From the NCBI GenBank assembly GCA_964432415.1, contig CAYSNW010000008.1:15726-79725 (forward strand): a stretch of 64,000 bases of DNA. The letters run 5' to 3'. Position 1 is the stretch's first letter, and every line of letters starts with the position of its first letter. This DNA is from an uncultured Caulobacteraceae bacterium. Its GTDB lineage: Bacteria > Pseudomonadota > Alphaproteobacteria > Caulobacterales > Caulobacteraceae. The notes beneath the pieces were generated by a model. That model worked only from the letters and a program-made list of their open reading frames with translations. It was not told the origin of the DNA and searched no databases. The translations under genes and the position numbers were made by a program. Shown piece after piece: positions 1 through 64,000 of this stretch.

Positions 1-691
1 CGGTCCACCAGGCCAGGGGCGTGAGCAACAGCGCGCTCAAGCCGAACCAGATTAGCATCCTCACCTGCCAGGGCGAAAGCAGGGGCCGGGGCGGCTCCAG
101 CACGACCCACTTGCCGTCCGGGCGATGAAATCCGGCGAGGAACGGCGGAAATACCAGATTGTCGCGCAGGATCATCATCCCCGGGGAGCCGGCGTCCAGC
201 ACCTCGGGCGGAATCTGGGCACGGCCGGCGCCCGACCGGCGCATGATGATGGTCTCGCTGGAACGCCGCGCGGTGACCGTCACCTGCATGTGAGAGTCGA
301 AGTGCTTGCGATGCATTTCGGCCCCGGGGCCCGCACGCATGCGGAAGTCGGGGACCACGGCAGCGCGGACCCGGTCGACGGGCGCGCCCAGTTCCCGGGC
401 CAGGCTGGCCTCCAGAATGTCCTCGAGGCCGCGCTCACCGGCCGGGGGGGGCGGTCCCAGGTCTGGCGCCTGGTCCTGGACCCGCACCACCAGCCGCTTG
501 CCGTCGCGCGCGGTGACCGCCTCGCCCCTGAGCGCGCGGGCAGCCTCGGTGACCGAGAAGCCCCGGGGCGGCGGATCGGGAAGGGTCAGCACCACGGCCA
601 GGTTGATCACCTGGGCGGCCACGACGCTGAGCAGGGCCAGTCCCAGCACCTGCAGGAAGATCGGCGCCCCGCCGAGCGACGGGCGCTTCAT
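1..691 (-). CDS. sensor histidine kinase, N-terminal portion (continues beyond window start); partner of the adjacent OmpR-type regulator
   Basis: Minus-strand translation from the ATG at 689-691 reads MKRPSLGGAPIFLQVLGLALLSVVAAQVINLAVVL... (membrane anchor) and stays open to position 1. The ATG overlaps the regulator stop codon (ATGA). It is absent from the ORF track because it runs off the window edge. Confidence 0.5.
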   Translation of the reverse strand, partial: MKRPSLGGAPIFLQVLGLALLSVVAAQVINLAVVLTLPDPPPRGFSVTEAARALRGEAVTARDGKRLVVRVQDQAPDLGPPPPAGERGLEDILEASLARELGAPVDRVRAAVVPDFRMRAGPGAEMHRKHFDSHMQVTVTARRSSETIIMRRSGAGRAQIPPEVLDAGSPGMMILRDNLVFPPFLAGFHRPDGKWVVLEPPRPLLSPWQVRMLIWFGLSALLLTPLAWWT

Positions 692-1413
692 CGGCGCACC
701 ACGGAGGCGGCGAACATGTAGCCCTCGCCGCGCACGGTGCGGATGACGTCCCGGCCGGTGCCGTCATCCAGCTTGCGGCGCAGGCGGCTGATCTGCACGT
801 CGATGGCGCGGTCGAAGGCGTCGCTCATCGGCCCGCGCGCCAGGTCCAGCAGCTGATCGCGGGTCAGCACCCGCTCGGGCCGCTCCACGAAGATGCGCAG
901 CAGGTTGAACTCGCCGGAAGACAGGTTGACCACCACGCCGGTGGGGGAGGTCAGCTCGCGACGGACCAGGTCGAGGCGCCAGCCGTCGAACTCCACAGAC
1001 GGGCCCAGGGTCGCGGGGCCAGACGGCTCACGGCGGCGGCGCAGCACCGCCTTGACCCGCGCGAGCAGCTCACGCGGATTGCAGGGCTTGGGCAGGTAGT
1101 CGTCGGCGCCCAGCTCCAGGCCGATGATCCGGTCGGTGTCCTCGCCCATAGCGCTCAGCATGATCACCGGCGGGCCTGCGGCCCCGGATAACCGCTTACA
1201 GATCGACAGACCGTCCTCGCCCGGCAGCATCAGGTCCAGCACCACCAGATCCGGCGCGCCCTCGCGCAGGGCCGCGTCCATGCCGCGCGCGTCCGCCGCC
1301 GTATCCACCACATAGCCGTGGCGGCTGAGGAACTCGCTCAGCACGTCGCGGATGCCCGGATCGTCGTCGACGACCAGGATTCGGGCGGAGGGGGTCTCGG
1401 CGACGACGTTCAT
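688..1413 (-). CDS. OmpR-family two-component response regulator (receiver plus winged-helix domain)
   Basis: 241 aa. Receiver motifs ILVVDDD...DLVVLDLMLPGEDG and a C-terminal winged-helix (...RLRRKLDD...IRTVRGEGY). High GC3 codon bias. Confidence 0.9.
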   Translation of the reverse strand: MNVVAETPSARILVVDDDPGIRDVLSEFLSRHGYVVDTAADARGMDAALREGAPDLVVLDLMLPGEDGLSICKRLSGAAGPPVIMLSAMGEDTDRIIGLELGADDYLPKPCNPRELLARVKAVLRRRREPSGPATLGPSVEFDGWRLDLVRRELTSPTGVVVNLSSGEFNLLRIFVERPERVLTRDQLLDLARGPMSDAFDRAIDVQISRLRRKLDDGTGRDVIRTVRGEGYMFAASVVRR

Positions 1414-1591
1414 GGCTTCAGAGTCACACGGCTGAATCGCAACAGGATTTCATCTCTGCAATATTGCCCGCGGCCAATTGTGGGCAGGATGTTTCAAGCC
1501 GGACACGATCGGACAAACCGTTGCAATGTCCAGCGGGCAAACCAGCGTCGAACGGGATTCGAACCCGACGCATCGAGAACACAAAAAAGGG
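1414..1591. promoter_or_regulatory. divergent intergenic region between the OmpR-type regulator and the EF-hand/Met-rich protein gene; contains the palindrome GCAATATTGC (about 1458-1467) and a second TGCAAT half-site (about 1522-1527); AAGGG RBS before 1592
   Basis: Palindrome and half-site read directly from the sequence. Regulatory role is inferred from the divergent arrangement only. Confidence 0.3.
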
Positions 1592-2338
1592 ATGACGATG
1601 AACACCAGGATCTGGATCGCGCCGCTGGCCCTCGGGGCGGGCCTGGCGCTGGCGCTCTCCGCCGCCGCGGTGGCCCAGGACGGCAAGAAGGAAGTCCACA
1701 GCGAAGTGATCGTGATGAGCGGCGACGGCCATGGCGAACCCGGCGGCCCGGGCATGCACATGCGCATGATGGGCGGCCCGCACCATCCGCCCCTGGCCGA
1801 GATGGACACCAATAAGGACGGCGTGGTCTCCAAGGAGGAGTTCATGGCCTTCCATGCGGCCATGTACGACAAGATGGCGGCCGAACACGGCGGCTCGCTG
1901 AAGGTGCCGCCTCCGCCGGTCAAGCACGACATCAAGATCATCGTCGACGGCAAGGAGCTGAAGCCCGGCGAAATGCCCCCCGGCATGGAGATGATGGAAG
2001 GCGGCGACGGCCCCGGCATGCGCACCTTCACCCTGCGCCGCGGCGAAGGCGGCGAGGGCGGCGACCACAACGTCATGATCATGCGTCACGGCCCCGGCGG
2101 GCCGGACGGTCCGGGCGAGCACATGAAGATGGGCGAACCCATGCGCTTCGAGGCCATGGACAAGAACCATGACGGGAAGATCTCGTTCGAGGAGTTCGCT
2201 GGCCCGATGCGCCAGGCCTTCGAGCACCTGGACGCCAATCATGATGGGTCTTTGTCCAAGGAAGAGCTGGCCAAGGCCCACATGAACGTGCGTGTCGAGA
2301 CCCGCGTGCGCGACGAGAAGCACGACGACAAGCACTAG
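1592..2338 (+). CDS. periplasmic EF-hand calcium-binding protein with Met/His-rich (copper-type) motifs
   Basis: In-frame ATG at 1592 (MTMNTRIWIAPLALGAGLALALSAAAVAQ, signal peptide) inside ORF 1478..2338. Three canonical 12-residue EF loops (DTNKDGVVSKEE, DKNHDGKISFEE, DANHDGSLSKEE). Met/His-rich stretches MHMRMMGGPHHPP, MPPGMEMMEGG, HNVMIMRHG, EHMKMGEPM. Confidence 0.8.
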   Translation: MTMNTRIWIAPLALGAGLALALSAAAVAQDGKKEVHSEVIVMSGDGHGEPGGPGMHMRMMGGPHHPPLAEMDTNKDGVVSKEEFMAFHAAMYDKMAAEHGGSLKVPPPPVKHDIKIIVDGKELKPGEMPPGMEMMEGGDGPGMRTFTLRRGEGGEGGDHNVMIMRHGPGGPDGPGEHMKMGEPMRFEAMDKNHDGKISFEEFAGPMRQAFEHLDANHDGSLSKEELAKAHMNVRVETRVRDEKHDDKH

Positions 2339-2406
2339 ATCCCGAGGCGCGGCCGCCCGCCCCACGGGGCCGTGACAGATGGATCAGAACTGACGGCGCT
2401 TCCGGC

Positions 2407-3324
2407 TCAGGCCAGGAGCGCCGTCAGCGCGTTGGAGGCCAGTTCGATGGCCTGGCGCGCCGGGGCGTAGATCGGCGCCAGGTGCAGGGAGGCGTGGCTC
2501 AGGCCGGGTTGGTCGAGCCGGGTCGTGGGCACGCCCGCGGCGGCGAGTTGACCAGCGAAGCGCTCCACGTCCGGGTGCACGGGGTTCAGGCCGCTGCCGG
2601 AGACCAGCACCACCGGCGGCAGTTCCGCGACCTGCGATGCGGACAGGGCGAAGGACGCCGGATCACAGGCCTTGCCGAGGCTGTGGCGGATGTAGGCCAC
2701 CGCCGCGCGACCAACGATGCGGGCGTCACGGAGCGGCCGGGCGCGCCAGTCCCGGTCGGCGATGGTCAGCAGCGGATAGAACAGCAGAAGGCCCTTCGCC
2801 GTGCGCCCTTCGGCGCGGAGCTGCAGCGCCGTCCAGGCCGCCATGTGACCGCCGGCGGAATCGCCGCCCAGGCCCGTGCGCGCGGGGTCGAATCCCAGCT
2901 CCGTGGCGTGGTCGAAGGCCCAGCGGGCGGAGGCGAGGGCGTCCTCGTGCTGGGCCGGGAAGGGCGCCTCGGGGGCAAGGCGGTAGCCCACCGACAGGAT
3001 GCGCACGCCCGCGCGCGCCGACAGCCGCCGGCACAGGGCATCGTGGCTGGTCAGGCTGGAGACCACGAAGCCCCCGCCGTGGAAATAGATCAGACCCTGT
3101 CCGCTCTGGTCCGCGTGGGCGGGCGTGTAGAGGCGCGCGCGCAGGGGACCCGCGCCGCCGTCGACCTCCAGTTCGTGAATGAAACAGTCGTCGCGTGCGC
3201 CCAGGTGCAGCAGCGGCAGGAAACCGTCGATCGCCGCCCGCGTCGCGATCAGGCCGTACTCGTCCAGGCGCCGGCGGCGTGGGCTCTGCATCCAGCCAAG
3301 ATAGGCGCCCCGTATCTGATGCAA
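2407..3324 (-). CDS. alpha/beta hydrolase fold-3 esterase/lipase (HSL family)
   Basis: HGGGF oxyanion motif and GDSAGG nucleophile elbow. 305-aa ORF; the true start may be the internal Met at about 3288. Confidence 0.8.
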   Translation of the reverse strand: MHQIRGAYLGWMQSPRRRRLDEYGLIATRAAIDGFLPLLHLGARDDCFIHELEVDGGAGPLRARLYTPAHADQSGQGLIYFHGGGFVVSSLTSHDALCRRLSARAGVRILSVGYRLAPEAPFPAQHEDALASARWAFDHATELGFDPARTGLGGDSAGGHMAAWTALQLRAEGRTAKGLLLFYPLLTIADRDWRARPLRDARIVGRAAVAYIRHSLGKACDPASFALSASQVAELPPVVLVSGSGLNPVHPDVERFAGQLAAAGVPTTRLDQPGLSHASLHLAPIYAPARQAIELASNALTALLA

Positions 3325-3531
3325 AAGGGGCGGGGCGGCGGATCTCGCGGCCCGCCGCCCCAGGTCTCGATCAGAGGGGATATGCGGGTTTCGAGGGATG
3401 AATCCGCGCGTCGATCGTTAACCGCGCTCGCGCTTTGCGGAGGTCGATTGCGACCAATCGGGCCGTGGTTGCGGCGAAAGTCGACGCCTTGTTCACCGGT
3501 TTTGGGGTAAAATGCTGACACATTCGGGGAC

Positions 3532-4659
3532 ATGCGCGCATCAATGAGCCTCCCGCCGTTCCTTCGTCAGCGACCGGTCCGTGAGATCGCCGGCCTGACC
3601 GTCGTCCTGTGGGCGGTGGTCTATGCCGTGTTCATGCTTCCCAGCGGCGCCGCCGGCAAATGGGAGCTGTGGCGCTTTCTGGTCAACGCCAAGGTCGCCG
3701 CCTTCGGGCCCTTCATCTCCCTGATGTTCTACCCGGCCATGGTCACCACCCGGGCCTGGACGCTCGGCCGGCGCATCGCCCTGTTCGGCCTGCTGATCTT
3801 CCTGGCCGCGGCGGTGCATTCGCTGATCGACGCCCGGATCATGATCGACGACCGCAAGATCTACATGCCCGACGATCACAGCTGGCAGTTCTGGCCGGTC
3901 GTCTACCAGGGCTTCCTGATCTATTTCTGGCTCTATGGCCTGTACGTGGCCGCCATCGGCCTGCTCCTGTCGCGCTACGCCTCCCAGGAGCGTGACCGTC
4001 AGCTGACCGAGGCCCGGGCCGCCGCCCACCAGGCCCAGCTCGAGGCCCTGCGCTTCCAGCTGAACCCGCACTTCCTGTTCAATACGCTCAACGCCATCTC
4101 CTCGCTGATCGTCACCGGGCGCAACGCCGACGCCGAGTCCATGACCGCCAAGCTGTCGGACTTCCTGCGCTCGTCGCTGGCGTCCGATCCGCACAGTGTC
4201 ATCCCGCTGGCCGACGAGGTCGCGGCCGTGCGCGCCTATCTCGATATCGAGACCGTCCGTTTCGGCGAGCGCATGGCGGTGGAGGTGGTCTGCCCCGCAT
4301 CCCTGGCGGACGCCCTGGCGCCCAGTTTCGTGCTCCAGCCCCTGGTCGAGAACGCGGTCAAGTACGCGGTCGCCCCGGCGCGGCGGCGCGTGAAGATTTC
4401 GGTCAAGGCCCAATCCCGTGACAATGACCTGATCCTGGTCGTCGAGGACGACGGCGATGGCCACCCACCGTCCTCGACCGCGGTCGGGGTCGGTGTGGGT
4501 CTCGAGAACGTGCGCCGCCGCCTGCAGGTGCTGTACGGCGAGCGCGGCTCGATCGAGGTCGGAAAACTACCGGGGGGCGGCTTTCGCGCCGTCCTGAAAC
4601 TGCCGCTGGAACGGGTCGGTCCCACCGCCCAGATAGTAAAGATCAGGAGTGTCGCGTGA
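3532..4659 (+). CDS. LytS/YehU-family sensor histidine kinase (membrane-embedded 5TM sensor plus His_kinase/HATPase), paralog 1
   Basis: LNPHFLFNTLNAI phospho-acceptor motif (PF06580-like), G-box VGVGLENVRRRL, N-terminal TM helices. The stop overlaps the regulator GTG start (GTGA). Confidence 0.85.
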   Translation: MRASMSLPPFLRQRPVREIAGLTVVLWAVVYAVFMLPSGAAGKWELWRFLVNAKVAAFGPFISLMFYPAMVTTRAWTLGRRIALFGLLIFLAAAVHSLIDARIMIDDRKIYMPDDHSWQFWPVVYQGFLIYFWLYGLYVAAIGLLLSRYASQERDRQLTEARAAAHQAQLEALRFQLNPHFLFNTLNAISSLIVTGRNADAESMTAKLSDFLRSSLASDPHSVIPLADEVAAVRAYLDIETVRFGERMAVEVVCPASLADALAPSFVLQPLVENAVKYAVAPARRRVKISVKAQSRDNDLILVVEDDGDGHPPSSTAVGVGVGLENVRRRLQVLYGERGSIEVGKLPGGGFRAVLKLPLERVGPTAQIVKIRSVA

Positions 4660-5423
4660 CCCTCAGAGTCTTGATTGTCGACGATGAGCCCCTGGCGCTC
4701 GAACGATTGAAGGTCGCCTTCGGCCAGATCGACGGCGCCGTGATCGTGGGCGAGGCCAAGGACGGAGAGGAGGCCGCCCAGCGTATCCGGGCCCTTGCCC
4801 CGGACCTGGTGTTGCTGGACGTCCAGATGCCGGCGCTCGACGGCCTGCAACTGGCTGCCGCCCTGGTGGGCGAGGACCGGCCTGAGGTCGTCTTCGTCAC
4901 CGCGTTCCAGCACTTCGCCGCCGAGGCCTTTGAGGTCGAGGCCGCTGACTACCTGCTCAAGCCCGTGCGTTTCGACCGGCTGAAGCAGGCGGTGGAGCGG
5001 GCGCGGCGCCGGCGTCAGGCGCGCCTGGCCATGTCCAGCCTGAAGCCCGCGGCCAACGACAGCAGCCCCTACGACTCAGAAATCTGGGCTCCGACCAACC
5101 GGGGCCTGGTTCGCGTGCCGGTCGAGCAGATCGTGTGGATCGAGGCGGCCGGCGACTACGCCATGCTGCACACCGAGGCGCGAAGCTACATGATCCGCGC
5201 CACCATGACCGCGCTGGAGCAGAAGCTCGACCCGACCAAGCTGGCGCGGGTGCACCGCTCGGCCTTCGTGCGCCTGTCCTCGGTCCAGACCGTCAAGCGG
5301 CTCGGCAAGGGGCTGATCTCGCTGATTCTGCCGGACGGCGCGGAGGTCCATGTCGGCCCGAACTACACCCAGTCGGTGCTCACGGCCTTGAAGTCGGCTC
5401 CGCAACAGGCGGCGAACGCCTGA
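4656..5423 (+). CDS. LytTR-family response regulator (receiver plus LytTR DNA-binding domain)
   Basis: MTLRVLIVDDEPLALERL...LLDVQMPALDG receiver. C-terminal LytTR-like region (VPVEQIVWIEAAGDYAMLHT...). Confidence 0.9.
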   Translation: MTLRVLIVDDEPLALERLKVAFGQIDGAVIVGEAKDGEEAAQRIRALAPDLVLLDVQMPALDGLQLAAALVGEDRPEVVFVTAFQHFAAEAFEVEAADYLLKPVRFDRLKQAVERARRRRQARLAMSSLKPAANDSSPYDSEIWAPTNRGLVRVPVEQIVWIEAAGDYAMLHTEARSYMIRATMTALEQKLDPTKLARVHRSAFVRLSSVQTVKRLGKGLISLILPDGAEVHVGPNYTQSVLTALKSAPQQAANA

Positions 5424-5450
5424 GGGCGATAGACGGACAGGCGCCACAAC

Positions 5451-6578
5451 ATGCGGCTATCGATGAACCTGCCGCCCTACCTTCGTCAGCGTGGCGTTTA
5501 CGAGATCGTCTTCGGGACCCTGGCCCTGTGGGCGGTGGTCTACGCCGTGTTCATGCTTCCCAGCGGCGCCGCCGGGAAGTGGGCCCCATGGCGTTTCCTG
5601 GTCAACTTCAAGATCGCCGCCTGCGGACCGCTGATTTCGACGATGTTCTATCCGGCGTTGCTGGCGACCCGGACCTGGAGCTTCGTCCGGCGGTGCGCCC
5701 TGATGGGGATTCTGGTCGCGGTCGCCACCGGACTCCACTCCCTGATCGACGCCAGGATCGTGGTCGACGCCCGCGGTGTCTACGTGCCCGACGACCACAC
5801 CTGGCGCTTCTGGCCCATCGTCTTCGACAGCCTGATGATCTACACTTGGCTCTACGGGATGTATGTCGCGGTCCTTGCCCTGATGCTGTCGCGCTACGCG
5901 TCGCAGGAGCGTGACCGCCAACTCGCGGAGGCGCGCGCGGCCACCCACCAGGCCCAGCTCGAGGCCCTGCGCTTCCAGCTCAATCCGCATTTCCTGTTCA
6001 ACGCCCTCAACGCCATCTCCTGTCTGATCGTCACAGGCCGCAACGCCGACGCGGAGGCGATGATCGGCAAGCTGTCGGATTTCCTGCGCTCGTCCCTGGC
6101 GTCGGAGCCGCACAGCGTCATTCCCCTGGCTGAGGAGGTCGCTGCGGTCCGCGCCTATCTCGACATCGAGACCGTGCGTTTCGGCGAACGCATGGAGGTG
6201 GAGGTGATCTGTCCGGGGCCCCTGGCCGACGCCCTGGCGCCCAGCTTCGTGCTGCAGCCACTGGTCGAAAACGCCGTCAAATACGCCGTGGCGCCCGCGC
6301 GACGCCGGGTGAAGATCCTGGTCAAGGCCTCGACGCGGGAGAACGATCTGATCCTGGTGGTCGAGGATGACGGTGACGGCCATCCGCCGTCTTCGACCGC
6401 CATCGGCGTCGGGGTGGGGCTCGAGAACGTGCGTCGGCGCCTGCAGGTGCTCTATGGCGAGCGCGGCTCGATCGAGGTCGGCAAGCTCCCCGGAGGTGGA
6501 TTCCGGGCGGTTCTGAAATTCCCGCTGGAGCGGGTCGGCCCCGTAGCCGAGATCGTGCAGATCAGCAGCGTGGCGTGA
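5451..6578 (+). CDS. LytS/YehU-family sensor histidine kinase, paralog 2 (about 80% aa identity to paralog 1, same length of 375 aa)
   Basis: Colinear with 3532..4659 across the whole length, including identical H-box and G-box segments. DNA is about 85-90% identical over long stretches. Confidence 0.85.
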   Translation: MRLSMNLPPYLRQRGVYEIVFGTLALWAVVYAVFMLPSGAAGKWAPWRFLVNFKIAACGPLISTMFYPALLATRTWSFVRRCALMGILVAVATGLHSLIDARIVVDARGVYVPDDHTWRFWPIVFDSLMIYTWLYGMYVAVLALMLSRYASQERDRQLAEARAATHQAQLEALRFQLNPHFLFNALNAISCLIVTGRNADAEAMIGKLSDFLRSSLASEPHSVIPLAEEVAAVRAYLDIETVRFGERMEVEVICPGPLADALAPSFVLQPLVENAVKYAVAPARRRVKILVKASTRENDLILVVEDDGDGHPPSSTAIGVGVGLENVRRRLQVLYGERGSIEVGKLPGGGFRAVLKFPLERVGPVAEIVQISSVA

Positions 6579-6606
6579 CCCCGGCGAGCGGAGTCCAGAG
6601 CGGGCG

Positions 6607-7203
6607 TCAGCCGGCCTTGGACAGTCCCGGATCCGGGGCCGCGTCGCGGAACTTCTCGAGCTGTTTGGCCATGGCCTTCGCCGCCTGACGCGTGGGTTCG
6701 TCGCCGCGTGCGGCCAGGGCCATCAACTCGGCGGCCGAAGCCAGCAGGGCCTGGGAGGCGTCGGCGCCCTGGGTGTAACGCTCGTGCAGGCGCGAGCGGG
6801 CCTGGCGCAGGGCGTGCTCGGTCTTGGCCTGACGCAGGGCGAAGCGGATCTGGCGGGTCATCAGCCGCCAGTTGATCGGCTTGACCGCAAAGCCGGTGGC
6901 GCCGAGCTCGAAGGCGCGATCCAGGGCTGAGGTGTCGTCGCGGGCGGTGACCACCAGGACGGGGAGGAAGCGCCAGCGCTCGTCGGCGCGGATGGCCTCG
7001 AGCACCTCGAAGCCGTCCATCATCGGCATGGCCAGGTCCAGGATCACCAGGTCGACAGGATTGCCGCGCAGGTGCTCCAGCGCATCCATGCCGTCGCAGG
7101 CGAGGGCGAGATGCACGGGCTCGTCGGCGAGCTGCGCGCGCGCATGATCGCGCAGCAGTTCGTCATCGTCGGCCAGCAGCAGGTTCACGGTCGTCTTGGG
7201 CAT
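6607..7203 (-). CDS. single-domain response regulator (CheY-like receiver) with a C-terminal helical extension
   Basis: LLLADDDELLRDH...DLVILDLAMPMMDG receiver motifs and no output domain. Convergent with HK paralog 2. Confidence 0.8.
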   Translation of the reverse strand: MPKTTVNLLLADDDELLRDHARAQLADEPVHLALACDGMDALEHLRGNPVDLVILDLAMPMMDGFEVLEAIRADERWRFLPVLVVTARDDTSALDRAFELGATGFAVKPINWRLMTRQIRFALRQAKTEHALRQARSRLHERYTQGADASQALLASAAELMALAARGDEPTRQAAKAMAKQLEKFRDAAPDPGLSKAG

Positions 7204-7277
7204 CGTTCTGATGGCCCCATTCAGTTCGGGGCGAACTTCGCAGACAGACCTTAAGACGGCGTCAAGGGGCTGAGCGG

Positions 7278-8783
7278 TTACGGCTTTTTCTCATACAGAC
7301 GGGCGTGGGCCTCGCGCAGCGCCGCCTTCTGCACCTTGCCCATGGCGTTGCGGGGCAGGTCAGGGACGAAGATCACCCGCTTGGGGACCTTGAAGGCCGC
7401 CAGGCGCTCACGCAGCGCAGCGATGATCGTGGCCTCCGCCGGCGCCTCGCCGCGCGGCACCACCACAGCGGTCACCGCCTCGCCGAAGTCGGCGTGCGGC
7501 AGGCCGATCACCGCCGATTCCTCGACCCCCTCCAGGGCGTCGATCTCGCTCTCGACCTCCTTCGGGTACACGTTGAAGCCGCCGGTGATCACCAGATCCT
7601 TGCCGCGCCCGACGATGAAGACGTAGCCTTGCGCGTCGCGGTAGCCGAGATCGCCTGTGATGAAGAAGCCGTCGGCGCGAAACTCCTGCGCCGTCTTCTC
7701 AGGCATGCGCCAGTAGCCTTTGAAAACATTCGGACCCTTGACTTCAATCACCCCGATCTCGCCGTCGGGAAGCACGCGGCCGTTCTCCGGCTCCGCTATG
7801 CCGACCTCGACCCCGGGGAGGGCAGGGCCGACCGACCCCGGGACCCGTTCGCCCTCGTAGGGATTCGAGGTGATCATGTTGGTCTCGGTCATCCCGTAGC
7901 GTTCCAGGATGACGTGGCCGGTCCGTTCGCGCCACTGCTGGTGGGTCTCGGCCAGCAGGGGCGCCGAGCCGGAGACGAACAGGCGGATATTCCGCGTCAG
8001 GTCCCGGTCCAGCCGGGGCTCGTCCAGCAGGCGCGTATAGAAGGTCGGCACCCCCATCATGGCTGTGGCCCGGGGCAGGGCGTCCAGCATGGCCGGGGCG
8101 TTGAAACCGGGCTGGAAGATCATCGATGCGCCTGCCGCCATCAGGGTGTTGGTGGCCACGAACAGGCCGTGGGTGTGATAGATCGGGAGGGCGTGGAGCA
8201 GGACGTCTTCGGCGGTGAAGCGCCAGGCGTCCTTAAGCGTCAGGGCGTTGGAGGCCAGGTTGTCGTGGCTGAGCATCGCCCCCTTGGACCGTCCCGTGGT
8301 GCCCGAGGTGTAGAGGATCGCCGCCAGGTCCGACCCCGCGACTGGGACGTCCCGGAATTCGCCTGACGCCTCGACCACGAGGTCCGCGAGGCTGCCCCGA
8401 CCCTGGGCGTCGAGCCCTTCGGTCCGCCGGCTCGCCAGCGCCCGCACGGCCTCGACCCGATCGGGCGAGACCACCACCAGGGCCGGCTCGGCGTCGCCGA
8501 GGAAATACTCCAGCTCCGGCAGGGTGTAGGCCGTGTTGAGCGGCAGGAAGACCGCCCCGGCCCGCACGCAGGCCAGGTAGAGGACCAGCGCCTCGGGGCT
8601 CTTCTCGACCTGCACGGCGACCCGGTCGCCCGGGCGAACCCCACAGGCGGCGAGGGCGTTCGCCCATCGGCTCGTAGCCTCCAGCAGGCCGCCGTAGGTC
8701 AGGACGCCACCCTCCGGCCGGATCAGAAACGGGCGGGCGGAATCGACGGCGCGGACGCCGAGCTGGTCGAGGAGCGAGGCCAT
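7278..8783 (-). CDS. matB: AMP-dependent synthetase/ligase, malonyl-CoA synthetase (MatB)-like
   Basis: LYTSGTTGRSKGAMLSHDNL AMP-binding motif. Long colinear similarity to rhizobial MatB (ERYGMTETNM...GDLGYRD...VITGGFNVYPKEVE), recalled from memory. Confidence 0.7.
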   Translation of the reverse strand: MASLLDQLGVRAVDSARPFLIRPEGGVLTYGGLLEATSRWANALAACGVRPGDRVAVQVEKSPEALVLYLACVRAGAVFLPLNTAYTLPELEYFLGDAEPALVVVSPDRVEAVRALASRRTEGLDAQGRGSLADLVVEASGEFRDVPVAGSDLAAILYTSGTTGRSKGAMLSHDNLASNALTLKDAWRFTAEDVLLHALPIYHTHGLFVATNTLMAAGASMIFQPGFNAPAMLDALPRATAMMGVPTFYTRLLDEPRLDRDLTRNIRLFVSGSAPLLAETHQQWRERTGHVILERYGMTETNMITSNPYEGERVPGSVGPALPGVEVGIAEPENGRVLPDGEIGVIEVKGPNVFKGYWRMPEKTAQEFRADGFFITGDLGYRDAQGYVFIVGRGKDLVITGGFNVYPKEVESEIDALEGVEESAVIGLPHADFGEAVTAVVVPRGEAPAEATIIAALRERLAAFKVPKRVIFVPDLPRNAMGKVQKAALREAHARLYEKKP

Positions 8784-8940
8784 AGCTCTCCTTATTTCCT
8801 CGCGCGGGCGGATGGGAAGCGCGCACGAACTTGGCTAGGAACAGGCAGGCGCCATCCGAAAGGCCTCCGCCACGCTCCAGTCCCCCGCCATCGCCGCCTT
8901 CCTGACCCGCCGGCGCACGGAGCTGCGCCACGGCGCGCGG

Positions 8941-15688: not shown

Positions 15689-17483
15689 GGGCGGTCTCCC
15701 CCGGCTTGCGGTCCCCGATCAGCATCTGTTCCAGCGCGCGGGTGATGCGCTGCATGATCAGGCCCACTGCGATGCTGAGCGCGAAGAGGATCAGGGTGGT
15801 CATGACCGCCATCACCACATTGCCCAGCCGTCCGAAGATCGTGAAGAACTTCGGCCCCAGCTTGCTCTGCAGGGCCGCCAGCAGGGTGGAATAGACCTTG
15901 ATGCTGAGCCACAGCAGCACCGCGGCGTTGAGGATCAGCAGGCCGTTGCGCACCCGTCCGGCATGGCGTTCGTCCGCCGTGGCCCGCGCGCGCCAGGCCA
16001 GGGTCGCGCCCCGCGTCGCCCAGCCCGACACTGCCGCCAGCAGCAGCATGAAGGAGGCCAGCTGGGCCGGGTCGAGGCTCGGGAAGCCGGCACGGTTGAT
16101 GAAGGCGATGGAGCTGAAGGGCGGGTAGTAGCGATCGAGCGGGACGTGAAACAGCACCAGCAGCGCCGCCCCCATGGCCGCGAACGACAGGGCGCTCTCG
16201 CCGTTGAAGCGCAGCTTCAGGTCGGGCTCGGTGCGGCCCGGCGGACGGTCCGGTCGCATCACGAACCAGCCCAGCAGCAACACGATCAGAATGATCTGCA
16301 GCACCGTCAGCTTGAGCACCGGGAGCATGAGATTGAGCAGGAGCGTGTTCCACACCATCGGGCCCCAGGTCTGGGGCAGGCGCGACAGTCCCAGCACGAT
16401 CACGGCGACGGCGGCGCTCGCCAGCCAGACGTCGATCCAGAGGAACCAGGGCGCCCGTCGCGGCTTCGGCGCGGCTGCCAGGCGCTCCAACTCCTCGAGC
16501 CGCAGCTCGAGCATGCGTTCGCTCTGAAACAGCTCGTTGCGCCGGACCATGTGACGGACTTCGGCCTGGGCGTACCCCATCTGGGCTCGAAGGCGGTCGC
16601 GGTGGGACTCGAACGCCCAGCCGGCAGGCCCCCCGGCCAGGAAGCCGCGGCCGCGCCGGTGGCAGGCGTCGACGAAATCCACGAGCAGGTCGCGCACGCT
16701 GGGCGGCCTCTCGCCCCGGCTGTTGGCGGCCCACCGGCCTTCCATCACCGAGAGAGTCAGCAGGGCAAGCAGGCACACAGCGGCGAAGAACAGCCCATGC
16801 AGCATCACCGTGTCGAAGAGCTTCAGGAAGCCTTGCTCGGGCCGGTAGGGTCCGAATGTCGCGAGCTGATAGGTCCAGACCGCCTCGTGCAGAGTCACGA
16901 GCGCGAAGACCGCCAGCGTGACCGGAATGGCGTAGCGCCGCTTGCGGGCGAAACGCAGCATCGCCGCCAGGGTCAGGCAGATCAGTCCCATGGCCCAGGC
17001 CACCCCGGCCAGGGCGAAGTCGCCGCGGAAGCCGAGGATCACGTCCGTCGGCTGGGCGCTCCAGGTGAACTGCCACGGGGGAAACAGGGTGAAGCCCTTC
17101 AGCGCCGCCCCCTTGGCGCCGGCCGCCAGCACCCCGCCCACCAGCTCGAAGCCCAGGCCCAGGGCGAAAGCCAGAAGGAAGGCGTCGGCGATGCTGGTCA
17201 GGCGGAAATTGCGCTGGAAGAACAGGTAGGTGATCACCGGCGACAGCAGCACCATGTTGCGCATGGCGACCCGCAGCACCTCGTTCAGGAACGGATGGCC
17301 GTAGTCGCCCAGGGGGTAGGGGACGATGAACTTCTCGGCCAGGGGCGCGGCGGTCACCGCCATCAGGGCGCCCAGCGCGGCGAAAGCCAGGAGCGTGCGC
17401 GCCGACAGGGTCCCACGGCCCGCGAACAGGCGAACGATCAGCGCGGTCCAGGCCGCCATCAGGAGCAGTTCGAGCAACGCCAT
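15666..17483 (-). CDS. hypothetical large polytopic membrane protein (605 aa, at least 12 TM with a central cytoplasmic helical segment), first gene of the cassette
   Basis: In-frame ATG at 17481-17483 (MALLELLLMAAWTALIV...). The central segment HMVRRNELFQSERMLELRLEELERL separates two TM bundles. Confidence 0.7.
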   Translation of the reverse strand: MALLELLLMAAWTALIVRLFAGRGTLSARTLLAFAALGALMAVTAAPLAEKFIVPYPLGDYGHPFLNEVLRVAMRNMVLLSPVITYLFFQRNFRLTSIADAFLLAFALGLGFELVGGVLAAGAKGAALKGFTLFPPWQFTWSAQPTDVILGFRGDFALAGVAWAMGLICLTLAAMLRFARKRRYAIPVTLAVFALVTLHEAVWTYQLATFGPYRPEQGFLKLFDTVMLHGLFFAAVCLLALLTLSVMEGRWAANSRGERPPSVRDLLVDFVDACHRRGRGFLAGGPAGWAFESHRDRLRAQMGYAQAEVRHMVRRNELFQSERMLELRLEELERLAAAPKPRRAPWFLWIDVWLASAAVAVIVLGLSRLPQTWGPMVWNTLLLNLMLPVLKLTVLQIILIVLLLGWFVMRPDRPPGRTEPDLKLRFNGESALSFAAMGAALLVLFHVPLDRYYPPFSSIAFINRAGFPSLDPAQLASFMLLLAAVSGWATRGATLAWRARATADERHAGRVRNGLLILNAAVLLWLSIKVYSTLLAALQSKLGPKFFTIFGRLGNVVMAVMTTLILFALSIAVGLIMQRITRALEQMLIGDRKPGETARVVHAAD

Positions 17484-17723
17484 GCATCGTCTTTCGCAGC
17501 GAATGAAAGCCGGGGCGGCGAGGGGGCCTCGCCATGCACTCGGGAGGCGACGCGGACTCTGAACGGTCACTGGCGCCGGCCCTGAGGCGGCGGGCGCGCA
17601 CCGCCAAGGGTTAGCACAGGCGCGGCCCGCTGCAACATCGTGGAACGACGCGGTCGGAGCCGCTCGCACCGCCTGTCCCCGAATTAACTTGCCCGTCAGC
17701 CCATGCTCGGCCGAGCTAGCCCG

Positions 17724-19061
17724 ATGTGGACCCGACGCGCCTTTTCAGCCCTCGCCCTTGCCGGCGCCGCCGGTTCCACCCACGCCGCGACACCCCCGCG
17801 GGTCAGGCGGCGCGACGAGGTCCGCGCCTGGCGGCTGCAGGCGGAGACCACCCACCCGCGCGGACGGGAGGCGGCCGCCGACCCGGGCTGGTGGTCCCTG
17901 GCCGACGGTCTGGAGCGGGAAGCCGACTCCCTCGACCTGGGGACCTATGTCGCGCGGATGTACCGGCTTGCAGCCTGGTTCCGCGATGGCCACACCACCT
18001 TCTATTTCTCCCAGCTGCACGGCGGGCCATTCGATCTCGCCCTGCCGATGGCCGCGCGGGCCTTCTATGACGGGCTCTACGTGACCCAGGCGGCAGATGA
18101 GGCCCTGCCCGTGCTGGGCGGCAGGATCGTTGCGGTCAACGACACGCCGGTCGAAGCGGTCATGCGCGCCTTCGCCGACATCTGGCCGAGCAATAATCCG
18201 GCCTGGGCCCACCATGACGCGGGGTTGCTGTTCGCAAACGCGGGCCTGCTACATGGCCTCGGCGTCGCCCGGGGCGGCGACGATCAAGCCATCGCCATCC
18301 AGGTGAAAGGCGCCGACGGGAGCGTGCGCTCCGAACGGCTGAAGCCGCGCGCCGGCGCGAAGCCCGCCCTGGCGCCGGTCACGCGCGAGAAGTCGCGGAT
18401 TGAGACCTGGGCTACCACCCAGAGCGGCGGCAACTGGATCCATCCGCTTCCGGAAGCCAGGGCGGTCTACGTCGCCTTCGATGACCTGAGCGTGCCGATC
18501 GGCGACGCCATGAGCTTCAGCCACGCCGTGCTGGCGGCCGCAGAGGAACCCACCGTCGAGCGCCTGATCCTCGACCTGCGCCGCAACGGCGGCGGCAACA
18601 ACCTGCTGGGCGAACCGCTGCGCCACGGGCTGGAGCGCTCCCGCCTGAACCACCCCGGGGGCCTCTACGTCCTGGCCGGCCCTCAGACCTTCTCCGCGGC
18701 CCAGAACTTCTGCACGCGAATGGAGCGCGAGACCGCCACCCGCTTCGTGGGCGAGCCCACCGGCGGCGCGCCCAACCACTACGGCGACGCAGGCCATTTC
18801 AAGGGCGCCGCCACCGGTCTGGAGGGCGGGATCTCGACCCTGCCCTGGTTCGACTCCAACCCCCAGGACAAGCGCGTCTGGCTCGCGCCGGACATCCCCG
18901 CGCCGCGGCTGTGGGCCGACTGGATCGCCGGACGGGACACGGCGCTTGACGCCGCCCTCGCCGACCAGGCCAGCGGCCCGGCCAACGACTTCACCCAGGA
19001 CCGGGTGTTCCCCTGGCGGCGCAAGAGCCAGGACCTGGAGTGGAAGCCGTTCTGGCGGTGA
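17724..19061 (+). CDS. secreted S41-family serine peptidase (C-terminal processing, tricorn-core type)
   Basis: Signal peptide MWTRRAFSALALAGAAGSTHA. S41 motif LILDLRRNGGGN. Divergent from the cassette promoter. Confidence 0.8.
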   Translation: MWTRRAFSALALAGAAGSTHAATPPRVRRRDEVRAWRLQAETTHPRGREAAADPGWWSLADGLEREADSLDLGTYVARMYRLAAWFRDGHTTFYFSQLHGGPFDLALPMAARAFYDGLYVTQAADEALPVLGGRIVAVNDTPVEAVMRAFADIWPSNNPAWAHHDAGLLFANAGLLHGLGVARGGDDQAIAIQVKGADGSVRSERLKPRAGAKPALAPVTREKSRIETWATTQSGGNWIHPLPEARAVYVAFDDLSVPIGDAMSFSHAVLAAAEEPTVERLILDLRRNGGGNNLLGEPLRHGLERSRLNHPGGLYVLAGPQTFSAAQNFCTRMERETATRFVGEPTGGAPNHYGDAGHFKGAATGLEGGISTLPWFDSNPQDKRVWLAPDIPAPRLWADWIAGRDTALDAALADQASGPANDFTQDRVFPWRRKSQDLEWKPFWR

Positions 19062-19153
19062 GCGCCGGCCACGACGGACCCGCTTGCCCACAGCCAAGCT
19101 GGCGTGCGACGTCTTCGTTCGGCTGACAGGCCGGAAAACGGGGAGGTGTTCGC

Positions 19154-19558
19154 ATGAGTGCCCGACAGCATCTGGCCGGCGCTATCGCCGCCTTGCTCGC
19201 CCTGACGGCGCCGGCCGCGGCCTCTCCGCCGCCCCACTACCTGCCCGATCAGACCATCCTGGGCCTGAAGATCACCGGCCTGATGATCTTTCCCTTCCAC
19301 TCTGGCGTGCGCTGCCGGATTTCCGATCCGTCGCATGTCGGCGGCATCGTGAAACTGACCCTGGGCTACTGGGACCCTGCCGGCGCCACGGCGCCCTTCG
19401 CCACCGTCGCGAACAGCAGCCTGCTGGTTCCCGTGGTCGGATCGGTGGCGTGCAACCTGCCCGACCTGCCGGGCGCCTTCCACCACATCGACCACATCAC
19501 CCTGACCGTGACCAAGGGCTCAGTCTCCAGCTCCAAGACGGTGCACATCGGCTGGTGA
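19154..19558 (+). CDS. small secreted hypothetical protein (134 aa)
   Basis: GGGGAGG RBS. Signal peptide ...LLALTAPAAASPP. Coding-type codon bias. Confidence 0.6.
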   Translation: MSARQHLAGAIAALLALTAPAAASPPPHYLPDQTILGLKITGLMIFPFHSGVRCRISDPSHVGGIVKLTLGYWDPAGATAPFATVANSSLLVPVVGSVACNLPDLPGAFHHIDHITLTVTKGSVSSSKTVHIGW

Positions 19559-19564
19559 TGAGGA

Positions 19565-19654
19565 TGGCGGACGGGGTGGGATTCGAACCCACGGTAGGCT
19601 CTCACCTACGGCGGTTTTCAAGACCGCTGCCTTAAACCACTCGGCCACCCGTCC
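19565..19654 (-). tRNA. tRNA-Ser (anticodon UGA), 90 nt with a long variable arm and encoded CCA
   Basis: Reverse complement reads GGACGGGTGGCCGAGTGGTTTAAGGCAGCGGTCTTGAAAACCGCCGTAGGTGAGAGCCTACCGTGGGTTCGAATCCCACCCCGTCCGCCA. Anticodon loop CTTGAAA, T-arm GGTTCGAATCC, and a 7-bp acceptor stem pairing GGACGGG with CCCGTCC. Confidence 0.85.
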
Positions 19655-19801
19655 GGGACGGGCGTCATAGCAAGTGGCGCGGGTCCTACAAACCTCGAAC
19701 GCAGGGCGCCTGCGTCAGGATCGGTCGACGACCCACAGCTTTTGCGCCGCAGGGCCGATCCTGCGCTTGCCTGGGACGGCGAAGCCGCCATTGTGCGGCG
19801 C

Positions 19802-20446
19802 GTGAAACGCGGACAATTCATCACCCTGGAAGGCGGCGAGGGCGCCGGGAAATCCACCCAGGCCCTGCGCCTGACCGCGCGCCTGCGCGCGCTCGGCCTG
19901 GAGGTCGTGCAGACGCGCGAGCCCGGCGGCTCCGACGGGGCGGAGGCTCTGCGATCGCTGCTGGTGCAAGGCGGCGCCGACCGCTGGTCGCCGATCGCCG
20001 AGGCGCTTTTGATGTATGCGGCCCGCTCGGACCATCTGGACCGGGTGATCCGCCCGGCGCTGGACCGGGGCGCCTGGGTGGTCTGCGACCGCTTCGCCGA
20101 TTCGACCCGGGCCTATCAGGGCGCCGGCGGTGGCGTCCCGGCCTCGGTGGTCGAGGAGATCGACCGCGCGGTGGTCGGCGCCGACCAGCCGGACCTGACC
20201 CTGATCTTCGACCTGCCGGTGGAGGTGGGGCTGGAGCGCGCCCATGCGCGCGGCGGCGACGCCCGCTTCGAGTCCAAGGGCCTGGAGTTCCACACCCGCC
20301 TGCGCGCCCTGTTCCTGGCGCTCGCCGACCAGCAGCCGGACCGCTGCGTGCGCATCGACGCCCACGCCCAGGTCGACGACGTGGCCGAACGGGTCTGGCG
20401 GGCGGTCGAGACCCGGCTGCTGGACGGCGCGGTCTTCGATGCCTGA
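19802..20446 (+). CDS. tmk: thymidylate kinase
   Basis: KRGQFITLEGGEGAGKST P-loop and DRF...SxxAYQG motifs. GTG start chosen by homology; the ORF-track start at 19742 is a TTG. Confidence 0.85.
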   Translation: MKRGQFITLEGGEGAGKSTQALRLTARLRALGLEVVQTREPGGSDGAEALRSLLVQGGADRWSPIAEALLMYAARSDHLDRVIRPALDRGAWVVCDRFADSTRAYQGAGGGVPASVVEEIDRAVVGADQPDLTLIFDLPVEVGLERAHARGGDARFESKGLEFHTRLRALFLALADQQPDRCVRIDAHAQVDDVAERVWRAVETRLLDGAVFDA

Positions 20447-21428
20447 GCTGGCTCACCCGCGCGACGTCTATGACTACCGGGGCGGCGAGACGGTGGAGGC
20501 GACCTTTCTCGACGCCCTGGCCCGGGGGCGGCTGCACCACGCCTGGCTGCTGACCGGGCCCGAGGGCATCGGCAAGGCGACCTTCGCCTACCGCGCCGCG
20601 CGGCGGCTGTTGGGGGGCGCGCCGGACGACCGCTACGGCCTGCTGGGGGTGGCCCCGGAGGATGCGGAGGCGCGGCTGGTCGCGGCCCGCTCCCACCCAG
20701 ACCTGCTGGTGCTGGAGCGTCAGAGCGAGGACGGCAAGGTCAAGAAGTTCATCAGCGTGGACGACGCCCGGGCCCTGCCGGATTTCTTCGCCCGCTCGCC
20801 CTCCCGGTCGAAATACCGGGTGGCCATTGTCGACGCCGCCGACGACATGAACGTCAATGCAGCCAACGCCTTGCTGAAGACTCTGGAGGAACCGCCTGAG
20901 CGGGGCGTGCTGCTGCTGGTCGCCCATGCGCCGGGCAGGCTGGTGGCCACCATCCGCTCGCGCTGCCGCCGGCTGGCCTTCCGGCCCTGGAGCGACGACG
21001 CGGTCGCGGCCTTCCTCTCCGCGCGCTCGGAGCTGGGCATGGAACAGGTCGAGGCGGTGGCGCGCATGGCGCGTGGCGCGCCGGGACGGGCCCTGACGCT
21101 GGCGGCCGGCGAAGCGCTGGAGTTCGACGCCCTGGCCCGCGACCTGGTCTCGGGCGAATACCCCGGCGAGGCGGCGCTGCTGCATCTGACCGACAAGTTC
21201 CGCGGCGCCGAGGGCCAGATCCGCTTCGAGCTGCTGTTCGAACGCCTTGCCGAGGCCGTGCGCGAGCGGGCGATCGGGGAGGGGGGAGCATCGGTTGAAC
21301 GCTGGGCGACCCTGTGGGACAAGCTGGCCGCCGCGCCGGGTGAGGCGGACGCCATCAACCTGGACCGCGCAGACGTGTTCTGGACCCTGACCGGCGAACT
21401 CAAGGCCCTGCGCGCCCAGACCGGATAA
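20439..21428 (+). CDS. holB: DNA polymerase III delta-prime subunit
   Basis: HHAWLLTGPEGIGKATFAYRAARRLL with the RSRC SRC motif. The ATG overlaps the tmk stop. Confidence 0.8.
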   Translation: MPELAHPRDVYDYRGGETVEATFLDALARGRLHHAWLLTGPEGIGKATFAYRAARRLLGGAPDDRYGLLGVAPEDAEARLVAARSHPDLLVLERQSEDGKVKKFISVDDARALPDFFARSPSRSKYRVAIVDAADDMNVNAANALLKTLEEPPERGVLLLVAHAPGRLVATIRSRCRRLAFRPWSDDAVAAFLSARSELGMEQVEAVARMARGAPGRALTLAAGEALEFDALARDLVSGEYPGEAALLHLTDKFRGAEGQIRFELLFERLAEAVRERAIGEGGASVERWATLWDKLAAAPGEADAINLDRADVFWTLTGELKALRAQTG

Positions 21429-21438
21429 GCCAGGCGCC

Positions 21439-22230
21439 ATGCTCATCGACAGCCACGTCAACCTGCACGCCCCCCAGTTCGACGAGGACCGCGACGCCGT
21501 GATCGCGCGCGCCCGCGAGGCCGGCATCGGCCTGATGGTCGAGATCTCCGACCGGCTGTCGAGCTTCGAGGCGACCCACGCCATCGCCATGGCCCACCCC
21601 GACATCTGGTGCACGGTGGGGACCCATCCACACGAGGCCAGGGAAGACCCGGACCTCGACGCCACGACGCTGATCGCCCTGGCGGGCCGTCCACGGGTCG
21701 TGGGCATCGGCGAGTGCGGGCTGGACTTCCACTACGATCTCAGCCCCCGCGAGGTTCAGGCGCGCGTGTTCCGCGCCCACTGCGCCGCGGCGCGCGAGAC
21801 CGGTCTGCCGCTGGTGGTTCACACCCGCGAGGCGGACGCGGTAATGGGCGAAATCCTGCGCGAGGAGCACGGCGAGGGCGCGTTCAAGCTGCTAATGCAC
21901 TGCTACACATCCGGGCCGGAACTGGCGAAAATTGCTGCGGAACTCGGCGCCTGGTTCTCGGTCTCCGGCATTGCGACCTTCAAGGCCGCCGAAGAGGTGC
22001 GGGCCATCATCCGCGACATGCCGGCCAACCGGATCATCGTGGAGACCGACTGCCCCTACCTGGCGCCTGTTCCGATGCGGGGCCGCCGCAACGAGCCGGC
22101 CTACATCCCCTTCATCCTCGACAAGCTGGCGGAGGTCCGAGGCTGGGGCGCCGAAGAAGCCGAGCGGCGCACCGAAGACGCCTTCTTCGCCCTGTTCGAC
22201 CGGATCCCCAGACCCGAGAAGCCTGCATGA
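21439..22230 (+). CDS. tatD: TatD-family metal-dependent hydrolase/DNase
   Basis: MLIDSHVNLH...GIGECGLDFHYD...VVHTREA...IVETDCPY. Confidence 0.9.
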   Translation: MLIDSHVNLHAPQFDEDRDAVIARAREAGIGLMVEISDRLSSFEATHAIAMAHPDIWCTVGTHPHEAREDPDLDATTLIALAGRPRVVGIGECGLDFHYDLSPREVQARVFRAHCAAARETGLPLVVHTREADAVMGEILREEHGEGAFKLLMHCYTSGPELAKIAAELGAWFSVSGIATFKAAEEVRAIIRDMPANRIIVETDCPYLAPVPMRGRRNEPAYIPFILDKLAEVRGWGAEEAERRTEDAFFALFDRIPRPEKPA

Positions 22231-23036
22231 GCGGCCGGCTGGAGATCACGCTGCTCGGCACCGGCTCCTCCGGGGGCGTGCCGCGCGCCGACGGGAACTG
22301 GGGCGTCTGCGATCCTGCCGAGCCGCGCAATCGTCGCACCCGCTGTTCGATGCTGGTGCGCCGCCTGGGCGACGAGGGGGGAGGGCTGACCACCGTGGTG
22401 GTCGACACCTCGCCGGATTTCCGCCTGCAGATGGCCGAGGCCGGCGCGCGGCGGCTGGACGCAGTGCTCTACACCCACGACCACGCCGACCAGTGTCACG
22501 GCATCGACGACATCCGCGCCTTCGCCATGACCGCCCAGCGGCGCGCGCCCTGCTACATGGACCCGGCGACCTACGAGAGCCTGACCCAGCGCTTCCGCTA
22601 CATCTTCTTCGGCGAACAGGGCTATCCAGCGATCTGCGAGGCGCATCCGCTGCCGCCCTGGGGCGAGCCATTCCAGATCGGCGGACCGTCCGGCCCCGTG
22701 CCGGTGACCACCTTCGAGCAGGAACACGGCCCGATCAGTTCGGTCGGCTACCGCTTCGGCGGCGTGGCCTACTCCAGCGATGTCTCCGGACTGTCCGACA
22801 AGGCGCTGGCGTCGCTGGAAAATCTCGACGTCTGGATTGTCGACGCCCTGCGCCTGAAGCCGCATCCGACCCACGCCAACCTGGACCAGGCCCTGCGCTG
22901 GATCGAGCAACTCAAGCCGGCGCGCGCGGTGCTGACCAACATGCACGTGGACATGGACTACGCCACGCTTTCGGCCGAGCTGCCGCCCGGCGTCGAGGCG
23001 GGCTACGACGGCTGGCGCGCCGAGGTCGATCTCTGA
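22227..23036 (+). CDS. MBL-fold metallo-hydrolase (PhnP/ElaC-like)
   Basis: Start MSGRLEITLLGTGSSGGVP is in frame inside ORF 21609..23036 and overlaps the tatD stop (ATGA). HTHDHADQCHG metal-binding motif. Confidence 0.8.
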   Translation: MSGRLEITLLGTGSSGGVPRADGNWGVCDPAEPRNRRTRCSMLVRRLGDEGGGLTTVVVDTSPDFRLQMAEAGARRLDAVLYTHDHADQCHGIDDIRAFAMTAQRRAPCYMDPATYESLTQRFRYIFFGEQGYPAICEAHPLPPWGEPFQIGGPSGPVPVTTFEQEHGPISSVGYRFGGVAYSSDVSGLSDKALASLENLDVWIVDALRLKPHPTHANLDQALRWIEQLKPARAVLTNMHVDMDYATLSAELPPGVEAGYDGWRAEVDL

Positions 23037-24884
23037 TCAGCCGCGCTTGATGTCCTCGTCGACGATCCGCGCCAGCACGGTCAGCGGCACGCTGCCCGAC
23101 AGCACCATCAGGTCGTTGAAGCGCTTCAGATCGAACTTCGGCCCAAGCGCCGCCTTGGCCTTGTCGCGCAGGCGGATGATCTCGGAGTGGCCGATCTTGT
23201 AGCCGCAGGCCTGGCCAGGAGTGGCGACATAGCGGTCGACTTCACCCAGCATGGCCTGGCGCGGCCGCCCGCTGTGCTCCAGCAGGAAGTCCAGCGCCTT
23301 TTCCCGGGTCCAGCGCTTGGCGTGCAGTCCGGTGTCGACCACCAGGCGGCAGGCCCGGAAGTGCAGGGCCTGCAGGTAGCCGAGCTTTCCGAAGGGATCA
23401 TCCTCGTACATGCCCAGTTCGTCGGCCAGCTGCTCGGCGTAGAGCGCCCAGCCCTCCACATAGGCGTTGAACTGCATCAGCGAGCGGATCAGCGGCAGAT
23501 GGCTGGCGTAGTCGCCCTGCCAGACGTGGCCCGGGACCGTCTCGTGGAAGGTGAGGGTGGGCAGGGCAAAGCGCGGCCAGTTCTTGGTGCTCTTCAGGTT
23601 GATGTAGTAGGTCGCCGGCCGGGCCCCATCGACCGAGCCGTCGAACTCGTAGCCGTTGGGCGCCCCGTCCTGGATCTCCGGCGGCACCCGGCGCACGACC
23701 ACATTGGCCTTGGGCAGGGTGTTGAACGCCTGGCCGAGCCGGGGCCGGATCGCGGCGATGCGTCCGTTCAGATAGTCGATGATCTGGGCCCGGCCCTCGT
23801 CGGTGTCCGGGTAGAGGAACTTCGGATCCTTGGCCAAGGCCGCCATGCGCGCGCCCACGCCGCCCTGGTTCAACCCCTGCGCCTTAAGAAGGCCGTCCAT
23901 GCGCCCCTCCAGCTCCGCCACCTGTTCCAGGCCCATCCTGTGGATCTGGCCGGCGTTCAGGGTCGTGGTGGTCCCGCAGCGCAGCTGCCAGGCGTAGTAG
24001 GCCTCGCCCTTCGGCAATTTCCAGACGCCCGCGTCGGAGGTCGCCTTGGCCCGGATGGTCTTCAGCGCCGCGATCTGGCGCGCCACCGCCGGCGCCACGC
24101 GCTTGTGGCACAGCGCCAGCGCCCGGGCTGCGTGATCGCCTGAAACGTTCTTCTCCTTCATCCGGCGCGCGAGGGAGGTGACCAGGGTCCAGCTCTCCGG
24201 ACCACTCTTCAGAAAGCCCTTCAGCTGGCCGGAGATGTTGTCGTTGATGAAGCCCGGCGCATTGACCCCGCGCCTGGCGTCGGCGACCAGGCGCACGCTT
24301 TCCTGATCCAGCTGGCGCGCGAAGGCCTCGACCCGCTCCAGATAGGCCTCGGCGTCCGAGGCGGTCTCGATCGGGTGCATGCTGTCCAGGAAGTCGGGGA
24401 TGGTCTGGAAGGCGCCGGTCATCTGGGTGACAGCGTAGGGCGAATTGTTCTCGCCCCATTGAGCCGACATCACCAGATCGTCGCCGTAGCCGAACTTCGA
24501 GCCCTGCAGCGCCTCCTCGTGCGCCTCCAGCGCCACGTCGTAATTGACCGCGTCGATGCCGGTCAGAGCCTTGCGGTCGATGGCCTTCAGCTCGGCGACC
24601 CGGTGGCTGTAGGCCGACGCGCGTTTCGCCGCCCCGGCGTCGGAGCGGTCGGTCAGCAGGTGGCGCAGCGGCGCCCGCGCGCCGGTGTCGACGCCACGGT
24701 AGGTCGCGTTCTCGGGGATCTCGCGGAAGAGGGCCTCCGTGGTCCTTTCCAGGAAGGCGTCGAGCTGGGCCTTGGCCGAACCCTTCGCGTGATGGCCGCG
24801 GGCGTGCTTGGCCAGAGCGTCCTGGGGGGCGGTGATTCCGGCGCAGACGGAGGAGGCGAGCAGGGCGCGGCGGCTGAGGCGCAT
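23037..24884 (-). CDS. DUF885-family putative metallopeptidase with a twin-arginine signal peptide
   Basis: MRLSRRALLASSVCAGI (RRxLL). HETVPGH segment typical of DUF885. The start at about 24884 is the internal Met of ORF 23037..24956. Confidence 0.75.
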   Translation of the reverse strand: MRLSRRALLASSVCAGITAPQDALAKHARGHHAKGSAKAQLDAFLERTTEALFREIPENATYRGVDTGARAPLRHLLTDRSDAGAAKRASAYSHRVAELKAIDRKALTGIDAVNYDVALEAHEEALQGSKFGYGDDLVMSAQWGENNSPYAVTQMTGAFQTIPDFLDSMHPIETASDAEAYLERVEAFARQLDQESVRLVADARRGVNAPGFINDNISGQLKGFLKSGPESWTLVTSLARRMKEKNVSGDHAARALALCHKRVAPAVARQIAALKTIRAKATSDAGVWKLPKGEAYYAWQLRCGTTTTLNAGQIHRMGLEQVAELEGRMDGLLKAQGLNQGGVGARMAALAKDPKFLYPDTDEGRAQIIDYLNGRIAAIRPRLGQAFNTLPKANVVVRRVPPEIQDGAPNGYEFDGSVDGARPATYYINLKSTKNWPRFALPTLTFHETVPGHVWQGDYASHLPLIRSLMQFNAYVEGWALYAEQLADELGMYEDDPFGKLGYLQALHFRACRLVVDTGLHAKRWTREKALDFLLEHSGRPRQAMLGEVDRYVATPGQACGYKIGHSEIIRLRDKAKAALGPKFDLKRFNDLMVLSGSVPLTVLARIVDEDIKRG

Positions 24885-25010
24885 GTGACGTGAGTCCCGA
24901 TGACGAAGGGTTCGGATATGAACCGTGCGCGCCGCCGCTGGCAACGCCTCGAACACGATGGGATCAGATCGGCTGATCGTTGAATCGTGCTCGGCATCTG
25001 GAGAACATGC

Positions 25011-25532
25011 TCAGTCGTCGGTCGGCGTCACCGGCAGGACGTCGGGGTCCATCGGGAGCAGGGGGCGGTCCTCGATCTCGACCTGCAGCATCATGGAGGT
25101 CTTGGTTTGGCCGAGCTGGGCCAGGCGCATCAGCACCGAGTTCAGTTCGGCGGTCGATCCCACCCGCACATGCATGATCAGGAAGGCCGTCCCGGTCACC
25201 CGCCAGCAGGAAACGATCTCCTCCACCAGCTTGACCTGGGCCACCACCTTCTCGACGTCGGGGCTGTAGGGCGAGAACTCGATGATCGCGCCCACGTCGC
25301 GGCCGAGCGCCGCCGGATCGATCACCGCGCGGAAGCCCAGCAGCACGCCCCGGTCGCTCAGGCGGGCGATCCGCTCCGCCACCGCCGGCGCCGAAAGGTT
25401 CAGCCGGCGGCCCACCTCGGCATGGCTGAGACGGCCCGCATTCTCCAGAAGCTGCAGGATTCGCAGGTCTGTCGGATCATCGACCAGTCGGTTCCGTCGA
25501 GAGACAACCTTCGTTCCAAATGCTCTTGCCAC
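25011..25532 (-). CDS. Lrp/AsnC-family transcriptional regulator
   Basis: HTH LSHAEVGRRLNLSAPAVAERIARL plus a RAM domain. Confidence 0.9.
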   Translation of the reverse strand: MARAFGTKVVSRRNRLVDDPTDLRILQLLENAGRLSHAEVGRRLNLSAPAVAERIARLSDRGVLLGFRAVIDPAALGRDVGAIIEFSPYSPDVEKVVAQVKLVEEIVSCWRVTGTAFLIMHVRVGSTAELNSVLMRLAQLGQTKTSMMLQVEIEDRPLLPMDPDVLPVTPTDD

Positions 25533-25668
25533 CGTTAGCCTTCGATTCTACGGATTTCGTGCACTTGTAGCGTATAAGTGGCATTCCCGGCAATCGTTCT
25601 CCGAGTCAACATCATCTGGTCGGACTGTGGTTCGAACTGTCTCATGCGTGAAGGCGAGGAGGGCGTCG

Positions 25669-26262
25669 GTGATCCCGGACTTCGGCAAGGCCCTGGTCGT
25701 CCTCTGCGGTTCGATGGCCCTGTTGCTGGGTGTCGGATCGTTCGCCCTGCTGCGCCAGGAACAGCTTCCCGAGGCGCTGGGGCGCCGGGTGGCGGCCATC
25801 GAGAAGGCGCCGGTGATCCAGCGCAAGGCCATGCTCGAGCGCTTCTGGGCCGAACGCCGCGCCGCCGGCGGCCCGCTGGTCGAGCCGATCGGGCCTGGCC
25901 ACAAGCGCGTCACCTTCGTTTATCGCGGCGGCTCCGACACCCGGGCGGTGCAGCTGGCCACGCCGCTGGCCGGACGCAGCTTGGCGGTCGTCGGTGAAGA
26001 GATCGAACAGGCCAGCCAGCTTCGGCCGATCGCCGGCACCGACATCTGGTGGATCGCTCTGGACCTGCGTGACACCGCCGCCATTCCGTACGGCTTCGCC
26101 GAGCAGGGCGACCTGGCTACGCGCTGCTACGCTGATCCATTGAAGCTGGATCCAGGAACGGGAACCGCCGCACCGCGCCGTTGCAGCGCCGAGGGCGGTT
26201 CCGGATGGACCGGAACCAGCGAAGTCGACCTGTCGGCCATGCCAGGCCCAGGCCGGGCCTAA
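25669..26262 (+). CDS. hypothetical membrane-anchored protein (197 aa)
   Basis: GTG start preceded by a GGAGGG RBS. N-terminal anchor IPDFGKALVVLCGSMALLLGVGSFALL. Strong GC3 bias. Divergent from the Lrp gene. Confidence 0.5.
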   Translation: MIPDFGKALVVLCGSMALLLGVGSFALLRQEQLPEALGRRVAAIEKAPVIQRKAMLERFWAERRAAGGPLVEPIGPGHKRVTFVYRGGSDTRAVQLATPLAGRSLAVVGEEIEQASQLRPIAGTDIWWIALDLRDTAAIPYGFAEQGDLATRCYADPLKLDPGTGTAAPRRCSAEGGSGWTGTSEVDLSAMPGPGRA

Positions 26263-26394
26263 GTATCATTTCCCATAATATATCTTAGGCGATGTACGTG
26301 TGCGGCTGTCATGCCATTGACGCAGCCTGCCCCTAGGCTCGATCCTGAGACGGCACACAGCTCACCTAGAACCTGAGAGCTCAGGAACAATACC
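26263..26394. promoter_or_regulatory. AT-rich intergenic segment (the lowest-GC stretch in the window), probable promoter of the 137-aa hypothetical gene
   Basis: Reads taagtatcatttcccataatatatcttagg... within otherwise 65-70% GC DNA. Confidence 0.4.
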
Positions 26395-26808
26395 TTGCCA
26401 GACCTAATGCAACTCGGCTCTAGAGCCGCCCCCTGCCGGCTCATCACGCCCAGCGGCCAGTCGGAGTACGAGGTCTACGCCGACCCGGCCGCCTCGCCGC
26501 CCGCCCTGGTGGTCATCGTCGGCAAGACCGAGCTGCGCTATGCGCTGGCTTGCATCGACGACCTGCACGCCATGCTCAAGGCCCGCGGCGACTGGATGGC
26601 CCTGGGCTCCGCCGACGAGCAGAAGCCGGCAGCCGACGACACCGTCGAGGCCTGGGGCCGCTCCCCCGACAATCCAGCCGGCGGCTGGTACGGGCTGAAG
26701 AAGGGCCTGCGCGGCCGCTTCGCCAACTATGTGCCGCCGGTGCTCGAACACCTGGGCCTGGCCGAGGTCGAGCACCAGCCGCGCAACAACCGCATGCGCG
26801 CGATCTGA
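26395..26808 (+). CDS. hypothetical protein (137 aa)
   Basis: Coding-type bias, no recognised motif. The alternative start is MQLGSRA. Confidence 0.5.
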   Translation: MPDLMQLGSRAAPCRLITPSGQSEYEVYADPAASPPALVVIVGKTELRYALACIDDLHAMLKARGDWMALGSADEQKPAADDTVEAWGRSPDNPAGGWYGLKKGLRGRFANYVPPVLEHLGLAEVEHQPRNNRMRAI

Positions 26809-26813
26809 AACCC

Positions 26814-27311
26814 GTGAACATTCGCCCCGAGACCCAGGCCGACGTGGCGAGCATCCGGTCGGTGACCACGGCCGCCTTCGCGCTCGCCGAGCACAGCAGC
26901 GGGACCGAAGCCGCCATCGTCGACGCGCTGCGGGACGCCGGCGCGCTGGAGCTCTCCCTGGTGGCCGAGATCGACGGCGCCGTGGTCGGCCACGTCGGCT
27001 TCTCCCCTGTCCGGATCGACGGTGTCGCCGGCGACTGGTTTGGCCTGGGACCCGTGTCCGTCCTGCCGGCCGTGCAACGGCGCGGCGTCGGAAGCGCGCT
27101 GATCCGTCAGGGCCTCGATCTGTTGCGCTCCAGGGGCGCCACAGGCTGCGTCGTCCTGGGAGACCCCCGCTACTATGGCCGCTTCGGCTTCAGCAGCAAC
27201 CACGGCCTGCGCTACGGCGACGTTCCTCGGCAATCCTTCCAATCGCTCGTGCTATCCGGCCCGAGGCCAACCGGCGAAGTTCGGTATCACGCCGGATTTG
27301 ACGCCGCCTGA
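26814..27311 (+). CDS. GNAT-family N-acetyltransferase
   Basis: GTG start (VNIRPETQADV). Acetyl-CoA motif QRRGVGSALIRQGLDLLRSRG. Confidence 0.75.
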   Translation: MNIRPETQADVASIRSVTTAAFALAEHSSGTEAAIVDALRDAGALELSLVAEIDGAVVGHVGFSPVRIDGVAGDWFGLGPVSVLPAVQRRGVGSALIRQGLDLLRSRGATGCVVLGDPRYYGRFGFSSNHGLRYGDVPRQSFQSLVLSGPRPTGEVRYHAGFDAA

Positions 27312-27847
27312 TCCGAGAACGCCAGCGCCACCGCGTGGTCGCGAAGGTCCGCGGGCCAGCTCGCCACATGGGCGGAGAACGCCCGCCGGTCGTCGGCGAA
27401 CAGCGCGCGGCAGGCCTCCTCGAAGCCCGCCCGGTTGCCCGCCATCGCCGACATGAAGGCGTAGGCCGCGGCCTTGGCCTGGCGGTTGCGGTCCCGGTCG
27501 CCGCTGGACCTGCGGGCCTCTTCCACCAGCTTGCGAAGCGCGACCGACGCGCCGCCCGGCTGGGCCGCCAGCCAGTCCCAGTGGCGCGGCAGCAGGGTCA
27601 CCTCGCGCGCCACCACGCCCAGCCTGGGCCGGCCGCGGCCGCGCACTTCCGGCGTCAGGGGAGCCTCAGCCGCCGTGGGCCCTCTGGGATCCAGGTCGAC
27701 CACCCTTCCGGTCGCGTCGTCGAACACCAGAACCGGCGCATCACCGCCCCGCGCCATGGCCTCGCGCGCGGCGCCGGCCGCGACCGACAACGGGCCGGAC
27801 GCCAGTTTGCGGTCGCCCTGGAAGGCGGTGAAGGTCGCATCGTTCAC
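27287..27847 (-). CDS. DUF2239-like hypothetical protein
   Basis: 186 aa. MNDATFTAFQGDRKLASGPL... resembles the DUF2239 family by recollection. Confidence 0.6.
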   Translation of the reverse strand: MNDATFTAFQGDRKLASGPLSVAAGAAREAMARGGDAPVLVFDDATGRVVDLDPRGPTAAEAPLTPEVRGRGRPRLGVVAREVTLLPRHWDWLAAQPGGASVALRKLVEEARRSSGDRDRNRQAKAAAYAFMSAMAGNRAGFEEACRALFADDRRAFSAHVASWPADLRDHAVALAFSDQAASNPA

Positions 27848-27934
27848 GGTCGTCGGGCTCCGATTTTGGCTGTCTATATACCCGGATGAAAAAGCCTGTC
27901 AATATTACCCGGATATAATTGAAGACGCCCTGCC

Positions 27935-28453
27935 CTACGGCCGCCGCCGCCTCAGGCGCACTGTATCCTTGCCGTCTTCCAGGAAGGCGCCATCCGGCTC
28001 GAACCCGGCCGCGCGCGAACAGGCCAGGGCGGCGGCGTTTCCTCGCTCGTGGGCGATGTAGACGCAGGCCTCCTCCGGCCAGGCCGGAAACACCACGTCG
28101 CTCACGTAGGCTCTCAGCGCCGCCCGACCCAGGCCCCGCCCGACGCAGTCCGGCTCGCCGATGTAGAGGTCGACGCTGGTCCCGTCCGTCCGGCCCAGAA
28201 TCTCGACCCACTCCGGGTAGTCGGCGTTACGGTAGGCCTGGAAATAGGCGAAGGGTCTGCCGTCGAGCACGGCGAGGTCACAGCGCGTCGGCTCCTCGCC
28301 CCGAACCGCCGCCCCATACTCCTGCGCCACATCATCCGAGGTCACCGGCTCCGCCTGGTAGAACCGGCGCACGTGCGGCTCGGACAGCCAGCGGGTCATC
28401 AGGGGGAAATCGGCCTCGGTCACGGGCCGGAAGCGGATCTCAGGCGCCGTCAT
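27935..28453 (-). CDS. GNAT-family N-acetyltransferase (aminoglycoside-acetyltransferase-like fold)
   Basis: 172 aa with motif GRGLGRAALRAYVSDVVF. Confidence 0.8.
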   Translation of the reverse strand: MTAPEIRFRPVTEADFPLMTRWLSEPHVRRFYQAEPVTSDDVAQEYGAAVRGEEPTRCDLAVLDGRPFAYFQAYRNADYPEWVEILGRTDGTSVDLYIGEPDCVGRGLGRAALRAYVSDVVFPAWPEEACVYIAHERGNAAALACSRAAGFEPDGAFLEDGKDTVRLRRRRP

Positions 28454-29072
28454 GGCCCCGCCGCCGCGCCGCGCGAACGCGTTTCTCCCAGGCCTCGCAC
28501 GCCCGGACCAGCCTGCGGGTGAAGGCCTCGCCGTAGAGCCGGTAGCAGGAAAACACCGCCTCGACCCCGGGCGGCAGGCCCCGCGCCAGATCCTCCATGC
28601 CCGGCACGACGTCGGTGCGCGGGATCAGCCGGCCCGCGTCGCCGCCGGTGGAGATCGGCTCGTCGTCCAGCCGGCCGAGATGGGGGCACTGCGCCCGCGC
28701 CCGCTCCGCGCAGGCCCGGTGAAGCGCCGGCACATTGGCGCCGTAAAGCTCCGAACCGTCCTGCAGGGTCACCATCCCGCCCGAGGCGTGCAGGAAGACC
28801 CAGCGGTCGTTCGCCGTCGTGGGCCGGCCGCAGACATGGCAGAGGTGACCGGCCATGGCCGCGCGGTGGCGCTCGACATGGATGGCGGCGAACATGGGCT
28901 CGCCCTCGCCCGGCCGACTGCGCTGGCCGACTTCGACCATTCCCGGAAAGGTCTGCGAAGGCTGCAGGCGAAAGGCCTGCTCGCCGGTCCAGGCCACCGA
29001 CCAGGGAACGCTCTCGCCGACGCGCCACGGCGGTCCGGCCGGCGTCTCGTCCTCGGTGTTCGCCTGTTTCAC
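28440..29072 (-). CDS. hypothetical protein (210 aa) with a Cys/His cluster (HLCHVCGRP ... HRACAERARAQCPH)
   Basis: Coding-type bias. Overlaps the downstream GNAT start by 14 nt. Confidence 0.5.
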   Translation of the reverse strand: MKQANTEDETPAGPPWRVGESVPWSVAWTGEQAFRLQPSQTFPGMVEVGQRSRPGEGEPMFAAIHVERHRAAMAGHLCHVCGRPTTANDRWVFLHASGGMVTLQDGSELYGANVPALHRACAERARAQCPHLGRLDDEPISTGGDAGRLIPRTDVVPGMEDLARGLPPGVEAVFSCYRLYGEAFTRRLVRACEAWEKRVRAARRRGHDGA

Positions 29073-29104
29073 GACCTGCCCCCCAAGGCCTCAGTACAGT
29101 CCGC

Positions 29105-29692
29105 TCAAGCCCGCTCGTAAACCCCGATCAGGGCGCCCTTGCCGATCACGTGGTCGCGCATCTCGTGGACCAGCAGATCGCGGCCGGGCGCGCGCGAGAA
29201 GTCGAGCTCGCGGTCCAGGGCGAAGATCTGGAACTCGTAGCGGTGCGGTCCGTGGCCCCGCGGCGGGTCCGGCGGTAGCCAGCCGGGCTTGCGGAACGAG
29301 TTCAGGCCGAGGGGGAACGGCGATCCGTCCGCCATGCGCGCGGTTCCGGGGCTGTTGAGGGCGCCGGCCGTCAGGCTCCCCTCCCTGGCCGGCAGGTTCC
29401 AGGCGATGGTGTGCACCACCGGCGCCGGGGTCGGACTGTCGGCGTCCTCGACGACCAGCACCAGGCTGCGCGCGCCCGTCGGCACGTCGCGCCAGGTGAG
29501 CGGCGGCGAGGTTCGCTCCCCGTCCTGGGTATAGAGCGCCGGCAGGGTTTCGCCGTCGGCGAAATCGAGGCTGAACAGGTCGATGGTCTCGGGCGCGTTT
29601 AGAACGCCGTCCTCGTGGAAGGTGGTCTGCTCCAGTCCGGCGCGGACGCCCCGGAGCGCGTGGCCAACGGCATGGGACAGGTGTTCGAGCAT
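29105..29692 (-). CDS. YbhB/YbcL-family PEBP (Raf-kinase-inhibitor-like) protein
   Basis: Internal Met start MLEHLSHAVG within ORF 29105..30010. Motifs HRYEFQIFALD and PPxGHGPHRY typical of bacterial PEBP. Confidence 0.75.
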   Translation of the reverse strand: MLEHLSHAVGHALRGVRAGLEQTTFHEDGVLNAPETIDLFSLDFADGETLPALYTQDGERTSPPLTWRDVPTGARSLVLVVEDADSPTPAPVVHTIAWNLPAREGSLTAGALNSPGTARMADGSPFPLGLNSFRKPGWLPPDPPRGHGPHRYEFQIFALDRELDFSRAPGRDLLVHEMRDHVIGKGALIGVYERA

Positions 29693-29773
29693 GGCTTTGC
29701 CTCCTGACAGGCCTAGAACCCGCCGGAAGGGCGAAGCGTTGCAACACCTCAGGCGTCGCGCTAACCGGGAGCC

Positions 29774-30121
29774 ATGGTCAGTGAGGACGACCTGCGCCGT
29801 CTCGCCCTGGCTCTGCCCGACGCGGCGGAGTCCGAACCCCTGACCTACAGCCGCGCCGGCCGGGGCTTCGTCTGGTCCTGGAAGGAGCGCGTCCATCCGA
29901 AGAAGCCGCGCGTTCCCCGCCTCGATGTGCTGGCGGTGAGGGTGGGCCACGAAGGGATCAAGCAGGCCCTGCTGGAGTCCGATCCCGAGGTCTTCTTCAC
30001 CGAGCCCCACTACAACGGCTTTCCTGCCGTGCTGGTGCGCCTGGACCGGATCGAGCCCGAGGCGCTGGCGCCCCTGCTCGAGGGCGCCTGGGCCAGCGTC
30101 CCGCCGAAGAAGAAGCGCTGA
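29774..30121 (+). CDS. MmcQ/YjbR-family putative DNA-binding protein
   Basis: 115 aa; DDLRRLALALPDAAESEPLTYSRAGRGFVW pattern. Confidence 0.6.
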   Translation: MVSEDDLRRLALALPDAAESEPLTYSRAGRGFVWSWKERVHPKKPRVPRLDVLAVRVGHEGIKQALLESDPEVFFTEPHYNGFPAVLVRLDRIEPEALAPLLEGAWASVPPKKKR

Positions 30122-30140
30122 ACCCGCGTCCCGACGCCTC

Positions 30141-30896
30141 TTACTCAGCGGCGATCAGATCTTCTCGCAACGCAACCGATCTCGGCGTCCCGACATCGAA
30201 GGCGAGGCCGAGCCGCTCAAGACCCCGGATCACCCACCAACCCGGATCGGTCTGGCCGGGATCGAGGCCGATGCGCGCCGACTCCGGAAAGGCATGGTGG
30301 TTGTTGTGCCAGCACTCGCCATAGGTCAGCAGCCCAAGCCCCGGGAGGTTCGTGGCCTGGACCACGGCTCCCTTCACCAGCCAGCGCCGCTGGCCCGGAT
30401 TGTGGGCGAAGTAGGTCACGGTCCAGTGTCCGGCGGTGCTCACGATCACCCTCGCGCACACGCCCCACAGCACCCACGACCAGCCGCCGATCAGACCGAA
30501 GGCGCCGGCCAGAGCGAGCTGCTGCAGCCTCCAGCTCCGCTCCATGAACTGGTGCCAGGGATCGTCCGCCAGGTTCGCTTCGACGGTCAGGCGGGGCGGA
30601 TGTTCGAAGTCGAACCGGAAGGCCAGCTGCCAGAACAGATCCTGGGCCAGTCCGCGCCGATGCGCGAAGAAGTCGTGGCACGCATCCTGACGCTGGGCCC
30701 AGTCGCGCGTGTCATGAATGCGGATGATTCCGTACGGCCCGGACAGCGCGATCGCGCCCCAGCTGAAGAAGAAGGGCGCCAGCAGCGCGCCGAACAACAT
30801 GGCGCCGTTCCAAAGCGCCTTGGCCGGATCGAGAACCGGTCGCCCCGCGACCGCGCAGGCGCCAGTCCCGTCGATGCGGAGCACGGGCTTCATCAT
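30141..30896 (-). CDS. acyl-CoA desaturase-like membrane protein with a divergent N-terminal half
   Basis: The C-terminal GECWHNNHHAFPESARIG His-box 3 is canonical. The N-terminal HRxxxH and HRxHH boxes are not recognisable (HDTRDW..., HDFFAHRRG). Confidence 0.6.
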   Translation of the reverse strand: MMKPVLRIDGTGACAVAGRPVLDPAKALWNGAMLFGALLAPFFFSWGAIALSGPYGIIRIHDTRDWAQRQDACHDFFAHRRGLAQDLFWQLAFRFDFEHPPRLTVEANLADDPWHQFMERSWRLQQLALAGAFGLIGGWSWVLWGVCARVIVSTAGHWTVTYFAHNPGQRRWLVKGAVVQATNLPGLGLLTYGECWHNNHHAFPESARIGLDPGQTDPGWWVIRGLERLGLAFDVGTPRSVALREDLIAAE

Positions 30897-30980
30897 GGCG
30901 CCACCCTAGTCCCATGCCTGTAACAGCAGAAGGGGCGGGGAAGTCGCCCTCCCCGCCCCTCGCCTCAATCACTCACCGGC

Positions 30981-33020
30981 TCAGGCCGCCTGCGCCGGTT
31001 CGGCCTTGCCCCTGCGCCTGCGAGTTCCCGGCGTCTCGTCGTCGTTGATCGGGACGTCGAGCTTGTCGGCCAGCAGCAGGGTCATCAGCGCCTGCATCAC
31101 CCCGCCGCCGCCTGCTGTCTGGCCCTCGCCGGCGGAGCCGCCGTTGATCTGGACCTTCGGGACCACGTCCACGCCGCTGGTCTCCAGCGCCTGGGCGAAG
31201 CGCTCGGCCACCTGGCGGGCCAGCTGGTAGCGGGCGCCGCCCGACGCGGTGACCTGCTTCTCGATCGCCTGGGCCTGGGCCAGGCCCACCTTGGTCACCC
31301 GTTCAGCTTCGGCGGACGCGAGGGCCACGATCTTGCCGGCCTCGCCCTCGCCGGTGATGCGCAGGCGGTCGCCCTCGGCCGCGGCGAGCGCGCGGGTCTG
31401 GTCGGCGTCCTGCTGGGCGCGGGCCAGCGCCGCCTTGCCCTCGTTCTGGCGCACCTGGATCGACAGCTCCGACTCGGTGATCGCGGTCTGCTGCTTGGCC
31501 TTGGCTTCGGCTTCGCGCAGCTCACGCTCCTTCTGGGCGGCGAACTTCTGCCGCTCGTAGGTGCCCACCTGTTCGTCGGCGATCTGGCGCTGACGCAGCT
31601 GGGTCAGGATCACCTCGATCTGGTTGTCGCCTGAGGCCGAGGGTCGCGGCGTGCCGATCAGCACCTCCTGCAGCTCGAGGTTATAGACCGCGAACTTGGT
31701 CTTCATATCCAGGGACGAGCTGTCCTGGATGGCGCTGCGATCCTGAAGAAGTTCAATCAGGGTGCGGGTTTGGGCGATGTTCTTGAAGTAGGCCGAGACC
31801 ATGGGGTCCAGGGTCTGTTCGACCAGCTTCTTGATGTCGCCGAAGCGCTGCACCACCAGCGGGGCCTTGCGGTAGTCGATGTGCACGACGACCGACAGCG
31901 GCAGCGTCGGCTCGAAGGCGTCGCGGGTTATCAGCGATACCTCCGCCAGGTTCTCGTCCAGCCGATGGGCGCCGGAGACGGTCGAATCCCACTTCAGGAT
32001 GAAGTTGGTGGTCGGCACCATCAGCACCCGGCCCGCATAGGTGTTGAAGGCGTACTTGCCGGGCAGCAGCGGGTCCGCCCACACGCCGCGGCGGCCGTTT
32101 TCGACCAGTTCGCCATGGCGGTAGCCCTCGCCCGAGGTGTCGGCGCCGGCCTCGCCGGTATAGCTGACCACCACGCCCGCGTGGCCGACCTCGACCACGG
32201 TCTTGGCGATGCGTTCGACCGTCGCGAACAGGCGATTGATGTAATAGGTGCCCTCGACGAGCACCTGCAGCTGACGGCCCTGGCGGCCGCCCGCGGCCAG
32301 GAACTTCTGGGGATCCTGGAAGCTGTTGTGGAAGGTCTCGGTGTCCGAGGCGTCCTGACCGACCGTGGGCGCAATGATCTCGCCCGCCGGCAGGCCGGGG
32401 CCGTCGTGGACGGTGACCACGCCGATCTGGTCGTCGGCGTCCTTGATCACCACAGGCTCGAAGCCGTCGCGTTCCTCGATGATCTCCGACATCTGGTCGA
32501 GCAGCGCCATGTCCGCGTTGTCCAGGCGCAGAGCGAAGGTCTGGTCCTTGGTCACCACCACGAACTGGGCGAGGTTGATGGCATAGGCGCCCTCACGCAG
32601 GATCTTGCGCTGGGGTCCCTTCTGGCCGCCGCGGGCCAGGAATTCGCGAGTGTCCTGGAAGTTGGTGTCGAAGGGATTGGCGGCCAGGGTCTGATCGGCG
32701 GCCAGCGGCAGGCCGTCGCGGGCGAAGACATAGCCGATGCGGCCCTGGGGAATGGTCACCAGGGACTGGACGTGCAGGCGATACTGGAACGGCACGAAGA
32801 AGTGGATGCCGCCGCGCAGCACCTCGGGCTGGAAGCCGGCCTCGCCGTTCAAGGCGATCAGGCCGGATTTGATGGAGCCCTTGCCGCTCCACAGCTTTTC
32901 GACAACAGCGGTCCTGTTGTTGCCGATGTACCGGACCATCCCTGAGGACAGGAGCAGCACGACGCCGCCGAGCCCGGCGATGGCCAGGGCCCAGGGGGCG
33001 TATTCGATGAGCGAGGACAT
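30981..33020 (-). CDS. flotillin-like SPFH/Band-7 protein (YqiK family, about 680 aa)
   Basis: N-terminal TM MSSLIEYAPWALAIAGLGGVVLLL, tandem SPFH segments, long EA-rich coiled-coil C-terminus. The start is the internal Met at 33018-33020. Confidence 0.85.
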   Translation of the reverse strand: MSSLIEYAPWALAIAGLGGVVLLLSSGMVRYIGNNRTAVVEKLWSGKGSIKSGLIALNGEAGFQPEVLRGGIHFFVPFQYRLHVQSLVTIPQGRIGYVFARDGLPLAADQTLAANPFDTNFQDTREFLARGGQKGPQRKILREGAYAINLAQFVVVTKDQTFALRLDNADMALLDQMSEIIEERDGFEPVVIKDADDQIGVVTVHDGPGLPAGEIIAPTVGQDASDTETFHNSFQDPQKFLAAGGRQGRQLQVLVEGTYYINRLFATVERIAKTVVEVGHAGVVVSYTGEAGADTSGEGYRHGELVENGRRGVWADPLLPGKYAFNTYAGRVLMVPTTNFILKWDSTVSGAHRLDENLAEVSLITRDAFEPTLPLSVVVHIDYRKAPLVVQRFGDIKKLVEQTLDPMVSAYFKNIAQTRTLIELLQDRSAIQDSSSLDMKTKFAVYNLELQEVLIGTPRPSASGDNQIEVILTQLRQRQIADEQVGTYERQKFAAQKERELREAEAKAKQQTAITESELSIQVRQNEGKAALARAQQDADQTRALAAAEGDRLRITGEGEAGKIVALASAEAERVTKVGLAQAQAIEKQVTASGGARYQLARQVAERFAQALETSGVDVVPKVQINGGSAGEGQTAGGGGVMQALMTLLLADKLDVPINDDETPGTRRRRGKAEPAQAA

Positions 33021-33180
33021 TTGTCCCTCTGTTTGACACCGGCACACGCCGGCGTGGGAAGAGGTATGGTGGCGCTTGCGGCCCACAATAGAGTTGCGAG
33101 CCATTCGCAGCCATCACGCGAGATTTGATCGCTTGGTGAATTGTCGTGAGGACGCGATGCTGTGGTGTCGGGGGAGGCGG

Positions 33181-33735
33181 ATGATGCGTCGGGTCGGATG
33201 GCTGGCTCTGGTCCTGGGCATGCTGGCGGCGCCGGCGTGGGCCGCGCCGCGCTGCACGTTCGAACACGCGCGTTATGCCATCCGGGAGGATCCGGCGTTC
33301 ACCGCCGGATTTGTCCCGATCCCCGCGTCCGCACATCTGCGAGGCGACATCGCCCTGTTCGTACGGTCAAGCCGTAGCGGCCGCACGTTCTGGTTCTTCT
33401 TTGACGGGGGCTCGGCGCGCTACGTCTCTTTGATTTCCATGCAGGATCCGACAAAGCCCGGGTGGACTTCGCCCGACGGCTCCGAAACGCCGACGGGGCC
33501 AATCCGTCACTCCATGACCTACCTGGCTGCGGACAAGGCGCTGCGTTTCTCGATCGAGTCTCCCGAGGTAGGCCACGCGGCGCCGGACTACTTCCTGCTG
33601 CCCGACCTGGCGGAAGTGCTTTGGTACGGCATCCCCGAACCTCGCGAGGGCGCGCCCGTCGGTTTCTTCCGCCTGACCGGCTGCGGCAAGCCCGTCAGCA
33701 GCCCTTCGAATCGTCGGACTTCAGGACGCAGATGA
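33181..33735 (+). CDS. secreted hypothetical protein
   Basis: GGGGGAGG RBS followed by ATGATG. Signal peptide MMRRVGWLALVLGMLAAPAWA. Its 3' end overlaps the convergent gene by about 40 nt. Confidence 0.5.
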   Translation: MMRRVGWLALVLGMLAAPAWAAPRCTFEHARYAIREDPAFTAGFVPIPASAHLRGDIALFVRSSRSGRTFWFFFDGGSARYVSLISMQDPTKPGWTSPDGSETPTGPIRHSMTYLAADKALRFSIESPEVGHAAPDYFLLPDLAEVLWYGIPEPREGAPVGFFRLTGCGKPVSSPSNRRTSGRR

Positions 33736-34666
33736 TCCGGTTACCTCGCGCGCCCGGATAGGCGGCGCGGATGCGGTCCTCGAACACGAACCAGCGCATG
33801 TTGGTCTCCTCGACCGCCGCCTCGACCGCGTGCTTGAAGTTGTCGTTGACCTTGCCGCGGTCGGTGGTCCCGGCGCCGATCCGGCCGGTCGCCGGGTCGA
33901 TGTCGCCCTTGTCCTTGTTGATGTAGTCGTGCTTGGCGCGGACCTTGGTCCAGCCGAAGCCGTAGCGGCAGTGGATCGCCTCCGGGAAACCTTCGTAGCA
34001 GCCGCTGATCAGGCCGTCGGGGAAGCCGACGCTGAGCCGCGGATCCAGCCAGGGCGCGCGGCCGCGCTGGTTCAGCCCCGGGGGATTGTCGGACGCGGCC
34101 GCGCCGTTGACGCTGTCGACCCAGTTGGAGTGGGAATAGAAGTCCTGGGCGGCGTGCAAGGACCAGCCGAAGTGCTCCAGCGCATTGCATTTGCCCCGTC
34201 CGGGCACGCCGGTGAAGATGCAGCCCGTCCCCAGCGGATCCATGGTCTGGGCCAGGTCGATCGTCCCGTCCGCGCGTACCAGCGAACCGGCGTCGGTCAC
34301 CGCCGCGTTCAGGTTCTCCTCCATCCAGCCCTTGCAGCTTTCGAGCTTCGCGCGCGCGTCGGCCTTGGACTGGGGGTAGCCGCTGACGTTGAAGAAGTCG
34401 CCGCCGTCGCAGTGGGCGCGGGCGATGTCGCCCATGGTCTCGCCCTTGTACTTGGCCGCGGGATTGTCGGGCGAGCCGACCGCGCCCCAGGTTCCCTTCT
34501 TGCCGGCGATCTCGTCGAGCGTCCGGGGGCCGATGTTGAAGCCCTTCAGGCCCAGTCGGGTGATCTTCTCGTGTTCGGCGTTCTGGCCCAGGCCCACGAT
34601 GGTCCCGAAACCGGAACAGAGGAAGCCCGCGACCACGACGCCCGCGATGACGAAACGCTTGTTCAT
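33695..34666 (-). CDS. secreted HET-C-domain-like protein (bacterial homolog of the fungal heterokaryon incompatibility Het-C domain)
   Basis: Signal peptide MNKRFVIAGVVVAGFLCSGFG. Signature LHAAQDFYSHSNWVD (Het-C HxxQDxxxHSN motif) and several conserved Cys. Confidence 0.65.
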   Translation of the reverse strand: MNKRFVIAGVVVAGFLCSGFGTIVGLGQNAEHEKITRLGLKGFNIGPRTLDEIAGKKGTWGAVGSPDNPAAKYKGETMGDIARAHCDGGDFFNVSGYPQSKADARAKLESCKGWMEENLNAAVTDAGSLVRADGTIDLAQTMDPLGTGCIFTGVPGRGKCNALEHFGWSLHAAQDFYSHSNWVDSVNGAAASDNPPGLNQRGRAPWLDPRLSVGFPDGLISGCYEGFPEAIHCRYGFGWTKVRAKHDYINKDKGDIDPATGRIGAGTTDRGKVNDNFKHAVEAAVEETNMRWFVFEDRIRAAYPGARGNRIICVLKSDDSKGC

Positions 34667-34739
34667 GACCCACCCCCGATGGTTGAGATACGAATTAAAG
34701 CGCACGCGTGTATTTTGCGCAATTCTCGTGTGACGCGAA

Positions 34740-35483
34740 CTAGGTCGGGAACCGCAGCTGGTGCAGCACCAGGGCGCTGGTCGCCGCCACGTTCAGGGAA
34801 TCGAAGGCGCCCGCCATCGGAATGCGCACCGTACGCGCCCGGCTCATCAGGGCGTCGGGCAGCCCCGGCCCCTCGGCGCCGAGCAGGACTGCGGTGCGCT
34901 CCGTGGGCGCCAACTCGGCCAGGACCTCATCGCCGCGCGGGCTCAGGGCGAGGATTTCGAAGCCGCTCGCCCTCAGCGCTTCGATCCCCGCCTCCGCCGA
35001 GTCGAGCCGCGCCCAGGGCACGGCCAGGGCGGCGCCGACCGAAACCCGGATGGCCTTTCGATAGAGCGGATCACAGCAGGTGGGGTCCAGCAGCACCAGG
35101 TCCGCGCCGAAGGCCGCGGCGTTGCGGAAGATTCCGCCCACATTGTCGTGGTTGGCGATCCCGGCCAGCACCACCACGACCGCCCGCTCCGGCAGGGCCG
35201 CGATAAGGGCCCCCGCATCCGCCTCCGGTCCCCGTTCGCCCAGCGCCAGTATGCCCCGGTGGATGTGAAAGCCGGTGATGGCGTCCAGCACCCCCTGCCC
35301 GGCTGCATAGACCGGTGTCTCCGGCGCCGCGGCGGCCAGGACCGGCGCCAGGGCCTCCACGCGCTTGGCGTCGATCAGGATGGAGACGCAGCGGAAGCGC
35401 CGCTCGCGCAGAAGCACGCGCAGCACGACTTCCCCTTCGGCGATGAACCGCCCTTCCCGGCCCACCAGGTCGCGCTCGCGCAC
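34740..35483 (-). CDS. TrmH/SpoU-family RNA 2'-O-methyltransferase
   Basis: VVLAGIANHDNVGGIFRNAAAFG ... RIPMAGAFDSLNVAATSALVL. Confidence 0.85.
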   Translation of the reverse strand: MRERDLVGREGRFIAEGEVVLRVLLRERRFRCVSILIDAKRVEALAPVLAAAAPETPVYAAGQGVLDAITGFHIHRGILALGERGPEADAGALIAALPERAVVVVLAGIANHDNVGGIFRNAAAFGADLVLLDPTCCDPLYRKAIRVSVGAALAVPWARLDSAEAGIEALRASGFEILALSPRGDEVLAELAPTERTAVLLGAEGPGLPDALMSRARTVRIPMAGAFDSLNVAATSALVLHQLRFPT

Positions 35484-35533
35484 GTTGCGGTAAGGGGCGA
35501 CGCGGGAGTCGTCGGGATCGGTGATGGGGATGA

Positions 35534-36610
35534 TTATTGCGGCGACCCGGGCGGCGGGATGGTCGCCATCGGGGCGGCGCTCGAGGGCGACAGGGTGTTC
35601 ATCGGCGCCGTGGGCGCGGGATCCGCCGCGACCTTCACCACCGGGGTCAGGGCCTTGACCATGGCCTGCAGGGCGTCAGGGCCGGTCCCGACATACTCCC
35701 AGTGCCAGGGCTCAAACGGATAGTTCACGAAGCCGAAGCGGCCGGCGTTCTTGACCAGCCAGCGGTAGGCGGGCCCGCGGGTCTGCAGCATGCGGTTCTG
35801 CCAGGTGGTCTGGTCGGCGCTGACGCCCTCGACCCACCCGACGTTCAGATCGATCGCCGTGCCGGTCCGGTGGGCCGAACAGACCGCCCGGTGGGCGCCG
35901 TCGCAGTTGTGCTCATGTTCGCAGCGGTCGGCGTCGGACTCCGGACTGCGATAGCCGGAGAAGATGGTCAGGGCCTTGGGATCGGAATAGACGCCCCAGC
36001 TCTCGTCGCGCGCCGCGGCGATCATCCGCTCGTAGGCGGCCAGCACATCGGCCCTCAGGTAGCGGCCTTCACGGCCGAAGGTCTCCTCCGCGGCCGGGAT
36101 CGGGGCCAGGGCGGTCTGCGCCGGAGCGTCCGGGCACAGTTTCAGGACGCGAACCATGATGAAGGGCCGCCGCTCCTGCCACAGGCCCTTGAACACCTCG
36201 AAGGTGGCCTGGTCGAAGACGCCCGTCGGCGGCAGCTTGTAGCGGGCCTGGAAGGCGGCCAGCTTCTCGGCGAACGAGGCGGTGCCCACCCCGCAGGTCG
36301 TGCCGATCTCCTGGCTGATCAGGATCTGGTAGATGTCCCAGCCCTTCTCAGGAACGCCGAAGGGCTTCCAGTCCAGGGTGTCGACCGACTTGCCGTTCTC
36401 GATCGCGGCGGCGGCGAAGGCCTTGGCGTCGCCGCAACTGGCGTAGGTCATGTGGCGTGCGGGCGCCCCGTCGGCGGCGTCGGCCGACGCCGCGGCGAAA
36501 GCGCCCATCAGGGCGGCCAGGATCGTCAGGATCGATGATTTCACGGGACGCCCGAACATCGGGTCAGCAAAGCCTCGAACGCCTGAGAAGGCAAGGGCGC
36601 GAGCGGTCAC
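35534..36610 (-). CDS. peptidase M15B (VanY-type) D-alanyl-D-alanine carboxypeptidase, secreted
   Basis: SGYRSPESDA ... HRTGTAIDL ... FVNYPFEPWHWEY zinc-site motifs. The true start is probably MFGRPVKSS at about 36559. Confidence 0.8.
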   Translation of the reverse strand: MTARALAFSGVRGFADPMFGRPVKSSILTILAALMGAFAAASADAADGAPARHMTYASCGDAKAFAAAAIENGKSVDTLDWKPFGVPEKGWDIYQILISQEIGTTCGVGTASFAEKLAAFQARYKLPPTGVFDQATFEVFKGLWQERRPFIMVRVLKLCPDAPAQTALAPIPAAEETFGREGRYLRADVLAAYERMIAAARDESWGVYSDPKALTIFSGYRSPESDADRCEHEHNCDGAHRAVCSAHRTGTAIDLNVGWVEGVSADQTTWQNRMLQTRGPAYRWLVKNAGRFGFVNYPFEPWHWEYVGTGPDALQAMVKALTPVVKVAADPAPTAPMNTLSPSSAAPMATIPPPGSPQ

Positions 36611-36781
36611 GAAAGCGTCGGCGGAGGCGATACTTCACCCGCCAAACCGCGAGAAAGATTAAGCGTTTGTCATATTAAGTCTTCGTCATATTTCAATTTT
36701 GAACACTAACTTGGGGCCCGTTCGATGTAGAGCGTCGCGAAACGCCCCGCTGCATGTACAGGGGCGATCAGGGGATAAACT
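36611..36781. promoter_or_regulatory. AT-rich promoter region upstream of the TonB-dependent receptor
   Basis: Reads attaagcgtttgtcatattaagtcttcgtcatatttcaattttgaacactaac, followed by an RBS and ATG at 36782. Confidence 0.4.
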
Positions 36782-39034
36782 ATGAGCCGTTGGCTGCCCT
36801 GCGTGATCGCGGGCCTTGTCGTCGCGCCGGCCGGCGTGGCCGCCGCCCAGAGCGCGCCCACCCAGTCGCCTCAAACCCAGGCCGCGCCGGCCCAGGGCGC
36901 ACCGGCGCCGAAGACGGACGCGAAGAAGCCCGACGCCAAGGCGAAGGAGCCGAAGTCGACCACGGTCGAGGGCGTCACCGTCACGGCTCAGGACACGGTG
37001 CGCTCCTCCATCGAGAAGCGCAGCTACGACGTGTCGAAGGACCTGCAGGTCTCCACCGGCTCGGTCGCCGACGTGTTGCGCAACGTGCCCCAGGTCGAGG
37101 TCGACCTGCAGGGCAACGTCAGCCTGCGCGGGGACTCCAACGTCACCATCATGGTCGACGGCAAGCCCTCGGCGATGATGAAGGGCCCCAACGCCGGCCA
37201 GGTGCTGCAGTCCATGCCCGCCGGCCAGATCGCGCGGGTCGAGGTGATCACCAACCCATCCGCCGCCTATTCTCCGGACGGCACGGCCGGGATCATCAAC
37301 CTGGTCACCAAGGCCACGACCAAGCCCGGCGTCACCGCCGGCGCCCGCGCCGCCATCGGCAGCGGCGGCCGCTACAACGGCGGTGTCAACGGCTCCTGGA
37401 AGCGCGGCAAGCTCAGCCTGTCGGGCGACGCCTCCATCCGCCACGACCTGCAGATCACCGAGGTGCTCGACAGCCGCGACGGGACCAACCCCGGCGGCGG
37501 ATCCTTCTCCACCCGCAGCCCGTCGAACTCGCGCGGGGCGGCCGATTCCAGGTTGGCGCGCACCAGCCTCGACTACGACGTCAATCCGAAGCTGCGCCTG
37601 TCGGCGGAGACCCATTTCAACGGCCTGGACTACCACCAGGGCTCCACCAGCCAACTGTTCTCGGGCGTCAGCCCCACGACCCTCGTCGACGTGTTCGACC
37701 GCTCCGGCGCCTTCGACCTGACGCGCAACAACGTCGGGGCCAGCACCAGCCTCCGCCAGGTCTTCCCCGGCGATGAGCACACCCTGCTGGCCAGCCTGAC
37801 CGCCGACCGCACCTACGACGACCGGCGCCAGCACTACAACGACTTCGGCCCGGCCAACGTGCCACCCACGACCTTTGAGCGCCTGCGCACCGAGGACGTC
37901 CAGGACGTCGAGCAGTTCAAGGTGGATTACACCCGTCCCACCGGCAAAATGGGCAAGCTGAAGCTCGGCGTCGATCTGCAAGGGACCCAGCAGCGCACCG
38001 ACAACACAGGGGTGCGCGGCCCGACCGAGGCGACCGCGGTCAACGACCCGACGCGCACGGACCTGTTCCTGTTCCACCAGACCGTGAACGCCGCCTACGT
38101 CACCTACGAGCAGCCGATCGGCAAGCTGACGGTCCTGGGTGGCCTTCGTGTCGAGGACGTGCGCATCACCGCCGACGACCGCACCTCGGCCCAGCGCAAC
38201 GAGAACAACTACACCCGCCTGTACCCCACCCTGCACCTGGGCTGGCAGCTGGACGACCACCAGCAGCTGGGCGCCTCCTACAGCAAGCGCGTCCAGCGGC
38301 CGTTCTCGGGCGACTTCAACCCGTTCCGCCAGATCATCGACCCCTTCAATCTGCGCGCCGGCAATCCGAACCTGCAGCCGCAGATCACCCAGTCCTACGA
38401 GGGGTCGTGGCAGTACCGCGCGGGCCCGGCCTTCTATCTGGCGACCCTGTTCTACCGTCAGAACGAGAAGGGCTTCACCGACGTCTCGCGCGATATCGGC
38501 GGCGGGGTGATTCTGACCACCAAGGAGAACCTGACCTCCGGCCGCAACGGCGGGCTGGAATTTGTGGCCAATGGCCGCCTGTTGAAGAACGTCACCTACA
38601 GCGCCTCGGGCAACGTCGCCTGGACCGAAATCGACGCCACGGGCCTGGGCTTCGCCGGCACACGCTCGGCGACCTCGGTCAGCGGCCGCGGCACCGTCAA
38701 CTGGCAGGTGACGCCCAAGGACCTGGTGCAGTGGAACGGTTTCATGCAGGGCAAGCAGCTGACCGCCCAGGGCTACCGGGCGCCGCTCGGCGGCATGAAC
38801 ATCGGCTACCGCCACAAGTTCGACGACCACCTGTCCCTGGTCATGACCAGTCAGGACCCGTTCGGCATCCTGCACTTCCGCCAGGTCATCGACACGCCGG
38901 TCCTGCATGAGCGGGTGGACGTCCAGCCCAAGGTCCGGGCCTTCTTCATCGGCTTCGCCTACACCTTCGCCGGCCGCGGCGGGCGTGAACAGCAGTTCGA
39001 CTACGGCAGCCCGACCGGCGGTCCGGGGGGCTGA
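36782..39034 (+). CDS. TonB-dependent outer-membrane receptor
   Basis: Signal peptide, plug-domain motifs (VEGVTVTAQ...; GDSNVTIMVDGKP) and a beta-barrel ending in an aromatic terminal residue (...AYTFAGRGGREQQF). Confidence 0.9.
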   Translation: MSRWLPCVIAGLVVAPAGVAAAQSAPTQSPQTQAAPAQGAPAPKTDAKKPDAKAKEPKSTTVEGVTVTAQDTVRSSIEKRSYDVSKDLQVSTGSVADVLRNVPQVEVDLQGNVSLRGDSNVTIMVDGKPSAMMKGPNAGQVLQSMPAGQIARVEVITNPSAAYSPDGTAGIINLVTKATTKPGVTAGARAAIGSGGRYNGGVNGSWKRGKLSLSGDASIRHDLQITEVLDSRDGTNPGGGSFSTRSPSNSRGAADSRLARTSLDYDVNPKLRLSAETHFNGLDYHQGSTSQLFSGVSPTTLVDVFDRSGAFDLTRNNVGASTSLRQVFPGDEHTLLASLTADRTYDDRRQHYNDFGPANVPPTTFERLRTEDVQDVEQFKVDYTRPTGKMGKLKLGVDLQGTQQRTDNTGVRGPTEATAVNDPTRTDLFLFHQTVNAAYVTYEQPIGKLTVLGGLRVEDVRITADDRTSAQRNENNYTRLYPTLHLGWQLDDHQQLGASYSKRVQRPFSGDFNPFRQIIDPFNLRAGNPNLQPQITQSYEGSWQYRAGPAFYLATLFYRQNEKGFTDVSRDIGGGVILTTKENLTSGRNGGLEFVANGRLLKNVTYSASGNVAWTEIDATGLGFAGTRSATSVSGRGTVNWQVTPKDLVQWNGFMQGKQLTAQGYRAPLGGMNIGYRHKFDDHLSLVMTSQDPFGILHFRQVIDTPVLHERVDVQPKVRAFFIGFAYTFAGRGGREQQFDYGSPTGGPGG

Positions 39035-39081
39035 TCGGATCTGCCTGAACCGCGAAGCGGCTCGGTTCAGAAAGAGTTGGA

Positions 39082-39158
39082 CCACCAAGCACACCAAGGA
39101 CACCAAGAAGAACACCAAGGATCGTGATTGCGCGCCGACCCCTTGGTGTGCTTGGTGG
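39082..39158. terminator. perfect 18-bp inverted repeat (ccaccaagcacaccaagg / ccttggtgtgcttggtgg) between convergent genes, embedded in CACCAAG heptamer repeats; putative bidirectional terminator
   Basis: Arms at 39082-39099 and 39141-39158 with a 41-nt loop. Weak T-rich flanks on both strands. Confidence 0.4.
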
Positions 39159-39197
39159 TGAAATCCTTCTCTTGCGCCGTTCGGCGCGAGGTCTGGG

Positions 39198-40709
39198 TTA
39201 TCTCCCCGCGATCACCGCCATCACGTCCTTGCGCAGCGCCGCGCCGCTGTCAGGCCGCGAGTAGAACATGTGGCCGCCGGGATAGGCCTTCACCTGCACC
39301 CGGTTGGCGTCTCCCATCGCCGGCATCTGGTCTACGATCAGCCTGGAGGCGAAGTACGGGCACGACAGGTCGTTGTAGCCGTGCACGATCAGCACCTTCA
39401 GCTTGGCGTCCAGCGCCACGGCCTGGCGCATGTCGGTGACCGACTCCTGGTCGGGCGCGCGTCCGCGGTCCCACAGGCGGTTCACGTCATTGGACAGGGC
39501 CTCGTAGCGGCCATCGACCTTCCAGCCGACGATGCGGGTGGTGAAATCGACCATGGCCGAGGTGGTGGGCGCCACGATCTGGTCCAGGATCGGATCGCCG
39601 GCCTGCTGGTCCGGCGCCCAGGGGAAGGGATCGTAGCCGGTGACGTTGGAGTCGTAGCGGCTGCCGAGTTCGCCCCGGTCGCGGAACACCTCGCGCAGGT
39701 AGGCCTGGGTTTCGAGGCGGCCGCCCAGCCGGGTGACGAATTTCGGATCCAGCCCGGTGTAGCCCGCGACCTTGCCGAGCATCGCCTGGTGCCCCGCCGG
39801 ATCGCTCTTTCCCTTCACCAGCGCCAGCATGTAGTCGCCCCGGGTGTAGGCCTCGACCTCGGCCATGGCTTCCGGCGTCAGCCTGTTCTGGCGTTCCAGG
39901 TTGGCCGCGGCGATGGACGGCAGGTTGATCATCCACGGCAGGGGCGAGACATCGCCGTCCTGGCGCGCGGCGCCGTCCAGCAGCGGCGAGACCAGGATCA
40001 TGCCGTTGACGCCGACGCCGAGGCGCGTCTGCAGGGTGTGGGTGATGCGCGGGCCGCGGAAGCCGCCGTAGCTCTCGCCCACCACATACTTGGGCGAGGC
40101 CATACGGCCGTTCTTCAGCAGCCAGTCGTAGACGATGCGCGACAGGTAATCGATGTCCTGCCTGGCGCCGTAGAAGCGCTTCTTGGTCTCCTCCTCGTTG
40201 ACCAGCGAACGGGAGAAGCCGGTGCCGACCGGATCGATGAACACGATGTCGGTCATGTCGAGCCATGTGCCCGGATTGTCGGTCAGCACTGCCGGGTCCG
40301 ACGGCCCGTTGCCGCGGGCGCCGAACTGCACGCGCTTGGGCCCGATGGCGCCCAGGTTCAGATAGACCGAGGAGGCGCCCGGCCCGCCGTTGAAGGCGAA
40401 GGTCACCGGACGGTTGGGATCGCGCGGCCCGTCCAGGATGTAGGCGGTGAACACCACCTCGGCGATCTTCTTGCCCTTCTCGTCCCTGACCGGCAGCGAG
40501 CCGACGGTGGCGGTGTAGTTCAGCGTCTTGCCGTCGACGTGGGTGACCTGGGACACGTGGGCGTCGGCCGGGAACGGCGGCGGGGCGATCGGCTCGGCCG
40601 CCGGCTTGGCGGCGTCGGGCTTGGGCGCGTCCTGGGCTTGGGCGGGGAAGACGGCCAGCAGCGAAACGAAGGCGGCCGCGGCGGCGAAAACCTTGGAAAT
40701 CGAGTTCAT
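39198..40709 (-). CDS. secreted peptidase S10 (serine carboxypeptidase) family protein, paralog 1
   Basis: GESYGGFRGP nucleophile motif and a signal peptide. 503 aa. Confidence 0.85.
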   Translation of the reverse strand: MNSISKVFAAAAAFVSLLAVFPAQAQDAPKPDAAKPAAEPIAPPPFPADAHVSQVTHVDGKTLNYTATVGSLPVRDEKGKKIAEVVFTAYILDGPRDPNRPVTFAFNGGPGASSVYLNLGAIGPKRVQFGARGNGPSDPAVLTDNPGTWLDMTDIVFIDPVGTGFSRSLVNEEETKKRFYGARQDIDYLSRIVYDWLLKNGRMASPKYVVGESYGGFRGPRITHTLQTRLGVGVNGMILVSPLLDGAARQDGDVSPLPWMINLPSIAAANLERQNRLTPEAMAEVEAYTRGDYMLALVKGKSDPAGHQAMLGKVAGYTGLDPKFVTRLGGRLETQAYLREVFRDRGELGSRYDSNVTGYDPFPWAPDQQAGDPILDQIVAPTTSAMVDFTTRIVGWKVDGRYEALSNDVNRLWDRGRAPDQESVTDMRQAVALDAKLKVLIVHGYNDLSCPYFASRLIVDQMPAMGDANRVQVKAYPGGHMFYSRPDSGAALRKDVMAVIAGR

Positions 40710-40722
40710 TGTCGCGGTCTCC

Positions 40723-42237
40723 TCAGTTCGCGCCGTAGAGCGCCATGACGTCCTGGCGCAGGGCCGCCGAACTGGCCGGGCGGCTGTAGAACATGTGACC
40801 GCCGGGATAGACCCGCAGGCGCACGCGCCCCGGATCGCCCATGGGCGGCAGCTGGTCGATGATCAGGCGCGAGGCGAAGTACGGACACGACAGGTCGTCG
40901 TAGCCGTGCACGATCAGCACCTTGAGTCTGGCGTCCAGCGCGATGGCCTGGCGCAGGTCGGTGACCGACTCGATGCCGCCGATGCCGTTCTCCCAGTCGG
41001 CGCCCACCTCGTAGGACAGGGCGTTGTAGCGGGCGTCCACCTTCCAGCCGACCGTGCGGGTCACGAAGTCCACCATGGCCTCGGTGGTCGGCGCGATGAT
41101 GGCGTCCAGGATCGGATCGCCTGCCTTCCTCTGGGGCGACCAGGGGAAGGGATCGTAGGTGGTGACGTTGGAGTCGTAGACCGAGCCCAGCATGCCTTGG
41201 TCACGATGCACCTCGCGCAGGAAGGCGCCGGTCTCGATGCGTCCGCCGGCGCGGCGTACCATCTGGGGATCGAGCCCGGTGTAAGCCGAGACGCGCGCGG
41301 CCACCCGGTCGGCGGCGGCCTTGTCGGCGGTCCCCTTCAGGATGTCGGTGACGAATTCGCCGCGGGCGTAGGCCTCGACCTCGGCCATGGTCTCCGGCGA
41401 CAGGGTCTTGCCCTGGCGCTCGTAGTTGGCGGCCGTCATCGAGGGCAGCGACACCGCCCAGGGCATGGGCGAGAACGAGCCGTCGCCGTCGGCCTCCGAG
41501 TTCAGGTAGGGCGAGACGAGCACCGCGCCGTTGACGCCGACGCCCAGCGTCGTCTGCAGATAGTGGGTGATGCGCGGGCCGCGGAAGCCGCCGTAGCTCT
41601 CGCCCACGAAGTACTTGGGCGAGGCCATCCGTTGGTTCTTGAGCAGCCAGTCGTAGACGATGCGCGACAGGTATTCGATGTCGGTCTTGACCGTGAAGAA
41701 GCGCTTCTTGGTGTCCTCGCGTGAGATCAGCGAGCGGGAGAAGCCGGTGCCCACCGGGTCGATGAACACCAGATCGGTGAAGTCGAGCCAGGTGCCGGGA
41801 TTGTCGACCAGGGTGGGCGCGTCCGACGCCGTGTTGCCCTGGGCCCCGAACTGGATGCGCTTGGGTCCGATCGCGCCGAGGTTCAGATAGACCGATGAGG
41901 CGCCGGGGCCGCCGTTGAAGGCGAAGGTGACGGGCCGCGTGGTCGGGTCTTTCGGACCGTCGAGGGTGTAGGCGGTGAAGACCACCTCGGCGATCTTCTT
42001 GCCCTTCTCGTCGCGGACCGGCAGGGCGCCGACGGTGACGGTGTAGTTCAGCGCCTTGCCCGAGACGTGGGTGACCTGTTTGACGGTGGCCTCGCCGGGG
42101 AACGGCGGCAGATCGCCGATGTCCTTGTCCTTCTTGGACGCCTCGGCGGCGGGTTTCTCATCCTGGGCGGAGACCGCGCCTGCGAGACCCAGCGACAGCG
42201 CACAGACCATCACGGCCGCGCGAACCAACGAACGCAT
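40723..42237 (-). CDS. secreted peptidase S10 (serine carboxypeptidase) family protein, paralog 2 (tandem duplicate)
   Basis: 504 aa, about 70% identical to paralog 1. GESYGGFRGP motif and a signal peptide. Confidence 0.85.
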   Translation of the reverse strand: MRSLVRAAVMVCALSLGLAGAVSAQDEKPAAEASKKDKDIGDLPPFPGEATVKQVTHVSGKALNYTVTVGALPVRDEKGKKIAEVVFTAYTLDGPKDPTTRPVTFAFNGGPGASSVYLNLGAIGPKRIQFGAQGNTASDAPTLVDNPGTWLDFTDLVFIDPVGTGFSRSLISREDTKKRFFTVKTDIEYLSRIVYDWLLKNQRMASPKYFVGESYGGFRGPRITHYLQTTLGVGVNGAVLVSPYLNSEADGDGSFSPMPWAVSLPSMTAANYERQGKTLSPETMAEVEAYARGEFVTDILKGTADKAAADRVAARVSAYTGLDPQMVRRAGGRIETGAFLREVHRDQGMLGSVYDSNVTTYDPFPWSPQRKAGDPILDAIIAPTTEAMVDFVTRTVGWKVDARYNALSYEVGADWENGIGGIESVTDLRQAIALDARLKVLIVHGYDDLSCPYFASRLIIDQLPPMGDPGRVRLRVYPGGHMFYSRPASSAALRQDVMALYGAN

Positions 42238-42325
42238 GAAATCACCCCTCCCGACGGGTTTCAGGGTGCGGACCTTACGGGCCTGAAGGGCCGGCGGGCA
42301 AAATTAATTTTCGGCAATGCGGCCA

Positions 42326-42476
42326 ATCCTCCCCTTCAGGGGAGGGGGACCAAACGAAGTTTGGTGGAGGGGCCTTTGCCAGATGAAGACCCGACGGCCG
42401 CTTCTTTCTCAAATCCCCTGTCAGCAAGGCCCCTCCACCGCGTTCCGCGGTCCCCCTCCCCTGAAGGGGAGGATTT
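42326..42476. repeat. about 150-bp nested palindromic element: outer 27-bp inverted repeat (aatcctccccttcaggggagggggacc / ggtccccctcccctgaaggggaggatt) and inner 12-bp inverted repeat; MITE/REP-like
   Basis: Read directly. Lies in the divergent intergenic region between S10 paralog 2 and the MFS gene. Confidence 0.7.
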
Positions 42477-42524
42477 AGGGGCGCTACCCTTGCCCCCTCG
42501 CCCGAAGCAAGCTCAAGTCCGCCC

Positions 42525-43865
42525 ATGACCGATGCGGCCAAGCTGAAGAACCGGACGCTTCTCGCGTTCGCCCTGCCCTGCCTGCCCTACGCGGCGATCG
42601 GGCTGCCTCTGGCGGTGTACCTGCCACACTACTACTCGACCTATATCGGGGTCGATCTCGGCGTGGTCGGGACCACCTTCATTCTGGTCCGCTGCATCGA
42701 CATCTTCTTCGACCCGGTGGTCGGCTGGGCCATGGACCGCACCCGCAACAGGTTCGGCCCCTACCGGACCTGGATCACGCTCGGCACCCCCATCCTGATG
42801 GCCGCCATCTGGATGATCTTCATGGCCAGCCCCGGCGCCACCTCCCAGTACCTGTTCCAGTGGCTGCTGGTGCTCTACCTGGGCTTCTCCATCACCACCC
42901 TGGCCCAGCTCGCCTGGGGCGCGGTGCTGGCGCCGCAGTACCATCAGCGAAGCCGTCTTTATGGCTGGTGGCAGGTGTTCAACATCCTGGGGGTGCTGAT
43001 CGCCCTGTTCATTCCGGTGGGCGTCACCGCGCTCAAGCTCGGCGACTACGGCTACGGCGTGCGCGCCATGGGCTGGTTCATCGTCGTGGCCCTGCCGGTC
43101 ACCCTGCTGGTCAACCTGCTGGCGGTGAAGGAGCCTCGCAACGAGGCCGCCCGTCCCCACGGCGCCTTCAAGGCGTGGGCGGCCCTGTTCGCGCGTCAGT
43201 CCGTGCGCAAGGTGCTGCTCTGCGACCTGTTCCTGGGCCTGGCGCCCGGCCTGACCGGCACCCTGCTGTTCTTCTATTTCGAGAGCATCAAGGGCTTCGA
43301 CCAGGCCCAGAGCCAGCAGTTCATGGCCGTCTATTTCGTCGCCGGCCTGCTGGCCGCGCCGTTCTGGAGCTGGCTGGCGATGAAGATGGGCAAGGACCGG
43401 GCCCTGCAGATCGCCTCGATCCTGTTCGCGGTCTTCTACGGGGCGGTCGCCTTCATCCCGCCGGGCAATTTCCTGTTTGCGGCCATCAGCCTGTTCATCG
43501 CCGGCCTCCCGTACGCCGCGGGCCTGCTGCTGACCCGCGCCATGATGGCGGACGTCGCCGACGAGGTCCGCCTGGAGACCGGCGAGGACCGCATGGGCCT
43601 GCTGTTCTCTTTCCTCAGCCTCACCACCAAGCTCGGCTACGCCATCAGCGTCGGCTCGCTTTGGATCCTGTCCCAGGCCGGCTTCAACGACAAAACCCAT
43701 GCCGCCAACGATCCCTTCCCGCTGATGGTGCTGCAGGTCCTCTTCATCGTGCTGCCGACTCTGCTGCTGGCGGCCTCCGCCTGGTCGCTGGTCAAATATC
43801 CGCTCACGCTGAAGCGCCACGCCGAGATCCGCGAGGCGCTGGAAGCCCGGGAACAAGCGGCCTAA
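42525..43865 (+). CDS. MFS transporter, glycoside-pentoside-hexuronide (GPH) cation symporter family
   Basis: 446 aa, 12 TM, MelB-like N-terminal motifs (DPVVGWAMDRTRNRFGPYR). Confidence 0.85.
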   Translation: MTDAAKLKNRTLLAFALPCLPYAAIGLPLAVYLPHYYSTYIGVDLGVVGTTFILVRCIDIFFDPVVGWAMDRTRNRFGPYRTWITLGTPILMAAIWMIFMASPGATSQYLFQWLLVLYLGFSITTLAQLAWGAVLAPQYHQRSRLYGWWQVFNILGVLIALFIPVGVTALKLGDYGYGVRAMGWFIVVALPVTLLVNLLAVKEPRNEAARPHGAFKAWAALFARQSVRKVLLCDLFLGLAPGLTGTLLFFYFESIKGFDQAQSQQFMAVYFVAGLLAAPFWSWLAMKMGKDRALQIASILFAVFYGAVAFIPPGNFLFAAISLFIAGLPYAAGLLLTRAMMADVADEVRLETGEDRMGLLFSFLSLTTKLGYAISVGSLWILSQAGFNDKTHAANDPFPLMVLQVLFIVLPTLLLAASAWSLVKYPLTLKRHAEIREALEAREQAA

Positions 43866-43875
43866 GACCGGGCCC

Positions 43876-44676
43876 ATGCACGACCTCGACTCCCCTCGCC
43901 CAATCGACCGACTTTTGGCCGTCATGGCCCGCCTTCGCGATCCGGAGCGCGGCTGCCCGTGGGACGTGGAGCAGACCTTCGCCACCATCGCGCCCTACAC
44001 GGTGGAGGAGGCCTACGAGGTCGCCGACGCCATCGAACGCGCGGACCTGAAGGACCTGAGGGAGGAGCTGGGCGACCTGATGTTCCAGGTCGTCTTCCAC
44101 GCCCGCATGGCCGAGGAGCAGGGCGTTTTCGACTTCGACGATGTGGCGGGCGCCATCGCCGACAAGCTGATCCGCCGCCACCCCCACGTCTTCGCCGACG
44201 CCGGCTTCCGCACCGCCGACGAGCAGACCGTGGCCTGGGAGCAGATCAAGGCCGAGGAGCGCAGGGGCAAGGAACTCCACGGGGTGCTGGACGACGTGCC
44301 CGTGGGCCTGCCTGCGCTGACTCGCGCGGTGAAGCTGACGAAACGGGCGGGCCGGGTCGGCTTCGACTGGCCCTCAACCAAGGAGGTCTTCGACAAGCTG
44401 CGCGAGGAAGCGTCTGAGCTGGAGGCCGAGATCGAGAGCGGGAACCAGGACAGAATCCACGAAGAGCTGGGTGATTTCCTTTTCGTTGTCGCCAACCTGG
44501 CGCGTAAACTTGGTGTCGAACCTGAAGACGCCCTGCGCTCGGCCAACGCCAAGTTCGTCCGCCGCTTCCACCACATCGAAGCCCGCCTCGCCGAAACCGG
44601 CCGCACGCCGGACCAGTCGACCCTGGAAGAGATGGACGGCTTCTGGAACGAGGCGCGCGCGGCGGACAAATCATGA
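43876..44676 (+). CDS. mazG: nucleoside triphosphate pyrophosphohydrolase
   Basis: Tandem MazG domains with EELGDLMFQVVFHA and EELGDFLFVVANLA motifs. Confidence 0.9.
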   Translation: MHDLDSPRPIDRLLAVMARLRDPERGCPWDVEQTFATIAPYTVEEAYEVADAIERADLKDLREELGDLMFQVVFHARMAEEQGVFDFDDVAGAIADKLIRRHPHVFADAGFRTADEQTVAWEQIKAEERRGKELHGVLDDVPVGLPALTRAVKLTKRAGRVGFDWPSTKEVFDKLREEASELEAEIESGNQDRIHEELGDFLFVVANLARKLGVEPEDALRSANAKFVRRFHHIEARLAETGRTPDQSTLEEMDGFWNEARAADKS

Positions 44677-44749
44677 TCCTTCTCCCGGTCGGGAGAAGGA
44701 TACTTTACAGCTAACCTGCTTAGCATATCCTCCTCCTTCCGGAGGCCCC

Positions 44750-45634
44750 ATGCTCAAGCCCGCCCTGCTCGCCCTGCTCCTCGCCACCCCTGCCCTCGCG
44801 CAAGTGGCCCCACACGCCGGCCGCGCCCTTCAGCTCACCCACTCCGTCACCGTCGACCCCTCCCCGTCGCCGGACGGCGCTCACCTGGTCCACATCCGCG
44901 TGGTCAGCGGCCGCGAGCAGCTCTTCGTCATGGACGCCGACGGCGCCCACCCCCGCCAGATCACCTTCGACGACGCCGATCACGAGGATCCCGCCTGGTC
45001 CCCGAAGGGCGACCGTATCGCCTATGTCCTGATGAAGGGCGGCTCGGAGGTCATCCATCTGATGAACCCCGATGGCTCGAACGATGTCGCCCTGACCCCG
45101 CAGAATCAGAAGGTCATCCATCCCAACTGGGCGCCGGACGGGCTGAGCCTGGCCTACTGCACCGACGACGACGAGCACCCGCCGGCCAAGAACACCTCCG
45201 ACATCTGGTCGATCGACATCGCCACCCGCCGCGCCAAGCGCCTGATCACCGGCGGGATCAACACCTATCCGTCCTGGTCCCCGGACGGGCGGCGTCTCGC
45301 CTTCCGCAGGATCATCGGCGACATGAACTCCGAGGTCTTCGTCGCCAACGCCGACGGCTCGGACGCGCGCAACATCACCAATCACTGGTCCTTCGACGGC
45401 TGGCCCGCCTGGTCGCCGGACGGGACCCGCATCGCCTTCGCGTCTAACCGCAACGCCAACTACCAGATCTTCGTGATGAAGCCCGACGGTTCGGACGTGC
45501 GCCTGGTCGCCAACACCGAGGGCCGCGCCACCGCCCCGCTGTGGTCCCCAAAGGGCGACGTCCTGTACTTCCCCATCTGTCGCAAGGCCGACTTCGGCGG
45601 CGACTGTGAGATCTTCTCGGCGCCGGCGCCTTAA
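44750..45634 (+). CDS. periplasmic TolB-like WD40/PD40 beta-propeller repeat protein
   Basis: GGAGG RBS. Signal peptide MLKPALLALLLATPALA. Repeated PxWSPDG motifs. Confidence 0.8.
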   Translation: MLKPALLALLLATPALAQVAPHAGRALQLTHSVTVDPSPSPDGAHLVHIRVVSGREQLFVMDADGAHPRQITFDDADHEDPAWSPKGDRIAYVLMKGGSEVIHLMNPDGSNDVALTPQNQKVIHPNWAPDGLSLAYCTDDDEHPPAKNTSDIWSIDIATRRAKRLITGGINTYPSWSPDGRRLAFRRIIGDMNSEVFVANADGSDARNITNHWSFDGWPAWSPDGTRIAFASNRNANYQIFVMKPDGSDVRLVANTEGRATAPLWSPKGDVLYFPICRKADFGGDCEIFSAPAP

Positions 45635-46158
45635 CGCGGATTCAGGCGCACCCAGTCGCGCACTACAGCCAGGGCCGGAGTGACCGCCGCAGGGTCCTCC
45701 CGATCCGGCGCCTCGGCCACGAGACGCGCGGTGCGGCCGCGCTCGCGCACGCTCACCACCACCGCCAATCCGTCCACCATAACTCGCCCGGTGGCGCAGC
45801 AGCGGTAGCGCAGTCCGTCAAAAGTCAGGGTGGCCGTCATCAGCCGGCGCACCTCCGATCCGGGCAGGACGCCGCGCCGGGCAGGTTCGCCGGCCCCGCA
45901 GCCCAGATGGACGTAACGCCCCGATGCATCGATGGCCGTCACGCCATAGCCGCCGCGCTCGAAGGCCAGGGTCTCGATCACCGCGCCATCGGAGGCGTTC
46001 GCGCGCTTCAGCAAGGCCGCGAGCGCGGGATTTCCAGCCGAACACTGGGCCCGCGCCCGATCGCGAAACGCCAGGAGCCCATCGTCAGGCCTTGCCGCAG
46101 CAGGAGAGGCCCCGGGAAAAAGCGCCGCGGCCAGGAGCACACAGATCAATTTCGACAC
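45631..46158 (-). CDS. secreted hypothetical protein (175 aa)
   Basis: Signal peptide MSKLICVLLAAALFPGASPAAA and coding-type bias. Confidence 0.55.
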   Translation of the reverse strand: MSKLICVLLAAALFPGASPAAARPDDGLLAFRDRARAQCSAGNPALAALLKRANASDGAVIETLAFERGGYGVTAIDASGRYVHLGCGAGEPARRGVLPGSEVRRLMTATLTFDGLRYRCCATGRVMVDGLAVVVSVRERGRTARLVAEAPDREDPAAVTPALAVVRDWVRLNPR

Positions 46159-46239
46159 CGCCGTACTCCGCGTTTCACCGCGAAGATCAGAGGCCGATCC
46201 CGAGCCGACACAAGCCCGTTGCGGTGAACGGGCGCCTCC

Positions 46240-46764
46240 TCAGGGCCGGCGCACGGCCATCGGTTTTGCGAGGTTGTCGGTCACCTGCCACAGCAGGTCG
46301 GTCCACTCCGAAAACAGCGGCCGGTTCGCATCCCGGCTCCAGTCGGCGAAGGACTGGTAACCGCCGAACTCTCGCTTGCCCGAGGCGTCCATGACCGTGA
46401 TCAGGATATCGCCGTCGTAGTCCAACTCCTGCACATGGCGATAGCCATCCAGCTTTCCTGAGCGGCCCACGAGGTGGTCGACGATGTTTCCCACCAGCAC
46501 GCCCTTGCCGCGGCTCGTCGCGGTGTGGGTGCAGCCGACATGGGTGTAGGCATGGTTGTTCGCTTCGCCCGACATGATCACCACCCCAAAATGATCCTCG
46601 TCGCGGTAACGCAGCACGATGCCGCCCTCGTGGGCCAGCACCTGGTCGGCGCGCTGCATCTCCGCCATCACTGGCGCGCAGAACCGATCGGGGAACGGCG
46701 GGGACTCGTGCTGCAGCGGCGCGGCCATCATCAGCACGGTCACGGTCTGAATGATCTGGAGCAT
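46240..46764 (-). CDS. secreted hypothetical protein
   Basis: Probable start MLQIIQTVTVLMMAAPL within ORF 46240..46779. Confidence 0.5.
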   Translation of the reverse strand: MLQIIQTVTVLMMAAPLQHESPPFPDRFCAPVMAEMQRADQVLAHEGGIVLRYRDEDHFGVVIMSGEANNHAYTHVGCTHTATSRGKGVLVGNIVDHLVGRSGKLDGYRHVQELDYDGDILITVMDASGKREFGGYQSFADWSRDANRPLFSEWTDLLWQVTDNLAKPMAVRRP

Positions 46765-46834
46765 GGAGGGCCTCCCCAAGCGTCAGTGTCGGAGGAGACC
46801 GTTACCCGTGACAACCCCGATTCCGGGGAGCCGA

Positions 46835-48172
46835 TCACTGCGCCGCGTTCAGCAGCCGCGCCTCGGGAAACAGCCGCTCGAACCGCCCCAGCGCCTGGTC
46901 GTCCAGCCGCACGAGCATACGCACCGCCCCGTCATCCTGGTCCGAACGCGCCGTCACCCGGCCGTTCTGGTAGAGCCAGGCCAGGGCTTCGCCGTCGCCC
47001 GGCGGAATGCGCAGCTCGACCTCGGCGCTGTCGTCGATCAGGTCGGCGACCATCTCGCGCAGGGCCTCGATGCCGTCGCCGGTGACCGCAGAGACCGCCA
47101 CGGCCGGCACGCCGGTCTGTTCGGCCCAGCGGATCGCCCGCGCCTTGGTCACGCCCTGCTCTTCCGGATCGACCAGGTCGAGCTTGTTCCAGACCTCGAT
47201 CATCACCTGCCGCTTGCCCTCGGGCGGCGGAATCTTGGCCAGCACTTGCTCGACGTCGTGGGCCTGGGCTGAGCTGTCGGGGTCCGCGATGTCGCGCACG
47301 TGCAGGATCAGGTCGGCCTCGCGCACCTCCTCCAGGGTAGCGCGGAAAGCGGCCACCAGCTGGTGCGGCAGGTCGGAGATGAAGCCCACCGTGTCCGAAA
47401 CGATGGCCGAGCGGCCCCGCGGCAGGCGCACGGTGCGAAGCGTCGGGTCCAGGGTGGCGAACAGCATGTCCTTGGCCACCACGTCCGAGCCGGTCGCCCG
47501 GTTGAACAGGGTCGACTTGCCGGCGTTGGTGTAGCCCACCAGGGCCACGGTCGGGTACGGCACGCGCTTCCTGGCCTGGCGGTGCAGGGTGCGGGTGCGG
47601 CGCACCTCCTCGATCTCGGCCTTGAGCCGAGTGATGCGGTCGGCGATCTGGCGCCGGTCCAGTTCGATCTGGGTTTCGCCCGGGCCGCCGGTCTTGGACA
47701 GGCCGCCGCGCTGGCGCTCCAGGTGGGTCCAGGTCCTGACCAGCCGCGAGCGCTCGTACTCCTGGCGCGCCAGCTCGACCTGCAGCTTGCCTTCGGCGGT
47801 GCGCGCCCGGCGGGCGAAGATCTCCAGGATCAGGCCGGTGCGGTCGATGACCTTCACCTCCCAGGCCTTTTCCAGGTTGCGCTGCTGGATGGGGGTCAGG
47901 TCGTCGTCGATGACCACCACATTGGCCTCGACCGAGTGGACGATGGCTCTGAGCTCATCGACCTTGCCCGAGCCGAACAGGGTCGCGGGAACGGTCTTGC
48001 GGATGCGCGCGATCTCGCCCGCACGGACATCCAGATCCAGCGCCAAGGCAAGGCCGACCGCCTCCTCCAGTCTCGCCTGCGCATGACGCAGCGAGGTGTC
48101 GTGGGGAGCTTCGGGATGAACGACGACCGCGATCTGGGTCTCAGGCCGACGGTCGATGGATTTGGAGGTCAC
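46835..48172 (-). CDS. hflX: GTPase HflX
   Basis: G1 motif [14 protein letters not shown]3 DTVGFI. Canonical position downstream of hfq; its start overlaps the hfq stop. Confidence 0.9.
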
Positions 48173-48420
48173 TCGTCGCCGTTTTCGGAATCGGGCTCGT
48201 AAAGCTGAACCGGCTGGGCGGGCATGATGGTCGAGATCGCGTGCTTGTAGACCAGTTGGGACTGACCGTCGCGGCGCAGCAGCACGCAGAAATTATCGAA
48301 CCAGGTCACCACGCCCTGCAGCTTCACGCCGTTGACCAGGAAGATGGTGAGCGGCGTCTTCGACTTTCGAACGCTGTTGAGGAAGGTGTCTTGCAGGTTC
48401 TGTTTCTTGTCTTGGGACAC
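48169..48420 (-). CDS. hfq: RNA chaperone Hfq
   Basis: Sm1/Sm2 motifs ...[40 protein letters not shown].... Confidence 0.95.
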
Positions 48421-48595
48421 GTATGTCGCCCCTTATTTTTTTTCGGAAGCACAACGCTTCCACACACAGCCTTCAGATAAGCGGCCCGAGGGGGCGTCTG
48501 CAACCGCGAAACGATCAACGATCGCTCCGGCCGCCTGTTCCGCCCCCTCTGGGCGGAGCTATGGCATATGAATTCGGGAGGGCTGAAACCCGACA

Positions 48596-48788
48596 CCGGC
48601 CCCTTCCCCCCTCGAGGGGGAAGGTGGCGACGTAGGAGCCGGATGGGGGGCGGCGCTACGTCTCAGCTTTGACATGGAAGCTCTAAGATTACGATTAGCC
48701 GTCACAGCGCTCAACGCGCCGGCGGGCGCGCGGCCCCCCATCCGAGCCCCTGGCGGGGCCCACCTTCCCCCTCGTTTGGGGGGAAGGA
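48596..48788. repeat. about 190-bp MITE-like intergenic element with terminal hairpins (ccttcccccctcgagggggaagg ... ccttccccctcgtttggggggaagg) and internal box cggatggggggcggcgc paired with gcgcggccccccatccg; family copy A
   Basis: Read directly. Shares motifs and architecture with 59539-59715. Confidence 0.7.
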
Positions 48789-48832
48789 TCAATTGAGGCA
48801 GGCCAACGACTGAAGCTTGGGCAAACGCGTTA

Positions 48833-49255
48833 TTACTGCCCGGCGAGGCGCTCGCGGTTGCGCTCGTGAATTTCCTCGGCTTCGGGGGTCGTGATCTCGG
48901 CGAAGTCGCCCATCTCGTAGACCGGTCGGATTTCGATCTCGCTGGGGCCCGGCATCGGGTTGGGGCAGCGCTTCACCCACTCCACGGCCTCGGCCATGTC
49001 CTTGACCTCCCAGATCCAGAAGCCCGCGACCAGCTCCTTGGTCTCGGCGAAGGGACCGTCGATCACCATGCGCGACGGGCCGTCGAAGGCCACCCGCTTG
49101 CCCTCGGAGGACGGTTTGAGCCCCTCGCCGTTCTGCATGATCCCGGCCTTGATCAGCTCTTCGTTGTAGCGGCCCATCGCCACGAGCAGCTCGCTCGAGG
49201 GCAGGATCCCCTGCTCGCTGTCCTTGGTCGCCTTCACAAACACCATCACGCGCAT
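48833..49255 (-). CDS. YciI-like (YCII-related domain) protein
   Basis: 140 aa; DGPFAETKELVAGFWIWEVKDMAEAVEW pattern. Confidence 0.65.
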   Translation of the reverse strand: MRVMVFVKATKDSEQGILPSSELLVAMGRYNEELIKAGIMQNGEGLKPSSEGKRVAFDGPSRMVIDGPFAETKELVAGFWIWEVKDMAEAVEWVKRCPNPMPGPSEIEIRPVYEMGDFAEITTPEAEEIHERNRERLAGQ

Positions 49256-49344
49256 CGCAATCTCTCCTGATCTGTTGCGGCCCCTGGCCTGTGAAGATGA
49301 CGAACGAACGGCGCGTCAGCCGACATCGTTGCGCGGAGACTTTT

Positions 49345-50211
49345 TCAGACCGCGCGTTCCCGCGCCTCCGCGAGATACAGTTCGCGCAATTTCAGCGCCA
49401 CCGGTCCGGGCTTGCCGTTCCCGATCTTCGCCCCGTCGATGGAGACCGCCGGCATAACGAAGGCCGAGGCTGCCGTGAAGAAAGCCTCCTTCGCCGCCTT
49501 GGCCTCCTCCATCGTAAAGGGGCGCTCCTCGACCTTCATTCCGGCGTCACGGGCGATGTCGATCAGCGCGCGGCGGGTGACGCCGCGCAGGATGTTGGCG
49601 TTGGTGTCGCGGGTACGAAGCGTTCCGTCCGCGTCCACGATCCAGGCGTTGGTGGACGAGCCCTCGGTGACGAAGCCCAGTTCGTCGACAAACCAGGCCT
49701 CCATGGCGCCGCGCTCGCGCGCCGCCTGCTTGGCCAGCGCGTTGGGCAGCAGCCCCACGGTCTTGATGTCGCAGCGCGCCCAGCGGGTCTCCGGGACCGT
49801 GATTACGGCGGCGCCGTTCCTGGCCTTGGCCTCCGCGGCCTTGCGGTCGATGGACTTGCAGGTGACCACAAGGGTGGGCGGCACGGGCGGGTTGGGGAAC
49901 GGATGGTCGCGCGGCGCGGTCCCGCGGGTGATCTGGATGTAGAGCAGGCCCTCGCGCACCCGGTTCCTGCGCACCACCTCGCGCAGCACATTGGTCAGGG
50001 CGCCGGAACTCATCGGATGGTCGATGCGCAGCTCGTCCAGGCTGCGGCCCAGCCGCTCGATGTGGCCGTCGTAGTCGGCCAGCCGGCCGCCGAAGATCGC
50101 CCAGACCTCATAGACGCCGTCGGCGAACTGAAAGCCCCGGTCCTCGATATGGACCGTCGCCTCCCCGTGGGGGACGTAGACGCCGTTCACATAGGCGACG
50201 CGCGACATCAC
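49345..50211 (-). CDS. dat: class IV aminotransferase, D-amino-acid transaminase-like
   Basis: EGSSTNAW...ILRGVTR motifs. The start overlaps the ntrX stop (ATGA). Confidence 0.8.
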   Translation of the reverse strand: MMSRVAYVNGVYVPHGEATVHIEDRGFQFADGVYEVWAIFGGRLADYDGHIERLGRSLDELRIDHPMSSGALTNVLREVVRRNRVREGLLYIQITRGTAPRDHPFPNPPVPPTLVVTCKSIDRKAAEAKARNGAAVITVPETRWARCDIKTVGLLPNALAKQAARERGAMEAWFVDELGFVTEGSSTNAWIVDADGTLRTRDTNANILRGVTRRALIDIARDAGMKVEERPFTMEEAKAAKEAFFTAASAFVMPAVSIDGAKIGNGKPGPVALKLRELYLAEARERAV

Positions 50212-51614
50212 TCCTCCTCGTCTTCGTCCCCGGCCCGGGCGGGGGCCACGCCCAGCGACTTCAGCTTGCGGTGCAGGGCCGAGCGCTCCATGCCGATGAA
50301 GGCCGCGGTGCGCGAGATATTGCCGCCGAAGCGCAGGATCTGGGCAGAAAGATATTCCCGCTCAAAGACTTCCCGGGCATCTCTCAGAGGAAGAGCGATG
50401 ATCCGCTCAGGCCCCACCGACCCGGCCGCGCCGGCCGAGGCGACCTCGGAGGGCAGCATCTCGGCGGTGATCGGCTCGTTGGGATCGCCCGAGGCCAGGA
50501 TCAGCAGCCGTTCGATGTTGTTCCTGAGCTGGCGCACATTGCCCGGCCAGGCGTGGACCTGCAGGGTGGCGACCGCGTCATCACCGAGCCGGCGGCGCGG
50601 CAGGCCCTGGGACTCCGAGACCTTCTCGATGAAGTAGTCGACCAGCTCGGAGATGTCCTCGCGCCGCTCGGCCAGGCCCGGCACCCGGATCGGCACCACG
50701 TTCAGGCGATGGAACAGATCCTCGCGGAAACGGCCCGTGGCGATCTCGTCGCGCAGGTCCTTCGATGACGACGAGATCACCCGCACGTCGACCTGCACGT
50801 CGTTGTCGCCGCCGACCCGGCGGAAGCGCTGTTCCACCAGCACGCGCAGGATGCGGCTCTGGCTCTCGCGCGGCATGTCGGCCACCTCGTCGAGGTACAG
50901 GGTGCCGCCGTGGGCGCGTTCGAACACCCCGATCTTCTTGGGCCGGCCCCCCTCGCCTTCCTCGCCGAACAGCTCCACATCCAGCCGCTCTGGCGCCATG
51001 CCGGCGGCCGAGATGGCGACGAACTCACTCCTGGCGCGGTTCGACGCGTCATGGATCAGCCGCGCCACCAGCTCCTTGCCCGAACCGGGGGGGCCGGAGA
51101 TCAGCACCCGGCTGTTGGCGGGCGCCACCTTGGAGACGGTGGAGCGCAGTTGTTGGGCGGCGGCGGACTTGCCGATCAGGCCGTCGGGCACGAAGGCCTT
51201 GGCCCGCAGGCGCCGGTTCTCGCGCTTCAGGCCCGCGTTTTCCAGGGCGCGCTCGACCAGCAGCAGCAGCCGGTCGGATTTGAAGGGCTTTTCCAGGAAG
51301 TCGTAGGCGCCGCGCTTGATGGCGCTGACCGCGGTTTCGATGTTGCCGTGGCCGGAGATCATGACCACGGGCATGTCCGGGTCCATCTCCTTGACGATGT
51401 CGAGCACCTCCAGGCCGTCCAGGCCCCCGCCCTGCATCCAGATGTCCAGGATCAGCAGCGAGGGGCGCCGGGCCCGGATGGCGGCCAGGGCGGAATCGGA
51501 ATCCGCGGCGGTCCTGACGCCGTAGCCTTCGTCCTGCAGGATGCCGGAGACGAGCTCGCGGATGTCCGCCTCGTCGTCGACCACCAGGATGTCTGCGCCG
51601 GTATTGGCTTTCAT
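50208..51614 (-). CDS. ntrX: sigma-54-interaction-domain response regulator NtrX
   Basis: Receiver, AAA+ (GPPGSGKE, GAFERAHGGTLYLDEV) and C-terminal HTH. Downstream of ntrY. Confidence 0.9.
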   Translation of the reverse strand: MKANTGADILVVDDEADIRELVSGILQDEGYGVRTAADSDSALAAIRARRPSLLILDIWMQGGGLDGLEVLDIVKEMDPDMPVVMISGHGNIETAVSAIKRGAYDFLEKPFKSDRLLLLVERALENAGLKRENRRLRAKAFVPDGLIGKSAAAQQLRSTVSKVAPANSRVLISGPPGSGKELVARLIHDASNRARSEFVAISAAGMAPERLDVELFGEEGEGGRPKKIGVFERAHGGTLYLDEVADMPRESQSRILRVLVEQRFRRVGGDNDVQVDVRVISSSSKDLRDEIATGRFREDLFHRLNVVPIRVPGLAERREDISELVDYFIEKVSESQGLPRRRLGDDAVATLQVHAWPGNVRQLRNNIERLLILASGDPNEPITAEMLPSEVASAGAAGSVGPERIIALPLRDAREVFEREYLSAQILRFGGNISRTAAFIGMERSALHRKLKSLGVAPARAGDEDEEE

Positions 51615-51621
51615 GTCGTCC

Positions 51622-53850
51622 TCAAGCCGTTGGGGCGGGCGGGTTCGCCGCCGCCTTTCGAGTGCGCGGGAATTTCAGGGCGACCCGCGCGCCGGTCAGT
51701 TCGACCGCGTCGCCGAGCAGGAGCTCGCCGCCATGGTCCTCACAGATACGCTTCACGATCGCGAGGCCGAGGCCCGTGCCCTTCTCGCGTGTCGTCACAT
51801 AGGGTTCGGTCAGCCGGTCACGATCCTTGGCCGGCAGGCCGACGCCGTCGTCCTCGACCACGAAGGTCAGGCTGTCCTCGTCGATGACGAGCTTGGCGAT
51901 CATCCGCCGCGGCCCCTCGGGATCGAGCGCCAGGCGCGCGGTCACCGCCTCGCCGGCGTTCTTCAGCACATTGGTCAGGGCCTGGCCGACCATGCGGCCG
52001 TCGGCGACGAAGGGCGTCGTCTCCGAGATGTCCTGGCCCTGCAGATCGATCTCCGGATGGGCGACCTTCTGGGCGAAGACCGCCTGGCGCAGCAGCTCGG
52101 CGGCGTCCTCCTGAGCGAACTTGGGCGTGGGCATGCGCGCGAAGGCGGAGAACTCGTCGACCATGCGCCCGATGTCGCCGACCTGGCGCACGATGGTGTC
52201 GGTGCAGCGGTCGAAGGTCTCAAGGTCCCCGGTGATCTGGTCGCGGTACTTGCGCTTGAGCCGCTCGGCCGACAGCTGGATCGGGGTGAGCGGGTTCTTG
52301 ATCTCGTGGGCGATGCGCCGGGCCACGTCGCGCCAGGCGGCGTTGCGCTGGGCGGTCATCAGGCGGGTGATGTCATCGAAGGTCAGGACCAGCCCGCCCT
52401 CCTGGCCGCCGGAGACGCGCACCCTCAGACGCCGGGTCTCGCTGTCGCGGGTGATGTCGACGTCCTGGTCGGATTCCAGCACCGCGGCGTTGGCCACCAC
52501 CCGCGCCAGCTCCGGCGCGGTCTGGCCGAGCGAGCGGCCCAGCATCTCCTGCTCGGTCACCCCCAGCAGGGTCAGGGCCTGGGAGTTGGCGGCCGAAACC
52601 CGCCCGTGGCCGTCGACGCCCACCACACCGGCGCTGACGCCCGACAGCACGGTCTCGATGAAGCGGCGGCGGTCCTGGGCCTCCAGGCTGGCGTTCTTCA
52701 ACGCCTCCTGCTGCGCCTGAAGATCGCTCGTCATCCGGTTGAAAGCACGAGACAAGACGGCGATCTCTTCCGGGTCCTTGTCGGTCTCGACCCGCGCCGT
52801 CAGGTCCCCGCCGGCCACCCGGTCGGCGGCCTGCACCAGCTTGGCCACCGGCGCGGAGATGGCGCCTGCCGCCCCCATGCCCAGCCAGACGGAACCTACC
52901 AGCACCAGCAGCGCCGTCTGCACATAGGCCAGCACGAAGGCCGCCTGGATGGACTGGCGGCTGGCGGCGGCGTCGCGGTAGGCGACGATGGCCTGGTCGG
53001 AATTGGCCAGCTTGCCCATGATGCCGGGCTCGAGGAAGCGCACGGCGTAGAGGTAAACGTCGCCCTCCGCCCCCTGGTACCCCTCCAGCTTGCCGACAGC
53101 GCGAACCAGGTCGGGGCTGGCGAACATGCTGGTCTGGATCTCGCCCTGGGAGGCGTTGGCCAGAGTCTCCGGTGACGGCGCCCGGTAGGGCGGCGCCTGG
53201 GGCGCCTCGGCGCGGGCCAGGATCCGGCTCTTGTTGTCGATGACGTAGAGGGCCGGGTAGTTGCGCGCCTGGGCCAGGCTGACCAGGGCGGCAGAGAAGC
53301 TCAGGCGGTTGGGAAACAGCGCCCTGACCTGCTGCAGGTCGTTGGTCATGGTGACCATGTCGGCGCCGGCGGTGCGGCTCTGCTGGCCCAGATACTTGCG
53401 CCCGATGTCGGCGGAGTTCGCGACCGCCGCCTGCACACGCTCGGAGAACCAGCTCTCGACGCCGCGGGTGACCAGGCCGCCGAAGAACAGGGCGACCACG
53501 ACGGCGGGGACCACGGCGGCGGCGGCGAACAGGGTGACGAAGCGCAGATGCAGCCTCGCGCCCGCGTCGGTCCGGCGATCCTTGGCCAGGCGCACGACCC
53601 GTACGCCCACCGCCGTCGCCAGCCCCACGATCAGGACCAGATTGGCCGACAGGATCAGCAGCAGAAGCTTGGAGGCCGGCGCGATAGGACCGGAGCCCGG
53701 CGCCGATGCCACCAGCCAGATGGCCAGGAAGGTGACCAGCGAGGCGATGGCATAGCCCACGCCGAACGCAAAGCGCGCGCGCCGCGCGAGCGGAAGACGC
53801 TGCAAAAGGGTCACAGCCGGCGCGCCCTTGCGGGCGAAGGCATTGAGCAT
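51622..53850 (-). CDS. ntrY: sensor histidine kinase NtrY
   Basis: N-terminal TMs, HAMP, PAS, then HisKA (IAHEIKNPLTPIQLSAERL) and HATPase domains. Confidence 0.9.
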   Translation of the reverse strand: MLNAFARKGAPAVTLLQRLPLARRARFAFGVGYAIASLVTFLAIWLVASAPGSGPIAPASKLLLLILSANLVLIVGLATAVGVRVVRLAKDRRTDAGARLHLRFVTLFAAAAVVPAVVVALFFGGLVTRGVESWFSERVQAAVANSADIGRKYLGQQSRTAGADMVTMTNDLQQVRALFPNRLSFSAALVSLAQARNYPALYVIDNKSRILARAEAPQAPPYRAPSPETLANASQGEIQTSMFASPDLVRAVGKLEGYQGAEGDVYLYAVRFLEPGIMGKLANSDQAIVAYRDAAASRQSIQAAFVLAYVQTALLVLVGSVWLGMGAAGAISAPVAKLVQAADRVAGGDLTARVETDKDPEEIAVLSRAFNRMTSDLQAQQEALKNASLEAQDRRRFIETVLSGVSAGVVGVDGHGRVSAANSQALTLLGVTEQEMLGRSLGQTAPELARVVANAAVLESDQDVDITRDSETRRLRVRVSGGQEGGLVLTFDDITRLMTAQRNAAWRDVARRIAHEIKNPLTPIQLSAERLKRKYRDQITGDLETFDRCTDTIVRQVGDIGRMVDEFSAFARMPTPKFAQEDAAELLRQAVFAQKVAHPEIDLQGQDISETTPFVADGRMVGQALTNVLKNAGEAVTARLALDPEGPRRMIAKLVIDEDSLTFVVEDDGVGLPAKDRDRLTEPYVTTREKGTGLGLAIVKRICEDHGGELLLGDAVELTGARVALKFPRTRKAAANPPAPTA

Positions 53851-53943
53851 GGGGCGATGATATGCCGGGACTGTGCCCCAAACTCAACAGCTATGTTGCG
53901 TTAACGGCGCAGTTTGCCGCCAGGGGACCGCGCGACTGTCGCC

Positions 53944-54951
53944 CTAGGCCGCCGCACGCGTCTCGGCGCGCCACAGGGCGATCAGTTCCGCCTCGACCTC
54001 GCCCGGCGTCTCCAGCCGGCACAGACGAGCCTTCTCGGCCCGACGCACCAGCGGATCCTGCGGCCAGGGCGCCTGTTCGACGTACCAGCCCAGGTGCTTG
54101 CGGAACATCTTGAGCCCCAGCTTCTCGCCGTAGAAGGCCAGGCTCTCGCGGAAATGATCGAGCACGATCGCGAGCCGTTCCTCCAGGCCCGGTTCCGCGG
54201 AAGCGCCGCCTCCGGCCAGGGCCCGCTCGATCGCGGCCGCCAGCCAGGGCCGGCCATAGACCGCACGGCCGAGCATCACCGCGTCCGCCCCGGACTGGGC
54301 CAGGGCCTCGCGCGCGCTGGCGGCGTCGACGATGTCGCCATTGGCGATCACGGGGATGGACACTGCCGCCTTGACCTCGGCGATGGCGCGCCAGTCGGCG
54401 CTCCCCTTGTAGAACTGTTGGCGGGTGCGGCCGTGCACGGTCACCGCCTGGACCCCGATGGCCTCGGCCCGCGCCGCCAGCTCGGCCGCGTTGCGCGTAC
54501 TGTCGTCCCAGCCCAGGCGCATCTTCACCGTCACCGGACGCGACGTCGCCTCCACCGCGGCCGAGATCAGGGCGCAGGCCCGGTCGAGATCGCGCATCAG
54601 GGCCGAACCGGACAGGCCGCCGGTGACCTCCTTGGCGGGACAGCCGAAGTTCAGGTCGATCAGGTCCGCGCCGGCGGCCTCGGCCATGCGTGCGCCGGAC
54701 GCCATGAAGCGTTCCTCGCGGCCGACCAGCTGGATCACGGTCAAGGGCAGGCCCTCGCCGACCGCGGCGCGGCGGACCACGTCGGGGCGCCCGCGCGCCA
54801 GCTCCCGGGCCGCCACCATCTCGGTCGCCACATAGGGCGCCGACAGCCGCGAAGCCGCCCGCCGGAACGGCAGGTCCGACACCCCGGTCATGGGCGCGAT
54901 CAGCACCCGGCCGGGGATTTCGACGTCGCCGATGTGGAACGACCGTGTCAT
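53944..54951 (-). CDS. dusB: tRNA-dihydrouridine synthase B (NifR3)
   Basis: LAPMTGVSDLPFRR...DLNFGCPAKEV...GRT motifs. Confidence 0.9.
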   Translation of the reverse strand: MTRSFHIGDVEIPGRVLIAPMTGVSDLPFRRAASRLSAPYVATEMVAARELARGRPDVVRRAAVGEGLPLTVIQLVGREERFMASGARMAEAAGADLIDLNFGCPAKEVTGGLSGSALMRDLDRACALISAAVEATSRPVTVKMRLGWDDSTRNAAELAARAEAIGVQAVTVHGRTRQQFYKGSADWRAIAEVKAAVSIPVIANGDIVDAASAREALAQSGADAVMLGRAVYGRPWLAAAIERALAGGGASAEPGLEERLAIVLDHFRESLAFYGEKLGLKMFRKHLGWYVEQAPWPQDPLVRRAEKARLCRLETPGEVEAELIALWRAETRAAA

Positions 54952-55028
54952 GGCGGCGGGTTGTGGCGCGCCCGGCCGCTCGCGTCCAGCCTTGCCACGG
55001 TCGCAGCCTTGGCCGATAGGCGCAGACC

Positions 55029-56174
55029 ATGACGATGAGCTTCGACGCGATTGTGGTGGCGGCCGGCTCCGGCCAGCGCGCGGGCGGCGCCAAGCAGTGG
55101 CGTCGGCTCGCCGGCAAGCCCGTGGCCCGCTGGTCGGCGGAGGCCCTGCTGGCCGCCGGTGCGCGGACCGTCGCCGTGGCCATTCCGGCCGCCGATCGGG
55201 CGATGGCCGAGGAGGTGTTCGCCGGCCTCAAGCTCACCCTGGTCGATGGTGGTTCGACGCGGCGCGCCTCTGTGCAGGCGGCGCTGGACGCCCTCCCCCC
55301 CGCCGGCGCCGACGCCATCCTTGTCCACGACGCCGCCCGGCCGCTGGTGACCCCTGCCCACGTCGCGGCCCTGTTGTCGGCGCTGGCCGATCTCGAAGGC
55401 GCCATCCCTGCCCTTCCCGTCGCCGACACCCTCAAGCGCGAGGTCGCGGGCCAGGTCGAGGCCACGGTCTCGCGCGACGGCCTCTGGCGCGCCCAGACCC
55501 CCCAAGCCTTCCGCGCCACTGCGCTGCGCGCCGCCTACGCCGAATGGCCGGCGGACCTGGAGCCCACCGACGACGCCTCGATGGTCGAACACAGCGGCGG
55601 GCGCATCGCGCTCGTCCCCGGCGACCCGCGCCTGATGAAACTGACCTACCCGGAGGACTTCGCCATGGCCGGGGCGCTGGCGGGCCAAATGCGGACCATC
55701 CGCGTCGGCCAGGGATACGACGCCCACCGCTTCGGTCCCGGCGAGGCGGTCTGGCTCTGCGGGATCGAGATCGCGCACGACCGCAGCCTGATCGGCCACT
55801 CCGACGCGGACGCCGGCCTGCATGCGCTCACCGACGCGGTGCTGGGCGCCATCGCCGCCGGCGACATCGGCGACTGGTTCCCGCCCTCGGACCCGCAGTG
55901 GAAGGACGCCGCGTCCGACCGCTTCCTGGCCTTTGCGGTGGACAAGGTGCGCGAGCGGGGCGGCCGCCTCGTCGCCTGCGACGTGACCCTGATCTGCGAA
56001 CGCCCGAAGATCAAACCGCACCGCGAGGCCATGCGCGCCCGCATCGCCGACATCACCGGCCTTCCCTTGGACGCCGTCAGCGTGAAGGCCACCACCACCG
56101 AGGGCATGGGCTTCACCGGCCGCGAGGAAGGATTGGCGGCCCAGGCGGTGGCGACGGTGGAACTGCCGGGCTGA
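55029..56174 (+). CDS. ispDF: bifunctional 2-C-methyl-D-erythritol 4-phosphate cytidylyltransferase / 2,4-cyclodiphosphate synthase
   Basis: IspD N-terminal AIVVAAGSGQRAG. IspF C-terminal RVGQGYDAHRF...GHSDADAGLHA. Confidence 0.9.
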   Translation: MTMSFDAIVVAAGSGQRAGGAKQWRRLAGKPVARWSAEALLAAGARTVAVAIPAADRAMAEEVFAGLKLTLVDGGSTRRASVQAALDALPPAGADAILVHDAARPLVTPAHVAALLSALADLEGAIPALPVADTLKREVAGQVEATVSRDGLWRAQTPQAFRATALRAAYAEWPADLEPTDDASMVEHSGGRIALVPGDPRLMKLTYPEDFAMAGALAGQMRTIRVGQGYDAHRFGPGEAVWLCGIEIAHDRSLIGHSDADAGLHALTDAVLGAIAAGDIGDWFPPSDPQWKDAASDRFLAFAVDKVRERGGRLVACDVTLICERPKIKPHREAMRARIADITGLPLDAVSVKATTTEGMGFTGREEGLAAQAVATVELPG

Positions 56175-56178
56175 GGTC

Positions 56179-58479
56179 CTACTTACCCTTGCCCTGCTGG
56201 ATGTGCCGCCAGAGCGCCCCGATCAGGTTGGTGTAGTCGTCGGTCCAGGGCTTGGTCTTTGACGCCGGCGGGACCTGCCAGCGCTTGTCGGCCCGGAAGT
56301 CGGCCAGGGCTTCCGGCGTCCGCGCAAACAGCACCGCCTCGGTCGAGGCCTCCCAGCCGTAGGGCTGGCTGGCGCGCTCAAGATAGACCTGTTGCAGCAC
56401 CGGCGCGCCGATGGCCTTGGCGGTGGCGACCGCCGAGGTCGTGATCTCGAGGTTGCGGTTGGACAGGTGCAGCAGCACCACCCCGCCCGGCTTGACCACG
56501 TCCAGATAGCCCTTCAGCGCCTCGGTGGTCAGCAGGTGGGTCGGCACGCTGTCCGACGAGAAGGCGTCGACCATCAGCACGTCGAAGCGCCCACGCGGCT
56601 GCTTGGCCAGCGTCAGGCGCGCGTCGCCCATGACCACCGCCACCCCGCCACGGGCGCAATAGGTGGTGTAGCTGAACCGGCTGGGATCGAAGGCGAAGTG
56701 CAGCACCTTCGGATCGATCTCGAAATAGGTCAGGTGATCGGACGCGCGCTTGTAGGCGGCCAGCGCTCCCGACCCCAGGCCGACCACGCCGATGTCGGCG
56801 GCCGGCATGCGGCGCTGGATCATCGCCACGGTCTGCCCGATGGGGGTGACCTGGGCGTAGTAGAGCATCGGGTGGCAGCGGATCTCGGGGCGGGGATCGT
56901 TATTGGCCTGAGCCCCGTGCAGCGTCGATCCGTTGAGCATCAGGGTGAGCGGCTTGCCGTAGTAGGTGGTGTCCTGGCTGGCGGTCCTGAGCACCCCGAA
57001 GAAGCTGCGCTCGGTGTGCAGCCAGTGATAGCGCCCGGCGACGTCCTGGGCCCCGATCCACAGGGCTGCGAGCGCGATGGTGAACAGGACGGCCCGGTCG
57101 CGGATCAGGAAGGCGGCGATCGACCCGGCGCCCAGCAGCAGGTGGGCCACCAGCACGGCGTTGTCGTAGCCGTCGCGGAAGCCGTCGATCGAGGTGTGCA
57201 TGCCGACCGCGACTTCCGGATGCGCCTTGATGATCGAGAACAGGGTGAAGCAGGCCGCCGCCAGGGCCAGCGCCGTCCCGAAGGCGTACTTGTCCCGGAA
57301 GCTCGCCTTGCCCTCGCCACGCGGCCGGACCAGCCCGGCCAGGACCAGCACGATCGGGTACTCCCAGATCACGTGGAAGATCAGGGGCGCGAGGATGGCG
57401 TTGAAGACGCCGCCGAGGACGCCCCCCAGCGAGAGCCACAGGTAGAACTCGGTCAGCCGGTCCGGCGGCGGACGCCGGGCCGCCAGGGTCTGGTGACACA
57501 TCAGGGCGGTGAAGAAGAAGGTCGCCAGGTTGAGTGCGAACAGGGTGACCCAATCGCCCGTGTTGAACGGGAGCAGCGCCACGCAGGCCGCCGCGAACAG
57601 GCCCTGCAGGATCAGGGTCCATTTCAGCGGGATCAACGGCTTGGACTGGAAGGCCAGGACGAAGGTCAGCAGATAGACCGCCAGCGGCGCGACCCACAGG
57701 AAGGGCGCCGAGGCGATGTCCATCGACAGGTGCATGGTCACGCCCAGCATCAGGCTGGAGGGGATGGCCGCCAGCGCCAGCCAGATCAGCCGCTCGCGCC
57801 AGGTCACGGGCGTGGTGGCGGCCAGGGGCGCGGTCTCCTCGTCGGAGGCGCGCCAGCTGATGAAGGCCAGGACCGCAATCAGCGCGATGAACACGAAATA
57901 GGCCCCCGACCACAGGGTGCGCTGGGTGGTCAGGCGCAGCAGCGGCTCCACGATGGTCGGATAGGCCAGCAGCGCGGCGAAGCTGCCGAGGTTCGAGGCG
58001 GCGTAAAGGACGTAGGGGTTCTCGGCGTCGGGATAGCCTTTCCTCACCCGCGCGTACCAGGCCTGCAGCAGGGGCGCGGTGGCCGACAGCACCGCGAACG
58101 GCGCGCCGATCGAGAGTGTCAGCACCCCCAGAAGCCAGGGGATCGGCATGCCCGTGGGCGGATCGCCGAGCAGGCCGCTCACTTTCAGCGGCAGCACCAG
58201 GGCGGCCAACAGCAGCAGGCCGACGTGGATGACGATCTGGGTGCGGATCGAGCGCACCCGCTGCACCGCGTGGGCGTAACCGTAGCCCGCCAGCAGCGCC
58301 GCCTGGAAGAACACCATCGAGGTGTTCCACACCGCCGGCGAGCCGCCGAGCTTGGGCAGCACCAGCTTGGCGATCATCGGCTCGACCAGGAAGACCAGGG
58401 CCGCGCTGGTGAAGATGGCCAGCGCATAGAGCGGCGGCGCGGCGCGAGAGCCGGGTGCGGCGACGGCGGTAGCGGACAT
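56179..58479 (-). CDS. fused polytopic membrane domain plus spermidine-synthase-like (polyamine aminopropyltransferase fold) protein
   Basis: 766 aa. More than 12 N-terminal TM helices. C-terminal GLGSGALAAY...DVLMVDAFSSDSVPTHLLTTE motif. Confidence 0.8.
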   Translation of the reverse strand: MSATAVAAPGSRAAPPLYALAIFTSAALVFLVEPMIAKLVLPKLGGSPAVWNTSMVFFQAALLAGYGYAHAVQRVRSIRTQIVIHVGLLLLAALVLPLKVSGLLGDPPTGMPIPWLLGVLTLSIGAPFAVLSATAPLLQAWYARVRKGYPDAENPYVLYAASNLGSFAALLAYPTIVEPLLRLTTQRTLWSGAYFVFIALIAVLAFISWRASDEETAPLAATTPVTWRERLIWLALAAIPSSLMLGVTMHLSMDIASAPFLWVAPLAVYLLTFVLAFQSKPLIPLKWTLILQGLFAAACVALLPFNTGDWVTLFALNLATFFFTALMCHQTLAARRPPPDRLTEFYLWLSLGGVLGGVFNAILAPLIFHVIWEYPIVLVLAGLVRPRGEGKASFRDKYAFGTALALAAACFTLFSIIKAHPEVAVGMHTSIDGFRDGYDNAVLVAHLLLGAGSIAAFLIRDRAVLFTIALAALWIGAQDVAGRYHWLHTERSFFGVLRTASQDTTYYGKPLTLMLNGSTLHGAQANNDPRPEIRCHPMLYYAQVTPIGQTVAMIQRRMPAADIGVVGLGSGALAAYKRASDHLTYFEIDPKVLHFAFDPSRFSYTTYCARGGVAVVMGDARLTLAKQPRGRFDVLMVDAFSSDSVPTHLLTTEALKGYLDVVKPGGVVLLHLSNRNLEITTSAVATAKAIGAPVLQQVYLERASQPYGWEASTEAVLFARTPEALADFRADKRWQVPPASKTKPWTDDYTNLIGALWRHIQQGKGK

Positions 58480-58569
58480 TCAGGCTCCCCAATCCCAAGA
58501 ACCGCTGCGGTCCGCACGCGTTGGCGCTATCTAGGACCGACTCAGACCGCAGCAGGGGCGCAGGCTGGC

Positions 58570-59061
58570 ATGTTTCCCGACGACGTCGTAGCCGCCGCCA
58601 ACGCCGTGCTCGAGGCGGCCAAGGCGAAGGGCCTGAAGGTCGCCACAGCGGAGAGCTGCACGGCGGGTCTTGTCGCGGGCGCGCTGACCGCCATCTCCGG
58701 CTCGGCCGACGTGGTCGAGCGCGGGTTCATCACCTATTCCAACGAAGCCAAGGCCGAGATGCTGGGCATAGACCCGGCGCTTATCGAGGATGTCGGCGCC
58801 GTCTCCGAATCCGTCGCCCGCGCGATGGCGCAAGGCGCTCTGGCCCATTCCCACGCCGACCTTGCGGTCTCGATCACCGGTATTGCGGGCCCGACCGGCG
58901 GTACGCCGCTCAAGCCCGTCGGCCTGGTCTATTTCGCCACGGCGATGCGCGGCGGCCAGACCGTGGCGCGCCATGAGCTGTTCGGAAACCTGGGGCGCGA
59001 ACGGGTGCGCGAAGCCAGCGTCAGGGTCGCGCTGGACTTGCTGCTGGACCGGCTGCGCTAG
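58570..59061 (+). CDS. CinA-family protein, C-terminal domain type (nicotinamide-nucleotide amidohydrolase PncC-like)
   Basis: In-frame ATG at 58570 (MFPDDVVAAANAV...ATAESCTAGL...). Confidence 0.85.
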   Translation: MFPDDVVAAANAVLEAAKAKGLKVATAESCTAGLVAGALTAISGSADVVERGFITYSNEAKAEMLGIDPALIEDVGAVSESVARAMAQGALAHSHADLAVSITGIAGPTGGTPLKPVGLVYFATAMRGGQTVARHELFGNLGRERVREASVRVALDLLLDRLR

Positions 59062-59518
59062 AGGTCCCGCCGAACGGGGCGTAGAGCGCCATCGCCCGGC
59101 TTTCGAAGCAGGCGATCAGCTTGTTCGCCGCCCGGTCGAAGTTGGCCGCCAGCATGGCGTCCAGCAGGCGCGACTTAAACTCGAAGTCGATGTCGAACTG
59201 GACGGTGGTCCCGACCGGGTGCGGCTCGAAAACCCAGACGTTCCGCAGCCGCCGGAAGGGTCCGGACAGCAGGCTGACCTCGATGCGATGGGCGCCGGCG
59301 TCGCGGCGCACGCGGGTGGAGAAGCGCTCCTTCAGGAAGGAAAATCCGACCCGGGATTCCGCGTCGAGGGCGGTGACGCCGTCGCCCTCGCTGTGTTCGT
59401 TCCATACCCGCATGCCGGTGATCCAGGGCACGAACTCCGGATAGCGGCGCACGTCTCCGACCAGGCCGAACAGCTGGTCGGGCGTGTAGGGCATCAGCTT
59501 GGTGACGTGGTGGCGCAC
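59021..59518 (-). CDS. SRPBCC-fold protein (RatA / polyketide-cyclase-like)
   Basis: 165 aa; PYTPDQLFGLVGDVRRYPEFVPW pattern. The 3' end overlaps the convergent CinA gene by about 40 nt. Confidence 0.75.
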   Translation of the reverse strand: MRHHVTKLMPYTPDQLFGLVGDVRRYPEFVPWITGMRVWNEHSEGDGVTALDAESRVGFSFLKERFSTRVRRDAGAHRIEVSLLSGPFRRLRNVWVFEPHPVGTTVQFDIDFEFKSRLLDAMLAANFDRAANKLIACFESRAMALYAPFGGTSSAAGPAASPARP

Positions 59519-59538
59519 CTATTGCCTCCCTACACCCC

Positions 59539-59715
59539 CGCCCTTCCCCCCTCGACGGGGAAGGTGGGCCCGTCAGGGCTCGGATGGGGGGCGGCGCGGC
59601 AGCAGAGTAGGTTCGCATAGATCGAAGAAAGAGGCCGGCGCCTGGCCCCGAGGCTTCGGCGCGGCCCGCCATCCGGCTCCTTGCGTCGCCACCTTCCCCC
59701 TCGAGGGGGGAAGGG
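59539..59715. repeat. about 180-bp MITE-like intergenic element, family copy B (cccttcccccctcgacggggaaggtgg ... cggatggggggcggcgc ... gcgcggcccgccatccgg ... caccttccccctcgaggggggaagg)
   Basis: Read directly. Located between the SRPBCC gene and lipA. Confidence 0.7.
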
Positions 59716-59732
59716 CGCTGAGTGACGCTGCA

Positions 59733-60674
59733 TCAGCCCCGCGCCGCCTTCAGCCGCGCGAAGTCCTCGCCCGCGTGATGGGACGAGCGGGTCAGCGGAC
59801 TGGCCGAGACCATCAGGAAGCCCTTGGCCCAGGCGATGGACTCGTAGGCCTTGAACTCTTCCGGCGTGACGAAGCGGTCGAGGGCGGCGTGCTTGCGGGT
59901 GGGCTGCAGGTACTGGCCGATGGTGATGAAGTCGACGCCGGCCGAGCGCATGTCGTCCATCACCTGCATGACCTCCTCCTTGGTCTCGCCGAGACCGACC
60001 ATCAGGCCGGACTTGGTGAACTGGGCGGGGTCTCGCCGCTTGACCTGATCGAGCAGGCGCAGGGAGTGGTAGTAGCGCGCGCCGGGACGGATCTTCAGAT
60101 ACAGCCGCGGCACGGTCTCGAGGTTGTGGTTGAACACGTCGGGCCGCGAGTCGATCACGACCTCGGCGGCGCCGTCCTTCCTGAGGAAATCCGGCGTCAG
60201 GATCTCGATGGTGGTTCCGGGGGCCTGCAGGCGGATCTGGCGCACGGTCTCGGCGAAGTGCTCGGCGCCGCCGTCGTTCAGGTCGTCCCGATCGACCGAG
60301 GTGATGACCACGTGTTTCAGGCCCATCTCGGCCACCGCGCGACCGACCTTGACCGGCTCGTCCGCGTCCAGCGCGCCGGGCATGCCGGTCTTGACGTTGC
60401 AGAAGGCGCAGGCCCGCGTGCAGGTGTCGCCCATGATCATCAGGGTGGCGTGCTTCTGGCTCCAGCACTCGCCGATGTTCGGGCAGGACGCTTCCTCGCA
60501 GACCGTGTGCAGGCCCTTGTCGTGGACGATCTTCCGGGTCTCGAGATAGGCGCCGGATCCCGGCGCGCGCACCCGCAGCCAGTCGGGCTTGCGCAGCACC
60601 GGGCTGTCGGGACGTTCGCGCTTTTCGGGGTGACGCAGCGCACGCGCGGCGACCGTATCGATGACCGTGACCAT
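59733..60674 (-). CDS. lipA: lipoyl synthase
   Basis: Radical-SAM CxxxCxxC (CTRACAFC) and auxiliary-cluster Cys motifs, within a typical LipA sequence. Confidence 0.9.
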
Positions 60675-60792
60675 AAGCTTCTTCGCGACGCCTCCGCGGG
60701 AACGGTTGCTATGTCGTCTTTTCGACGTCCCATATCAAGCGCAGGAGGCGAGCCGTCTCGCCGAAACCGCCCGCAGGGGCTATGGATTGGGC

Positions 60793-61743
60793 GTGCGCGG
60801 GGCGGTCATTGCATTGGTGGTTCTGGCGGCCCTGACGGGCTGCAAGCGGCGTGAGGACATCGCGTCGCAGGACACCCGCACCCCGCCCTCGCTCGGCCCC
60901 CGCTTCTATCCGCCGGAAGGCTGGGCGTGGGGGACGGTGGCGCCGGAGGGCTCGCCCGCCATCCGCTACGGCGTCTCCTCGACCACCGGCACGCCCCGGG
61001 CGACGGTGATCCTGCTGGCCGGCGGCGGCGAGCCGGCCGAGACCTATTTCGAAACCGCCCGCGACCTGATCGACAAGGGCTTCACGGTCTGGATCCTGGA
61101 CCCGGCGCCCCGTCCCACGGCGGGCGCCCAGGCGTTGCGTTTCATGGTCGACAACGTCGTGCGGCCTCGGGCCGGCGATACGGTGGTCGTGGCGGCATAC
61201 GACTCGGGCGTGCTGGCCGCCCTGCTGGAGGCGGAGACCCAGCGCCCGCGGGTCAGCGGCCTGGTCCTGTGGTCGCCCAAGCTGGCCGAAGCGGAGGGCG
61301 ACGAGGCGCGAAAGCGGGTCGGCCAGGGCCTGGGCGCCTTCAAGGCCGCGGGCGAGCACGACTGGATCAGGCCCGACCACGACCTTTCCGGCCGGGCGAC
61401 CCTGGCCGACGCCTGGCGCACGGCCAACCCCGACCTGCGCCCCAAGCCGCGCCCGTGGAACTGGTTCCTGGCCCAGGCCGACGCCATCGCCGCCGCGGCC
61501 GATCCCGGGCGGGTCAAGTCGGTGGACCTGCCCGTGCTGGTGCTGGAGAGCGGCCGCGACGACCGGGCGCGCACCCTGTGCACAGCCCTGCCCCGCTGCG
61601 TGCGCACCACCCTCGAGACCGAGAAAGCGCCCCCTCACCTCGCCTCCGACCGGGTGCGCGGCGTCTGGCTGGCCGCCCTGACCGGCTTCGTCGAGGATCG
61701 CATCGCGGGCCGTGAGCTTCCCGCCCAGGCTCACGCGACGTAA
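60793..61743 (+). CDS. alpha/beta-hydrolase lipoprotein (lysophospholipase-like)
   Basis: GTG start giving MRGAVIALVVLAALTGC with an LTGC lipobox. Core segments VILLAGGGEP and AAYDSG. Confidence 0.6.
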   Translation: MRGAVIALVVLAALTGCKRREDIASQDTRTPPSLGPRFYPPEGWAWGTVAPEGSPAIRYGVSSTTGTPRATVILLAGGGEPAETYFETARDLIDKGFTVWILDPAPRPTAGAQALRFMVDNVVRPRAGDTVVVAAYDSGVLAALLEAETQRPRVSGLVLWSPKLAEAEGDEARKRVGQGLGAFKAAGEHDWIRPDHDLSGRATLADAWRTANPDLRPKPRPWNWFLAQADAIAAAADPGRVKSVDLPVLVLESGRDDRARTLCTALPRCVRTTLETEKAPPHLASDRVRGVWLAALTGFVEDRIAGRELPAQAHAT

Positions 61744-61820
61744 CTGACCTTTTCATGTGAAACGGAGCCGGATAGCCTCGCGTTCACAACAAGAAGACGA
61801 CTGTCTTCCAGAGAGGACGC

Positions 61821-63386
61821 TTGATGCCGCGTGCATTCGATACGCGGGCGGGGGAAACGCCGATCTTCGACGCGCTGCTGAATGCGCGCGCAAAGTACGG
61901 CGGCGGCAAGGAGATCCTGGAGGACCAGGAACGCAAGCCCCTGACCTACACCGGACTGGTCCGCGCCGCCTTCGTGCTCGGGCGCAAGATCGCCGCCCTG
62001 ACCGAGCCGGGCGAACGGGTCGGCATCCTGCTGCCCGCCTCCGCAGGCGTGGTGGTGACCTTCTACGGCCTGCACGCCTTCGGGCGCGTGCCGGTGATGC
62101 TGAACTTCACCTCGGGCCTGAGGAACTTGCGCGCGGCCTGCAAGGCGGCGGGGGTCAAGCGCATCCTGACCGCGCGCCGCTTCATCGAGAACGCCAAGCT
62201 CGAGGACATGATCGACGTCCTGGAGGGCTTCTCCCAGATCGTCTGGCTGGACGACATCCGCGCCTCGATCACCACCCAGGACAAGCTGTTCGGCCTGGCT
62301 GCCGGCCTGTTCCCCAAGAAGTTCCGCACCCCCGCCAAGCCTGACGACGTCGGCGTGATCCTGTTCACCTCCGGCAGCTTCGGCGCCCCCAAGGGCGTGG
62401 TCCTGACCCACCGCAACCTGGTCTCCAACGTCGAGCAGGTCGCAGCCCACATCGACCTCGACCCGGCCTGGGTGCTGTTCAATCCCCTGCCGACCTTCCA
62501 CTGCTTCGGCCTGACCGGGGGCATCCTGCTGCCGCTGCTGACGGGCATGAAGGCGTTCGAATACCCCTCGCCGCTGCACACCAAGCAGATCCCGCCGCTG
62601 CTCAAGGACATCGGCGCCTCGATCCTTCTGGCCACCGACACCTTCGTCAACCAATACGCCCGGGCGGGCGAGCCCGAGGACTTCTCGACACTCGAGTTCA
62701 TCGTCGCCGGCGCCGAGAAGGTACGCGACGAAACCCACGTCCTGTTCGGCAGCGAGCGCTACGGCAATATCCCGGTGCTGGAGGGCTACGGCGCCACCGA
62801 GGCCGCACCGGTGGTGGCGGTCAATACGCCAGTGGACAACCACGTCGGCACCGTCGGCCAGATCCTGCCGGGGATGGAGTATCGGCTCGACCCGGTCCAG
62901 GGCATCGATCACGGCGGCCGCCTGTTCCTGCGCGGGCCCAACGTCATGGCCGGATACCTGGCCCAGGACGGCTCCAACACGGTCGAGCCCCTGCCCGGCG
63001 GCTGGCACGACACCGGCGATGTCTGCGACGTGGATGCGGAAGGTTTCGTGCGCATCCTGGGGCGGGTGAAGCGCTTCGCCAAGATCGGCGGCGAGATGGT
63101 GTCGCTGACCGCCGTCGAAGGCATCGCCGAGGCGGTCTGGCCGGACGAACGCCACGCGGTGGTGGCCATTCCGGACTCGAAGAAGGGCGAACGGCTGGTC
63201 CTGATCACCGATCGGCGCGACGCCGACGTCGGCGCGCTGGCCGCCTGGGCCCGGGCCAATGGCGCGCCGGAGCTGGCGGTGCCCAAGCGCATCATCAAGG
63301 TCAATGAGGTGCCCGTGCTCGGCACCGGCAAGACCGACTACGTCACCATCCAGCGGATGGCGGAAACCGAAGCCGCCGCAGCCTAG
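61821..63386 (+). CDS. AMP-binding enzyme (acyl-ACP/acyl-CoA synthetase-like, Aas C-terminal-domain-like)
   Basis: LFTSGSFGAPKGVVLTHRNL AMP motif and YGATEAAP. 521 aa. Confidence 0.8.
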   Translation: MMPRAFDTRAGETPIFDALLNARAKYGGGKEILEDQERKPLTYTGLVRAAFVLGRKIAALTEPGERVGILLPASAGVVVTFYGLHAFGRVPVMLNFTSGLRNLRAACKAAGVKRILTARRFIENAKLEDMIDVLEGFSQIVWLDDIRASITTQDKLFGLAAGLFPKKFRTPAKPDDVGVILFTSGSFGAPKGVVLTHRNLVSNVEQVAAHIDLDPAWVLFNPLPTFHCFGLTGGILLPLLTGMKAFEYPSPLHTKQIPPLLKDIGASILLATDTFVNQYARAGEPEDFSTLEFIVAGAEKVRDETHVLFGSERYGNIPVLEGYGATEAAPVVAVNTPVDNHVGTVGQILPGMEYRLDPVQGIDHGGRLFLRGPNVMAGYLAQDGSNTVEPLPGGWHDTGDVCDVDAEGFVRILGRVKRFAKIGGEMVSLTAVEGIAEAVWPDERHAVVAIPDSKKGERLVLITDRRDADVGALAAWARANGAPELAVPKRIIKVNEVPVLGTGKTDYVTIQRMAETEAAAA

Positions 63387-63418
63387 TTTACGGCGCAGTC
63401 TGACCGAAGGGATGGCTG

Positions 63419-63814
63419 ATGGACAAGCTCTACGCCTGGCAGCCGAAGGTGCTCTCGATCCTGCGCATCGTTGCGGGCCTGCTCTTCATGGAGCACGGCA
63501 CGATGAAATGGCTGCACTTCCCGCCGGGGCCGGGTCCCGACCACCTGCAGCTTTTCTCGATGATGGGGATCGGCGGCGTGCTCGAACTGGTTGGGGGCGC
63601 CTTGATCGTCGTTGGCCTTTTCACCCGGCCGGTCGCCTTCATTCTCAGCGGCGAGATGGCGGTGGCCTACTTCACCATGCACATGCCCAAGAGCTTCTTC
63701 CCCGCGGTCAACATGGGCGACGCGGCGATCCTGTTCTGCTTTGTGTTCCTGTACCTTGTCTTCGCCGGTCCAGGCTTCTGGAGCATCGACGCAATCGTTC
63801 GCAAGCGTCCCTGA
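63419..63814 (+). CDS. DoxX-family membrane protein
   Basis: 131 aa, four TM helices, ILRIVAGLLFMEHG motif. Confidence 0.85.
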   Translation: MDKLYAWQPKVLSILRIVAGLLFMEHGTMKWLHFPPGPGPDHLQLFSMMGIGGVLELVGGALIVVGLFTRPVAFILSGEMAVAYFTMHMPKSFFPAVNMGDAAILFCFVFLYLVFAGPGFWSIDAIVRKRP

Positions 63815-63836
63815 AGCCGCGAGCGGGGGGCAGGAG

Positions 63837-64000
63837 ATGTCGAACAAGGCCGGCCCCGCCTTGCTCCTGGTCGCCGTGATCCTCGGCGGCTGCAAGCCAT
63901 CGCCGGCGACCCCTGCCAGGGCGGCCGCGGCGGCCGCCCGATCGGGAGATTCAACGACGAGCGCCCCGGGCCCTAGCTTCGACTGCACAAAGGCTCAGGG
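63837..64000 (+). CDS. lipoprotein, N-terminal fragment (continues beyond the window)
   Basis: MSNKAGPALLLVAVILGGCK with an LGGC lipobox. Open to the window end. Confidence 0.5.
   Translation, partial: MSNKAGPALLLVAVILGGCKPSPATPARAAAAAARSGDSTTSAPGPSFDCTKAQ

Follow-up and report, generated by a model that had tools for sequence, protein, structure and literature searches.

The window, by which we mean the whole 64-kb stretch of DNA analysed here, begins with a two-component regulator-kinase pair that lies divergently from a gene for a secreted protein, and this protein combines EF-hands with clusters of methionine and histidine. What does such a system sense, and what is the secreted protein for? 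A sequence-only reading had proposed a metal-sensing module in the manner of CusRS, CopRS and PcoRS, with a palindrome in the shared promoter region as the possible regulator box. Its description of the gene products stands: the pair is of the OmpR/EnvZ type, since the best NCBIfam models are those of OmpR and EnvZ, and the loops, Met/His clusters and signal peptide of the divergently encoded protein can all be read in the sequence.

The features of the locus are collected in Table 1. All three genes were found where they had been reported, but the EF-hand gene starts at 1598 in the database (MNTRIW...) and not at 1592. We prefer the former, as it is a better fit to the GGG ribosome-binding site at 1589-1591, and the intergenic region therefore comprises 184 bp instead of 178 bp. 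The kinase gene starts at 691, within the ATGA overlap with the regulator gene. A consensus scan of positions 1350-2450 found no sigma-70-type promoter or terminator, and the sole Rfam match over the whole window is a tRNA at 19568-19654.

Table 1. Features of the locus and of its predicted control elements (positions in the window)
Feature	Position	Strand	Remarks
Kinase gene, 5' part	1-691	-	TM1, periplasmic sensor domain of ~170 aa, TM2; remainder beyond the window edge
OmpR-family response regulator gene	688-1413	-	241 aa; stop overlaps kinase start (ATGA)
Divergent control region, common to both sides	1414-1597		184 bp; GC 54% vs 69% for the whole window
Box 1, ATTTCA-TCTC-TGCAATA	1447-1463	+	Matrix 22.1 bits, best in the window
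Palindrome GCAATATTGC	1458-1467		Overlaps right half-site of box 1
Box 2, GTGTCC-GGCT-TGAAACA (minus strand)	1490-1506	-	Matrix 9.2 bits, second-best in the window; kept in the window's clade
Box 3, GGACAAACCGTTGCAAT	1511-1527	+	Half-sites 10-11 bp apart; includes second TGCAAT (1522-1527)
Secreted EF-hand protein gene	1598-2338	+	246 aa; Pfam EF-hand families matched; identical database protein P0001
Signal peptide	1598-1675	+	Sec-type, ends AVA/QD, read straight from the sequence
Met/His cluster	1754-1786	+	
EF1	1805-1840	+	Exact DxNxDGxxxxxE loop
EF2	1868-1906	+	Degenerate, decayed to DKMAAEHGGSLKV
Met cluster	1973-2005	+	
Conserved stretch DHNVMIMRHGPGGPDG	2063-2116	+	
Met/His cluster	2117-2143	+	
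EF3	2159-2194	+	Exact DxNxDGxxxxxE loop
EF4	2231-2266	+	Exact DxNxDGxxxxxE loop

By its domains the regulator belongs to the OmpR/PhoB family, with an N-terminal REC domain (PF00072, Response_reg, 99.9 bits) and a C-terminal winged helix (PF00486, Trans_reg_C, 78 bits), both above their cut-offs. Among 95 NCBIfam models the top one is OmpR (NF007005; 253.3 bits, which is under the equivalog cut-off of 331), and the heavy-metal model TIGR01387 (cztR_silR_copR) reaches only 149.6 of the 279.2 bits required. With E. coli OmpR the protein shares 48% identity, and the recognition helices, RAIDVQISRLRR in the window protein and RSIDVQISRLRR in E. coli, are almost identical. Judged from these comparisons, the regulator is OmpR-like rather than CusR/CopR-like.

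The part of the kinase that lies within the window consists of 230 residues, TM-periplasmic-TM only, and gave no Pfam or NCBIfam match. The full-length protein is P0193 (489 aa), whose residues 1-230 are 100% identical to the window translation and which carries HAMP, HisKA and HATPase_c domains, an architecture that by domain content is EnvZ-like (TM, periplasmic domain, TM, HAMP, HisKA, HATPase_c). On the EnvZ model (NF007004) P0193 scores 192.6 bits with a cut-off of 415, matching only over residues 221-488, from HAMP to the ATPase, and its periplasmic part has no match to this model. The heavy-metal kinase model TIGR01386 (cztS_silS_copS) yields 149.5 bits for P0193 and 160.1 bits for the orthologue at locus L005, both below the cut-off of 292.55. 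As regulator and kinase fall short of the OmpR and EnvZ equivalog cut-offs (253 vs 331 and 193 vs 415), we regard them as relatives and not as orthologues of OmpR and EnvZ by the NCBI criterion.

Like EnvZ/OmpR of E. coli, the pair forms a regulator-kinase operon with overlapping genes, and the cytoplasmic part of the kinase is best matched by the EnvZ model. Unlike in EnvZ, however, the periplasmic domain is longer and unrelated, and there is no evident porin target at the window locus. A divergent periplasmic partner gene is not known for envZ/ompR. The family of the sensor domain is small: an exhaustive search of 1.84 billion proteins yielded 213 cluster representatives at E ≤ 1e-3, a word-index search with the same domain having returned one fragment only. 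By sequence comparison the periplasmic sensor domain is lineage-specific. We also considered the U/Zn/Cu-responsive UzcRS system of Caulobacter, where uzcR and uzcS (CCNA_02842 and CCNA_02845) are non-adjacent and the UzcR motif is CATTAC-N6-TTAA (PMC8963506). This identity was rejected on the published motif and gene layout, as the genes in the window overlap and the boxes follow the pattern TTTCA-N4-TGAAAC.

The conserved element of the control region is TTTCA-N4-TG(A/C)AA(C/T). A matrix of the box was derived from other genomes only, with the window left out, and of all its matches over 128 kb of scanned strand (64-kb window) the top two are both located inside the 184-bp region. On the strand of the regulator, box 1 reads TTGCA-N4-TGAAAT and is situated 33 nt upstream of the regulator ATG. 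An equivalent is present in 68 of 70 loci (consensus cgTcATTTCAgcgyTGAAACAaT), in most of them at a constant distance from the regulator start. Loci L148, L149 and L099, in which no EF-hand gene diverges from the regulator orthologue, have box 1 as well, about 30 nt upstream of the regulator. The ompC promoter of E. coli contains TTTAC-N4-TGAAAC and, after 21 bp, TGAAACA once more; these are the C1-C2 sites of OmpR. The spacings in the Brevundimonas consensus are identical, and in half-site layout the predicted sites described here agree with the ompC C1 site (TTTAC/TTTCA-N4-TGAAAC). We suggest that box 1 is a putative, and probable, autoregulatory operator. Alternatively, a factor other than the regulator may act on it, because box 1 is a near inverted repeat (TTTCA-N4-TGAAA) and the usual binding sites of OmpR-family regulators are direct repeats.

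Toward the EF-hand gene, box 3 follows a pattern, GGAMAAACCnnTGCAAY, that is common to the window and to loci L147, L010, L007, L016 and L023, and the Brevundimonas loci have further conserved half-sites, TGAAACAC-N4-GCAAG, on the EF-hand side of box 1. Box 3 is probably an activator site for the EF-hand gene, as far as its conservation and position can tell. Counting both strands, the 64 kb contain the hexamer TGCAAT only six times, two of them in the control region, and the second TGCAAT half-site that had been pointed out earlier does lie inside the conserved box 3. The proposal that the palindrome GCAATATTGC serves as the regulator box could not be upheld. A perfect 10-bp palindrome arises by chance in 14.6% of shuffles of the region and in 33% of 184-bp window tiles, and GCAATATTGC is missing from the closest relative, L147, as well as from L010. 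The family consensus at this position conserves only TGAAACA(A/T)T, and of the palindrome only the left arm, TGCAAT, falls in the conserved half-site. We therefore rejected it as an operator, as it is not rarer than chance and is absent in the closest relative.

The secreted protein matches the Pfam families EF-hand_5 (75.8 bits, cut-off 25.9, E = 1e-21) and EF-hand_7 (60.7 bits, cut-off 30). Of the three canonical EF-hands described before, all three are exact loops, but a degenerate fourth, the second in order, had been overlooked; the family alignment shows four EF-hands arranged as two pairs together with a variable Gly/Pro/His/Met linker. The ligands D188, D192, G193, E199, D212, G217, E223, G75 and E81 are invariant in this alignment, and D70 and D74 are nearly so. 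In agreement with the canonical paired EF-hand, the window protein has loop ligands at positions 1, 3, 5 and 12 and a Gly at position 6, and it is predicted to bind Ca2+. AlphaFold2 was confident only at residues 62-105 and 182-230, with the linker at pLDDT <50, and a fold search of the model against the PDB returned nothing at E ≤ 0.001. The best structural and NCBIfam match, though a weak one, is lanmodulin (Foldseek E = 0.1; NCBIfam NF053806 31.4 bits, cut-off 135), the loops of which align gap-free to residues 185-224 with the same inter-loop spacing (12 residues in the window protein). Lanmodulin loops typically have Pro at position 2, whereas the window loops, read directly as DTNKDG, DKNHDG and DANHDG, do not, and lanmodulin is without the long linker of the window protein. 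Membership in the lanmodulin family was rejected on the score and the missing position-2 Pro.

Relatives of the EF-hand protein are encoded at 80 genome loci, and at 70 of these regulator and kinase are divergently adjacent. The divergent arrangement is found in L005, L007, L009 and L147 as well. In the syntenic loci the regulator is 58-82% and the kinase sensor 28-45% identical, and the adjacency persists while the EF-hand protein goes down to 27-47% identity. Of the ten exceptions, eight lie outside Caulobacterales and match on the EF-hands only, and one is at a contig edge. The three-gene unit is conserved across Caulobacterales, and it is previously unstudied, no paper in the literature searched mentioning EF-hand together with Brevundimonas, Asticcacaulis or Phenylobacterium. 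This synteny, together with the boxes conserved between the divergent genes, leads us to regard the three genes as a functional unit, and it bears out the link between the pair and the divergent gene that the sequence-only reading had drawn.

The neighbours of the kinase family vary. In 53 loci of the Brevundimonas type the EF-hand gene is followed directly by a Peptidase_S41 gene, L099 and L149 have genes for different EF-hand proteins on the downstream side of the kinase, and more distant orthologues of the system are preceded by LTXXQ (CpxP/Spy/ZraP-family) proteins, with domain scores of 44-55 bits and extreme Met/His/Gly-rich tails. As these neighbours (S41, EF-hand, LTXXQ) are periplasmic, an envelope function is indicated. 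In the Phenylobacterium locus L148 the orthologous pair lacks an EF-hand gene in its neighbourhood, which implies that an EF-hand protein is not obligatory for such kinases.

We favor, with a confidence somewhat better than even, the explanation that the locus encodes an autoregulated OmpR/EnvZ-type envelope-sensing system with a secreted Ca2+-binding EF-hand protein as its dedicated divergent output. The phosphorylated regulator would act on box 1, some 33 nt from its own ATG, and thereby control the regulator-kinase operon, and through boxes 2 and 3 it would switch on the EF-hand gene. Once exported, the EF-hand protein would bind Ca2+ at its three intact loops, and its linker, which is glycine-rich and in the window lineage also Met/His-rich, would be flexible. 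The signal could be an envelope or divalent-cation condition and would not be Cu/Ag specifically. The EF-hand protein may in addition feed back on the kinase, by analogy to cpxP-cpxRA and zraP-zraSR.

This last point could be taken further, to the effect that the EF-hand protein is mainly a periplasmic co-sensor that docks on the periplasmic domain of the kinase and switches it by its load of Ca2+ or another cation, a CpxP/ZraP role on an EF-hand scaffold, in which case its own regulation would be a feedback loop and not the main output. We consider this possible, though on the unlikely side. As in the CpxP-CpxRA and ZraP-ZraSR systems, the gene for the secreted protein is divergent from the two-component operon with a control region in common, and CpxP is at once a top member of its regulon and an inhibitor of the kinase CpxA (PMC6737893). 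The LTXXQ proteins with Met/His/Gly-rich tails beside distant orthologues belong to the same family as CpxP and ZraP, although the window protein is an EF-hand protein in which a Pfam search detected no LTXXQ domain (PF07813). CpxP is degraded by DegP, and the S41 peptidases that adjoin the module in Brevundimonas are reminiscent of this. ZraR differs from the regulator here in being a sigma-54 activator and not an OmpR-type protein. Kinase sensor and EF-hand protein co-vary and change at roughly double the rate of the regulator, and in a partial Mantel analysis the divergence of the EF-hand protein tracks that of the sensor beyond the share of the regulator (partial r = 0.56, permutation p = 0.001); this correlation, which speaks for the favored explanation as well, may only reflect phylogeny missed by the slowly evolving regulator. 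Against a co-sensor also speaks L148, which has the system without any EF-hand gene. A docking motif common to the EF-hand linker and the LTXXQ tails (VMIMRHGPGGPD vs IMIMRRHGPGGPD) was considered and rejected, the best BLASTP match having E = 6.8, and the resemblance is compositional only. Beyond the single locus, we can speculate, as a rather doubtful generalization, that this is an EnvZ-like kinase family of Alphaproteobacteria whose periplasmic partners are interchangeable, with EF-hand proteins in this role in Caulobacterales and those of the LTXXQ type elsewhere, and that the EF-hand partner here would report the periplasmic Ca2+ or hard-cation status straight to the kinase.

The Cu/Ag (or Zn) module proposed at the outset, in which the secreted protein would be a periplasmic metal binder by virtue of its MxM, MxxM and HH motifs, appears improbable to us. 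The locus does resemble CusRS, CopRS and PcoRS in combining an OmpR-family regulator, a periplasm-sensing kinase and a neighbour with Met/His clusters; the mature protein has 10.0% Met, 7.7% His and seven MxM/MxxM/MM motifs, its relatives in the window's clade are similarly rich (L010 and L023, Met 8.7-8.9%, His 9.6-13.1%), and the tails of the LTXXQ proteins could be read in the same way. But across 65 relatives Met ranges from 1.3 to 8.9% (median 4.4%) and His from 0.9 to 13.1%, while glycine stays high (median 18.5%), and most Met clusters are lost in the closest relative, L147, the regulator of which is 86% identical. The combination of calcium-type and copper-type motifs that had been remarked upon is real in the window protein, but its Met/His half is lineage-variable whereas the EF-hand ligands are invariant. 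Moreover, the protein has no cysteines and no Pfam domain of the Cu(I)/Ag(I) Met-motif class (CusF, CopC and PcoE types), and no efflux pump, multicopper oxidase or CopC/CusF-type domain is present at the locus. The analogy to CusRS, CopRS and PcoRS fails on the two-component side too, where the heavy-metal subfamily models score too low, OmpR and EnvZ score best and the boxes have the OmpR-like layout of ompC. A role in Cu/Ag sensing is not supported by these comparisons.

That the genes are neighbours by descent only, with the EF-hand gene regulated separately and the boxes serving autoregulation of the regulator-kinase operon or another factor, would agree with the occurrence of box 1 upstream of regulator orthologues whatever the neighbour and with the origin of most loci from one order, through which the synteny could be inherited, but we find it very improbable given the adjacency that outlasts the divergence of the EF-hand protein, the extra conserved half-sites on the EF-hand side of box 1 (boxes 2 and 3, and those of Brevundimonas) and the recruitment of other EF-hand proteins, in a different arrangement, beside the same kinase type in L099 and L149.

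Bacterial sensing of extracellular and periplasmic calcium is poorly understood, and if the partnership of EF-hand protein and kinase is true, a calmodulin-style sensor would be wired into a bacterial two-component system. EF-hand proteins have been implicated in Ca2+-dependent regulation before, namely EfhP of P. aeruginosa (PMC9132961; PMC11559002) and CaBP of Caulobacter vibrioides, a Sec-exported periplasmic protein of 133 aa with three EF-hands that is coupled to the ECF sigma factor SigV (PMC13171946). CaBP comes from the same order as the window host and resembles the window protein in its three EF-hands, in Sec export, which for the latter is predicted, and in being implicated in Ca2+-dependent regulation. 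The titles and abstracts of these papers mention neither a two-component pairing nor a Gly/Pro/His/Met linker for EfhP or CaBP, and by these descriptions the window protein is set apart from the EF-hand sensors studied so far (PMC9132961; PMC11559002; PMC13171946). Regulator, probable boxes, kinase and predicted Ca2+-binding partner make up one compact unit of <3 kb in about 70 genomes, and cultured carriers include Brevundimonas sp. Root608 and Root1279, B. basaltis, B. denitrificans, Asticcacaulis benevestitus and A. solisilvae, so that the calcium question is open to direct testing.

We find that a response regulator gene and a histidine kinase gene lying divergently to a gene for a secreted EF-hand protein form an arrangement that is kept across many genomes. 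It was seen in all three divergent relatives examined, and when one genome per species was scanned for relatives of the EF-hand protein, regulator and kinase lay directly and divergently upstream of the EF-hand gene at 70 of 80 loci, the regulator being 58–82% identical and the kinase carrying a homologous sensor domain. The ten exceptions are eight EF-hand-only matches outside Caulobacterales, one contig edge and one Caulobacteraceae MAG. In the closest relative found (locus L147; regulator 86% identical) the wider neighbourhood is also that of the window, with a LytTR system, Abhydrolase_3, the EF-hand gene, regulator, kinase, LigD and Ku. Judged from these comparisons, the three genes form an uncharacterised module conserved in Caulobacterales, in which a predicted autoregulated OmpR/EnvZ-like system with OmpR-style boxes stands opposite a gene for a putatively Ca2+-binding secreted protein. 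Within the searchable literature, we found no characterised system pairing a periplasmic EF-hand protein with a two-component system. The sequence-only reading, which proposed a metal-sensing module like CusRS, CopRS or PcoRS, was largely right in what it observed and half right in what it made of it.

Coordinates of the module and of features discussed with it (window positions unless a locus is named)
Feature	Position	Strand	Basis or remark
Response regulator, 241 aa	688-1413	minus	ORF listing and direct reading; REC and Trans_reg_C domains
Histidine kinase gene, 5' part	start 691, off left window edge	minus	ATGA overlap with regulator stop
Secreted EF-hand protein P0001, 246 aa	database start 1598	plus	ORF listing and protein database
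Box 1	1447-1463
Palindrome	1458-1467
Box 2	1490-1506	minus
Third element (box 3)	1511-1527
Second TGCAAT	1522-1527
Closely spaced EF-hand loops	2159-2266		residues 188-223; spacing just 12 residues
LytS-type kinase	3532-4659		tandem 3532-6578
LytTR response regulator	4656-5423		same tandem
Second LytS-type kinase	5451-6578		same tandem
198-aa ORF	6607-7203	minus
tRNA gene	19568-19654	minus	sole Rfam match over 64 kb
Periplasmic proteins with Met/His/Gly-rich tails	L102:~2660-3177, L119:2659-3195, L123:2608-3153, L144:2571-3173		directly upstream of distant orthologues
Four-EF-hand proteins	L099:~5400-6116, L149:7354-8118		after orthologous kinase; regulator 72-76% identical
LigD	L005:913-3567, L147:7210-9921		after kinase

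The in-window part of the kinase comprises 230 residues (TM1, periplasmic domain and TM2), to which no Pfam or NCBIfam model matched; the full protein (P0193, 489 aa, identical across residues 1–230) adds HAMP, HisKA and HATPase_c domains. The best NCBIfam model is OmpR for the regulator (253.3 bits, cut-off 331) and EnvZ for the kinase (192.6 bits, cut-off 415, the match being confined to the cytoplasmic part), both under their cut-offs, while the heavy-metal models reach 149.6 bits for the regulator (TIGR01387, cut-off 279.2) and 149.5 bits for the kinase (cut-off 292.55). The orthologues give the same pattern of scores. The regulator is furthermore 48% identical to E. coli K-12 OmpR (reference from NC_000913.3), with the recognition helix RAIDVQISRLRR as against RSIDVQISRLRR. 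The pair is therefore OmpR/EnvZ-like, as had been proposed, and lies outside the CusRS/CopRS group, so that the functional analogy drawn with those systems fails. UzcRS, the U/Zn/Cu system of Caulobacter, is ruled out as its identity by the different UzcRS motif (CATTAC-N6-TTAA) and non-adjacent genes (PMC8963506).

Alignment of the 200 nt adjoining the regulator start codon at the 70 loci revealed the consensus cgTcATTTCAgcgyTGAAACAaT in 68, in most cases 25 or 33 nt away from that codon, and in Brevundimonas cTGAAACAC-N4-GCAAG follows 21 bp beyond it. The window version, box 1, reads ATTTCA-TCTC-TGCAATA. When both strands of the 64 kb were scanned with a matrix built from the boxes of the other genomes, the window left out, the top match fell at 1445 (22.1 bits) and the second at 1486 on the minus strand (9.2 bits), both within the 184-bp intergenic region; a third element, GGACAAACCGTTGCAAT, is conserved in the window's clade. 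In the E. coli genome sequence the ompC promoter shows TTTAC-N4-TGAAAC, followed 21 bp on by another TGAAACA; these are the established OmpR C1 and C2 sites, and the spacings are identical to those of the Caulobacterales consensus. As GTTTCA-N4-TGAAAT is kept about 30 nt before the regulator ATG in L148, L149 and L099, despite a different upstream neighbour, box 1 is most simply a predicted autoregulatory site. Through it the regulator would control its own operon, with boxes 2 and 3 as candidate sites for driving expression of the EF-hand gene. A scan of 1350–2450 for terminators and consensus sigma-70 promoters found none.

The 10-bp palindrome GCAATATTGC, earlier put forward as a possible regulator box, does not withstand comparison: a perfect one arises in 14.6% of intergenic shuffles and 33% of 184-bp window tiles, it is absent from the closest relatives, and it overlaps only the right half-site of box 1. 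TGCAAT is rare (six copies in 64 kb on both strands, two of them intergenic), and the second copy, earlier suggested as a half-site, lies inside the clade-conserved third element, a candidate binding site.

We lean, by a little, towards the EF-hand protein being a dedicated output of the two-component system. Alternatively, its main role could be that of a CpxP-like co-sensor. The kinase's sensor domain is rare, 1.84 billion proteins yielding 213 cluster representatives at E<=1e-3, and a metagenome scan with the sensor alignment recovered more distant systems, with regulators 57–62% identical, that are without the EF-hand gene. At four of these (L102, L119, L123 and L144) the gene upstream of the system encodes a periplasmic protein whose tails are extremely rich in Met, His and Gly (for example HGMMGSMHGMGMGHMGMMGHMGQMGGMGG), and a Pfam scan of the L119, L123 and L144 proteins placed an LTXXQ domain (the CpxP/Spy/ZraP family) in all three. 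A motif shared between the window protein (VMIMRHGPGGPD) and the L123 tail (IMIMRRHGPGGPD) was dismissed as a look-alike, not significant by BLASTP. In the Caulobacter-type loci L099 and L149 the kinase gene is immediately followed by one for a different protein with four EF-hands, and 53 loci of the Brevundimonas type have a co-directional Peptidase_S41 gene 3' of the EF-hand gene. With its LTXXQ, EF-hand and S41 neighbours the kinase family is thus repeatedly accompanied by periplasmic proteins, a pattern resembling that of Cpx, where cpxP lies divergently to cpxRA and is switched on by the two-component system, and where CpxP, an inhibitor of the kinase, is cleared by proteolysis (PMC6737893). 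Relative to the regulator, the kinase sensor and the EF-hand protein have each diverged at about twice the rate, and their distances correlate when the regulator is controlled for (partial r=0.56, p=0.001); this lends a link between the two weak support, because residual phylogeny could give the same result. By analogy a mainly co-sensory role is conceivable, but we hold it to be unlikely.

P0001 has all of the three exact DxNxDGxxxxxE loops and three Met/His clusters first quoted for it, and its EF-hands clearly exceed chance (Pfam EF-hand_5, E=1e-21). A protein search returned about 70 relatives, and the 16 full-length ones (alignment A1) share one layout: behind the signal peptide come a short beta-like segment and a first pair of EF-hands, then, beyond a variable Gly-, Pro-, His- and Met-rich linker, a second pair and finally a basic C-terminal strand. 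Their Ca2+-ligand positions show no or almost no variation; in the window protein the second EF-hand has been lost and now reads DKMAAEHGGSLKV. AlphaFold2, run with A1, was confident for residues 62–105 and 182–230 only, the EF-hand parts, and gave the linker with the Met/His clusters a pLDDT <50. PDB fold and sequence searches returned weak generic EF-hand matches only, lanmodulin ranking first by fold without being significant. Residues 185–224 align gap-free to two adjacent lanmodulin loops. The Pro at loop position 2 that is typical of lanmodulin is absent.

Met and His make up 10.0% and 7.7% of the mature window protein. Among 65 relatives Met ranges from 1.3 to 8.9% (median 4.4%) and His from 0.9 to 13.1% (median 4.75%), and of the three residues only Gly stays high (7.3–23.4%, median 18.5%); the L147 protein, 35% identical, has lost most Met clusters. 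As Met and His vary and the EF-hand ligands hardly do, the EF-hand is the conserved chemistry and Met/His richness is the trait of one lineage. A Cu/Ag model for the module, which the clusters had suggested, is improbable.

Several smaller observations concern the surroundings. The S41 gene (Tricorn_C1/Peptidase_S41; L011–L089, e.g. L009:6915-8045) lies about 200–300 nt downstream of the EF-hand gene, and a second S41 peptidase follows the kinase in 14 loci; in the clade of the window its place is taken by a convergent Abhydrolase_3 gene. The L099 four-EF-hand protein has a lipoprotein-like signal, and the gene context in L099 and L149 is HrpB, amino-acid permease, Lactamase_B, regulator and kinase. 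In the window's clade LigD follows the kinase in L005, L147, L010 and L020, with Ku beside it in the first two, and both probably lie just past the window's left edge. A short Logan contig (L004:4-333) carries an EF-hand gene 100% identical to that of the window beside a regulator fragment only 74.5% identical, which could reflect strain recombination or a chimeric assembly. The 198-aa ORF, flanked by the second LytS-type kinase and by an ORF resembling AMP-binding enzymes, is receiver-domain-like at its N-terminus, with no recognised output domain in its C-terminal half, all judged by eye. The two LytS-type kinases are 80% identical to each other, and as L147 has a single kinase at the equivalent place, this suggests a recent duplication.

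What the first reader, a model, noticed from the sequence alone, without database searches (positions are those of the whole stretch)
3532..6578. Recently duplicated LytS-type sensor kinases flanking a single LytTR response regulator (HK-RR-HK)
The two 375-aa kinases are colinear and about 80% identical at the protein level, with long near-identical DNA stretches. Their catalytic halves are nearly identical, and differences concentrate in the 5-TM sensing module. Only one LytTR regulator lies between them; it is GTGA-coupled to HK1 and 27 nt upstream of HK2. This suggests two membrane-embedded sensors with diverging input specificity feeding one output regulator. That arrangement is uncommon and unstudied for the LytS/LytTR class. 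A convergent receiver-only protein (6607-7203) sits immediately downstream.
Basis: seen in the sequence. Interest (0 to 1): 0.6.

Follow-up and report, generated by a model that had tools for sequence, protein, structure and literature searches.

The report
Old kinase duplicate flanking one regulator
An alphaproteobacterial two-component operon carries an old, still-functional second copy of its small membrane sensor kinase right after its single LytTR regulator, which is a rare gene order but an ordinary kind of signalling-gene duplication.

Summary
The genes are real: HK1 3532-4659, LytTR regulator 4656-5423 (GTGA overlap), HK2 5451-6578 (27-nt gap), and a convergent receiver at 6607-7203. 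HK1 and HK2 are 299/375 (80%) identical without gaps. The TM module is 66% identical and the kinase core 90%.

- The duplication is not recent. Synonymous sites are saturated (pS 0.46, as between orthologues only 72-74% identical), and the longest exact DNA run is 37 nt.
- No gene-conversion tract was found.
- The sensor has four TM helices, not five, and lacks the 5TMR-LYT and GAF domains. The architecture is AlgZ/FimS-like, but the G1/G2 ATP-lid boxes are present.

Both copies are under purifying selection (omega 0.17) and keep all catalytic motifs. HK2 is the derived copy, with 10 of 11 changes at family-conserved sites.

The closest relatives, including a syntenic locus, have a single HK-RR. 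None of 161 related loci shows HK-RR-HK, and about ten carry two anciently diverged kinases.

A conserved 9-bp direct repeat with a 21-bp period lies upstream of HK1 only, and upstream of the kinase in 26 of 80 related loci. This suggests one autoregulated HK1-RR-HK2 operon.

The orphan receiver travels with the neighbouring AMP-binding gene.

Two sensors feeding one regulator is plausible but untested. Interest is modest.

The parts
3450..3478 (+). Candidate operator for the LytTR regulator. It is two 9-bp direct repeats (GCGACCAAT ... GCGGCGAAA) with a 21-bp period, 53 nt upstream of the HK1 ATG.
   Evidence: The site is conserved in the syntenic loci L081 and L084. The pattern matches here with 0 mismatches, and only 0.38 matches are expected per window. 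The relaxed pattern KCGAYSAA-N13-KCGRCGAA occurs upstream of the kinase in 26 of 80 related loci against 1.9 expected. Binding by the regulator is inferred, not shown.
3508..3513 (+). Possible -10 hexamer TAAAAT. It would place the direct repeat at about -70 to -42 of a promoter with a weak -35.
   Evidence: Read directly from the sequence. The consensus promoter scan reported nothing in this region. This is inference only.
3532..4659 (+). HK1, a 375-aa sensor kinase with four TM helices, a PF06580 His_kinase (DHp) domain and HATPase_c. It is the copy in the ancestral position and retains ancestral residues.
   Evidence: Pfam His_kinase 1.2e-25 and HATPase_c 2e-12. The AF2 model has helices 14-40, 46-72, 78-111 and 120-174. 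The syntenic single-copy orthologue is in L081. HK1 matches the family consensus at 10 of the 11 conserved sites where the two copies differ.
4656..5423 (+). Response regulator (REC + LytTR DNA-binding domain, 255 aa). Its GTG start overlaps the HK1 stop as GTGA.
   Evidence: Pfam Response_reg 7.2e-25 and LytTR 1e-18. It scores below the NCBIfam cut-offs for BtsR (148 against 246 bits) and LytR (103 against 375 bits). It is 74% identical to the L081 regulator and 90% to the L086 regulator.
5451..6578 (+). HK2, a 375-aa paralogue of HK1 (80% identical). It sits 27 nt after the regulator with no operator repeat of its own, and it is the derived copy.
   Evidence: BLASTP 299/375. Omega is 0.17 and all catalytic motifs are kept. 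HK2 is absent from L081, L082, L083, L084 and L086. It carries the derived state at R17Y, L22G, A53F, A93T, L137M, A165T, T185A, S191C, D219E and L357F.
6607..7203 (-). Receiver-only protein (REC plus a roughly 80-aa helical tail, 198 aa), convergent with HK2. It is a neighbour and probably belongs to the AMP-binding-gene transcription unit (7278-8783, -) rather than to the kinase module.
   Evidence: Pfam Response_reg 2.4e-23. It has only one close homologue, P0124 at 64% identity; all other hits are generic OmpR-type receivers. In L085 the homologue again directly follows the C-terminus of an AMP-binding gene. It is absent from syntenic L081.

Best explanation
This is an autoregulated two-component operon of the short AlgZ/FimS-like branch of the LytS/YehU (PF06580) kinases. 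A 4-TM, membrane-embedded sensor kinase is paired with a LytTR-type response regulator.

In this lineage the kinase gene was duplicated long ago, and the copy (HK2) sits immediately downstream of the regulator. HK1-RR-HK2 is therefore most likely transcribed as one unit, from a promoter controlled by a conserved direct-repeat operator upstream of HK1.

Both kinases are intact and have been maintained by purifying selection. Their DHp/catalytic cores are 90% identical, so both most likely exchange phosphate with the single LytTR regulator. That would be a many-to-one arrangement, and heterodimers may also form.

HK1 keeps the ancestral residues. HK2 has accumulated the changes at otherwise conserved sites, in both the membrane module and the H-box region, so it is the copy that has shifted in signal response and/or kinase-phosphatase balance.

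Shown: the gene structure, the domain content, the age and selection pattern, the lineage-specific origin, the rarity of the order, and the conservation of the repeat.

Inferred: co-transcription, binding of the regulator to the repeat, phosphotransfer from both kinases, and any difference in the signal sensed.
For: - ORFs and junctions.
- Domains. Four TM helices.
- 80% identity with no gaps.
- pS 0.46, dN 0.125, omega 0.17; omega is 0.34 in the TM module and 0.07 in the core, with equal pS in both halves.
- pS is saturated relative to orthologues.
- No gene-conversion tract.
- HK1 and HK2 are sister to each other, with single-copy P0003/P0004 as outgroup.
- Syntenic L081 has OmpR-RR, EF-hand, esterase, HK, RR and a convergent AMP-binding gene, but no HK2 and no receiver.
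- L082-L084 and L086 also have a single HK-RR.
- 0 of 161 related loci have HK-RR-HK.
- The H, N, G1 and G2 positions are invariant or nearly invariant in the family and are kept in both copies.
- The co-varying HK positions 172, 188, 195, 202 and 212 are identical in both copies, and 191 is S/C.
- HK2 is derived at 10 of 11 conserved sites.
- The operator repeat is enriched 26 against 1.9 upstream of kinases, and is present only before HK1 in this locus.
- No terminator-like site was found between the three genes.
- No other PF06580 kinase or LytTR regulator is in the window.
Against: - No experiment or expression data exists. Co-transcription and phosphotransfer are inferred from proximity and sequence conservation only.
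- The co-variation analysis rests on about 68 effective sequences and is noisy.
- HK2 differs at S191C, which is one of the co-varying positions, and at T185A next to the phospho-histidine. That threonine is invariant in 43 of 43 close relatives, so partner or catalytic behaviour may have shifted. E. coli BtsS naturally has alanine at this position.
- The rest of the genome was not available, so a second LytTR regulator elsewhere cannot be excluded.
- The operator pattern was derived partly from the loci in which it was then counted.
Confidence: 0.55

Rival explanations
1. The copies divide labour in enzymatic direction rather than in input. HK1 is the kinase for the regulator. HK2 acts mainly as a phosphatase or as a modulator, on its own or through HK1/HK2 heterodimers.
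For: - HK2 alone changed residues that are conserved around the phospho-histidine and in the DHp: A165T, T185A (T in 43 of 43 relatives), S191C and D219E.
- In the cytoplasmic half, HK2 is the derived copy at 10 sites and HK1 at 3.
- The 90% identical DHp makes heterodimers plausible.
Against: - All ATP-binding boxes and the histidine are intact in HK2.
- Alanine at position 185 occurs in the active kinase BtsS.
- The cytoplasmic omega of 0.07 shows strong conservation of the whole catalytic core.
- The phosphatase determinants of PF06580 kinases are not defined, so the substitutions cannot be interpreted.
Confidence: 0.2
2. The copies are functionally redundant or provide dosage. Both sense the same cue and signal identically, and the TM-module differences are neutral drift in a poorly constrained region.
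For: - The TM module is the fast-evolving part in all orthologue comparisons (27-43% identity against 60-75% in the core).
- The dN(TM)/dN(core) ratio is 4.1 for the paralogues, not significantly above the 2.6-2.9 of orthologue pairs.
- TM differences are not biased towards or away from conserved columns (p=0.17).
Against: - Fully redundant duplicates are rarely kept until synonymous sites saturate, yet both copies show purifying selection.
- HK2 shows an asymmetric 10:1 excess of changes at conserved positions. By an exact two-sided binomial worked out by hand (not a tool result), p is about 0.012. This points to a shifted constraint rather than symmetric drift.
Confidence: 0.15
3. HK2 is the partner of the convergent receiver-only protein (6607-7203). 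The two would form a second, insulated pathway or a phosphate sink.
For: HK2 and the receiver are adjacent (28 nt apart), and both are absent from the syntenic locus L081. The receiver keeps the acidic pocket, the Thr and the Lys of active receivers (sequence, Pfam).
Against: - The receiver is on the opposite strand.
- Its only close homologue follows an AMP-binding gene, just as it does here, so it travels with that gene.
- It resembles OmpR/PhoB-type receivers and is only 36% identical over 50 residues to the LytTR regulator's receiver.
- The RR-contacting positions of HK2 are almost unchanged from HK1.
Confidence: 0.07
4. One copy is an assembly artefact or a decaying pseudogene.
For: None beyond the existence of two similar genes 1919 nt apart.
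Against: The copies differ at 232 of 1128 nt, spread over the whole length. Both frames are open over 375 codons, omega is 0.17, and all catalytic motifs are intact.
Confidence: 0.01

Closest known systems
AlgZ (FimS)/AlgR of Pseudomonas aeruginosa
   Same: - A short kinase of about 360 aa whose first roughly 150 residues form four TM helices joined directly to the kinase core (review PMC4064291; here).
- H box RPHFLFNSL against NPHFLFNTL (7 of 9 identical).
- N box LQPLLENALIYG against LQPLVENAVKYA (8 of 12 identical).
- The LytTR regulator is encoded immediately downstream.
- The signal is unknown.
- The AlgR box CCGTTCGTC, read as its reverse complement GACGAACGG, shares the GACGAA core with the repeat units found here.
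   Different: - AlgZ is described as lacking G1, F and G2 boxes. HK1 and HK2 have DxGxG (306-310) and GxGxGL (319-324).
- AlgZR has a single kinase.
- The paired repeat with a 21-bp period seen here is not how AlgR sites are described in that review.
BtsS/BtsR (YehU/YehT) and YpdA/YpdB of E. coli; LytS/LytR of Staphylococcus
   Same: The PF06580 His_kinase + HATPase_c core is 35% identical to BtsS over 203 residues. The cognate REC+LytTR regulator is the next gene, and BtsR is the best NCBIfam match of the regulator.
   Different: BtsS has a 5TM-5TMR_LYT domain and a GAF domain and is 561 aa long. HK1 and HK2 have neither. The regulator scores below the BtsR and LytR equivalog cut-offs.
GanS kinase domain of Geobacillus stearothermophilus (PDB 6SWJ/6SWK)
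   Same: This is the closest solved structure to the cytoplasmic half (profile E 1.1e-34; Foldseek E 6.6e-12, 30% identity), with the same NPHFLFNTLN H box.
   Different: Only the cytoplasmic kinase domain is solved. The sensor part and the partner regulator of GanS were not compared here.
Tandem HK-HK-RR loci of the same subfamily (for example Rheinheimera L056, L057, L059, L070; Sphingomonas L030, L033; metagenome L129, L145)
   Same: Two PF06580 4-TM-type kinases sit next to one LytTR regulator.
   Different: Both kinases lie upstream of the regulator and are ancient paralogues at 33-36% identity. The pair here is 80% identical and flanks the regulator.
Branched (many-to-one) two-component pathways in general, for example the Roc system of Pseudomonas
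   Same: More than one sensor kinase is connected to a shared regulator. The abstract of bioRxiv 10.1101/2024.10.18.618891, listed, describes the branched Roc network.
   Different: Those systems use HisKA-type or hybrid kinases and other regulator families. Sharing of the regulator is only inferred here.

Membership tests
LytS/YehU(BtsS)-type sensor kinase, strict architecture (5TMR-LYT + GAF + His_kinase + HATPase_c) | PF06580 His_kinase (DHp) domain with the PHFLFN H box | tested here: met
   HK1 1.2e-25 and HK2 5.8e-25, full-length match 1-81/81. H180 and the surrounding NPHFLFN residues are invariant in the 45-sequence alignment.
LytS/YehU(BtsS)-type sensor kinase, strict architecture (5TMR-LYT + GAF + His_kinase + HATPase_c) | HATPase_c catalytic domain with N, G1 and G2 boxes | tested here: met
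   HATPase_c 2e-12 and 3.5e-11. N274, D306, G308, G319, G321 and G323 are conserved in the family and in both copies.
LytS/YehU(BtsS)-type sensor kinase, strict architecture (5TMR-LYT + GAF + His_kinase + HATPase_c) | N-terminal 5TM-5TMR_LYT membrane domain (PF07694) | tested here: not met
   There is no hit at E<=0.01 in HK1, HK2 or the L081 and L004 orthologues. The positive control, E. coli BtsS, gives 6.7e-59. The model has four helices, not five or six.
LytS/YehU(BtsS)-type sensor kinase, strict architecture (5TMR-LYT + GAF + His_kinase + HATPase_c) | Cytoplasmic GAF domain between the membrane domain and the DHp | tested here: not met
   There is no GAF hit, and TM4 runs directly into the DHp helix (helix 120-174). 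BtsS shows GAF_2.
AlgZ/FimS-AlgR-like system | Four TM helices in the first ~150 residues joined directly to the kinase core, total length about 360 aa | tested here: met
   Hydropathy and the AF2 model, set against the description of AlgZ in PMC4064291.
AlgZ/FimS-AlgR-like system | H box and N box resembling RPHFLFNSL and LQPLLENALIYG | tested here: met
   NPHFLFNTL (7 of 9) and LQPLVENAVKYA (8 of 12). The AlgZ motifs are from PMC4064291 and the window sequence.
AlgZ/FimS-AlgR-like system | No recognisable G1, F and G2 boxes (the atypical ATP lid of AlgZ) | tested here: not met
   DDGDG (306-310) and GVGVGL (319-324) are present and conserved. The AlgZ statement is from PMC4064291.
AlgZ/FimS-AlgR-like system | LytTR regulator gene immediately downstream of the kinase gene | tested here: met
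   GTGA overlap of HK1 and the regulator. The same HK-then-RR order is seen in about 140 of 161 related loci.
AlgZ/FimS-AlgR-like system | Regulator recognises the AlgR box CCGTTCGTC | tested here: inconclusive
   The conserved repeat units [G/T]CGAC[C/G]AA share only the GACGAA core with the reverse complement of the AlgR box. Binding was not tested.
AlgZ/FimS-AlgR-like system | Sequence orthology to P. aeruginosa AlgZ (PA5262) and AlgR | not tested
   No Pseudomonas sequence was reachable with the tools. Xanthomonadales homologues (L004, L009) are 38-40% identical over the full length.
LytTR-family response regulators | Receiver domain plus C-terminal LytTR DNA-binding domain | tested here: met
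   Response_reg 7.2e-25 and LytTR 1e-18. The regulator is not an equivalog of BtsR or LytR, as it scores below both cut-offs.
Many-to-one (branched) two-component pathway | Both kinases exchange phosphate with the same regulator | not testable with these tools
   Only indirect support exists. Five of the six top co-varying kinase positions are identical in HK1 and HK2, and there is one regulator in the locus and in the window.

The most novel reading that the evidence does not exclude
HK1 and HK2 have nearly identical dimerisation helices and are made from one transcript, so they may assemble into heterodimers as well as homodimers. That would give a combinatorial 4-TM sensor with two different membrane modules. 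The derived HK2 subunit (T185A and S191C next to the phospho-histidine) would then tune the kinase/phosphatase balance on a single autoregulated LytTR output. This would be a natural, minimally diverged pair for mapping how AlgZ/FimS-type membrane modules, whose signal is still unknown, perceive their cue.
Probability: 0.2. Interest if true: 0.45.

Novelty: new member of a known kind. Interest (0 to 1): 0.25.

Why it matters
This is a tidy natural example of how a two-component pathway gains a second input. A kinase duplicate has been retained for a long time next to one regulator, with clearly asymmetric evolution: HK1 is conservative and HK2 is derived.

The two kinases differ at only 76 residues, 54 of them in a 160-residue four-helix membrane module. 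Chimeras between them could therefore help to locate signal-determining residues in AlgZ/FimS-like sensors, whose stimulus is unknown even in Pseudomonas.

The conserved direct-repeat operator gives a testable handle on the regulon of this uncharacterised alphaproteobacterial LytTR subfamily.

None of this changes current concepts. Duplicated kinases and branched pathways are well known.

Tried and rejected
- Recent duplication or gene conversion: rejected. pS is 0.46, equal to that of distant orthologues. The longest run of synonymously identical codons gives a permutation p of 0.25, and the runs test gives z = -1.8.
- Adaptive divergence of the sensor module: not supported. Omega in the TM module is 0.34. 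By a chi-square worked out by hand from the counts (p about 0.13; no tool computed it), the TM:core ratio is not significantly above that of orthologues.
- 5TMR-LYT or GAF architecture: rejected.
- The receiver-only gene as a diverged inverted copy of the regulator's receiver: rejected. It is 36% identical over 50 residues, no better than its match to the unrelated OmpR-type regulator.
- Traces of a lost second regulator after HK2: only GTGACCC is shared after the stop codon. This is too short to mean anything.
- Looking up the window's own contig through P0001 and P0002: not on record. The content (NtrY-like kinase, DNA pol III delta', about 69% GC, best relatives in Sphingomonadales, Caulobacterales and Acetobacteraceae) indicates an alphaproteobacterial chromosome.
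- Genome and metagenome scans for closer relatives with HK-RR-HK: none found. The best outside hits are 60% (HK1) and 55-57% over the core only.
- Consensus promoter and terminator scans: nothing found.
- Rfam: only one tRNA, far away.
- Literature: no paper was found on an HK-RR-HK LytTR locus or on this alphaproteobacterial subfamily.
- Mapping substitutions onto the 3D model: not possible, because model coordinates are not exposed to the script tool.


Full report
**What is in the sequence**

The ORF list shows four genes. HK1 is at 3532-4659 (+, 375 aa). A 255-aa gene is at 4656-5423 (+). HK2 is at 5451-6578 (+, 375 aa). A 198-aa gene lies at 6607-7203 on the minus strand.

The HK1 stop and the GTG start of the next gene overlap as GTGA. 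The next gap is 27 nt, and the convergent gap after HK2 is 28 nt.

Pfam assigns PF06580 His_kinase plus HATPase_c to both kinases. It assigns Response_reg plus LytTR to the middle gene, and Response_reg alone to the convergent gene.

BLASTP gives 299/375 identities (80%) between the kinases, without a gap. The basic observation is therefore correct.

**How old the duplication is, and whether both copies are alive**

At the DNA level the copies are 79.4% identical. The longest exact runs are 37, 32 and 26 nt.

Nei-Gojobori counts give pS 0.46 (dS at least 0.72), dN 0.125 and omega 0.17. The membrane module (residues 1-160) is 66% identical with omega 0.34. The cytoplasmic part is 90% identical with omega 0.07. 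pS is the same in both halves.

The same pS of 0.42-0.53 is seen between HK1 and orthologues that are only 60% identical. It is also seen between flanking orthologues that are 72-74% identical. In this genome GC3 is about 0.9, so synonymous sites are saturated. The duplication is therefore old, and 'recently duplicated' is wrong.

A permutation test on runs of synonymously identical codons gives p=0.25. There is no sign of gene-conversion tracts. The high identity of the catalytic half reflects constraint, not recent homogenisation.

An assembly artefact or pseudogene is excluded.

**What kind of kinase this is**

Hydropathy shows four hydrophobic segments.

An AlphaFold2 model built on 45 homologues has mean pLDDT 88.7. 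It has helices 14-40, 46-72, 78-111 and 120-174. The last helix runs straight into the DHp helix that carries His180.

Neither copy has a 5TM-5TMR_LYT or GAF hit. E. coli BtsS, fetched as a positive control, shows both. BtsS aligns only to the core, at 35% over 203 residues.

The closest solved structure is the GanS kinase domain, 6SWJ/6SWK.

The published description of P. aeruginosa AlgZ/FimS fits the architecture. It has four TM helices in the first 150 residues, a kinase core at 151-358, H box RPHFLFNSL and N box LQPLLENALIYG. However, AlgZ is said to lack G1/F/G2 boxes (PMC4064291). HK1 and HK2 keep DxGxG and GxGxGL.

The regulator is a LytTR-family protein but falls below the BtsR and LytR equivalog cut-offs.

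The correct label is therefore a short 4-TM, AlgZ/FimS-like member of the LytS/YehU kinase superfamily, not a 5-TM LytS-type sensor.

**Where the second copy comes from**

A search of 5.8 billion proteins found the two window proteins. The next best hits were only 60% identical.

The contig of the best outside hit (L081) is syntenic. It carries an OmpR-type regulator, an EF-hand protein, an esterase, the kinase, the LytTR regulator, and then directly the convergent AMP-binding gene. There is no second kinase and no receiver.

Three further close relatives (L082-L084) also have a single HK-RR.

L086 is a short metagenome contig whose regulator is 90% identical to the window's regulator. It has the end of a kinase, the regulator, and then an unrelated signal-peptide gene.

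In a neighbour-joining tree HK1 and HK2 are sisters, with the single-copy P0003/P0004 as outgroup. The duplication is therefore lineage-specific.

Its timing relative to the L086 lineage cannot be resolved. The expected orthologue dN of about 0.13 is my own scaling of the dN values, and the observed paralogue dN is 0.125.

**How unusual the gene order is**

81 loci were fetched from species-representative genomes and close metagenome hits, and 80 more from JGI metagenomes. None of them shows HK-RR-HK.

About 140 of these loci are HK followed by RR. About ten carry two kinases. Seven of those have both kinases upstream of the regulator, one (L033) has an outlying kinase before an HK-RR pair, and L101 and L162 have other arrangements. 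In the six pairs compared, the two kinases are only 33-36% identical.

Two kinases beside one LytTR regulator is thus a recurrent minor theme. The flanking order and the 80% similarity are unique in this sample.

**Which copy changed**

Using L081 and L084 as outgroups, TM-module changes split 15:15 between the copies. Cytoplasmic changes split 10 (HK2 derived) to 3 (HK1 derived).

I then looked at columns that are conserved (at least 60%) in 43 relatives and at which the copies differ. HK2 carries the odd residue in 10 of these 11 columns: R17Y, L22G, A53F, A93T, L137M, A165T, T185A, S191C, D219E and L357F. By an exact two-sided binomial worked out by hand, p is about 0.012.

T185 lies five residues after the phospho-histidine and is threonine in 43 of 43 relatives. 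BtsS has alanine there, so the change is not inactivating.

The stronger divergence of the TM module is a family-wide pattern. The dN(TM)/dN(core) ratio is 4.1 for the paralogues and 2.6-2.9 for orthologues. A chi-square I computed by hand from those counts gives p about 0.13, so the ratios are not significantly different. It cannot be taken as evidence for new input specificity.

**Do both kinases talk to the one regulator?**

I extracted 123 adjacent HK-RR pairs (effective number about 68). I computed APC-corrected mutual information between DHp columns and receiver columns.

The top pairs link kinase positions 195, 202, 172, 191, 188 and 212 to regulator positions 16, 17, 21 and 22. That is helix alpha-1 of the receiver, the expected docking surface.

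HK1 and HK2 are identical at five of these six positions and differ S/C at position 191. This supports a shared partner, but the data set is small.

No other PF06580 kinase or LytTR regulator is in the window.

**A conserved operator**

I aligned the region upstream of HK1 with the corresponding regions of L081 and L084. This exposed GCGAYCAA-N13-GCGRCGAA at 3450-3478.

The relaxed pattern KCGAYSAA-N13-KCGRCGAA, allowing up to 2 mismatches, lies 50-285 nt upstream of the kinase in 26 of 80 related loci. These include Xanthomonadales. Only 1.9 are expected from the rest of the same loci.

Two 9-bp direct repeats with a 21-bp period is the geometry known for LytTR regulators (my own background knowledge). 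The GACGAA core equals the reverse complement of part of the AlgR box CCGTTCGTC.

In the window the site precedes HK1 only. There is nothing comparable in the 27 nt before HK2, and no terminator-like site lies between the genes. I therefore infer one autoregulated HK1-RR-HK2 operon.

The pattern was partly defined on the loci in which it was counted, so the exact enrichment is optimistic.

**The orphan receiver**

Its only close homologue (P0124, 64%) sits on a 797-nt contig directly after the C-terminus of an AMP-binding gene (79% identical to the window's). It is on the same strand, exactly as in the window.

All other hits are generic OmpR/PhoB-type receivers.

The receiver is absent from L081. 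It most likely belongs to the AMP-binding transcription unit and is a neighbour of the kinase module, not a member of it.

**Verdict**

The finding is real but more ordinary than proposed. It is an old, lineage-specific duplicate of an AlgZ/FimS-like 4-TM kinase, retained under purifying selection on the far side of its LytTR regulator. HK2 is the diverging copy.

The many-to-one reading is the best-supported mechanism (confidence 0.55) but is inferred. The gene order is rare, and the principle is well known.

Noticed in passing
window 3450-3478 (+); also L001 5862, L002 5888, L003 5914, L004 5887, L009 5888, L014/L017/L021/L024 5423, L081 5939, L084 692: A direct repeat [G/T]CGAC[C/G]AA-N13-[G/T]CGACGAA (9-bp units, 21-bp period) lies upstream of the kinase gene in 26 of 80 related loci, against 1.9 expected. 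It is a candidate autoregulatory LytTR operator for this uncharacterised subfamily. Its core resembles the reverse complement of the AlgR box.
   Followed up: yes
window 33104-33132 (-) and 45338-45366 (-): Two further matches to the operator pattern, with 1 and 2 mismatches. The first abuts the ATG of a 707-aa SPFH/Band-7 protein (30981-33104, -) in a short divergent intergenic region. It could be a regulon member or a chance match, since 0.38 matches are expected per window.
   Followed up: partly
window 688-1413 (-) and 1478-2338 (+); L081 1799-4845; L084 4-540: A secreted-looking multi-EF-hand protein is divergently placed next to an OmpR-type regulator (with a HAMP/HisKA kinase in L081). 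This block stays next to the LytTR operon in three lineages. It may be a calcium-responsive module.
   Followed up: no
window 6607-7203 (-) with 7278-8783 (-); L085 2-771: The receiver-only protein has an ~80-aa helical tail and only one close homologue in 5.8 billion proteins. In both occurrences it directly follows an AMP-binding (acyl/malonyl-CoA synthetase-like) gene on the same strand.
   Followed up: partly
L086 1-1138 (ENA ERZ28573551): The closest relative found (regulator 90% identical) has kinase-regulator with an ATGA overlap, followed by an unrelated signal-peptide gene instead of HK2. HK2 is therefore missing at this position even in a near relative.
   Followed up: partly
L056 2836-5731, L057/L059 5545-8391, L070 5347-8374, L030 4523-7514, L033 5824-10527, L129, L145: There are HK-HK-RR loci with two anciently diverged kinases (33-36% identical) before one LytTR regulator, conserved across four Rheinheimera assemblies. 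In Rheinheimera one copy has FNALN and the other FNTLN in the H box, the same T/A alternation as HK1 and HK2.
   Followed up: partly
window 12974-14794 (-): A 606-aa protein has a C-terminal papain-fold glutamine-deamidase toxin domain (PF15644, 8.7e-09). It is flanked by ORFs without Pfam hits. It may be a polymorphic toxin with an immunity gene.
   Followed up: no
window-wide (for example 3532-8783 against L081): In this genome GC3 is about 0.9, and pS plateaus at about 0.42-0.46 whether proteins are 60% or 85% identical. dS therefore cannot be used for dating here, and naive dN/dS values between distant pairs are inflated.
   Followed up: yes
window 19568-19654 (-), 20244-21428 (+), 51622-53850 (-): One tRNA, a DNA polymerase III delta' gene and an NtrY-like kinase indicate an ordinary alphaproteobacterial chromosomal region rather than a mobile element. 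The window's own contig could not be found by exact-protein look-up.
   Followed up: partly
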